From: Parachlamydiales bacterium
GTDB lineage: Bacteria > Chlamydiota > Chlamydiia > Chlamydiales > SM23-39
DNA: 64,000 bases
NCBI GenBank assembly: GCA_015661075.1
Contig: JACVQJ010000001.1
Span: forward strand, 81,347-145,346
Direction: 5' to 3'
Shown: positions 1-64,000 of the stretch, piece by piece
Layout of the letters: the number at the start of each line of letters is the position of its first letter
Numbering within the stretch: position 1 is the first letter of the stretch
Notes under the pieces: model-generated
The model's input: the letters and a program-made list of their open reading frames with translations, nothing else
What the model was told of the DNA's origin: nothing
Database searches by the model: none
Translations under genes and position numbers: made by a program

Positions 1-284
1 CGGTCTAAAAATTGAACCACAAATGTAGGAAGGCATTCTTGCACGAGAAGAGCATCTTCAAGTTCTTTCTCCTGAAAGTTGCCCCGCGGATCAATGGGAG
101 CCTGAAGCCACAGAGCGCGGATATTGCGTATATCGGTAGCGCGCTGAAACAGCACGATCTGATGCCAATCTGGCTCGGTCAAATTGAGCTTGAGCATCTG
201 CCGCGCCATTTCATACGTCATTTCAGGCTTGGCGCCCAAACCAATCGGAGGAAATGCGCTGATGACGTAATAGTATTGGCCCAT
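1..284 (-). CDS. DUF2764-family protein (chlamydial V-ATPase-associated subunit), partial; runs off the window
   Basis: Reverse-strand ATG at 284 reads MGQYYYVISAFPPIGLGAKPE..., directly downstream of V-ATPase subunit E as in chlamydial V-ATPase operons. Confidence 0.7.
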   Translation of the reverse strand, partial: MGQYYYVISAFPPIGLGAKPEMTYEMARQMLKLNLTEPDWHQIVLFQRATDIRNIRALWLQAPIDPRGNFQEKELEDALLVQECLPTFVVQFLD

Positions 285-288
285 ACTC

Positions 289-915
289 CTAGACCTGAAA
301 AACAAGGTCGCGGAAATCGCGGCGTATAAAATTTGCAATCAATTCGCGTACAACGCGATCGGAGATATCAATCGTGATCTTGCGATCCCGCAGCTTAATC
401 TGCACCCCGCCGTCAAAATCACCGAGAACGACTGATTTTTCCTGAAGACGGTCCATAAACTCTTTCACGAGAAGGCTATTCATGGCCCGAGGTGTTATCG
501 TTTGAGGGATCACAACGGAGAGATCTTCGTCAATCCCCTTCTCCTGAAGCAGCTTAAGACAAGAATTAACCAAATGGGCGATGATTTTGGGGTCGGCCGT
601 CTCTTTCGAAATAAAATCTGCCAGATTTTTAAAGAAAAACTCCTCTTCGATTTTTTGCTTGAGAAGTTCAATCCCTTGACGGCAAGCGAGTTGAAGCGAA
701 GATTGAAACGCTTTGCGCTTCATATCGATCTCCTGATCAGCCGCACTGACCAATCCCTGCATCTTCTCTTTCGCGTCACGAATCAGTTCAGCCGCCTGCA
801 AATGAGCGTTTTCGACGATCTCGCGCGCTTCCTGTTTGGCCGGCTCCAGTGTCTCTACGCGCAAGGCGTCGCAGATCTTCTGAATCTTGTTTTTTCCGCT
901 ATCTAACCCTTTCAT
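289..915 (-). CDS. atpE: V-type ATP synthase subunit E
   Basis: KIQKICDALRVETLEPAKQEAREIV...A N-terminal helix and GGVQIK...TIDISD C-terminus typical of chlamydial V-ATPase E. Confidence 0.9.
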   Translation of the reverse strand: MKGLDSGKNKIQKICDALRVETLEPAKQEAREIVENAHLQAAELIRDAKEKMQGLVSAADQEIDMKRKAFQSSLQLACRQGIELLKQKIEEEFFFKNLADFISKETADPKIIAHLVNSCLKLLQEKGIDEDLSVVIPQTITPRAMNSLLVKEFMDRLQEKSVVLGDFDGGVQIKLRDRKITIDISDRVVRELIANFIRRDFRDLVFQV

Positions 916-1071
916 TGGGAACCTTCTCCTAGTTCCATTACACCAATTGTACAGAATCTCTGATTTATTGATACGATTCTCCCAGCAAAATTCAAAAAAA
1001 TACTGATAAATGTGGAAAAAAAATTAGAATACTATGTAAATATAAAAGCAGAGCCAGATGGAGGAATACAC

Positions 1072-1293
1072 ATGAAAACTTTAGCTACTATTTTAACCGC
1101 AGTCGCATTGCTCACTAGCACCGCTGTAACAGCACAAACGTCTAACGGATGTGCCGCTGCATGCGGAACTACTACGGCGAGCGATAACGGATTTGCATGG
1201 GGAATCGGACTGGGCGCATTGGCCGTAGTCGGCGTCGTAGTCGGCATTGCTGCAGCTAGCGCATCACACGACCAGTCGTTCTCTCAGCATTAA
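1072..1293 (+). CDS. Small secreted/membrane protein (signal peptide, Gly-rich hydrophobic helix, C-terminal His)
   Basis: GGAGG RBS before ATG 1072; MKTLATILTAVALLTSTAVTA signal; AWGIGLGALAVVGVVVGIAAA helix. Confidence 0.75.
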   Translation: MKTLATILTAVALLTSTAVTAQTSNGCAAACGTTTASDNGFAWGIGLGALAVVGVVVGIAAASASHDQSFSQH

Positions 1294-1302
1294 AAAATTG
1301 TT

Positions 1303-1330
1303 GAGCAGCCCTGGTATGCCAGGGCTGCTC
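1303..1330 (+). terminator. Perfect 12-bp stem-loop after the small gene
   Basis: gagcagccctgg-tatg-ccagggctgctc; weak U-tract. Confidence 0.55.
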
Positions 1331-1360
1331 TCATTTAGCTTTTCCTGCATAGGCCGGACT

Positions 1361-1612
1361 ATGAAATCCATATTGAGTGTTTTCATTGTATTGATCACAT
1401 TAGCTGGCGCAGTACCAACATATGGACAGGAGCGCCGATTTGCGCGCCGAGGCGATGGGGCCGGGTATAGTACCCGCGACGCTAACGTCCTCTCTATGAT
1501 GGGCTGGGGAGTCGGCCTGGCTGTCGGCATCGCACTGCTGTGCGGCTATATGGAACAAAGCGGCAGCAACGCTCATTCCTCATCGGGCAGCAGCGGTACA
1601 AGCACTCATTGA
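1361..1612 (+). CDS. Small secreted/membrane protein, same architecture as 1072..1293
   Basis: MKSILSVFIVLITLAGAVPTYG signal; GWGVGLAVGIALLCG helix; Ser-rich tail ending in His. Confidence 0.7.
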   Translation: MKSILSVFIVLITLAGAVPTYGQERRFARRGDGAGYSTRDANVLSMMGWGVGLAVGIALLCGYMEQSGSNAHSSSGSSGTSTH

Positions 1613-1613
1613 C

Positions 1614-2333
1614 ATGAACAAATTTCTTCGCTTTCTTTTTTTCATCACTTGGCCTCTTTGTCTTAATGCCCATCCAGTCTGTTATTTTACCCCTCCTGAG
1701 CATTGGGAATGCATCCAATCAAAAAATCTGTCGCCGCAGATCCAAATTGCGTTCATTGGAAAGGGCCAAACTGATTTTCGCCCCTCGATGAATCTCGCCA
1801 TCGAGGAAATCGATTGCTCATTGAAAGAGTATTTGAAATCGGTCCGCGAAATCCACGAAGAGGAAATGAACGTCCGCTGGCGCGATCTGGGTCCGTTTAC
1901 CTTTCGCTCCGGCAAGGGTCGCTTGGCGGAAATCACCAGCTCCTCTCCATTAGGAGAGGTTAAAATGCTGCAAGCCATCTTGGTCCAAGACCATTGCGCC
2001 TACATTTTAACCGGCGCTGTTTTACGAGAAGAATTTTCCCGCTTTCAAAGCGAGCTTATCGCTGCCATGCACTCCCTCACACTAAAGCCGGATCTGTTCA
2101 GCGCGATCCAGGATGCGGCCAAAAAGAGTGTTCTGGAAAAATTATTCAGCTCGTTCGGCCAAATCCTCCCTGAAAAGCGCACCAGCGAGTGGGAAAAACT
2201 ACAAAAAATTGTTCTGGAAGAACATGCATCACTCGGCCCCTGTTGGCACTTTTTTGCATTAAAAGAAGGCTATTCACGAATTTTTCCTACAACAGAATCT
2301 GTATATACTGGACAGAAACCCCCATGCCAGTAG
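1614..2333 (+). CDS. Conserved chlamydial exported protein (CT311-like position; possible PsbP/DcrB-like fold)
   Basis: Signal peptide; FTPPEHW, PSMNLAIE, MLQAILV, AYILT motifs; lies between atpE and tal. Confidence 0.65.
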   Translation: MNKFLRFLFFITWPLCLNAHPVCYFTPPEHWECIQSKNLSPQIQIAFIGKGQTDFRPSMNLAIEEIDCSLKEYLKSVREIHEEEMNVRWRDLGPFTFRSGKGRLAEITSSSPLGEVKMLQAILVQDHCAYILTGAVLREEFSRFQSELIAAMHSLTLKPDLFSAIQDAAKKSVLEKLFSSFGQILPEKRTSEWEKLQKIVLEEHASLGPCWHFFALKEGYSRIFPTTESVYTGQKPPCQ

Positions 2334-2344
2334 AATAAAAAAAG

Positions 2345-2376
2345 GTCAACTACCCCTCCCTAAAGGGAGAGGCATG
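2345..2376 (+). repeat. Solo IS200/IS605-type terminal hairpin remnant
   Basis: GTCAACTACCCCTCCCTAAAGGGAGAGGCATG resembles the GTCAAC-hairpin-GCTTG ends of IscB/HEARO-type elements. Confidence 0.55.
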
Positions 2377-2384
2377 GAGAAATA

Positions 2385-2669
2385 ATGAAAAAAACCATCT
2401 CATTGATCATACTCACTGTTTTCGCATCCCACGTCAGCCTATTTGCCCAGGCCGCAACAATGGAAGCCACAGCATCTACCGCAACAGTCCCCAACACACA
2501 AACGGCTTCCAAAGAACCGACAGGTACGGCTGCGGCTCAATCCAGCCGAGCCGGCAGGTCAGGCTCATGGCAAAACTGGGCCTTTGCCGGCGGTGCACTG
2601 GTGATAGCAGCGGTCGGCGTCATCTGTGTGGCCATGAGCAGCGGCCACGACAACCCCACAGCGCACTAG
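2385..2669 (+). CDS. Small secreted/membrane protein, third member of the His-terminated family
   Basis: GGAGA RBS; MKKTISLIILTVFASHVSLFA signal; WQNWAFAGGALVIAAVGVICVAM helix; ends PTAH. Confidence 0.75.
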   Translation: MKKTISLIILTVFASHVSLFAQAATMEATASTATVPNTQTASKEPTGTAAAQSSRAGRSGSWQNWAFAGGALVIAAVGVICVAMSSGHDNPTAH

Positions 2670-2671
2670 CC

Positions 2672-3154
2672 ATGCTGAACAGATTCTTCGCCTCGGTGCT
2701 TTTCCTTCTTTGCAGCTGTTCGACACAGAGCAATTGGGAATTGTCATCCATCCCAAGCGCTCAAAAAGAATATGATTCGGGCCGTCTTTGCTATTTGCCA
2801 TCCGATCGCTTATCCGGAATGAGCATGGAATTTTTCTATTCAAACGGCACCATCACTGGATATTTATGCTCTGAATCTCGGCGATTCGCAAGCGATGAGA
2901 CGACAGCGCAGATCCGGATCGGATCCGAAAATATCGAAATCCCCCTTCAGATCCACGAAGGGCGCATGCGTGCGCGCCTACCTCATGAAATGACTATCAA
3001 AGCTGCATCTGCCCTGCAAGATGGACAATCCGTCGCGATCATTGTCGGATCGCTGCAGCAAAATTTTGAGCCGGATCGCTTTTCCGGCCTTTTTCAACAA
3101 CTGACGAAAGGCTCAAACGCCTTTCTCAACTCAATTGAAGGACCGCTGCCATGA
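2672..3154 (+). CDS. Putative lipoprotein
   Basis: ATG 2672 gives [16 protein letters not shown] (lipobox-like); ATGA overlap with tal. Confidence 0.65.
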
Positions 3155-4107
3155 ATCAACTGGAACTTCTCAAAAAAATGACCGTCGTCGTTGCCGATAC
3201 CGGCGATTTTAAACAACTGCAGCAATTCAGTCCCACCGACTCGACCACCAACCCATCCCTAATCTACGCCGCCAGCCAGCAGCCTCACTATCAGCATTTG
3301 CTCGACGATGCGGTTCGCTTCGGCAAATCCCACGGGAAAACACTACCGCAACAGCTCAGCTCAGCCCTCGACAAGGTCTTCGTCAATTTCGGCATTGAGA
3401 TTCTGAAAATCGTTCCCGGCCGCGTATCGACCGAGGTCGATGCACGCCTCTCTTTCGATGTGCAGGGCAGTATCGAAAAGGGACGCCATCTGATTTCCTT
3501 ATACGAATCGGCAGGATTCGACCGCAAACGCATCTTGATCAAGCTTGCGACGACCTGGGAAGGCATCATGGCCGCCGAGAAACTCGAAAAAGAGGGCATC
3601 CACTGCAACATGACTCTATTGTTCAGCCTGCCGCAAGCCATCGCCTGCGCTGAGGCGAAAGCCACCCTCATCTCTCCATTCGTGGGCCGCATTTTGGACT
3701 GGTTCAAAAAGAGCGAAAACGTCAGCAGCTATGCCCCAACCGACGATCCGGGCGTCAAATCGGTCAGCCGCATCTTCAACTACTACAAAAAATTCGGCTA
3801 TTCCACGCAAATCATGGGAGCCTCATTCCGCAACAAGGATGAGATCACGGAGCTGGCCGGCTGCGATCTTCTCACGATCTCGCCAAACCTGCTCGAAGAG
3901 CTCAAAAACAGCACAGCTCCTCTTCCTCGCAAACTCGATCCGGCCGCGGCGAAGAAAAGCCCGATTGAAAAAATCCACCTCGATGAAAAGACATTCCGCT
4001 TTCTATTGAATGAGGATGCGATGGCCACGGAAAAGCTGGCGGAGGGCATCCGCAATTTCGTCAAAGACATCGTGAAGCTGGAATCTCTTTTGAAAACGCG
4101 GTTCTAG
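3151..4107 (+). CDS. tal: Transaldolase
   Basis: [59 protein letters not shown]. Confidence 0.97.
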
Positions 4108-4197
4108 AAAACATTTTTGTTCTGACCATAAAAACGGTCCTTTTTCCTTATCCCGCTTAAAGATTGATTCATTTACTATTAACCCACCTCATCAAAA

Positions 4198-6054
4198 TTG
4201 GATGGAAAAAGGATGACATCTACATCTAGAAATAACTATTCATCCGTCTTTCCATCCTGCCCCACTTCACCAATCAGTCTAACGCCCTTTTCAGGACTAA
4301 CGCCTTCTTCAAGATCGTCCTGGTCACGGTCTGTCTCACCAAAACCTCAACAAACCGCTATCACAGCAGAAATCGCAGGAAAAATATTCGAATATTACCC
4401 TCATCCCAATCTTCGTAGCGTTAGTCGCTTATGGAACTTTGGTGTCGATGATGTTTGTCGATATTTATTCAATCAAAGCTCAAGTATTCAACGCTATATA
4501 CCGATTAGTCCTTCAACTTACAATCCAACCCAACCTATTACCCCGAGAATTCTTGTAACAATAACCACTCGTGCTGTTTGGCAAAATTTAAGTCTCCAGA
4601 CAAAAGAAGTCTGCAAACCGTTTCCTTTGGCATTAGACTATGCTCTAGCATTGGAACGAGATAGAAATCTCATTCTTGTTTATCGATGTATTGCCTCCTC
4701 CATACAGCATACAGTCTTGGTCGGAACTCAATCTGAGCAAGCCGAACAAATTCGATTATGGATGAATAATAATCATCAACACCTAAAAAACATTACCGAC
4801 CTAACTATAAAAGACTCAGGACTTACAATCCTGCCGCCTGAGATTGGACTGCTTAGTGGACTCATCGATTTGGACCTTAGAGATACTCTACTTACTGTTC
4901 TGCCGCCCGAGATTGGGGAGCTTGTGAACCTGAAATATCTGCGTCTTGGGGGCACTCGACTGACCTGTCTTCCACCTCAGATCGAGCTGCTGACGAACCT
5001 GCTATTTCTGGATCTTAGAAGAGTTCCGATGACCGCTTTGCCGCGTCAGATCGGGCAGCTAACGGCTCTGAAGTTTATAAATTTCTATGAATCTCAGGTT
5101 GCCACCCTGCCGCCCGAGATCAAATTTCTTGTGAACCTGAAAGAACTGCACCTTCGAGCCACTCCACTCGCTGACCTGCCATCTGAGATCGGAGAGCTTG
5201 TGAGCCTACAGCATCTTGATCTTGCAGAAACTCTGTTGACTGCTCTGCCTTTCGAGATCAGTAAACTCACTAACCTACAGTGCCTTAATCTTGAAAAAAC
5301 TCTGTTGACTTCTCTACCTTTCGAGATCAGTAAACTCACTAACCTGCAGGATCTGGATCTTTCAGACACACCCCTTAAGGATCTGTCATCAGCGATCGGA
5401 CAATTGGTAAACATAGAGCGTTTGTACCTTAGATCTTGTCCGCTGAAAACCCTGCCGCAGGAAATCTGGCTGCTTACCAACCTGGAGCGTCTGGACCTTG
5501 GTAATACGCTACTTACCTCTCTATCGCCGGATATCAAACAGCTTCGCAATCTACAGTTACTAAACCTACATGGGACGCGCCTTTTCACACTGCCGCCCGA
5601 AATCGGGCAACTTCCAAGACTGCGCTTTCTAGACATTTCAGGCACCTTGCTTTCCGCCCTGCCAAGCGAGATGAAACATCTGTCAAGTCTGCGGGTTCTA
5701 AATCTCTATGATTCTCCGCTTTCCGTCCTGCAACCTGAGAAAGATCTACCTGTGGGTCTGTGTCGCCTCGATCTAAGTGGCACTCAGCTGACCGAACTGT
5801 CGCCTGAAATCGCGCAGCTCACAGAGCTGTACTCTCTTTATCTTAAAGGTACACCGCTTACACATGTGCCGCGTCAGCTTGGAAACCTTACACACTTGGT
5901 ATCTCTGGACCTTCTGGACACCCTGGTGACTGACGTGCCAACTCCGGTCAAGGATCTTGAGAGTCTGCGACATCTAAAATTACCACATAGACACTCTCCG
6001 GATCAGGCTCGTAAAAATCACCGAGATAGAGTCACTTGGCGATCATCGAGATAG
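4198..6054 (+). CDS. Leucine-rich repeat protein, probable secreted effector
   Basis: Ser/Pro-rich N-terminus followed by about 17 23-aa LRRs (LPPEIGxLxNLxxLDLxxTxLT). Confidence 0.9.
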   Translation: MDGKRMTSTSRNNYSSVFPSCPTSPISLTPFSGLTPSSRSSWSRSVSPKPQQTAITAEIAGKIFEYYPHPNLRSVSRLWNFGVDDVCRYLFNQSSSIQRYIPISPSTYNPTQPITPRILVTITTRAVWQNLSLQTKEVCKPFPLALDYALALERDRNLILVYRCIASSIQHTVLVGTQSEQAEQIRLWMNNNHQHLKNITDLTIKDSGLTILPPEIGLLSGLIDLDLRDTLLTVLPPEIGELVNLKYLRLGGTRLTCLPPQIELLTNLLFLDLRRVPMTALPRQIGQLTALKFINFYESQVATLPPEIKFLVNLKELHLRATPLADLPSEIGELVSLQHLDLAETLLTALPFEISKLTNLQCLNLEKTLLTSLPFEISKLTNLQDLDLSDTPLKDLSSAIGQLVNIERLYLRSCPLKTLPQEIWLLTNLERLDLGNTLLTSLSPDIKQLRNLQLLNLHGTRLFTLPPEIGQLPRLRFLDISGTLLSALPSEMKHLSSLRVLNLYDSPLSVLQPEKDLPVGLCRLDLSGTQLTELSPEIAQLTELYSLYLKGTPLTHVPRQLGNLTHLVSLDLLDTLVTDVPTPVKDLESLRHLKLPHRHSPDQARKNHRDRVTWRSSR

Positions 6055-6086
6055 AGCCACCCTTCGATCACCAAGATAGAGCCATT
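6010..6086 (+). repeat. Three ~25-bp tandem repeats (ATCACCGAGATAGAGCCAC-like), possible IS21-family end remnant
   Basis: cgtaaaa-atcaccgagatagagtcacttggcg / atcatcgagatagagccacccttcg / atcaccaagatagagccatt. Confidence 0.6.
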
Positions 6087-6164
6087 TATTAAATTATTTT
6101 TTTATTGAACCACAAACAACCGCCAGATTATAATTAATATCAATCACTCTTTATTTGGATAAAT

Positions 6165-6554
6165 ATGTCCAGCGCAGAAGTTACTTTTCCCCTTATCATA
6201 GAAAACATCCCACCGGGCGGCAATCCTCCAATAACTACCCAAAGCAGGTGGAGCAAAATCCAGGAAACTGTTCGGAGCGCACTGAGCGCCATCGCTTCTT
6301 TTTTTGCCAGGCTTTTTTCTTTGCCTGATGATATTGCGCTACTTACAAACCTGAGATCTCTTTATCTGCAAGGCACCCAGCTCATCAAAGTGCCGCGAAG
6401 GCTTGGAACCCTGGCAGGCTTAGTATCTCTGAATCTTTTGGACACCTTAGTCACCGATGTGCCAACCCCGCTTAAAGACCTGCCGCATCTAACATTGCCA
6501 CAGCAACATTCACCTGTACGGATGGATTGCACACCTCCGAACAATGAATCTTAA
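6165..6554 (+). pseudogene. Internally deleted LRR paralog
   Basis: C-terminal ~60 aa (LYLQGTQL..VPRRLGTL..LVSLNLLDTLVTDVPTP) closely match the end of 4198..6054; only 2 LRRs remain. Confidence 0.65.
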
Positions 6555-7005
6555 TGGAAACATTAGAAGGAGGTGGTAAGGCTATCGCCTCCGGATGCTC
6601 TGAAGGCGGACGAGTAGAAATAGTCGGCGGAGTGGGAGGCGGAGATGTAAAAGGGAATGAAAAAGGGGCTGTTGCAATCAATAATGCTTGGGAAGCGGAT
6701 GAAAACCTGGAATGTCGAAATGAATCATAGGTTGCAGCTGCGTAGATTCTATTTGGGTCTTCCGAGTCCCTCCATGGGAAGCAAACTCTTTGTTCAAGTG
6801 AACAGGCTCCTATTGATCGCAACTTATTGAATATTTCTGTTGCGTTCACAATGATTGGTCCTAGCCGGCAATTAATAACAACCCAACTACCCTCTATCAA
6901 TCTATTTAACATCAGGTGATTATCACAATGGTCAAAGCAAAATTGACCGCCGCACATACAAATATTATTTGCTTCTTGAGTGCAATCCGAGACAAAACAA
7001 TTCAC
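6472..7005 (-). CDS. Hypothetical protein with N-terminal Cys/His zinc-finger-like motif and Pro-rich tail
   Basis: C-x4-C-x7-C-x-C-x4-C-x2-H-C-x2-H; AT-rich; GTG start. Confidence 0.5.
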   Translation of the reverse strand: MNCFVSDCTQEANNICMCGGQFCFDHCDNHLMLNRLIEGSWVVINCRLGPIIVNATEIFNKLRSIGACSLEQRVCFPWRDSEDPNRIYAAATYDSFRHSRFSSASQALLIATAPFSFPFTSPPPTPPTISTRPPSEHPEAIALPPPSNVSIKIHCSEVCNPSVQVNVAVAMLDAAGL

Positions 7006-7128
7006 AAAACATCCAAATTTAAAATTTAAGACCTATAATTTTGACTGATCGCAATAAAATGTCAATAGGTAATGTTTTTTTAAATAAAGAGATCTCCATA
7101 AAACCCGAACCGCACGGAAAATCCTCAG

Positions 7129-7163
7129 TAAAAAGAGCCGCTGGACAATAGATCCAGCGGCTT
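7129..7163 (-). terminator. Intrinsic terminator of the rpoBC operon
   Basis: AGCCGCTGGA-loop-TCCAGCGGCT followed by a T-run on the minus strand. Confidence 0.8.
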
Positions 7164-7170
7164 AAAATGA

Positions 7171-10100
7171 TTACCCGTGGACGACAACCTCTGATTGAAA
7201 GTCGATATTGAGTTCCTCGCTCTGCTGGCTTTCGATGAACCGATTGACTTTCTTGTGGTACTCATAGCCAGTACCCGCCGGGATCATATGGCCCATAATG
7301 AGGTTGGCCTTGATGTCGAGCAGATAGTCGGTCTTGCTCTCGCAGGCCGCCTCGGTCAGAACCCTCGTCGTTTCCTGGAAGGAAGCCGCGGATACGAACG
7401 ATTCCGTTCCCAATGATGCTCGTGTAATACCGAGAAGGACAGGCGCTGCCTGTGCAGGCTTACCTCCCTCATCGATCGTCTTGCGATTCTGCTCGTGGAA
7501 CGCCTTGCGGTCGATGTCTTCCCCGTGAAGGAATGTCGTATCGCCCGGATCGGTGATCCTAACTTTTTGCAGCATCTGACGCACGATAATCTCAACGTGC
7601 TTGTCGTTGATATCAACGCCCTGCAGGCGGTACACTTCCTGCACCTGGTTAACCATGTATTTTTGCAGTTCGCGCACGCCGCAAATATCGAGGATCTCTT
7701 GCAAAACAACGAGACCTTCAGTGAGCTGTTGTCCCTTCACGACGTTATCGCCGCGCTGAACGATTAAGTGCTTCGTCAGCGGGATCAGGTGCTCTTCCTC
7801 CATGTTCGTAATATCATCGCGTACGACGACGATTCGCTTGTTTTTCTGAACGCCGCGGAAATCCACGACGCCGTCGAGTTTCGCGATCTCGGCCGCATCT
7901 TTAGGACGCCGCGCTTCAAAAAGCTCGGCGACGCGGGGCAGACCGCCCGTGATGTCCTTCGTCTTGATGGCGCCGCGCGGCAGTTTCGCCAAAACCACCC
8001 CGGCAGAAACATACTGGGCTTCGCGGCAAGAAATCACAGCTCCTGACGGAATCGCATAAGTACCGACGAGATCCGTAAAATTGGTGTCGGTATAGATCGC
8101 AATCTGCGGATGGAGCTCGCCGCGGTGCTGCTTCACGATCAACTCGACCTGGCCTGTCTGTTTGTTGACTTCGCGCTGAGTGGAAATCCCCTCGACAAGG
8201 TCCTCATATTTGACATAGCCGGGGCGCTCGCAAATGATGGGGCTGGAGTGCTGCTCCCACTGAGCAATTTTGGTCTTCACTTTGACCTTCGCGCCATCGG
8301 CGAAAAGAATCTTCGTGCCCAACTCGATGGAAAATACTTGCAGCGGCTCAATCGATTTATTGGCAAGCAGCTTCTTAATGTCTTCCTGAGAGCGGCCCTC
8401 TTGACGGACGAGCTGCAGCGTACCGTTCTTATTCAAGGCGAGCCAATGGCCCTCCTCGTTTTGAACGACGCGCAGATCCATGTAGACCACAATCCCATCA
8501 TGTTCGGTAATAAGTTCAGGACTTAGTCCCGCCGTCGCGATACCGCCCATGTGGAAGGTTCTCATCGTCAACTGCGTGCCCGGCTCACCGATGGACTGCG
8601 CTGCGATGATGCCGATCGCCTCGCCAAGGCCGACAAGACCGCCGGTCGCCAGGTTCAGACCATAGCACTTCGCGCACACCCCGCGACGGCTTTCGCATGT
8701 CAGAGCGGATCGAATCCGCACTTTTTCAATCCCTGCGTCGTCAATGGCTTGCGCCTGAGAGGCATTCAAGCTATCACCCGCGCGAGCCAGGATTTTCGTG
8801 CTATCGCCCGGCTGATAAATATCCTCCAAAACAGTGCGGCCAAACAGACGATCGCGAATCGAAAGCAACTCTTCCGTTCCCTGCTTGATCGCGGTGACTT
8901 CGATCCCGTTGAGCGTATCGCAATCCTCGCGCGTCACGATCACATCCTGAGCGACGTCGACGAGACGGCGCGTCAAGTATCCCGAATCGGCCGTTTTCAG
9001 AGCCGTATCCGCCAGACCTTTGCGGGCGCCGTGGGTCGAAATAAAATACTCCATCACCGTCAGACCTTCGCGGAAGTTCGCCGTAATCGGCGATTCAATA
9101 ATCTCTCCAGACGGTTTGGACATCAGGCCGCGCATCGCACCCAACTGCTTAACCTGCGATTTGTTACCGCGGGCACCGCTATCCACCATGAGATAAAGCG
9201 GATTGAGCGATTCCGATTTCGAACAATCGAAAATCATCTTGAAGAGCTCTTCGGAGAGCTTATCGGACACTTCTGTCCAGATACTGATGATCTTCGAGTG
9301 GCGCTCGCCATTGGTGATAATACCATCTTCGTACTGCTTCTTCACCACAGCGACCCGTTTATAGGCCTCTGCCAGAACCTTCGGCTTGTTCTCAGGAATC
9401 TTGACATCGCAAGTCCCCATGGAAATGGCGGCTTTCGTCGCCTCGGCAAATCCGAGATTCTTCATGTTGTCGAGGAACCGAACGGTCGCTTCCAAACCGA
9501 CTTTTTTGTAGCACTCCAAAACCAGCTCGGACAGACGCTTTTTGCGCAGTACATAGTTCTGAAACCCAAGCTGCTTTGGAACGATGGTATTGAAAATCAC
9601 TCGGCCCGGAGTCGTTTCGATGATACCGCCATCAATCAAGACTTTAATCTTCTCATGAACATGAATCCCCCAGCCCAAATCGTCTTGCCGCGTCTCTTTC
9701 GACTCATTATGCCAGTTATGGCTGCCGCTGGAATGAACAGCCATCAAGACTTCTTGCTCGTTCGCAAATACACGAACCCTGCGCCCTTCCTTGTCTGGAT
9801 GGATGATCGGGTCGTGCATTAAATAATAGAGGCCCAAAATCATATCCTGCGAAGGCACAGCGACGGGTTTGCCGGATGAGGGCAAGAAAATGTTATCAGG
9901 CGCCATCATAAGAAGCTTGGCTTCGAGCTGCGCTTCTACGGACAGCGGGATGTGAACGGCCATCTGGTCGCCGTCGAAGTCCGCGTTGAATGCGGGCGTC
10001 ACCAGAGGATGTATACGAATGGCCATACCTTCAATCAGAACAGGCTCGAACGCCTGGATGCCGAGGCGGTGCAGTGTCGGTGCGCGGTTGAGCAATACAG

Positions 10101-41986: not shown

Positions 41987-44782
41987 TTGAGCGAATATCA
42001 CAGTAAATATTGGGCTTTCTCTTTATCTATTAAAAGCGCATCAGACAAGATCGAGAATCTTTCTCGCTCGATCGCCAATGCGAGCGTTGATCTCAATCCA
42101 CACCAAGTAAGGGCGGCCCTTTTCGCTCTCCAGTCACCTTTCCCCTTGTCTCGCGGAGTTATCCTCGCTGATGAAGTCGGCTTGGGCAAAACGATTGAAG
42201 CAGGGCTCGTCATCGCTCAACGATGGGCTGAAAAGAAACGCAAAATCCTTCTCATCGTCCCAGCCTTTCTTAGAAAGCAGTGGGAAATTGAACTACGAGA
42301 AAAATTTTACCTCACTTCTCGCATCTTAGATTCTAAAACAGCGCCTAAAAACAACCCCTTTGATAGCTCAGATGAAATCTTGATCTGCTCATATCAGTTC
42401 GCAGCTCAAAGAGCCGGTCAGTTGCCCAACCGATGGGATCTTGTCGTGATCGACGAAGCCCACCGCATGCGCAACGTTTACAAAAACTCGAATAAACAAG
42501 CCAAAGCCATTGCGGAAGCGCTTAAAGAAGCGCCTAAACTTCTTCTCACAGCCACCCCGCTCCAAAATAACCTCATGGAGCTTTACGGCCTCGTAAGCGT
42601 AATCGACCCCTACGTGTTCGGCGATGAAGCCACCTTCAAAGATCAATTCGTATCCAGAGATTTAGATGAACAGAAAAGCGCCATTCTAAAAAAGCGCCTT
42701 GAGCCTCTGATCATCCGTACCCTCCGAAAACAAGTTCAAGAATATATTCCCTTTACCAAGAGAATCCCCCTCACTCATAAGTTCATTCCGACAGATGACG
42801 AGCAACATCTGTACGAAGCCGTTTCAGCCTACCTACAAAGAAAGGATCTTGCTGCGCTTCCCAACAGTCAACGCCAGCTTATTACTCTTGTGCTGCGAAG
42901 GCTCCTTGCCTCTTCATCATTCGCCATCACAGAAACCTTGAAATCTATGATCCGCCGCCTCGAACGAGACGCGGGACCCTCCCATATTTTGGAAGAAATG
43001 GACCAAGAAATGATCGATTCCCTTGATGAAGAGGTGAGAGAACGGTTGATTGAATCCCTGCCTGATCAAGAAATGAACGCAAAAAAAGAGAAGATGCGAG
43101 AGGAGGCTCAGGAACTTAGATCTTATGTGGAGCTGGCTGAAAAAATCCGGAAAAACACAAAAGGTGAAACCCTCCTGATCGCTTTAGAAGAAGGCCTCAA
43201 AAAAGCCATCGAACTAGGAGCTGCTGGAAAAGCCGTTATTTTTACTGAATCAAGGAGAACTCAAGCTTATCTCTATGAACATCTTTCTGCAAATGGCTAC
43301 CAAGATCAAATCATCCAAATCAATGGATCAAACTCCGACGCAAAATCAAAAGCCATTTACGAAACTTGGATGAAAAAAGAGGCTAATTCCTTCCGAGCCA
43401 CCTCTAAATCAGTTGATATGAAAGCTGCTCTCGTCGACGCGTTCCGTGAACAAGGAACCATCCTTCTTGCCACTGAAGCCGCAGCAGAGGGCTTAAATCT
43501 TCAGTTTTGTTCGATCGTCGTCAATTACGACCTTCCCTGGAATCCACAACGAGTCGAACAAAGAATCGGCCGTTGTCATCGCTATGGACAAAAACATGAC
43601 GTCGTCGTCGTCAACTTCGTCAATATGGCCAACGAGGCTGATCAACGCGTCTTCGAACTCTTGAACGAAAAATTCAAACTCTTCGATGGCGTATTTGGCG
43701 CAAGCGATGAAATCCTTGGCGCGATTGTATCAGGAGTCGACATCGAACTTCGCATCCACCAGGTTTATCAAACATGCCGCTCTCCCGCCGAAATCCAGGA
43801 AGCATTCGACCGTCTTCGCCAAGAACTCGAAACGCAAATCCAGGAAAACATCCAGCAAACAAAAACGCATCTCCTCGATCACTTTGACCAAGACGTCGCC
43901 GACCTGCTGAAACTGCGAAACTCGCAAACCGAATCAACGCTTTCAAAGCGAGATCAATGGCTTTTATCCCTCCTATCACATGAGTTCGGCGTTCCCTTGC
44001 CTAAAAGCCCCGCACCATTTGCCCTGCCAGGGTCGACTCACCTTTACACGCTCAATTGGCAAGAAGCGCAAAAAACAGGCGCCCGTTTCTTACGCGAAGA
44101 CGATTTCATTATCGAATCTTCCCTTCAAAAAGCACTGAGCCATCAAACGCCACCCGCTGAACTTTGCTTTGATTACACGAAATACCCCAGTAAACTTTCC
44201 TTAATCGATCCCCTTGTTGGAAAAACAGGCTGGCTCGGCCTTTGGCTCTTTCAAGTAAAGACCTTTGAAGAAGAGCAATTCTTGCTATTCGCCGGTTACA
44301 CAGATGATAGCATTTCTCTCGACCACGAAACCTGTGAAAAACTATTCAATCTGTCTGCTAAAGCCCAACCGACTCATCTATCCCCGCCTTCCCTCGAATC
44401 GCTCCTTGCCGACAAACAAAAATCCCTCGTCTCCGACATCGAAAAAAGAGCTGGTACTCTCTTCGGAAAGGAGGTCGAAAAGCTCGATGATTGGGCAGAC
44501 GATTTCAAGGAAAGACTCGAGAAAGAAATTAAGACTCTCGATAAAGAAATCCGCGAGAAGAGGAAAGAGGCATCAAAAGCCCCAACTCTCGCAGAAAAGC
44601 TCCAAATCCAACAAACCATCAGGAATCTGGAAAAACAACGCGCCAAGAAACGCCACACGCTATTCGAAGAAGAAGATCGCATCGATGCCGAGCGCGATCA
44701 TGTGATACTGACCCACTCCCAATCCCTTCAGCCTCAACTCAGCACAACCCCCCTATTCCAGGTCCGGTTCAAAATCATATGA
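41987..44782 (+). CDS. SNF2-family helicase/ATPase
   Basis: LADEVGLGKT, DEAH, TATPLQN, NYDLPWNPQRVEQRIGRCHRYGQ; C-terminal coiled coil. Confidence 0.93.
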   Translation: MSEYHSKYWAFSLSIKSASDKIENLSRSIANASVDLNPHQVRAALFALQSPFPLSRGVILADEVGLGKTIEAGLVIAQRWAEKKRKILLIVPAFLRKQWEIELREKFYLTSRILDSKTAPKNNPFDSSDEILICSYQFAAQRAGQLPNRWDLVVIDEAHRMRNVYKNSNKQAKAIAEALKEAPKLLLTATPLQNNLMELYGLVSVIDPYVFGDEATFKDQFVSRDLDEQKSAILKKRLEPLIIRTLRKQVQEYIPFTKRIPLTHKFIPTDDEQHLYEAVSAYLQRKDLAALPNSQRQLITLVLRRLLASSSFAITETLKSMIRRLERDAGPSHILEEMDQEMIDSLDEEVRERLIESLPDQEMNAKKEKMREEAQELRSYVELAEKIRKNTKGETLLIALEEGLKKAIELGAAGKAVIFTESRRTQAYLYEHLSANGYQDQIIQINGSNSDAKSKAIYETWMKKEANSFRATSKSVDMKAALVDAFREQGTILLATEAAAEGLNLQFCSIVVNYDLPWNPQRVEQRIGRCHRYGQKHDVVVVNFVNMANEADQRVFELLNEKFKLFDGVFGASDEILGAIVSGVDIELRIHQVYQTCRSPAEIQEAFDRLRQELETQIQENIQQTKTHLLDHFDQDVADLLKLRNSQTESTLSKRDQWLLSLLSHEFGVPLPKSPAPFALPGSTHLYTLNWQEAQKTGARFLREDDFIIESSLQKALSHQTPPAELCFDYTKYPSKLSLIDPLVGKTGWLGLWLFQVKTFEEEQFLLFAGYTDDSISLDHETCEKLFNLSAKAQPTHLSPPSLESLLADKQKSLVSDIEKRAGTLFGKEVEKLDDWADDFKERLEKEIKTLDKEIREKRKEASKAPTLAEKLQIQQTIRNLEKQRAKKRHTLFEEEDRIDAERDHVILTHSQSLQPQLSTTPLFQVRFKII

Positions 44783-46419
44783 GGAAAGAGATGAAAAAAT
44801 CGCAAAAGTTAGAACTCACTTGGCCTGGCAAAGAAGATTGGGAGAAGCCGGAGCCGAGGCTGTTGTTGGAGAAAAGCTCTTACGGGACAAAGAAGGGCGC
44901 CGAAGAGAATTTGCTGATATACGGCGATAACCTATTAGGGCTGAAAGCACTTGAGAGAGATTATACTGGAAAAGTGAAGTGCGTTTGTATCGATCCGCCC
45001 TATAACACGAAAAGCTGCTTTACCCACTACGACGACTCAATGGAACATTCCATGTGGCTCAATATGATGAAAGAGCGACTTATTATTTTAAGACGACTTC
45101 TGAGAGAGGATGGGTCGATTTGGATCAATATTGATGACGGAGAGTGTCACTATTTGAAGGCATTATGCGATGAAATTTTTGGCAGAAGAAACTATATTGG
45201 CTCACTTATTTGGAAAAAAAGAAAAGGTGGAGGCAATGATTCTTCATTCTTTTCAACTGATCACGAATACGTTCTTTCCTACGTAAAGAACTCTGATAAA
45301 AAAATTCACTCAAAAAAATGGCGAACCCCTCATGAAGATAAAAACTTAAAACGCTATAAAGAAACAAACCATGACGGAAGATTATTTTATTGGGATACTT
45401 TAAATCGACAGGGATTAAAAAACCCAATCCCTATCGAACTAAAAGCTCCAGACGGGAAAATACTTAAAATACTATCTCAAAGATCTAGATACACTGTATT
45501 ATCTGAGATTAAATCAGGGGATATTCGTTTTTCAAAAACAAGTAATGGATGGAGTTTGCATCGAAAAGTTTTTCTGAATAGAGAAGGTCAAGTTCTTCGA
45601 TCTATTCTGTCTGTGGGCACTAATAGCGATGCCAAAGAGGAATTAAAAAAACTTATAAGCAAAACTCACGATTTTGAATATCCAAAACCAGAATCTTTGA
45701 TACACCAAATACTTCTCCTGACTACCACCCCAGGCGACCTCGTCCTCGACTGCTTTGCTGGCTCTGGGACGACCGGAGCAGTCGCCCACAAAATGAAGCG
45801 CCGCTGGATCATGGTCGAATTCAATGGCCCCTGCCACTCTCATATCATTCCCCGCTTGCAAAAAGTCGTCGACGGCGTAGATTTGGGCGGCATTACCGAG
45901 TCCGTAAATTGGAAAGGCGGAGGTGGCTTCCGTTACTGCGAATTAGCCCCCTCACTTTTAGAGAAAAACAAATTCAATCGATGGATGATTAGCAAAAAAT
46001 ATAACCCTGTCATGCTCATCGAGGCGATGTGTTTGCATGCGGGATACACCTTTAATCCAAAAAGAGAGCCTTGGTGGATGCACGGACAATCGACCGAAGA
46101 CGATTTCATATTCGTTACGGGTGCTACCCTAACCCGTACTCAATTACTGCAAATGAGCCAAGAGCTTGAGGACACCCAGTCTCTGCTCGTCTACTGTGGT
46201 GCCTTCAAAGCCGATCCAAAAGAATTTGAAAATCTCACCATAAAAAAAATCCCCAAATCAATCCTCAACAAATGCGAATGGGGCAGAGATGATTACAGCC
46301 TTAAAATCGCTCTTCAAGAGGAAGCAAAACAAGCAAATAAGAAAAAGCCTAAAAAACAACAAGCGACATCCAGCGATATTATCCGCATGCCTTTGGCTGC
46401 TCAGGGAGTTCGATCATGA
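44779..46419 (+). CDS. mod: Type III R-M adenine methyltransferase (Mod-like, beta class)
   Basis: GDNL, IDPPY, YPKPE, DCFAGSGTT. Confidence 0.9.
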   Translation: MRKEMKKSQKLELTWPGKEDWEKPEPRLLLEKSSYGTKKGAEENLLIYGDNLLGLKALERDYTGKVKCVCIDPPYNTKSCFTHYDDSMEHSMWLNMMKERLIILRRLLREDGSIWINIDDGECHYLKALCDEIFGRRNYIGSLIWKKRKGGGNDSSFFSTDHEYVLSYVKNSDKKIHSKKWRTPHEDKNLKRYKETNHDGRLFYWDTLNRQGLKNPIPIELKAPDGKILKILSQRSRYTVLSEIKSGDIRFSKTSNGWSLHRKVFLNREGQVLRSILSVGTNSDAKEELKKLISKTHDFEYPKPESLIHQILLLTTTPGDLVLDCFAGSGTTGAVAHKMKRRWIMVEFNGPCHSHIIPRLQKVVDGVDLGGITESVNWKGGGGFRYCELAPSLLEKNKFNRWMISKKYNPVMLIEAMCLHAGYTFNPKREPWWMHGQSTEDDFIFVTGATLTRTQLLQMSQELEDTQSLLVYCGAFKADPKEFENLTIKKIPKSILNKCEWGRDDYSLKIALQEEAKQANKKKPKKQQATSSDIIRMPLAAQGVRS

Positions 46420-48902
46420 ATACGATTAGAAAACAAATCAAAGACCGGATGAGTCTGCGGAAGCCGCAGGAAGCTTCGCTCGAATGCTTGGAACGCCTTG
46501 TCGAACTGATTCCGATGAACCCCGACAAGTGTGACCTTCAGCCGATCGAAGAACTCGTCAGACAGGCATTCCCCGAATTTGAGGCATTCGAAAGAAACTT
46601 TCCCAATGTTTGCTTTGCTTTAGCAACGGGGGTTGGAAAAACCCGCTTGATGGGAGCGATGATCGCATATTTAGCGGAAGCTAAAGGAATTCGCAATTTT
46701 GTCGTGTTAGCTCCGAATACTACGATCACGGAAAAATTAGAGCGTGAATTCCAGGCAAAAGACCCTAAATATATTTTTAAGGGACTCCCTGAGTTTGCGA
46801 ATCGAACTCCCCGGATTATAACCGGCGAAAATTACGAGGACATGTCATCCCTTCTCGCAAGGCCCGGCTCAGATGATTTTAATCCTGAGTCGATCACCGT
46901 CAGCATCTTCAACATCGCGCTGTTACATACCAAAGAGCGTAAAATACGACGTCCCAATGAAAAAATCGATAATTCTTTGAGCCCTTTTGATTATCTCGCA
47001 TCTCGGAAGGATTTGGTTGTTTTCATGGACGAAGCTCATCATTGTCGAGCCAAGGCGGGAGCAAGGACGATTGAAGAATTAAATCCCATTTTAGGAATCG
47101 AGCTAACTGCCACGCCACAAACTCAATCAAGCAAAAGCGAAATCCCTTTCCGGAACATCGTCTATCGGTTTACGTTGCCAGAGGCGCTCAAAGCTGAATA
47201 CCTGAAAAGATTGGGCATTGGGGGGCGCTCGGATTTCGATTGCTCGACTTTCTCCGACGAACGTCTGGAAAGATTGAAATTAGAAGACGGGTTGACCGTT
47301 CATCGCAATTTACAGGCTGAGCTTTGGAACTACACAAGCCAAAGAAATATTAAATCCGTTAAACCATTCGTGCTTGTGATTGCAAGGGATACAGCCCATG
47401 CCAACCAAATTGAAGAACTCATCAAAAGTCCAGTGTTTCTGGGTGGGCGCTATGCGAATAAAGTCCTAACCGTGCATTCGCAGCAAAGCGGCGAGGAAAA
47501 AGAAGAAACTGTTCGCCAGCTTCTTGCAGTCGAGTCACCTGAAAACCCGATTGAAATCGTCATTCACGTCAATATGCTTCGAGAGGGCTGGGATGTAACC
47601 AATCTCTACACAATTATCCCTTTGCGAAGAGCCAAATCTTTGACACTTATTGAACAATCACTGGGCCGAGGAGCGAGGCTCCCTTTCGGAAAACGGACAG
47701 GGGTCGACCTCATCGATAGACTATATGTTGTCTACCATGAAAACTTCCAAAAAGTTGTATCTGAAGCGGACAAATATCTCGAAGTGATGGAAAAAATAGA
47801 AATAGGCAAGTTTCCTCCTGAACCGCCTCAACCGGTTGTTGTTCATCCTGTTGGAACTCACATTATCCCTGAACCTCCCTTGAAGCCCACAGAGAATCCA
47901 CAGGAATACGAAGGATCTCCTGTCACCTCACCTCCGGAACCAGTTACGGAAGAAATGCCCCCTTTGCAACATCTCAAGATACCTCGGATTATCATTCAGC
48001 CTGATCCAAACGCAAAACAAGATAGATTTCGCTCCTTCACGCTCAATCTCCAAGGGTTCGGCCCTCAGCCGGTTGATACCCCAATCGTATTCATAGATCC
48101 TACTTCTAAAGAAAAAACAAAATTCCACTCTAGAATCTCCTCACATATCGAACAAAAACCAGAGGAGGTGATCATGAACAATTTACTCGACTACAATGGG
48201 GTGGCCGATACGGAAGAAAACGGACATGTAGCTTCCGAATTAGCAATACAGATGGTCCAGCACCTGCGCTCCTATCTTATTGAAGATATGGTAAAGCTTG
48301 TCGTCCATCAACACAGGTCGGCAATCACTGATGAAATTTACAGACAAATGCGAGAAAATGATGAGCCTGGCGAGGAAAAATGGATTCATTCAATCGGCAA
48401 GGGATTTTTAACATTTGGAAGTGCCTCTTACCTAATTGCCGCCGACCAAGGGCCGGAACATTATAGAGAACCTCTTAATGTGAGAAAAATTGAATCAATT
48501 CTTTGGTCTGGATTCCAAAAATCCCTCTATCCAATGATGAAATTTCACTCTGACGCCGAGCGGCAATTCGCCATTATGCTTGAATCTGATGAATCAGTAA
48601 TTTCTTGGGTTAAACCACCTAAGGGAAAATTTTGGATTTACTACCGAAAGGATACTCCCTACGAGCCTGATTTTGTCGTCGAGACTCGAAATGGGAAATA
48701 TCTTTGCGAAGTGAAAGATCGAACCAAAATCGAGGACGCGATCGTTAAAGAAAAAGCAAAGGCGGCTGTTTATTGGTGCCAAGCGGCAAACGAATGCACG
48801 GACAAAGAATGGAAATATCTCTTGATTCCAGATAATGCGATTACCATGGCTACGACTTTTGCAGCCTATGCCAGCCGACATGAATGGAGGGTTCGGTCAT
48901 GA
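46416..48902 (+). CDS. res: Type III R-M restriction subunit (SF2 helicase plus C-terminal PD-(D/E)XK nuclease)
   Basis: ATGVGKT, DEAH, TAT, LREGWD, QSLGRGAR, YEPDFVVE...EVK. Confidence 0.88.
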   Translation: MNTIRKQIKDRMSLRKPQEASLECLERLVELIPMNPDKCDLQPIEELVRQAFPEFEAFERNFPNVCFALATGVGKTRLMGAMIAYLAEAKGIRNFVVLAPNTTITEKLEREFQAKDPKYIFKGLPEFANRTPRIITGENYEDMSSLLARPGSDDFNPESITVSIFNIALLHTKERKIRRPNEKIDNSLSPFDYLASRKDLVVFMDEAHHCRAKAGARTIEELNPILGIELTATPQTQSSKSEIPFRNIVYRFTLPEALKAEYLKRLGIGGRSDFDCSTFSDERLERLKLEDGLTVHRNLQAELWNYTSQRNIKSVKPFVLVIARDTAHANQIEELIKSPVFLGGRYANKVLTVHSQQSGEEKEETVRQLLAVESPENPIEIVIHVNMLREGWDVTNLYTIIPLRRAKSLTLIEQSLGRGARLPFGKRTGVDLIDRLYVVYHENFQKVVSEADKYLEVMEKIEIGKFPPEPPQPVVVHPVGTHIIPEPPLKPTENPQEYEGSPVTSPPEPVTEEMPPLQHLKIPRIIIQPDPNAKQDRFRSFTLNLQGFGPQPVDTPIVFIDPTSKEKTKFHSRISSHIEQKPEEVIMNNLLDYNGVADTEENGHVASELAIQMVQHLRSYLIEDMVKLVVHQHRSAITDEIYRQMRENDEPGEEKWIHSIGKGFLTFGSASYLIAADQGPEHYREPLNVRKIESILWSGFQKSLYPMMKFHSDAERQFAIMLESDESVISWVKPPKGKFWIYYRKDTPYEPDFVVETRNGKYLCEVKDRTKIEDAIVKEKAKAAVYWCQAANECTDKEWKYLLIPDNAITMATTFAAYASRHEWRVRS

Positions 48903-49648
48903 AACCTTCTAAAGAGTCTAAGCCTGAAAAAAAATTGAAACTCAGCCGAACCAAGATCGAACTCTTTTGCGAATGCCCCCGTTGTTTCATTCTCGATCGA
49001 AAGTTCGGCATTACACGACCTGGCGGACCTCCCTTCACGCTCAATAACGCGATCGACGCCCTGTGGAAAAAGGAATTCGACCGCTATCGAATCGAACAAA
49101 AACCCCACCCTATCCTACTCCAAAACGGCTTCGATATTATCCCATTTAGGCATGAAAGCATCGACGATTGGAGAAATAATCGTCGAGGGGTCCAATTCCT
49201 GCATGAGCCTACCCAGTTTCTGGTCTACGGCGCCCCGGACGAGATTTGTATCAATGGAGACGAAGAACTCGTTGTCGTCGACGTGAAAGCTACCAGCAAG
49301 GCAACTGAGATCAATCTCGATGCTGATTGGCAAATCAGCTACAAGCGGCAAATGGAGATCTATCAATGGCTCCTTCGGCAAAATGGCTTTAAGGTCTCTA
49401 AGCGAGGCTATTTTGTCTACTGCAATGGAAAAAAGGATGAAAGCTCTTCTGGCTGCTCTCTAGCATTTGATGTTTCTGTGCTTCCATACGATGGCAACGA
49501 CTCCTGGATCGAGCCAAAAATCCTTGAAATCAAGAGCCTTATGGATACAGAACTACTTCCTGATGCAACGACCGGATGCAAGTTCTGCCATTACACCCAA
49601 GTTGCTTCTCAGTTTAGTCCAGGTAACTCGCAGAAAATCAACGCCTAA
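48899..49648 (+). CDS. PD-(D/E)XK nuclease with Cas4/AddB-like Cys arrangement
   Basis: CPRCF, GAPDE, VVDVK, QMEIY, CKFC; GGAGG RBS and ATGA overlap with res. Confidence 0.82.
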   Translation: MKPSKESKPEKKLKLSRTKIELFCECPRCFILDRKFGITRPGGPPFTLNNAIDALWKKEFDRYRIEQKPHPILLQNGFDIIPFRHESIDDWRNNRRGVQFLHEPTQFLVYGAPDEICINGDEELVVVDVKATSKATEINLDADWQISYKRQMEIYQWLLRQNGFKVSKRGYFVYCNGKKDESSSGCSLAFDVSVLPYDGNDSWIEPKILEIKSLMDTELLPDATTGCKFCHYTQVASQFSPGNSQKINA

Positions 49649-49719
49649 GATACAATCCGCATTGGATGCACCGGTCAAAACCAGGTGATTTCCCTAATGA
49701 TTTCGATATAAGGGGGAAC

Positions 49720-50286
49720 ATGGGAAAGTGGTGGCGTTATTGGAGGAACAAAGGGCACAAGGCCAAGAGCAGAGTCGAACATTACCAGTGCCTCGATTGC
49801 TCGCAATGCTACGATAAGAGGAAATATCCATTTGAAGAGGGCGAGGATGCCTGGTTTCATGGATGGCATCTGAATCTTTTCCCCTCTCATGCTCTAGCCA
49901 CATTCTCAAGCCAGGAGAAACAATTCCGCTATCCGATTCCGGTGGTTGCAACCAATTGCCATTACGGGGGACAGCGCCATTGGTTTTTGTGCCCCCTCCC
50001 CTCCTGCAAGCGTCGCAGCAAAAAGCTTTACCTCTATACCGAGGGTCTTTTTCTTTGCAGGAAATGCCTAAAACTCGCCTATTCCACTCAGAATCGCTCA
50101 GACACTGATCGAATCATAGGTAAAAAATGGGCTTTGATTCGAAAATACGGAGGCGATTCCGAATGGGACATTAAGAGACCCAAGGGAATGCATCAAAAAA
50201 CGTTCGATCGAATACGAGATAAAATCTGGCGACTGGAGGAACTGGCCATGCAGAAAATCGGAGAGGCTTTCGGTAAATTTTCGTGA
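49720..50286 (+). CDS. Zinc-ribbon hypothetical protein typical of integrative elements
   Basis: HYGGQRHWFLCP..C.RR..KLY...FLCRKC.KLAYSTQ, RPKGMH. Confidence 0.65.
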   Translation: MGKWWRYWRNKGHKAKSRVEHYQCLDCSQCYDKRKYPFEEGEDAWFHGWHLNLFPSHALATFSSQEKQFRYPIPVVATNCHYGGQRHWFLCPLPSCKRRSKKLYLYTEGLFLCRKCLKLAYSTQNRSDTDRIIGKKWALIRKYGGDSEWDIKRPKGMHQKTFDRIRDKIWRLEELAMQKIGEAFGKFS

Positions 50287-50457
50287 ATGTAGGTTCCTTC
50301 ATCTATCGTTGTGTGCATCGTGGTGTTTGTCGCATTGAATTCAAAATCAGCTCTTTAAGCGGCCTGCACACGATACTCACCTTACACATGGCTTCAGCTT
50401 CCTTGAAAGCAATGCGAGCCCGGGTCTATACTCTTCAAGTGAAAATCAGAGGATCGA

Positions 50458-50768
50458 TTGTTAGAAGAGCTACTGGCAAAATCTGAAAGCAAGCCGCTTG
50501 AATTCAAAGAAAACGCCCATACCCTTTCCAAAATCGTCCAAACGATAATCGCCTTTGCCAACACTGCTGGCGCACTCTCGTTATTGGAATCCAGGATAAG
50601 AGCAAAAACGTCATCGGCATTGAGAATATCCTACAAGACGAGGAATGCATCGCGAACGCCATGACCAAACTCGGCAAGCCCGACGAGATCAATCAGCTAT
50701 TTACGGGATTCCAAAAATATCTCTATACAAACCGTGGTTTCGGCTCTCAGACACATGATAGGTCATAG
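50458..50768 (+). pseudogene. Frameshifted, truncated AlbA_2/Schlafen-domain fragment
   Basis: ESKPLEFKE...IIAFANTAG, then after a 1-nt frameshift TLVIGIQD...VIGI; truncated. Confidence 0.75.
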
Positions 50769-50838
50769 CAAATATAGAAAATATTTTGTATAGAAGGTTT
50801 TGGCTGGAACTTGTTATCCTCTCTGCAGGAGTTGGTTG

Positions 50839-51579
50839 ATGTCTGAGCATAGTTCTTATCCTAATCCTCCCATTGTCGAAGCGATTTTTGATGTCCAAAT
50901 GGAATTGCCACAAGACGTTGGGATTGCAGAACTTGAAACATTTGGTAAAACTGTCGCTTCTGACTATCCGGAAAAAAAAACACGACGCAAGTTTGCCAGC
51001 AAATTTGAGATCAAGGATGAAGAGCCCTCTGCCGAAGCTTTTAATCTAGGCATAGCAGGGATTCTTAATTGGTCACCTGATCATAGGCAGGCGCTGCAGG
51101 TTCGTTTAGACGGATTCAGCTTTTCGCGATTAAAGCCCTATGAGAAATGGGATGTACACTTTACGGAGTTCCTAAAATGTTTAAGGCTATACTGTGAGCA
51201 CATTTCTCCGATCCAAATCAAACGGGTTGCAACTAGATTCATCAACGTCATCGAACTTCCCCGTGAAAATCTGAATTGGGGGGAATATTTTATCAATGCT
51301 GCAAGAACTCCAATTCCCGATGCTGTAGCGACTAACTTCTTTGATCGCGTTGAGTTCACATTTCCCTCATCAAGCGTTAAGGCCTCCGTTACACATGCCA
51401 TGATGCAGTCAAATGACCCGCTTAAATTGCCCGTAGTTCTAGACATCGAGACATTTGTGGATATGAACAATAAACCTGATCTCATAATGATTGAAAAGCT
51501 ATTCCAAAATTTGAGAGAAACGAAAAATCAAATTTTCCAAAATAGTTTGACTGATAAAACGAAGGGGTTATTTAAATGA
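50839..51579 (+). CDS. TIGR04255-family protein
   Basis: YPNPPIVEAIFDV, FSFSRLKPYEKW, KRVATRFINVI, VLDIE, KNQIF; AGGAG RBS. Confidence 0.85.
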   Translation: MSEHSSYPNPPIVEAIFDVQMELPQDVGIAELETFGKTVASDYPEKKTRRKFASKFEIKDEEPSAEAFNLGIAGILNWSPDHRQALQVRLDGFSFSRLKPYEKWDVHFTEFLKCLRLYCEHISPIQIKRVATRFINVIELPRENLNWGEYFINAARTPIPDAVATNFFDRVEFTFPSSSVKASVTHAMMQSNDPLKLPVVLDIETFVDMNNKPDLIMIEKLFQNLRETKNQIFQNSLTDKTKGLFK

Positions 51580-52052
51580 GCCTTTTTCCGTTCTCAACTT
51601 CACAATATGCATCAGGGGTAAGTTCTACTTCTTATGATTTGGATGTGTGCGTGCAGCAACTCCGTAACCATGCTGAAGATGCAGTGCTTTTTGGATGGAA
51701 AACTCTCCTTCGTCATGATTTAATGACTGCTTATCAAGATTGTTGTGAAGAAGGATGGAATGGCTATGATGCAGAGCCTATTACCAAACAAACAATTCTT
51801 GCAGGAGAAACATTGCTGGAACTGCTCCCGGACAATGTAATGCCACCGGAAGTGTTACCGGAACCAACGGGAAAAATTAGCTTCGCATGGCGTAACGCTG
51901 CCGGAGCCACCCTTGTAATAGCTGTAGATTCTAACTCCATAGCCTTCGCAGAATTGATTGGCTCCAAGAAACGATATGGAGAAGCAAAATTTTTATCTGC
52001 GCTACCGGATGACATGAAGAAACCGCTTCTGGACTATTTTGGATGGACCTAA
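51576..52052 (+). CDS. Hypothetical protein coupled to the TIGR04255 gene
   Basis: GWNGYDAEPI, P.PEVLPEPTG.ISFAW; ATGA overlap. Confidence 0.75.
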   Translation: MSLFPFSTSQYASGVSSTSYDLDVCVQQLRNHAEDAVLFGWKTLLRHDLMTAYQDCCEEGWNGYDAEPITKQTILAGETLLELLPDNVMPPEVLPEPTGKISFAWRNAAGATLVIAVDSNSIAFAELIGSKKRYGEAKFLSALPDDMKKPLLDYFGWT

Positions 52053-52447
52053 CCACCTTGAACAGTCGTGTTGAAGATTTTGAAACCATTGCACGCTTTA
52101 TCTTTTCGAGCAGTGAGTACAGGGTTTCGGATCAAACGGTAAAACATACGGCCTTCCTGCCCGCTCGCGACATGGCTGCCTCGGTATACAGAATCGACGG
52201 CTGTTCCGAAGACGAAATCTCACAAATCGATCAAAAATATGTCTCGGGTCAAAGAACAGACAAAAAAGTTTCAAAGGGACGTGCCGATATATTGGTTAGG
52301 CAGGTGCGGAAAGCTCAACTTAATGTCATATCTAATCCATCGCCTCACCCACGTCATGCCGATATTGTGGGTTATTCATCAGAGGCCGAAAATCGGATGA
52401 AGGCCATAGAGCTTGCTCAAAATGCCGAACTTGTTCTCAAGAAATAG
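52043..52447 (+). CDS. Small protein with possible ADP-ribosyltransferase/RES-like pattern
   Basis: E.IARF...AFLP....SVYR...HPRHADIVG; overlaps the upstream gene. Confidence 0.6.
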   Translation: MDLTTLNSRVEDFETIARFIFSSSEYRVSDQTVKHTAFLPARDMAASVYRIDGCSEDEISQIDQKYVSGQRTDKKVSKGRADILVRQVRKAQLNVISNPSPHPRHADIVGYSSEAENRMKAIELAQNAELVLKK

Positions 52448-52713
52448 GGGCTTTCTCCTTTTCAAAGATCGGTGCAAGAACGGTGCCCTGACGCACTCCC
52501 ATTCCTGGTTGACGGTCCGGGGGATGACTTTGAGTCCAGCTTCATGGAAGAGCTCAACAGTAGACGCAGAAAGCAGTACGGCATCGGTGGAGGCGGTTCT
52601 GGCTCCTAGATCCGCCGCTTTATTTTATCTCAGACAGGAAACCCTGAAGAACCCTGAAGTCCAAAGCTTCAGCGTTCGCTCGTTGAAGAAGAACCGCTGT
52701 CCCAGGAGCCAAA

Positions 52714-52734
52714 TGACCACTGGATGACCACTAA
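52714..52734 (+). promoter_or_regulatory. Putative integrase arm-binding site pair (right)
   Basis: TGACCACT-GGA-TGACCACT-AA, about 110 bp before attR. Confidence 0.7.
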
Positions 52735-52845
52735 GAGCCAAAAACTGGCAACAGATGCCCTAAAATCGCAATAGATTGAAATCCCACAAGTCCCTTATAG
52801 TTTTGCTGTTAGTTAATGCGATGTGATGCCAATAAGAGGCACACC

Positions 52846-52897
52846 GCGGACTCATAACCCGTCGGTCCCTGGTTCAAGTCCAGGTTGCCCCACATTT
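52846..52897 (+). repeat. attR of island 1 (3' part of the tRNA); also the left boundary of island 2
   Basis: gcggactcataacccgtcggtccctggttcaagtccaggttgccccacattt. Confidence 0.93.
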
Positions 52898-53042
52898 ATT
52901 TTAGGCTTCATAAAGCTAAAGTTGAGGCATTTGCGTAATAGCGAACAAATCAGCCCAAAGCGTGGTTCACATCCGTGGACCACCCGCCTGCAACAATTGG
53001 CGATAGAAGCACCATCCTCCGCCTTCAAATAGCAGCTAACCT

Positions 53043-53904
53043 TTGAAAACTGATAACAAAGGAAAAGCTGTGAAAGGCATTGACAAACGCATCCACAAAG
53101 ACGGGACTGTTTCTTACCGCACCCGAGTCCGCATCAAAGGACACCCAGTCCTCATCCAATCATTCGCTTCCAAAAATCTCGCCATGAAATGGAAACGCGA
53201 TACTGAATCAGCAGTTGAGCAAGGAAAATATGCATATGACCACCCCAGCAGCAAAAATACTTTAGCGGAGCTAATCGATCGCTATATTGAAAGAGTTCTT
53301 CCGTCAAAACCAAAAAATGCAAGAAACGTCCGCCAACATCTTCTCTGGTGGAAACAAGAACTGGGACGCTGCCTCCTTTCAGATATCAAGCCAAGCCTCA
53401 TCTCACAGAAACGCGATGAGCTGCTTTCAGGGCTGACTTACAAAGGCACAATCCGTTCTTTAACAACTGTCGTCCACTATCTCGCTAGCCTATCTCATGC
53501 CTTTGCGATTGGTGTTAAAGATTGGGAATGGATACAGGAAAATCCGATCATGAAAATCTAAAAGCCGAAAATTTCCAATGGAAGAACTCGCTTTCTCAAC
53601 GATGATGAAAAGGAAAGGCTGCTATCTGCCTGCCGAGAAAGCGAATCAAAAGGACTCTACCCAATTGTTATACTAGCTCTTTCAACAGGCATGAGGAGAG
53701 GAGAAATCATGAATCTCAAATGGAGCGATATAGATTTAGCCCAAGGTTCAATCCTCTTACAAACCACAAAGAATGGTGAGCGGCGTTTTATCCCTCTTGT
53801 CGGAACAGCTCTAGATCTTTTGCGTTCAAAATACGCCAATCAAACCGTTGACTCTCTCGTATTTCCCGCTCCACATTCTCCATGTAAACCTATTGACATC
53901 CGCA
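53043..53904 (+). pseudogene. Second tyrosine integrase, inactivated
   Basis: Paralog of 36624..37733; in-frame TAA at 53559-61; continues through TGMRRGE and TKNG, truncated after PIDIR with no HxxR or Tyr. Confidence 0.9.
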
Positions 53905-54030
53905 ATATCGTCATATTTAAGGACTTGTAAAGATGGGTCGAACCCTCTATACTTTCCTTGAAATTTATTGGCCCTAAATGGAAGAGAAACTTCAAGCCAC
54001 CCAAAAATCATCCTCTTGTGCCAAAATCGC
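53902..54030 (+). repeat. ~130-bp imperfect direct repeat, copy 1
   Basis: Matches 63804-63933 at roughly 85% by manual alignment. Confidence 0.85.
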
Positions 54031-56812
54031 TCTATTCCGCTCCCTTTTTCGAGGACGCGAAGATCTATATCCCCGTCGATTCGAAAGTAAAAAAACGGGA
54101 AAATCAGGCTACTCACCCGCGTGTGGTAATGAGTGGGTCCGAGGAATTTGCGAAAAGCCGAAAATCAAATGCTCTGAATGCAGACATCGCAAGCTCTTAC
54201 CCGTAGCCTACGATGTGGTACGATGGCACCTTTCCGGTCACGATGATTTTGGAAAAGATTTCGTCATGGGCATTTATCCGATGCTGCTCAACGAAACCTG
54301 CTTCTTTCTAGCTGCCGATTTTGATAAGTCCAGCTGGGAAGAGGACGCCAGGGCTTTTCTAAAAACCTGTCAAGGGTTGAACTTGCCCGCGGCTTTGGAG
54401 CGCTCCCGCTCGGGAAAGGGGGCCCATGTCTGGTTATTTTTTGCTGAAGCAATTCCAGCCATACTCGCGCGAAAATTGGGATGTCATATTCTTACTGAAA
54501 CGATGGAACATCGGCCGGATGTCGGACTTGATTCTTATGACCGATTCTTTCCCAACCAAGACACGTTGCCTCAAGGAGGATTTGGAAATCTAATTGCCCT
54601 GCCCCTACAAAAGAAAGCTCGAGATCTTGGAAATAGCGTGTTTGTGAATGAGGATTTGATCGCTTACGAGGACCAATGGGCATTTCTTTCATCTTTAGGC
54701 AAGATCCCTCGTCAGGAAGCTGAGGCAATTGTCCATCGCGCTGAAGGAAAGGGGCGTATTATTGGAACTCACCTAAGAATAGTGAGCGAAGAAGATGATC
54801 TCACCCCCTGGAACAGGCAATTCATTCCCAGCAAAATCCTTCTTCCATCTACAGATTTGCCAGAAAGTTTAGAGATCATTATTGGGAATGAAATTTACAT
54901 CCCTAAAAATGAGTTGTCTCCAGGTCTAAGAAACCGATTAATCCGTCTTGCGGCGTTTCCAAATCCCGAGTTTTATAAAGCCCAGGCAATGCGACTTCCC
55001 ACGCATGAAACACCCAGAATGATTTCTTGTGTCGCAGATTACCAAGATCACATAGGACTACCACGAGGCTGTCTTGAAGATATCTATCACTTGTTTTCAG
55101 AGTTGAAAATCAAATTAACGATTCGAAATGAGCTCCAGTCAGGGACGTTTCTCAATACAAAATTTCTAGGGGAGCTCAGAGGGGAACAAAAAACAGCTGC
55201 AGCGACCATGCTGAAAACAGATTTTGGCGTGTTGTCAGCGACTACAGCCTTCGGAAAAACTGTGATTGGTGCATGGCTTATCTCAAAACGAAAAGTAAAT
55301 ACCTTGATTCTTGTACACCGCAAGCAACTGCAAGAGCAGTGGATAGAGCGGTTATCCACATTTCTCGAATTGCCAAAAAATGCCATAGGCCGTATTGGTG
55401 GCGGGAGAAAGAAACCAACCGGGCTAATCGATATAGCAGTGATTCAGAGTCTTGTGCGTAAAAATATTGTGGATGATGTAGTCTCTCAATATGGGCATCT
55501 GATCGTTGATGAATGCCACCATTTGCCAGCGTTCAGCTTTGAGCAAGTTGCTCGCCACTCAAAAGCAAAATTCATCACAGGTTTGACCGCTACCGTAACT
55601 CGAAAGGATGGTCATCACCCGATTATCCTCATGCGATGCGGACCTGTAAGATATCGAGTCGATGCCAAAACGGCTGCCATGTTGCGCCCTTTCGAACATA
55701 CTGTTTTTGTCAGACCTACTTCTTTCGCTCCAGTGAAGCCCGCTAATGAAGATACACGCCTTCGATTCCATGATTTATATGAGGAAATCATCCGAGATGA
55801 TGAACGCAATCGGTTGATTTTTAATGATGTGGTGAGTGCAGTCCAAAGAGGCAGATCCCCCATCATACTCACTGAACGAAACGATCATCTTGATTGTTTG
55901 TTTGAAAAGCTTTCCCCTCATATCCATCATCTGATAGTGCTTCGTGGAGGCATGAGTTCAAAAGAGATCGCTCAAGCGACCAGCCGTTTAGCCACTATCC
56001 CAGCAAATGAAGCTAGAGTTCTTCTTGCGACAGGCAAATTTGTCGGCGAAGGATTTGACGATGCACGTCTAGATACTCTATTTCTTACCATGCCTATTTC
56101 ATGGAAAGGAACCATCGCACAGTATGTTGGCAGGCTCCATCGTCTGTATGCACAAAAACAAGAAGCACAGGTCTATGATTATGCAGATCTTGGCGTACCT
56201 ATGTTGGAAAGGATGTTCAATCGGCGATGCCAGGGATATGAAGCAGTGGGATATAAGATCCTTCTTCCCGCCAGCGCTATTCCTGGATGGCCAGCGGAAG
56301 TGCCTCTTCCAGTTGACCCAACCTGGAAAGCAGATTATGCGGGCAGTGTGAAAAGACTGATTCGCGACGGCGTGGACATGCCCTTGGCCCACCTTTTTGT
56401 TCAGGTCGCTTCACATTTTCCTCCTGAAGCGGAAGGAGCTGACCGCGCGCGTAGTGCAACGGAACGTTTTTTATTCCGCCGCCTAGAGACAATCGCTCAA
56501 ACAGCTGGGCAATTTCGACTGAATGCAGGACTTGATATTCCTTTCGATGGGTGGGGCCAAATGGAAGTAGATCTGCTCTGTATGAATGCTCATCTTGCGA
56601 TTGAACTTGATGGCGCCCAGCATCTTGGCAATGCTGAGGCCTATCGCCGAGACCGGCGCAAAGATGCTTTGTTACAGGAAAATGGCTATACAGTTTTGCG
56701 ATTCTTAAGCGAAGATGTCGGCAAACATCTCGATGATGTCCTGGATTCAATTCTTCGCACCATAAGCCACTTGAGAAAGCGTGAGACAAGAGAAGACCTA
56801 CATTCGCAATAG
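53978..56812 (+). CDS. TOTE-type AEP primase-like domain + SF2 helicase + DUF559/Vsr-like endonuclease fusion
   Basis: LFRGRED.Y, AADFD, ERSRSGKGAHVW, GNLIALP; TAFGKT, DECH, TAT, QYVGR; VDL..LAIELDG.QH...DRRKD.LLQENGY.VLRF. Confidence 0.85.
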   Translation: MEEKLQATQKSSSCAKIALFRSLFRGREDLYPRRFESKKTGKSGYSPACGNEWVRGICEKPKIKCSECRHRKLLPVAYDVVRWHLSGHDDFGKDFVMGIYPMLLNETCFFLAADFDKSSWEEDARAFLKTCQGLNLPAALERSRSGKGAHVWLFFAEAIPAILARKLGCHILTETMEHRPDVGLDSYDRFFPNQDTLPQGGFGNLIALPLQKKARDLGNSVFVNEDLIAYEDQWAFLSSLGKIPRQEAEAIVHRAEGKGRIIGTHLRIVSEEDDLTPWNRQFIPSKILLPSTDLPESLEIIIGNEIYIPKNELSPGLRNRLIRLAAFPNPEFYKAQAMRLPTHETPRMISCVADYQDHIGLPRGCLEDIYHLFSELKIKLTIRNELQSGTFLNTKFLGELRGEQKTAAATMLKTDFGVLSATTAFGKTVIGAWLISKRKVNTLILVHRKQLQEQWIERLSTFLELPKNAIGRIGGGRKKPTGLIDIAVIQSLVRKNIVDDVVSQYGHLIVDECHHLPAFSFEQVARHSKAKFITGLTATVTRKDGHHPIILMRCGPVRYRVDAKTAAMLRPFEHTVFVRPTSFAPVKPANEDTRLRFHDLYEEIIRDDERNRLIFNDVVSAVQRGRSPIILTERNDHLDCLFEKLSPHIHHLIVLRGGMSSKEIAQATSRLATIPANEARVLLATGKFVGEGFDDARLDTLFLTMPISWKGTIAQYVGRLHRLYAQKQEAQVYDYADLGVPMLERMFNRRCQGYEAVGYKILLPASAIPGWPAEVPLPVDPTWKADYAGSVKRLIRDGVDMPLAHLFVQVASHFPPEAEGADRARSATERFLFRRLETIAQTAGQFRLNAGLDIPFDGWGQMEVDLLCMNAHLAIELDGAQHLGNAEAYRRDRRKDALLQENGYTVLRFLSEDVGKHLDDVLDSILRTISHLRKRETREDLHSQ

Positions 56813-56865
56813 ATTGAAATCGTCGTTCTCGCTACAATCCTCTCTCCATCTAAATTGGTTTTTTT

Positions 56866-57838
56866 ATGAGCGAGTATCAATATTATGAATTTCAAGCTGT
56901 CGATCGCTGTCTGACTGACAAAGAAATGGGCGAATTGCGTTCTTTTTCAACACGTGCAAACCTACTGCAATGGCGACAATTTTTCTGCTCGCCTTTGCAA
57001 TGATAAAATCATTTTAGATTTCTTATCTGAAAATGAAGGTGGCGGTGATTGGGAAGAAGACTTGCAACTCTCCCAATTTTTAAGCCTAAGATCGGACTTA
57101 AGCCGTGGAGATTTTCGATGTTTATATTTAGGATGGCTCGCTGGTTTGCAAAGTGACGATTACGATGAGGAAGCATTTGAACCACCAATACCCCCAGGAC
57201 TTGGTCAACTAAATCCAGCCCTGGATAACTTGGCAAACTTTTTGCGTATTAACCACGATCTGATTGAGGCCGCTTCAAGACTCAGTCCTTCATTAGAGCA
57301 AACGACACCCGATTCAAATGATGTCCGAGCATGGCTAGTCGCTTTCACCGATAAAGAAAAAGAAACCCTACTCGTAGATATTTTGGAGAGCAGTATCAGG
57401 GGTGATCAATCCCCCTCTTTACAATTGGTTCATCGTTTCAATAAAAGCTGGCAAGCTAAAAAAATTGATACTGCAAAACGCAAGCGCCCCGTGGTGGAAT
57501 TATTAAAAGAAGCTGAATCTATCACGTTATCTAGGCGTCGTAAAGAAGCAGAAAGGATAGCTGCAGAAAAAGCAGAGCAACAGCGATTAAATAAACTCGC
57601 CCGAGAAAAACGACTGAATGAAATTGTAGGTAGAGAATCTCTGTTGTGGGATCAGATAGAATCTCTTGCCGCTGAAAAGAAAGCAAAAAGCTACGACAAA
57701 GCAGTCGAACTTCTGATCGATTTACGCGACTTTGCTTCTCATGGAGGATCATCTGACTTCTCTTTAAGGCTTAAAAATTTAAGAGAAAGGCATTCTTCTA
57801 AATCGTCATTCATTGAACGCTTACGGATTTTATCGTAG
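56866..57838 (+). pseudogene. MSEYQYYEF-type conserved hypothetical protein with internal deletion/frameshift
   Basis: ATG 56866 reads MSEYQYYEFQAVDRCLTDKEMGELRSFSTRA, then the frame changes into ORF 56954..57838 (GDFRCLYLGWL, PPIPPGL, YDKAVELLIDLRD). Confidence 0.75.
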
Positions 57839-57860
57839 GTGAAAACCTGAAAAAGATTTC

Positions 57861-58211
57861 TCATCGACGAGTAAATGCGTCTAGTATACCACAGATGAGA
57901 AACATGGCTGCAAACGCGTAGAAGGGTAAGCCAGCAAAAATAAGCGCTTTATTTGGCTGATTGCGAAAATACCTCGACCACATAAGATAGATACTCACAG
58001 GGACAGACAAGGGAGGGCTGGACAGAGCAAGTACAATAACGCCTATTGTAAAGGGTGTTTCTGTGGGGCGCTCGAGAGCAAGCATGGAACAAACGAAAGC
58101 CATGCCTAGTAAGACAGGAAATGCAACCACGTAAATGGTGGTACAGATAGCTAACCCCCATTTGAGTGTTTTAGGTTGTAGAACGTTTGTCTTTTGTAAG
58201 GGATTTGACAT
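57861..58211 (-). CDS. Small membrane protein (3 TM), candidate immunity protein
   Basis: ATG 58211 lies 1 nt after the upstream stop; three hydrophobic segments. Confidence 0.6.
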   Translation of the reverse strand: MSNPLQKTNVLQPKTLKWGLAICTTIYVVAFPVLLGMAFVCSMLALERPTETPFTIGVIVLALSSPPLSVPVSIYLMWSRYFRNQPNKALIFAGLPFYAFAAMFLICGILDAFTRR

Positions 58212-58212
58212 A

Positions 58213-59670
58213 TTATTTGCGATATTTTTGAACGATTTGCCGAACAGTTCTTTGATAGCAGTCGCTGGCAAATTCGTGTTTCCAACGAGTTTCTGGATCA
58301 GGATCCAATATAGTTAAGTTTTTGATTCGGGCAAACATGTCTTGATAATACTTAACTCTTCCTTCCGCAAACTTTTTTATTACGTCAGAATCAATTGAGT
58401 CCAGTTCCAAAATTGCATCTCGGAAAGCCCAGTCATGGATCATTTGAGCATCAGTTAATCCTTCTTTGTGAGCATGATAGCGTTGGAGAGCAAGCACCTG
58501 TAGATTAGGTGATCCCATAAGACATACATAGTCAGCGACACTTGCATAATTGTGGGAATCAGAGTGGCTCTTCCCTAAAGCGATAAAGGACCCTCCCCCA
58601 AAGGTAAAAATGCGCAAATGAGATCTTTCATTGGGCTCAAGAAATTCAATGGCATGTTCAAGGATAATTCCTCCTTGGCTGTGTGCAAACAGAACGATTG
58701 GCGAACCCTCTTCTTTTTCTAATGTCAACAGATAACGCAAAAATTTGATGGCCCGATCGATAACCGGAAGCTCGATGGAAGCTTTTAGCAATATGCAATC
58801 GCCAAAATCCACAGAACCTTTAAATCCTTTCGTATCATTTTGCATCAATAAGACGCGTTCTCCTCCAGCCATAGAGGAAATATTATTCGCGGCTTTCAAA
58901 GCATCTTCTTTGGTATTATCAATGCCATTAATAAACGCCCAGATGCATTGTCCTAGTTTTGCAGTGCCGACGATTCTCATAAAAGAGGCAATTTCTTGAG
59001 GTTCGGGGACAGTAACAAACGGGAACCGGATATGCTGAATCCAATGATCGGGTCGTGAACGAAGGTGGATATTGCCATTATGCGCGTGAACAATGATAGC
59101 GTCCAGACGGTTTTGTTGAACCCATGTAACGGCTTCTTCTTTTGAAAGAACGAGGTTGCCTCCGATCAAATAGGTATCTTCACATCCGCCATTTTCGATT
59201 TTCCCAAATATTTTAGGCATGAAATAAAATTCTTCATTGCCTTTGAGGGCGTAATCGCATAGTTTTTCGATGCCAAAAAGCAATCGACTAAACTCTTGTT
59301 TGCTCAACGCCTTGACTTTTGTGCGAATAGGAAGGCCGGTTAAACCGGATAATCGATTGGCAAAACTATCCACATTGTCCGGCTGGTAATGTTTGGCGAT
59401 AGTTTTTAGCGATCCTTTAAAATATTTTTTAATGTGCAGCCAATTAGATAGCGCTTCACGTCCATTTTCTGGGGTAGCAAAAATTGCATAATGACCAAAA
59501 TGGCCTATAGAGCCTTGCCTAGAGAAAAATCGGCTAGCGTTATGAACCAAGCCAGGGTTGTTCAAACGCCAAGCTAAACTGCCACCGATCGCGGCGTATT
59601 TATTGCCTGCAGAGTCCAGGTAAAAAACAATATTGCCATTTTGACTGTAAGCCGCTCTATACATGGCCAA
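58213..59670 (-). CDS. Multidomain protein: lysozyme-like NNPG domain + DUF3892-like domain + alpha/beta hydrolase (DUF687-like)
   Basis: GGSLAWRLNNPG...YAIFATPENG; KEEAV.WV...HLRSRPD; FINGIDNT, AHSQGG, IFTFGG. Confidence 0.7.
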   Translation of the reverse strand: MAMYRAAYSQNGNIVFYLDSAGNKYAAIGGSLAWRLNNPGLVHNASRFFSRQGSIGHFGHYAIFATPENGREALSNWLHIKKYFKGSLKTIAKHYQPDNVDSFANRLSGLTGLPIRTKVKALSKQEFSRLLFGIEKLCDYALKGNEEFYFMPKIFGKIENGGCEDTYLIGGNLVLSKEEAVTWVQQNRLDAIIVHAHNGNIHLRSRPDHWIQHIRFPFVTVPEPQEIASFMRIVGTAKLGQCIWAFINGIDNTKEDALKAANNISSMAGGERVLLMQNDTKGFKGSVDFGDCILLKASIELPVIDRAIKFLRYLLTLEKEEGSPIVLFAHSQGGIILEHAIEFLEPNERSHLRIFTFGGGSFIALGKSHSDSHNYASVADYVCLMGSPNLQVLALQRYHAHKEGLTDAQMIHDWAFRDAILELDSIDSDVIKKFAEGRVKYYQDMFARIKNLTILDPDPETRWKHEFASDCYQRTVRQIVQKYRK

Positions 59671-59777
59671 ATATCATATCAAAAGAAGGTGTTTCCCTCT
59701 ATGAAAATGGGTTAAGGACTTTGCTCATCCCCTATGCCAAACTCGCTTCTATCGTAAATCCTGACAGTCATTTGCCC

Positions 59778-59880
59778 GTGGACCATTTGTGGACCACTAG
59801 CACACAAAAAAGGGCAACTAATCACGACAGTTCGCAGTAGCTCGAAAGGCTGGCTTTCCGCTTCTAACAAAGCCCACAAG
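59778..59880 (+). promoter_or_regulatory. Orphan right-arm region of island 2
   Basis: GTGGACCA-TTT-GTGGACCAC pair followed by sequence resembling 52730-52790 (CAAAAA..GGCAAC...TCGCA.TAG...GAAA...CCCACAAG). Confidence 0.55.
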
Positions 59881-59899
59881 CAGCTCATCCCGCTTCTCA

Positions 59900-60508
59900 G
59901 CGATGACACAACCTTTCCCACCTCATGCGAGTAAGTTTGAACGCACTGCTTGCCGCAATCCCTCCCCTTCAGGGGAGGGTCTAGGCAAGCTATTTTATTG
60001 GCGCGGTATGCGGCTTTAGCCGCACCGCACCCTTAAGCGGAGTAAAGAATCTCCTCCTTTCAAGGAGGAGTTCTTCAAATTCCATTGTCGTTTGCAGGCT
60101 CAGCGTCAAGTAGCTCAAGGGCTGAGCAACAATGCCTGCGATCACGACATTTTTGTTCTTATCATCTCGGGTAGCCGAGTCCGTTAAAAACTCGATCTCT
60201 ACCTCTACGCCATCGATCTCTTTCACAAAACTTTCGCTTGCAGGAATATCAACATCTTTGAAGACATGAGTAAAGCCTGCTTCATTGAGATATTTGGCGA
60301 TGTTCTTTTTGGAGATTTCGGGAACCTTTCTGGGAATCAACGAGTCAATATCACGCGTTCCAACAGGGAGATTCTCGAGCTTGGGATCGGCGAGGTAAAG
60401 CTTGTAAATGAAAAGAGCAAAAACGCCTCCGATAACAACGAACTCTCTCCATGGTCCCAGTGATTTTAAAAATTCTGAAATGATCTTGTCTTCTTGAATC
60501 TGTTTCAT
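59900..60508 (-). pseudogene. GSU2403/AbiEii-like nucleotidyltransferase, interrupted and truncated
   Basis: VVIGG..., TRDID motif, VEIEFL; split by the mini-IS; left coordinate approximate. Confidence 0.7.
59942..60078 (+). mobile_element. 137-bp non-autonomous IS200/IS605-type element (PATE-like)
   Basis: Inserted 3' of TTGAA, ends TTCAA, no target duplication, three hairpins; removal restores ATG GAA TTT CAA ACT TAC in the host gene. Confidence 0.8.
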
Positions 60509-60690
60509 TTGTTCTTAAGGCTTTTGTAGATGCGTTTCAGTTCAGGTGCTCGCTGAGCTATAAATTCTGCTTGTTCTTGTCCTCGTAGGGGAAAATGATA
60601 AAGATCTAAAAAGGCAAGGAGAAGCGGGCAAATGCCAATTTCTTTACCGTCCTTCCTATTTTGCTTAAGCAGCATTTTGTAGTAAGGCTT
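60505..60690 (-). pseudogene. C-terminal fragment of an AbiEi-type antitoxin
   Basis: KPYY...CPLLLAFLDLYHFPLRGQEQAEFI; ATGA overlap with the NTase gene; 5' part missing. Confidence 0.7.
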
Positions 60691-60765
60691 TCTTTAGAAA
60701 GCCCTTCTCGGAGCAGCCAAACAAGGACGAGGGAAGACTTGTCTGCATAGACTAATAGCAAACAG

Positions 60766-61314
60766 TCAGGAGATATCAGAAAAAGCTATTACAGCAGACG
60801 AATCGAATCGATCTAAAAGAGCCACAATAGTCTTCTCAGAAACAGGCTTATAGTCCCAGACTTCAACTGAAAGATTGAGCTGCCGATTAATCAGCTTATT
60901 CGGCCGCTTCTCATGGACGTGACCATGAAGTTGAAAATGAGGAGGCGCTGGATAACTGGGGATGTGAACAAGTTCGACTTGGTGGCGGCCAATCTTGATA
61001 AAAGCTGACTCTAGAACAAGCGTGAATCCAATCGTATGCATTTTAGCGGGAGTACCATCATGGTTGCCGCGGATGCAAATCTTATTTCCATGAAGGCGTG
61101 CGCAGAGACTGGTAAGAAAGTCCGTCGTACCTAACCCAAAATCCCCCAGGAAGAAGACCGTATCCTGCGGCTCAACAAGAGCATTCCAGTTCTCAATAAG
61201 CTGTTCATCCATCTCGTTGACGGATTGAAAGGGTCGACCGGTATAACGAATGATGTTTGTATGAGAAAAGTGGGTATCAGATATGAACCATTTATTCATT
61301 TTACTACTGCTCAA
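60766..61314 (-). CDS. Calcineurin-like metallophosphoesterase
   Basis: SDTHF.H, LGDF, GNHD, HGHVH; probable start 61299. Confidence 0.9.
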   Translation of the reverse strand: MSSSKMNKWFISDTHFSHTNIIRYTGRPFQSVNEMDEQLIENWNALVEPQDTVFFLGDFGLGTTDFLTSLCARLHGNKICIRGNHDGTPAKMHTIGFTLVLESAFIKIGRHQVELVHIPSYPAPPHFQLHGHVHEKRPNKLINRQLNLSVEVWDYKPVSEKTIVALLDRFDSSAVIAFSDIS

Positions 61315-61723
61315 TCTTCATTCTTACTTCTGTTCGAATTTTCTGAGGAACCTCCTCATAGATATGATCTGCAATCAAATAAGCTAACTTATCTTGCCCT
61401 TCTTTTAACAGACGATCTGCTTCCAAAAGACTCTTTTTCACTTCATTAACCCAATAATCAACTTCACTTAAAATAGTATGTTTCTTACTGATTAGATCTT
61501 TTGTTTTTTGGAGATTCCACATAAAAAAAAGTACGCCGTTTTTTAACGGAGTAGATTTAGCATATCCACCCTCGACTGCTTTTTGAGTTGCTTGGCCACT
61601 TTTAGGATCTTTCAGTTCATGTTCTATTAAAATTTGTCCTACTTGAACCGCAGACAACCCAAATTTTTTGCCTAATCCAGTTTGATTGATCCAAATTTGA
61701 TTGAATTTCTTTGCCATACACAA
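61304..61723 (-). CDS. Hypothetical protein (possible N-terminal wHTH)
   Basis: NQTGLGKKFGLSAVQVGQIL HTH-like segment; operonic spacing. Confidence 0.6.
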   Translation of the reverse strand: MCMAKKFNQIWINQTGLGKKFGLSAVQVGQILIEHELKDPKSGQATQKAVEGGYAKSTPLKNGVLFFMWNLQKTKDLISKKHTILSEVDYWVNEVKKSLLEADRLLKEGQDKLAYLIADHIYEEVPQKIRTEVRMKIEQ

Positions 61724-61736
61724 CTTCTGATTAGGG

Positions 61737-62336
61737 CTAAATATGCCCGAGAATTTTTTCTACTAGTTTGTAAACAGTCGTGCTCCATATTTGTGGCAAA
61801 TCATTGGCTCGATTGGTATCTCGTTGCTTTGCTCTGGAAATTGCCTTGGCGATGAGCTCCAAGGTGATTTTTTTGCCATCGATATCTTTTTTGTAATTGG
61901 GCAAATTCTTCTTTAAGCGCGTCAGACATTCTTGAGAGTTTGCAATCCCTTTTCCATCTTCAAAATGGAGCAAAAGCCAATATTCAAAGTTGGGGTTGCT
62001 AAGAGCAAAACCGTAGTTCTCGCTTTTCTTTGCCCACTGTAAGAGCTCTCTAAGCTGATCCTCTGTCCAATCATCCTTGTCGACAACAATCCACGCCTCA
62101 TCCGTCTTCCTTAAGGACTCTTTTCGCAAATAGCTCTCTATCTTCTTGAGTACCTGAATCGGCGAGCTTTCTGTTGATGGTCTCTTTAGGCATTTTACTA
62201 GAACGATCGCCTGTGGCTGATTAAAAATGGCAAAATATTGAGGTTCCGTTTTCGAACCCTCCACCGAGACAATAAACAGCTTTTTATATCGGCGCTTCCC
62301 TAAAGGTCTTTGAAAAGTGCGCGGCTTTTTTGGCAT
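61737..62336 (-). CDS. rloB: RloB-family protein
   Basis: VEGSKTEPQYF, WIVVDKD, SNPNFEYWLLLHF, STTVYKLV. Confidence 0.88.
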   Translation of the reverse strand: MPKKPRTFQRPLGKRRYKKLFIVSVEGSKTEPQYFAIFNQPQAIVLVKCLKRPSTESSPIQVLKKIESYLRKESLRKTDEAWIVVDKDDWTEDQLRELLQWAKKSENYGFALSNPNFEYWLLLHFEDGKGIANSQECLTRLKKNLPNYKKDIDGKKITLELIAKAISRAKQRDTNRANDLPQIWSTTVYKLVEKILGHI

Positions 62337-63658
62337 TAGTCGCTCCCAACAATTGGAGATTGTAGAAGAATGCGAGGAATACCTCCTAAGCGTCCTTGCA
62401 GATAGCTTTTTCGAATGTCTTTGTCATAGCGCACATCTTTGTACTCGCTGAAAGACAGCAAACTGGAAATCCCTTCCGCATTTCGTTCTGCGATCCACAT
62501 TTCATCTCGTCTGAGCAGATCCTGATCCATCAATAACACATTGTGAGTGGTAAATAGTAACTGAGAGCGACTATTATGAGAACATTTTGCCAGATAGCCT
62601 TCTAGAAGATGCCTGATCAGCAGTGTATGTAAACTCCTATCTACTTCATCGATAACATAGACTTTTTTAGATTGAACCGCAGATAACTCTAAAAAAGCGG
62701 GAAGAAGATCGATAACACGTTGAGAGCCATCCGATTCTTGTCTCATATCGAACTTCGTTTCTGAACCATCAGAATTTAAATGATAGGTGACCAGTTTTTT
62801 TGAGATTAACTCGCCATTCTTTCGGGTTACGACAAAACGCTCATTCCCAGGTTCGGGCAATAATCTGACAGTCGTATCCTCTGCTAATTCTTCTCTCAAC
62901 TTCATCTTTGTCGGTTCGGACAGTGGTAAATTTTCAAAGGGGATCTCTTCACCGCCAAGATGAGATATTCCAGTGTCTAATTGAGACAACATCTTGTTCA
63001 TTGTCGCATATAAAGGATGCCCTTCGTCCAAAAATTGCTCAAAAAGCTCAAACCTTGAATCAGGGGCAATGAGTTCCAATGTATCTTTAAACCAGTCGTA
63101 CACCGGCTTGAAAGCATCTATTTTTTGAGAAACTGAATTAGTGAGAAAGAGTTGATTATCGCGAGTTCCTTTGAAAGCGAACTGGAGCGATTGGTTATCC
63201 TTTAAAGATGAGTCAAAATTAGGTTCTCCTGAGACTCGATGGTAAAGCGTCTTTTCGCTATTACCAGAAATATGAACCAATTTTTCCTCTATTATGGCTT
63301 TGCGGTTAACAGAGAAACTAAATGCATAAACTGTCTCGTCGATTAACAGTTCAAACTCAAACTGGACTGGCTGTTCGACCTTTTGTGCGTTTCCAAGCCT
63401 AAAACTATCTACAGCAATTAGACTGTAGGGTTGGGTCCCTTTAACGATCAGTCCTTTTGCAAAATGCAGAGCCTTAAAAAGATTGGTTTTTCCGGATGCA
63501 TTCCCCCCATATACAGCAGCAACAGGCAGAACCCCCAATTTGAGTTTGCCTATTTTAGGGATGCGCTCCCCGTGTTGACGCTCACGGCTTGCTATCAGCG
63601 AGAAAGTTGCTTTGGCTTGGAAGGACATCCAATTTTCAACGGAAAATCGAATCAGCAT
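62336..63658 (-). CDS. rloA: RloA-like AAA/ABC ATPase
   Basis: [50 protein letters not shown]. Confidence 0.88.
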
Positions 63659-63803
63659 GAGGGAGCTCCTTTATGAGATAATTTCTCTCAATATAACCTC
63701 ATTTTAGCTGATTTCTGACTAAAAAGCAATAGTTAACGAGAAAAAATCTCTCAAGATAGGTCTCGAGGATTTAAAAAATGTCTGCATATATTTGTTTCTG
63801 CAT

Positions 63804-63933
63804 GCAATACTATCATATTTAAGGACTTGTAAAGACAGGCAAAACCCTCTGTACTTTCCTTGAAAATTATTGGTCACTAAATGGAAGAGAAACTCCACCT
63901 TACCCAAAAATCATCCTCCTGTACCAAAATCGC
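63804..63933 (+). repeat. ~130-bp imperfect direct repeat, copy 2 (includes a 19-codon 5' stub of the helicase gene)
   Basis: ATG 63881 reads MEEKLHLTQKSSSCTKIAV* versus MEEKLQATQKSSSCAKIALF at 53978. Confidence 0.85.
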
Positions 63934-64000
63934 AGTCTAGGCGGTCGATCGGCACAGCGGGAGACAAGGAAGAACGCAATTTGTTCCATCAGATATCGAC

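Follow-up and report, generated by a model that had tools for sequence, protein, structure and literature searches.

A helicase-led Type III restriction operon with a Cas4-like nuclease gene on a tRNA-Met-integrated element of an environmental chlamydial genome

The operon described here, in which genes for an SNF2 ATPase, a Type III methyltransferase (Mod), a Type III restriction subunit (Res) and a Cas4-like nuclease follow one another on the same strand, is carried as cargo by a 16.4-kb element that has integrated at a tRNA-Met gene in an environmental chlamydial genome. The SNF2-Mod-Res trio is a known kind of restriction system, and the nuclease is a lineage-specific and apparently undescribed companion. 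The explanation we favor, and consider reasonably probable, is that of a helicase-led Type III system residing on the tRNA-Met element, with the SNF2 protein as an accessory and the nuclease as a non-specific companion of restriction-modification (R-M) that processes DNA ends. Throughout, "the window" refers to the whole stretch of 64,000 nucleotides that was analyzed; its relevant features are collected in Table 1.

Table 1. Features of the element and its cargo operon (window coordinates).
Feature	Position	Strand	Remarks
tRNA-Met gene, integration target	36422-36496	+	ARAGORN, anticodon CAT
attL	36449-36500	.	52-nt direct repeat, equal to the 3' part of tRNA-Met
Tyrosine integrase (A type) of the element	36624-37733	+	Phage_integrase, 113 bits
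DUF927 primase/helicase-like backbone gene	39522-41759	+	PF06048, 261 bits
Leader	41760-41986	+	AT-rich, without HTH gene; one weak promoter-like site at 41930-41958
SNF2 gene	41987-44782	+	931 aa, TTG start; DrmD-like SNF2 ATPase with its own C-terminal region of ~270 aa
Type III Mod gene	44779-46419	+	546 aa; beta-class amino-methyltransferase
Type III Res gene	46416-48902	+	828 aa; SF2 motor plus PD-(D/E)XK nuclease
Nuclease gene	48899-49648	+	Solo-Cas4 family (PF12705); four invariant cysteines
orf206, Cys-rich 206-aa ORF	49666-50286	+	Directly 3' of the nuclease in A-type elements
attR	52846-52897	.	Other copy of the 52-nt repeat, 98%

The first-pass annotation of this DNA had described four open reading frames (ORFs), three ATGA overlaps and a full set of catalytic motifs, and all of these are present. 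The overlaps, read directly in the sequence, lie at 44779-44782, 46416-46419 and 48899-48902, with GGGAG and GGAGGG found about 8 nt 5' of the Res and nuclease starts. The nuclease ORF itself spans 48884-49648 (254 aa) and yields 249 aa from the in-frame ATG at 48899. Between 41760 and 41986 the plus strand holds no ORF of at least 31 aa, and thus no HTH gene precedes the SNF2 gene. A promoter and terminator scan of 41600-53000 returned fewer sites than did shuffled sequences; consequently, the promoter-like site in the leader is no evidence of function, and the scan lends no support to the boundaries of the operon. With no cargo between the SNF2 and Mod genes, the locus is a clean example of the helicase-led Type III arrangement and could be cloned.

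The 26-nt core of the att repeat occurs only twice in the whole window, where chance would predict zero occurrences. A related locus (L104) carries a homologue of the A-type integrase, 75% identical and in the equivalent position, and a 65% homologue of the DUF927 gene that likewise stands before an SNF2 gene. At the other end of the operon, orf206 has no family match in profile searches, and its homologues lie immediately 3' of the nuclease gene in L001 (76%), L103 (55%) and L193 (47%). A second element within the window has a B-type integrase and carries TOTE, without the nuclease.

The SNF2 protein is composed of SNF2-rel_dom and Helicase_C domains with the motifs GLGKT65, DEAH156, TATP188 and QRIGRCHR525, scores 691 bits against the PADLOC DrmD profile PDLC02619, and is a near relative of the DISARM protein DrmD. 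Against the NCBIfam DISARM_DrmD_b model (NF038318) it reaches 695 bits, below the cut-off of 950 and covering only profile positions 22-655 of 868, and against NF038317 it reaches 249 bits (cut-off 610). DISARM class 1 is composed of DrmD, DrmMI, DrmA, DrmB and DrmC (bioRxiv 10.1101/2021.12.28.474362). No DrmA, DrmB (DUF1998) or DrmC (PLD) was detected among the 14 ORFs scanned (35237-56812). DISARM class 1 was rejected on the absence of these three genes and on the failure of the SNF2 protein and the methyltransferase to qualify as DrmD and DrmMI, the SNF2 protein scoring under both DrmD cut-offs; the locus, for which the first-pass annotation had cited DISARM class I as a comparison, is not DISARM.

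Judged by domains and motifs, the Mod and Res proteins fit a Type III R-M system. Mod matches PF01555 (170 bits) and the PADLOC MTase_III profile (573 bits), and its motif order, DPPY72 followed by FAGSG326, is that of the beta class (motif IV before motif I). Res joins a ResIII motor to an endonuclease domain at its C terminus (PADLOC REase_III, 461 bits) and retains GVGKT72, DEAH205, QSLGRGAR414 and PD751...EVK767. Type III enzymes of the Mod2Res kind methylate a short, asymmetric recognition site on one strand only, and they cleave DNA that lacks this methylation once ATP-triggered communication has taken place between inverted sites.

The grouping of the SNF2 gene with mod and res that had been supposed from this locus is borne out by an association found again in different phyla, on different replicons and with three Type III subfamilies (PADLOC 03636/03648, 03634/03647 and 03646/03654). 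In the metagenome set, 31 loci hold a full-length SNF2 relative followed by 8 kb or more of sequence; 28 of them carry Mod and Res on the same strand, the remaining three having Mod alone (one locus) or neither gene (two); where only 1.5-8 kb lay downstream, Mod was present in 15/20. All three plasmid loci examined, out of 148 matching records, have the order SNF2-Mod-Res, as does one E. coli chromosome, and the trio was found on both enterobacterial and planctomycete plasmids. In a tree of the SNF2 proteins (51 rows), R-M subtype changes 8 times, against a shuffled mean of 18.9. The chlamydial SNF2 genes split over three separate clades of this tree, which suggests that the pairing of SNF2 with the nuclease was assembled repeatedly within Chlamydiota.

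The trio is accordingly a real unit, and one that is already in print. Eco86II and BspHIV are described in the accessible part of one report as Type III systems with an extra helicase-like ATPase encoded 5' of mod, an SF2-type protein found in more than 500 genomes and given there as of unknown function (Murray et al., 2021; PMC8259958). For EcoR22I of E. coli ECOR22, the available portion of a preprint states that mod and res sufficed for restriction of lambda-vir, that these two genes alone gave Ocr-triggered cell death, and that transposon insertions were confined to this pair (Silas et al.; bioRxiv 10.1101/2023.04.06.535777). As far as their accessible text goes, both sources report the trio and have Mod and Res working without the helicase (PMC8259958; bioRxiv 10.1101/2023.04.06.535777), and the earlier statement that no functional characterization exists was too strong for these three genes. 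Our literature search returned no paper on SNF2, Type III and Cas4 components combined. Because published relatives restrict and methylate without the helicase, the SNF2 protein is probably an accessory; it would act as a dsDNA translocase and not as a stable subunit of the enzyme. Most likely it would widen or safeguard restriction, for example through action on blocked or protein-covered DNA, or through coupling to extra effectors sited in the slot behind the SNF2 gene.

The fourth protein matches PDDEXK_1 (PF12705) with 48 bits (cut-off 22), and carries the RecB-type motifs D114, D128-V-K130 and Q151xxxY155, of which D114, D128, K130, Q151 and Y155 are invariant in 27 nuclease sequences. 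A Cas4-like fold is predicted on this basis; in a PDB sequence search the nuclease profile found nothing significant, the best relevant match being 4ic1 (E 0.097). Four cysteines (C26, C29, C227 and C230) are likewise invariant in the 27 homologues and would be compatible with a metal or Fe-S site. Their arrangement, CxxC...CxxC, differs from the C...CxxCx5C spacing of Cas4 and AddB. A CRISPR-associated Cas4 was rejected, as the protein stays under the cut-offs of both Cas4 models (20.8 bits against 22.7 for Cas_Cas4, PF01930; 31 against 65 for TIGR00372) and no cas family was detected among the 14 ORFs scanned. A lack of RecBCD in the host as the reason for the nuclease was also rejected, given a full-length RecB-like gene in the same genome. 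Solo-Cas4 nucleases of the PF12705 kind are described, in the accessible part of one survey, as stand-alone genes frequent among CPR bacteria and DPANN archaea, several DPANN genomes having them next to R-M genes (Hudaiberdiev et al., 2017; PMC5704561).

Within Chlamydiota, the nuclease keeps specific company. Thirty of the 32 copies examined stand beside a methyltransferase-based restriction system, counts that overstate independence, since the loci share ancestry and the nuclease itself served to find part of them, and that include two loci (L003, L105) whose contigs end after the SNF2 gene with no further system visible. The adjoining systems are Type I, Type II, Type III, MmeI-like and BREX-related. 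B-type integrases (78% identity or more) were examined in 20 places, and the nuclease is present in 7/7 of those with R-M cargo and in 0/13 of those without; TOTE, an Mrr-helicase and a DUF4379-helicase protein occur as cargo beside this integrase, never beside the nuclease. The converse association is loose, as the nuclease is near only 17 of the 59 chlamydial N6_Mtase places and present in only 18 of the 45 N6_Mtase-positive genomes; most chlamydial Type I/IIG loci do without it, and the nuclease is thus not needed for restriction. We infer an exonuclease that would process DNA ends at breaks made by any methyltransferase-based restriction system, such that restricted DNA is destroyed or self-inflicted breaks are processed.

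Among the alternatives, the one that survives best makes the nuclease a backbone gene of the element, serving the element's own recombination or replication and flanking the cargo slot with no role in restriction. It would account for the position of the gene, which either separates the integrase from the cargo (Int-Nuc-cargo) or stands with orf206 where the cargo ends on the far side, and for nine integrase-linked copies that form one tight, nearly identical clade while their cargo is swapped between Type I and SNF2 plus Type III. Likewise, the nuclease (88%) and orf206 (76%) of L001 resemble those of the window far more than do its Mod (51%) and Res (39%). Nevertheless, all 13 same-integrase places lacking R-M cargo, the window's own TOTE element among them, lack the nuclease as well; elsewhere the gene stands head-to-head with R-M operons at varied distances from integrases, and in several layouts its start or stop overlaps the adjoining restriction gene. 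We therefore regard a pure backbone role as unlikely.

An obligate machine of four parts, with SNF2, Mod, Res and nuclease joined in a single complex, would fit the overlap at all three junctions, the presence of the nuclease in 15 of the 16 SNF2-positive chlamydial genomes (against 42/401 overall), and the adjacency of nuclease and SNF2 system in two gene orders, namely Res-Nuc in the window and Nuc-SNF2, where the gene ends overlap, in L003, L102, L103 and L105. It is nonetheless quite improbable, as the nuclease was found in none of the 80 metagenome SNF2 loci and none of the four annotated plasmid and E. coli trio loci examined, members of this nuclease clade also adjoin systems of other kinds (Type I, Type II, MmeI-like, BREX-related) in which an SNF2 protein of this sort is missing, a DUF4357 gene intervenes between nuclease and restriction gene in L001, L100 and L191, and the three chlamydial SNF2 clades imply a pairing made repeatedly. 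Of the first-pass proposal that both SNF2 and nuclease genes co-occur with mod and res, the SNF2 half thus stands and the nuclease half does not hold outside Chlamydiota; with other system types as its neighbors inside the phylum, the nuclease is no fixed fourth component. Scarcely probable, too, is an independent single-gene defense or repair function that lies near R-M genes merely through defense-island clustering: outside Chlamydiota the gene does mostly stand alone among housekeeping and repair genes (of the best 80 loci, 76 are non-chlamydial, and in 74 of these the R-M queries used gave no match within 6 kb), and two chlamydial copies (L205, L212) have housekeeping surroundings, yet the chlamydial neighbor is specifically methyltransferase-based in 30 of 32 loci, the TOTE and helicase cargo of same-type integrase islands is never adjacent, and the contact is direct and often overlapping.

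Returning to the preferred reading of the nuclease as an end-processing companion, we tentatively propose that the chlamydial solo-Cas4 branch is a general restriction companion, repeatedly recruited downstream of any methyltransferase-based system. It may, again with some reserve, complete the destruction of cut invader DNA or help the host to tolerate a restriction system it has just acquired, and helicase-led Type III systems could then possibly be one client among several. The trio is widespread, on clinical enterobacterial plasmids and in uncultured bacteria. The newer point is that a Cas4-family nuclease of Chlamydiota tracks R-M cargo of at least five kinds, and not other cargo of the same kind of island. 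If this tracking reflects function, it would point to a step common to these systems that follows or accompanies restriction, for instance the handling of DNA ends, and that would not show from any single restriction type and, if true, would give a large and unexplained solo-Cas4 family a testable job.

With respect to known systems, the locus resembles DISARM class 1 in placing a DrmD-related SNF2 gene directly 5' of an adenine-type methyltransferase gene, followed by a helicase-type restriction component; it differs in that its methyltransferase is of PF01555 and not PF13659, and in the C-terminal region of its SNF2 protein. What it shares with Eco86II, as described in the accessible text, is an SF2/SNF2 ATPase gene without a nuclease motif immediately 5' of mod and res; a place in the same clade is suggested by full-length 44% SNF2 relatives whose neighbors are Type III genes, both in E. 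coli and on plasmids. Unlike that kind as so described, the window adds the Cas4-like nuclease and dispenses with the small HTH leader. EcoR22I differs in its longer Res (catalytic D1024/D1043), which is like subtype C where the window's Res is of subtype A, and in that the available part of its description reports no nuclease companion.

In other loci the slot between the SNF2 and Mod genes, which in the window is empty (ATGA overlap), is filled. In L160 it is occupied by an AAA and S8-protease pair. In ietHAS (Liu-DS4), as far as the accessible text describes it, a DrmD-like SNF2 helicase is essential for the adjoining IetA/IetS effector pair (Liu et al., 2026; PMC13069673). In L164 the slot holds a MAD3-like ATPase and a DUF4276 gene, DUF4276 being a domain of Mad4 in MADS (Maestri et al., 2024), a system known here through parts of PMC13662399 and PMC12065111. 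The small HTH gene 5' of the E. coli SNF2 relative matches the NCBI MAD1 model with 82 bits (cut-off 80). In the window, no MADS model matched SNF2, Mod or Res, and no counterpart of the MAD1 HTH leader or of the MAD3/MAD4 ATPase-Toprim pair was detected. For the nuclease, the almost invariable association with R-M systems of many types seen in Chlamydiota goes beyond the accessible solo-Cas4 account, where it does not appear (PMC5704561). That text does note UvrD-Cas4-like fusions, most of which have Type III Mod and Res encoded alongside (PMC5704561), and from these the window departs in having its nuclease as a separate gene and an SNF2 helicase in place of UvrD.

ORF calling placed four same-direction ORFs in the operon, and direct inspection of the sequence found its three gene junctions to be ATGA overlaps (Table); together with motif checks, this bore out the first-pass annotation with respect to ORFs, overlaps and catalytic motifs alike. 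The SNF2 ATPase motor matches the DISARM DrmD_b model strongly (695 bits), yet below its cut-off of 950, and the match is confined to profile positions 22-655 of 868, which leaves a C-terminal stretch of ~270 residues peculiar to this protein. This C-terminal tail belongs to unnamed protein clusters, and the closest solved structure to the SNF2 protein by sequence is RapA. Next come a Type III Mod and a Res, with every expected motif present in them, and the fourth protein is a PF12705 nuclease that keeps its RecB-type catalytic residues, scores below the cut-off of both Cas4 models, and carries four cysteines (CxxC...CxxC) invariant in 27 homologues.

SNF2 forms a unit with mod and res. Eight SNF2 relatives were aligned and used as the query of a metagenome search, which yielded 80 loci; where the SNF2 gene was full-length with at least 8 kb downstream, Mod and Res followed on the same strand in 28 of 31 (one further locus held Mod only, and ends there; two held neither). 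Mod was likewise present in 15 of the 20 loci with 1.5-8 kb downstream. Three Type III subfamilies are paired with SNF2. Among 148 plasmid records matching the SNF2 protein, all three that were opened (E. coli, Salmonella and a planctomycete) have the order SNF2, Mod, Res, as does one E. coli chromosome. R-M subtypes mapped onto a tree of 51 SNF2 proteins are clustered (8 changes vs. a shuffled mean of 18.9) but have switched several times. The first-pass annotation had read all four genes as one extended R-M-like system; co-occurrence upheld SNF2 with Mod and Res but not the nuclease, which is absent from all 80 metagenome loci anchored on SNF2.

The SNF2 and Mod genes are contiguous in ~17 metagenome loci, and in the others a slot of 0.8-7.7 kb between them is filled by varied defence genes. 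Its contents include OLD/UvrD (L168), SIR2-HerA (L126), an AAA and S8 protease pair (with SIR2 in L160), AIPR (L148, L176, L185), GmrSD (L132), a MAD3-like ATPase with DUF4276 (L164) and a PIN toxin pair, the named loci falling among L112-L187. The window's slot is empty. Some metagenome loci have a second slot, between mod and res.

The nuclease family is large, with 586 relatives confirmed. The best 80 of these are mostly from Patescibacteria (50-59% identity), where the copies are surrounded by housekeeping and repair genes; using R-M queries, a match lay within 6 kb in 6 of the 80 loci, four of them chlamydial. Two Patescibacteria homologues contain in-frame stops under table 11 (Table), and may use another genetic code or be broken genes. 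Within the Chlamydiota, the nuclease occurs in 42 of 401 genomes (51 places) and SNF2 in 16 of 400, 15 of which also have the nuclease. Of 32 chlamydial nuclease loci examined (the 18 places left out were in many cases fragments), 30 have a methyltransferase-based restriction system directly beside the nuclease, counting L003 and L105, in which the contig ends after the SNF2 gene and nothing further is visible. These neighbours are SNF2 with Type III (two gene orders, two subfamilies), Type I, an MmeI-like enzyme with a helicase, an m5C methylase-HindVP-Vsr set, and BREX-related systems in two layouts. Two chlamydial copies (L205, L212) lie in housekeeping surroundings. At three chlamydial loci with two restriction types, a DUF4357 gene (~280 aa) stands between restriction gene and nuclease (Table), and at an archaeal locus (L021) such a gene adjoins Type III Res; DUF4357 may, like the nuclease, be a recurrent companion of restriction.

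Whether the nuclease is a companion of restriction or element backbone was addressed through the B-type integrase, a second integrase different from that of the operon-bearing A-type element. It was found at 24 places at ≥78% identity, of which 20 were examined, four fragments or contig ends being left out. R-M cargo was present at seven, with the nuclease between integrase and cargo in all seven; the 13 without R-M cargo, the window's second element included, had no nuclease, and instead carried TOTE, Mrr-helicase, a DUF4379-helicase protein, or metabolic and transport genes. In two genomes (L214, L218) the single-gene cargo combines six DUF4379 zinc-finger repeats, an SF2 helicase and a Methyltransf_8 domain. 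In a 40-row nuclease tree, nine integrase-linked copies with Type I or SNF2+Type III neighbours form one tight clade, and two housekeeping copies group with the outgroup at weak support. The reverse association is weak, a nuclease copy lying near only 17 of 59 N6_Mtase places in Chlamydiota, and a RecB-like gene is also present in the genome. Taken together, these results indicate that the nuclease follows restriction cargo, yet restriction cargo does not require the nuclease.

Features of the window and of other loci (L-numbers)
Sequence	Positions	Feature	Remark
Window	34314-34403	Perfect 45-bp tandem duplication	Within minus-strand ORF 33921-35015
Window	34641-34706	33-bp imperfect tandem	
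Window	36422-36496	tRNA-Met gene	
Window	41987-49648	Four-gene operon	
Window	44779-82, 46416-19, 48899-902	ATGA overlaps	Gene junctions
Window	49666-50286	orf206	Eight cysteines (CLDC, CRKC and others)
Window	50443-50768	Two overlapping frames	ESKPLEFK-like stretch (by eye)
Window	52846-52897	Repeat of last 52 nt of tRNA-Met gene (attR)	98% identical
Window	53043-53930 and 53978-56812	Broken B-type integrase and TOTE primase-helicase-DUF559 gene	Behind attR
L001	7275-8123	DUF4357 gene	
L100	16048-16890	DUF4357 gene	
L191	10369-11229	DUF4357 gene	
L005	10001-10714	Nuclease homologue	In-frame stops, n=2
L057	2957-3673	Nuclease homologue	In-frame stop, n=1
L104 (genome G111)	1575-6360	SNF2 homologue of A-type element	Interrupted by ~2 kb insert
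L214	10437-14234	~1260-aa protein	Directly behind B-type integrase
L218	3196-6981	~1260-aa protein	Directly behind B-type integrase

The stretch between the tRNA-Met repeats is a 16.4-kb integrated element holding an integrase, a DUF927 gene, the operon, the Cys-rich orf206 and some small genes; the closest relatives of the window genes are in Chlamydiales genomes. The broken integrase and the TOTE gene beyond the second repeat give the appearance of elements having accreted in tandem at a single tRNA-Met. The integrase survives as two fragments that share ~92% identity with the B-type integrase found in related genomes, and in L217 a TOTE gene 96% identical to the window's adjoins an intact one. 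A family search with orf206 returned no match. Homologues stand directly behind the nuclease in L001, L103 and L193 regardless of restriction type, and the two may therefore be a pair. Judged by eye, the two overlapping frames downstream resemble what a frameshift would leave of an AlbA_2/Schlafen-type gene. In L104, SNF2 residues 1-400 and 398-930 are separate, with intact Mod, Res, nuclease and orf206 downstream.

In Type III systems, a Mod dimer recognises an asymmetric site and hemimethylates it, and Mod2Res cleaves unmethylated DNA once inverted sites have communicated, a step triggered by ATP. The SNF2 motor is most likely an accessory translocase, which might help on obstructed DNA or provide a link to slot effectors. 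More tentatively, the nuclease may process DNA ends made by restriction.

The SNF2-Mod-Res trio is already published. According to Murray et al. (2021, PMC8259958), Eco86II and BspHIV, along with >500 genomes, have a conserved helicase-like ATPase 5' of mod, which was dispensable for methylation and absent from the partly purified enzyme. Silas et al. (bioRxiv 10.1101/2023.04.06.535777) place a drmD-related SNF2 gene beside EcoR22I, whose mod and res suffice for phage restriction, and in Liu et al. (2026, PMC13069673) an IetAS pair was shown to require a DrmD-like SNF2. A literature search found the chlamydial nuclease/restriction pattern in no paper, and the nuclease's broad association with restriction appears to be both undescribed and open to testing. 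Hudaiberdiev et al. (2017, PMC5704561) had reported solo-Cas4 adjoining R-M genes in DPANN archaea and, as the nearest precedent, UvrD-Cas4-like fusions that accompany Type III Mod/Res. The window locus belongs, as a new member, to a known, unexplained Type III kind, and its lineage-specific nuclease companion makes it a variant.

What the first reader, a model, noticed from the sequence alone, without database searches (positions are those of the whole stretch)
50839..52447. TIGR04255 - unknown - ART-like three-gene operon: candidate new toxin-antitoxin-chaperone-like defence system
Seen: three intact overlapping genes at the island's right end. The last has an R...AF...SV...H pattern (IARF, AFLP, SVYR, RHADI). 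Established: CmdTAC couples an mRNA ADP-ribosyltransferase toxin, an antitoxin and a SecB-like chaperone to sense phage; TIGR04255 is a sporadically distributed family of unknown function. Inference: TIGR04255 acts as chaperone/sensor, the 158-aa protein (extended N-terminal tail plus WNGYDA domain) as antitoxin and the 134-aa protein as an ART-fold toxin, in reverse order to known TAC loci.
Basis: inference. Interest (0 to 1): 0.8.

Follow-up and report, generated by a model that had tools for sequence, protein, structure and literature searches.

The report
TIGR04255-led three-gene toxin-antitoxin-like cassette
A mobile three-gene cassette at the end of a genomic island pairs a small protein predicted to have the fold of ADP-ribosylating toxins with a likely antidote and a third protein of an unstudied family that also sits in front of other toxin-antidote pairs in other bacteria.

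Summary
Three overlapping + strand genes (50839-51579, 51576-52052, 52043-52447) lie at the right end of a tRNA-Met island. Gene 1 is TIGR04255 (E 2e-30).

The gene 3 model (pLDDT 93.7) matches ART-fold proteins almost exclusively (KptA/Tpt1 NAD lobe Z 7.6, then AvrPphF, Tse2, DarT, RES, ParT). Its conserved residues are R18/S47/H105, which fits none of the three canonical ART triads.

The trio is conserved. Of 42 gene-3 loci, 40 have gene 2 directly upstream, and 25 also have TIGR04255. In 13 others an unrelated first gene takes that place.

TIGR04255 in turn precedes other pairs elsewhere: unknown+HNH, unknown+MazF, TacA-like+GNAT, HTH+unknown. By position, gene 2 is therefore the antitoxin and gene 3 the toxin.

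No SecB likeness was found for gene 1. Its model is a two-repeat TBP-like sheet, closest to guanidino-kinase catalytic domains (Z 8-9.5).

The nearest catalogued system is PADLOC's untested candidate PDC-M32, matched only weakly. Toxicity, NAD use, binding and phage defence are all untested. I file it as a new variant of tripartite toxin-antitoxin systems.

The parts
50771..52486 (+). Extent of the cassette as shared with a 95-99% identical copy in another DNA data set
   Evidence: Contigs of DNA run X4 cover 50771-52486 only. They run on into unlike sequence at both ends: 26 letters before 50771 and 156 letters behind 52486 (tables 7 and 8).
50828..50831 (+). Shine-Dalgarno-like GGAG, 7 nt before the g1 ATG
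   Evidence: Read directly from the sequence.
50839..51579 (+). g1: TIGR04255 family protein, 246 aa, predicted two-repeat TBP-like alpha+beta fold; proposed accessory (third) component
   Evidence: NCBIfam TIGR04255 E 2e-30. AF2 pLDDT 89.2. Fold matches: arginine/taurocyamine kinases and McsB Z 8-9.5 over 175-187 residues, AdoMetDC Z about 8, RepDE 7.4, TBP 6.7.
51576..52052 (+). g2: 158-aa protein with a variable N-terminal region (about 1-50) and a conserved C-terminal domain (about 55-158, W61-x-G63, P91, G99, W105); proposed antitoxin
   Evidence: Alignment A4 of 37 sequences. Found directly upstream of g3 homologues in 40 of 42 loci. Weak PADLOC hit to PDC-M32A positions 271-341 of 375, E 7e-5.
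52043..52447 (+). g3: 134-aa minimal ART-fold protein; conserved E14, R18, F38, P40, S47, R50, R80, D82, H102, H105; proposed toxin
   Evidence: AF2 pLDDT 93.7. VIA matches: KptA/Tpt1 C-lobe Z 7.3-7.6, AvrPphF 6.5, Tse2 6.0, then DarT, RES, ParT, Scabin and others. The family has 2597 representatives at E<=1e-3. Conservation figures.
36422..36500 (+). tRNA-Met and the left copy of the 52-nt island repeat (36449-36500)
52846..52897 (+). Right copy of the island repeat (tRNA 3' fragment), 399 nt after the g3 stop
   Evidence: 98% identical to 36449-36500.

Best explanation
The three genes form a self-contained, horizontally mobile tripartite toxin-antitoxin-like module.

- g3 is a minimal enzyme of the ADP-ribosyltransferase fold, with an unusual R18/S47/H105 set of conserved residues. 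When free, it uses or destroys NAD+ to poison the cell. The fold is predicted; the activity is inferred.
- g2 is its cognate protein antitoxin. Its conserved C-terminal domain is inferred to bind g3.
- g1 (TIGR04255) is an accessory third component. I infer that it acts on the antitoxin, most likely on its variable N-terminal extension, and so controls when the toxin is released. This would be functionally analogous to the chaperone of TAC systems, but on an unrelated fold and in the gene order accessory-antitoxin-toxin.

Because the cassette sits at the end of a tRNA-Met island full of restriction/helicase genes, its likely biological role is abortive-infection defence and/or stabilisation of the island.

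Shown here: gene structure, family membership of g1, predicted folds, conserved synteny and the modular swapping of parts. Inferred only: toxicity, neutralisation, NAD chemistry, the g1-g2 contact and the trigger.
For: 1. ART fold of g3. The model has pLDDT 93.7. In the search that does not depend on Foldseek, 47 of the 50 listed rows are Tpt1/KptA, ADP-ribosylating or NAD-using toxins, or proteins I recall as ART-like; ranks 34, 42 and 49 are clearly something else. The best match is the KptA NAD lobe at Z 7.6, rmsd 2.7 A, 92 residues aligned.

2. Conserved candidate active site. Over 151 family representatives, S47 is kept in 150, H105 in 151, R18 in 141, R80 in 137 and E14 in 134. By strand order, R18 lies on beta1, S47 on beta2 and H105 at the start of beta5.

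3. Synteny around g3. Of 42 g3-homologue loci from many phyla, 40 have a g2 homologue immediately upstream. Of these, 25 also have TIGR04255 immediately upstream of g2.

4. Guilt by position. In 43 TIGR04255 loci from two phylum samples, 31 have two tightly linked downstream genes. These are 8 g2+g3, 8 HTH+unknown, 5 unknown+unknown, 4 unknown+HNH (PtuB-like), 1 unknown+MazF/PemK (E 1e-18), 1 TacA-like+GNAT and 4 others.

5. Cassette behaviour. A 95-99% identical copy in another DNA data set ends 68 nt before g1 and 39 nt after g3. g3 was found in 1 of 101 genomes (G000 plus 100 relatives), and that one is G000 itself. The trio recurs in two same-order genomes (L048, L052).

6. Context. It lies on a tRNA-Met island with an integrase, a DUF927 protein, an SNF2 helicase, a DNA methylase, ResIII and PD-(D/E)XK genes.

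7. Weak kinship to a PADLOC defence candidate. g2 matches PDC-M32A at E 7e-5 and g3 matches PDC-M32B at E 3e-3. One g3-family representative reaches E 5e-9.
Against: - No function was measured.
- All fold Z-scores for g3 are below 8, a range the tool warns can reflect only a common arrangement. Foldseek found nothing at E<=1e-3 in the PDB or BFVD.
- The position where ARTs carry the catalytic Glu/Asp/Gln holds His105. The family fits none of the three ART clades named in PMC9503650 (passages read), so it may not transfer ADP-ribose at all.
- No Pfam, NCBIfam or PHROGs family matches g2 or g3.
- TIGR04255 is not obligatory for the g2-g3 pair. In 13 of 42 loci the first gene belongs to other families: they are not TIGR04255 by NCBIfam, and hhalign gives probability 4%.
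- TIGR04255 is not confined to such operons. G000 has a second copy between tgt and malate dehydrogenase. 12 family-level relatives carry a TIGR04255 gene directly before ORFs of about 330 and 160 aa; Pfam shows these to be malate dehydrogenase and citrate synthase in the 3 loci tested.
- Many of the 42 loci are related Nitrospirales or Desulfobacterales genomes and are not independent.
- PDC-M32 itself is an untested candidate.
Confidence: 0.55

Rival explanations
1. It is an ordinary two-gene type II toxin-antitoxin pair (g2-g3), and g1 is its transcriptional regulator. A TBP-like saddle would bind the operon's promoter DNA. This is comparable in logic and gene order to regulator-antitoxin-toxin systems such as omega-epsilon-zeta or paaR-paaA-parE (both recalled, not checked here).
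For: The g1 model has the S1-H1-S2-S3-S4-S5-H2 repeat order twice. It matches TBP (Z 6.7-6.8, 150-155 residues aligned) and the DNA-binding initiator RepDE (Z 7.4). It is the first gene of the operon in every class. The residues conserved across 61 diverse TIGR04255 proteins (E14, R133, N/D136, Y101, W104, F233) do not depend on which pair follows, which fits a generic ligand such as DNA.
Against: Several antitoxin-position proteins already carry an HTH of their own (HTH_3 in L088). The matches to TBP are weaker than those to guanidino kinases. A copy next to mdh in housekeeping context does not fit a dedicated TA repressor. No inverted repeat or operator was examined.
Confidence: 0.17
2. g1 is an enzyme or small-molecule/nucleotide sensor of the guanidino-kinase / glutamine-synthetase-like fold. 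It would control the pair by covalently modifying the antitoxin or toxin, or by sensing a metabolite, rather than by chaperoning.
For: The best full-length fold matches are catalytic domains of arginine, taurocyamine and creatine kinases and the protein arginine kinase McsB: Z 8.0-9.5, 173-187 of 246 residues, model range 4-244. Invariant or near-invariant charged residues sit on the sheet: E14, D18, R129, R133, N136, R170, D202 in alignment A2. Of these, E14, R133 and N/D136 persist across 61 diverse members.
Against: Sequence identity is 5-11%, and Z 8-9.5 is only just above the tool's stated background of 7-8. No kinase family matched by sequence. The N-terminal helical domain of phosphagen kinases is absent. 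Equivalence of the residues was not tested.
Confidence: 0.1
3. The cassette is not a poison-antidote system. g3 would be a benign NAD-dependent nucleic-acid end-processing or small-molecule-modifying enzyme related to the Tpt1/KptA NAD lobe, and g1/g2 would be its specificity or substrate-binding subunits.
For: The closest structures are the NAD-binding lobes of KptA/Tpt1 (Z 7.0-7.6; seven of the top nine rows). g3 lacks the acidic catalytic residue typical of macromolecule-modifying ART toxins. PMC9503650 (passages read) says the H-H-h clade is mainly involved in RNA repair, small-molecule modification and soluble ADPr derivatives.
Against: g3 has R and S, not the H-H of the KptA clade. It lies on a mobile island among restriction-type genes. 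The same operon slot holds MazF, GNAT and HNH toxins elsewhere. Distribution is sporadic across phyla.
Confidence: 0.1

Closest known systems
PADLOC candidate system PDC-M32 (two genes, A about 375 aa and B about 90-130 aa; function untested)
   Same: g3 and its family weakly match the PDC-M32B models: window g3 E 3e-3, one family representative E 5e-9 over positions 7-114 of 123. The C-terminal domain of g2 matches the C-terminal part of PDC-M32A, positions about 264-367 of 375, at E 7e-5 to 1e-2.
   Different: The matches are weak and, for A, cover only the last quarter of the model. g1 matches no PADLOC model at E<=1. This system has three genes, not two. I could not obtain a true PDC-M32A to see what its first 260 residues are: a search of 251 genomes gave only C-terminal hits. 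The only paper found that names PDC-M32 merely lists PADLOC hits (PMC12429752, passages read).
CmdTAC and other toxin-antitoxin-chaperone (TAC) systems
   Same: Both have three genes: an ART-fold toxin, an antitoxin with a variable and probably unstructured extension, and a third protein. Here the third protein recurs with several different toxin families, as SecB-like chaperones do in TAC systems (PMC11618068, passages read).
   Different: CmdT has an H-Y-[EDQ] triad and resembles exotoxin A, whereas g3 conserves R/S/H and resembles the KptA NAD lobe. CmdA's unstructured part is C-terminal, whereas g2's variable part is N-terminal. CmdC is a SecB homologue, whereas g1 is TIGR04255 with a TBP-like/guanidino-kinase-like model and no SecB hit by sequence. 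The gene order is accessory-antitoxin-toxin.
ART-fold type II toxin-antitoxin pairs: RES-Xre (MbcTA), ParST, DarTG
   Same: All pair a small ART-fold toxin with an adjacent antitoxin gene. RES, ParT, MbcT and DarT structures appear among the g3 fold matches (Z 3.2-4.6).
   Different: There is no sequence-level match to RES, ParT or DarT families. The antitoxin is not an Xre/DUF2384 or macrodomain protein by sequence. An extra first gene is present. The conserved residues differ.
Tpt1/KptA RNA 2'-phosphotransferase, C-terminal NAD+ lobe
   Same: It is the best structural match to g3: Z 7.6, rmsd 2.7-3.4 A, 92-93 aligned residues, covering chain residues about 86-180.
   Different: g3 lacks the N-terminal nucleic-acid-binding lobe. 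Identity is 6-10%. The conserved residues are R/S/H rather than the H-H-h pattern named for that clade (PMC9503650). The genomic context is mobile and TA-like.

Membership tests
TIGR04255 (NCBIfam subfamily model) | Whole-protein score above the curated cut-off of 30 bits | tested here: met
   g1 scores 106.5 bits, E 2e-30, over profile positions 2-251 of 252.
ADP-ribosyltransferase (ART) fold superfamily | Split beta-sheet ART core fold | tested here: met
   On a predicted model only (pLDDT 93.7). 47 of 50 rows of the exhaustive VIA search are ART-superfamily or ART-like proteins, partly by my recall of what the entries are. Top Z is 7.3-7.6, which is below 8. Foldseek alone gave no hit at E<=1e-3.
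ADP-ribosyltransferase (ART) fold superfamily | One of the three clade-defining active-site patterns: H-H-h, H-Y-[EDQ] or R-S-E (PMC9503650) | tested here: not met
   The conserved residues are R18 (141 of 151), S47 (150 of 151) and H105 (151 of 151). No conserved acidic or Gln residue sits at the start of beta5, and position 107 is N or D. The assignment to strands is by strand order in the model, not by superposition.
ADP-ribosyltransferase (ART) fold superfamily | Binds NAD+ and transfers or releases ADP-ribose | not testable with these tools
   Needs biochemistry.
CmdTAC / TAC systems | SecB-like chaperone as third component | tested here: inconclusive
   g1 has no SecB Pfam hit at E<=1. 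No SecB chain is among the 50 rows shown in any of the three g1 fold searches.
CmdTAC / TAC systems | CmdT-type toxin with H-Y-[EDQ] triad (PMC11618068) | tested here: not met
   g3 has Arg, not His, on beta1 (His in 3 of 151). Position 49 is Y in 94 and F in 47 of 151.
CmdTAC / TAC systems | Antitoxin with a C-terminal unstructured chaperone-addiction region | tested here: not met
   In alignment A4 the C-terminal roughly 105 residues of g2 are the conserved part, and the N-terminal part is variable in length and sequence. No structure of g2 was predicted.
PADLOC PDC-M32 | Full-length matches to the PDC-M32A and PDC-M32B models in a two-gene arrangement | tested here: not met
   g2 matches only positions 271-341 of 375 of A (E 7e-5). 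g3 matches positions 53-114 of 123 of B (E 3e-3). Three genes are present.
Type II toxin-antitoxin module | Small adjacent or overlapping antitoxin and toxin genes, conserved as a pair | tested here: met
   The overlap is 10 nt. The pair is kept in 40 of 42 loci.
Type II toxin-antitoxin module | Toxin arrests growth; antitoxin binds and neutralises it | not testable with these tools
   Needs expression tests. The one complex prediction gave no verdict (see Tried and rejected).

The most novel reading that the evidence does not exclude
TIGR04255 is a previously unrecognised, widely distributed 'adaptor' that converts ordinary toxin-antitoxin pairs (ART-like, MazF, GNAT/TacT-like, HNH and several unknown toxins) into regulated three-part systems. 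It would recognise the N-terminal extensions their antitoxins carry. That makes it a functional analogue of the SecB chaperone of TAC systems, built on an unrelated TBP-like/guanidino-kinase-like fold, and possibly the element that senses phage. In the same reading, g3 founds a fourth active-site type (R-S-H) within the ART fold, with a new chemistry or target.
Probability: 0.3. Interest if true: 0.85.

Novelty: new variant of a known kind. Interest (0 to 1): 0.68.

Why it matters
Three things would follow if the reading is right.

- It would assign a first role to TIGR04255. This family was found in 43 of 401 and 32 of 401 sampled genomes of two phyla. I found no paper naming it (searches 'TIGR04255' and 'IPR026349').
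- It would add a second, structurally unrelated class of third component to toxin-antitoxin biology beside SecB-like chaperones. That class comes with a ready-made comparative set of swappable toxin pairs.
- It would flag a large family with no Pfam, NCBIfam or PHROGs model as a minimal ART-fold protein with an atypical conserved R/S/H set. The family has 2597 representatives at 50% identity. It is a candidate for new NAD-dependent chemistry.

All of this is testable with simple expression experiments in E. coli.

Tried and rejected
- **Complex prediction.** g1, g3 and g2 (as partner) were folded together. The verdict was 'no answer': scores 0.85, 0.85 and 0.84; 0.00 and 0.00 with the partner replaced; 0.85 with g1 replaced.
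- **SecB idea.** No SecB chain appeared in the rows shown for g1, and there was no Pfam SecB hit. I dropped SecB-likeness as a working idea, but it is not excluded.
- **Sequence searches against solved structures.** Searches with g1, g2, g3 and profiles A2 and A4 gave only chance-level rows, best E 0.014.
- **Foldseek for g3.** Nothing at E<=1e-3 in the PDB or BFVD.
- **Protein atlas for g1.** It returned only TIGR04255 clusters and held no model.
- **Fused forms of g2.** The 'longer' search scanned only 420-2000 aa and found none, so proteins of about 375 aa like PDC-M32A were not covered.
- **True PDC-M32A.** A search of 251 genomes gave only weak C-terminal or stray hits.
- **g3 in other collections.** tblastn found nothing in the plasmid or phage collections. 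PHROGs found nothing for g1-g3.
- **Alternative first genes.** The first genes of 13 loci are not detectably related to TIGR04255.
- **Promoter and terminator scan.** 2 promoter-like sites were found against 4.0 expected, and 0 terminators against 3.0 expected, so the scan is uninformative.
- **RNA-library contigs.** Near-identical pieces lie over 50859-51151 and 51931-52262 in two metatranscriptome runs. The tool warns this does not show transcription, no silent control stretch could be laid, and uncovered parts mean nothing.
- **Small-share runs.** The small-share rows were not used for habitat.
- **Earlier notes of this scan.** Nothing was found by word, by sequence or by place.
Full report
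**Observation**

The window holds three + strand ORFs at 50839-51579 (g1, 246 aa), 51576-52052 (g2, 158 aa) and 52043-52447 (g3, 134 aa). They overlap by 4 and 10 nt. A GGAG lies 7 nt before the g1 ATG. g1 matches NCBIfam TIGR04255 at E 2e-30, 106.5 bits against a cut-off of 30. g2 and g3 match nothing in Pfam or NCBIfam at E<=1.

They fall on the family's most conserved columns.

**Context**

tRNA-Met lies at 36422-36496. A 52-nt direct repeat at 36449-36500 and 52846-52897 is 98% identical. Together they bound a 16.4-kb island. The island carries an integrase, a DUF927 protein, an SNF2 helicase, an N6/N4 DNA methylase, a ResIII-endonuclease protein and a PD-(D/E)XK nuclease. The trio is the island's last coding unit, 399 nt before the right repeat. 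Beyond the repeat lie a broken integrase and a TOTE-type AEP-helicase-DUF559 gene.

**g3**

A word-indexed search found only 18 relatives. A profile search of 1.84 billion cluster representatives found 2597 at E<=1e-3 and 1484 at E<=1e-10. Nearly all of the 150 listed are free-standing proteins of about 100-190 aa. None of 143 members scanned has a consistent Pfam family.

AlphaFold2, run on a 16-row alignment, gave pLDDT 93.7 and pTM 0.87. Foldseek found nothing at E<=1e-3 in the PDB or in BFVD. Its best TM-scores in the PDB were nevertheless KptA (0.50), AvrPphF (0.40) and a RES toxin (0.35).

The exhaustive VIA search gave the following top rows:

| Match | Z |
|---|---|
| KptA | 7.3 |
| AvrPphF ORF2 | 6.5 |
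| mouse Tpt1 | 6.2 |
| Tse2 | 6.0 |
| CopC | 5.2 |

Below these came DarT, a Vibrio toxin, Tne2, Scabin, PltA, pertussis toxin, RES, Arr, ParT, MbcT and others. Only ranks 34, 42 and 49 of the 50 rows are clearly not ART-type; for some entries this rests on my recall of what they are.

The second look put the KptA/Tpt1 NAD lobes at Z 7.0-7.6, with rmsd 2.7-4.0 A over 92-100 residues. All Z values are under 8, which the tool says can be a common arrangement. The near-uniform identity of the list is what persuades me that the fold is ART-like.

Across 151 representatives the best-kept residues are:

| Residue | Kept in (of 151) |
|---|---|
| H105 | 151 |
| S47 | 150 |
| P40 | 149 |
| L93 | 148 |
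| F38 | 143 |
| R18 | 141 |
| A106 | 139 |
| R80 | 137 |
| E14 | 134 |
| R50 | 133 |
| H102 | 124 |
| D82 | 123 |

By strand order in the model, R18 is on beta1, S47 on beta2 and H105 at the start of beta5. These are the three places where ART clades carry H-H-h, H-Y-[EDQ] or R-S-E (clade names from PMC9503650, passages read). R-S-H fits none of them. I made this mapping by strand order, not by superposition.

**g2**

The word-indexed search found eleven relatives in all, the window's own protein among them, and four of these lie on contigs of the same lengths as g3 relatives. In a 37-row alignment, the C-terminal stretch of about 105 residues is conserved: W61, G63, P91, G99, E104, W105, A125, G129 and G135. 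The N-terminal part varies in sequence and ranges from about 50 to about 130 residues. No solved structure matches by sequence.

**g1**

AlphaFold2, run on 23 rows, gave pLDDT 89.2. The model shows two tandem strand-helix-four-strand-helix repeats forming one long sheet. Foldseek matched AdoMetDC, RepDE and TBP at E 9e-5 to 1e-2, with low TM-scores.

VIA matched catalytic domains of guanidino kinases and McsB over nearly the whole chain: Z 8.0-9.5, with 173-187 residues aligned. It also matched AdoMetDC (about 8), spermine synthase N-domain (7.7-8.8), RepDE (7.4), Mediator Med18/20 (7.5) and TBP (6.7). No SecB chain was among the rows shown.

Across 61 diverse TIGR04255 proteins, the residues kept in at least 70% are P11, E14, P44, Y101, W104, F107 (His in the window protein), R133, Y/F134, N136 (Asp in another 14 of 61) and F233.

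**Synteny seen from g3**

A scan of one genome per species returned 42 loci from Nitrospirales, Desulfobacterales, Neomarinimicrobiota, Brocadiales, Hyphomicrobium, Burkholderiales, Thiotrichales, Bacteroidota and others.

- A g2 homologue lies immediately upstream in 40 of 42.
- TIGR04255 lies immediately upstream of g2 in 25 of 42. It is split in L041. Two were confirmed by NCBIfam.
- In 13 of 42 the first gene is different. It is 238-250 aa in 5 loci and 219 aa in 8. These are not TIGR04255 by NCBIfam or by hhalign (probability 4%). In these loci g2 is longer, at 190-239 aa.
- The remaining four loci (L027, L037, L042, L043) are short or degraded.

Many of these genomes are related to one another, so the counts are not independent events.

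**Synteny seen from TIGR04255**

The family was found in 43 of 401 genomes of the window's phylum and in 32 of 401 of a second phylum.

I analysed 48 loci. I left out the window's own locus. I also left out 15 loci of the window's own family: one search listed a TIGR04255 gene followed by ORFs of about 330 and 160 aa in 12 of them and gave no listing for the other three. Pfam shows those ORFs to be malate dehydrogenase and citrate synthase in the 3 loci tested. Five of the 48 (L074-L078) come from genomes I had picked because they hold g3, so I count only the other 43.

| Downstream genes | Loci (of 43) |
|---|---|
| g2-like + g3-like | 8 |
| HTH-bearing protein of about 200 aa + unknown of 179-300 aa | 8 |
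| unknown 108-129 aa + unknown about 200 aa | 5 (plus 1 partial) |
| unknown about 150 aa + HNH nuclease, PtuB-like | 4 |
| 95-aa protein + PemK/MazF toxin, E 1e-18 | 1 |
| weak TacA-like (E 1e-3) + GNAT acetyltransferase | 1 |
| g2-like + another protein | 1 |
| other unknown pairs | 3 |
| looser arrangements | 2 |
| a single HTH-like gene | 3 |
| no tightly linked downstream gene | 6 |

So 31 of 43 have two tightly linked downstream genes. Where these are recognisable, the second is antitoxin-like and the third is a toxin. That is the main support for reading g2 as the antitoxin and g3 as the toxin.

**Mobility**

g3 was found in 1 of 101 genomes (G000 plus 100 relatives), and that one is G000 itself. 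The whole trio recurs in two same-order genomes (L048, L052).

Contigs of another DNA data set, 95-99% identical, cover 50771-52486. At both ends they run on into unlike sequence. The three genes, with 68 nt upstream and 39 nt downstream, therefore travel as one unit.

**Mechanism**

My best reading, at confidence 0.55, is a tripartite toxin-antitoxin-like module with three parts: an ART-fold toxin (g3), a protein antitoxin (g2), and TIGR04255 (g1) as an accessory acting on the antitoxin. It would serve abortive-infection defence and/or island maintenance.

The rivals are:

- g1 is a DNA-binding regulator of an ordinary pair (0.17).
- g1 is a guanidino-kinase-fold enzyme or sensor (0.10).
- The cassette is a benign KptA-like NAD-dependent enzyme complex (0.10).

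Several observations count against the best reading:

- Nothing has been measured.
- g3 lacks the acidic catalytic residue.
- TIGR04255 is replaceable in 13 of 42 loci.
- TIGR04255 also occurs in housekeeping context. This includes a second copy in this genome between tgt and mdh.

**Comparison with known systems**

- **PDC-M32.** The nearest catalogued entity is PADLOC's untested candidate PDC-M32, matched only weakly and partially. The single paper naming it only lists hits (PMC12429752).
- **CmdTAC.** It shares the three-part logic and an ART toxin. It differs in triad, antitoxin layout, chaperone family and gene order (PMC11618068, passages read). A TAC preprint (10.1101/2024.02.24.581848) was seen only as a search listing.
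- **RES-Xre, ParST and DarTG.** They share the fold class only.

I found no paper naming TIGR04255 or IPR026349.

**Verdict**

I class it as a new variant of a known kind, the tripartite toxin-antitoxin systems. It has two unexplored parts: the role of TIGR04255, and an ART-fold family with a conserved R/S/H set.

Noticed in passing
L115 1842-2633 (G000 contig C8:8341-9132): A second TIGR04255 gene in the same genome sits between queuine tRNA-ribosyltransferase and malate dehydrogenase. In 12 relatives of the same family a TIGR04255 gene directly precedes, often overlapping, ORFs of about 330 and 160 aa; Pfam shows these to be malate dehydrogenase and citrate synthase in the 3 loci tested. So one branch of the family lives in a housekeeping operon.
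   Followed up: partly
window 53043-53930 and 53978-56812: Just past the island's right repeat lie an integrase broken into at least two ORFs and a 944-aa TOTE-type AEP primase-helicase-DUF559 protein. This looks like a second, decayed island inserted in tandem at the same tRNA site.
   Followed up: no
window 41987-49648: A four-gene block, overlapping gene to gene, of SNF2 helicase, N6/N4 DNA methylase, ResIII helicase with TnsA-like/RE endonuclease domain and PD-(D/E)XK (Cas4-like) nuclease. It is a restriction- or defence-type cluster that I did not classify.
   Followed up: no
window 50458-50664: A 68-aa ORF matches only the first 32 positions of the Schlafen AlbA_2 domain (E 1e-4, below the cut-off). 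It is probably the remnant of a truncated gene just upstream of the cassette border at 50771.
   Followed up: no
window 36567-36624 and 52713-52770: A 58-nt direct repeat, 71% identical, starts ATGACCACTGG-TGACCACTAA. One copy lies just inside the left island end, before the integrase. The other lies just before the right tRNA-fragment repeat. These may be integrase arm sites or a relic of tandem islands.
   Followed up: no
window 49666-50286: A 206-aa Cys/His-rich ORF between the nuclease and the cassette has no Pfam or PHROGs match.
   Followed up: no
L002, L003, L005, L007, L010-L012, L015-L018, L020, L021: In 13 g3 loci the first gene belongs to two other unknown families, of 238-250 aa and 219 aa, and g2 carries a much longer N-terminal region. 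These may be alternative accessory proteins for the same toxin pair.
   Followed up: partly
L088, L098, L102, L055, L061, L063, L066, L070; L085, L089, L094, L097, L100: Two further recurrent TIGR04255-led operon types have third genes with no family match: one of 179-300 aa, the other of about 200 aa. If the positional logic holds, these are candidate new toxins.
   Followed up: partly
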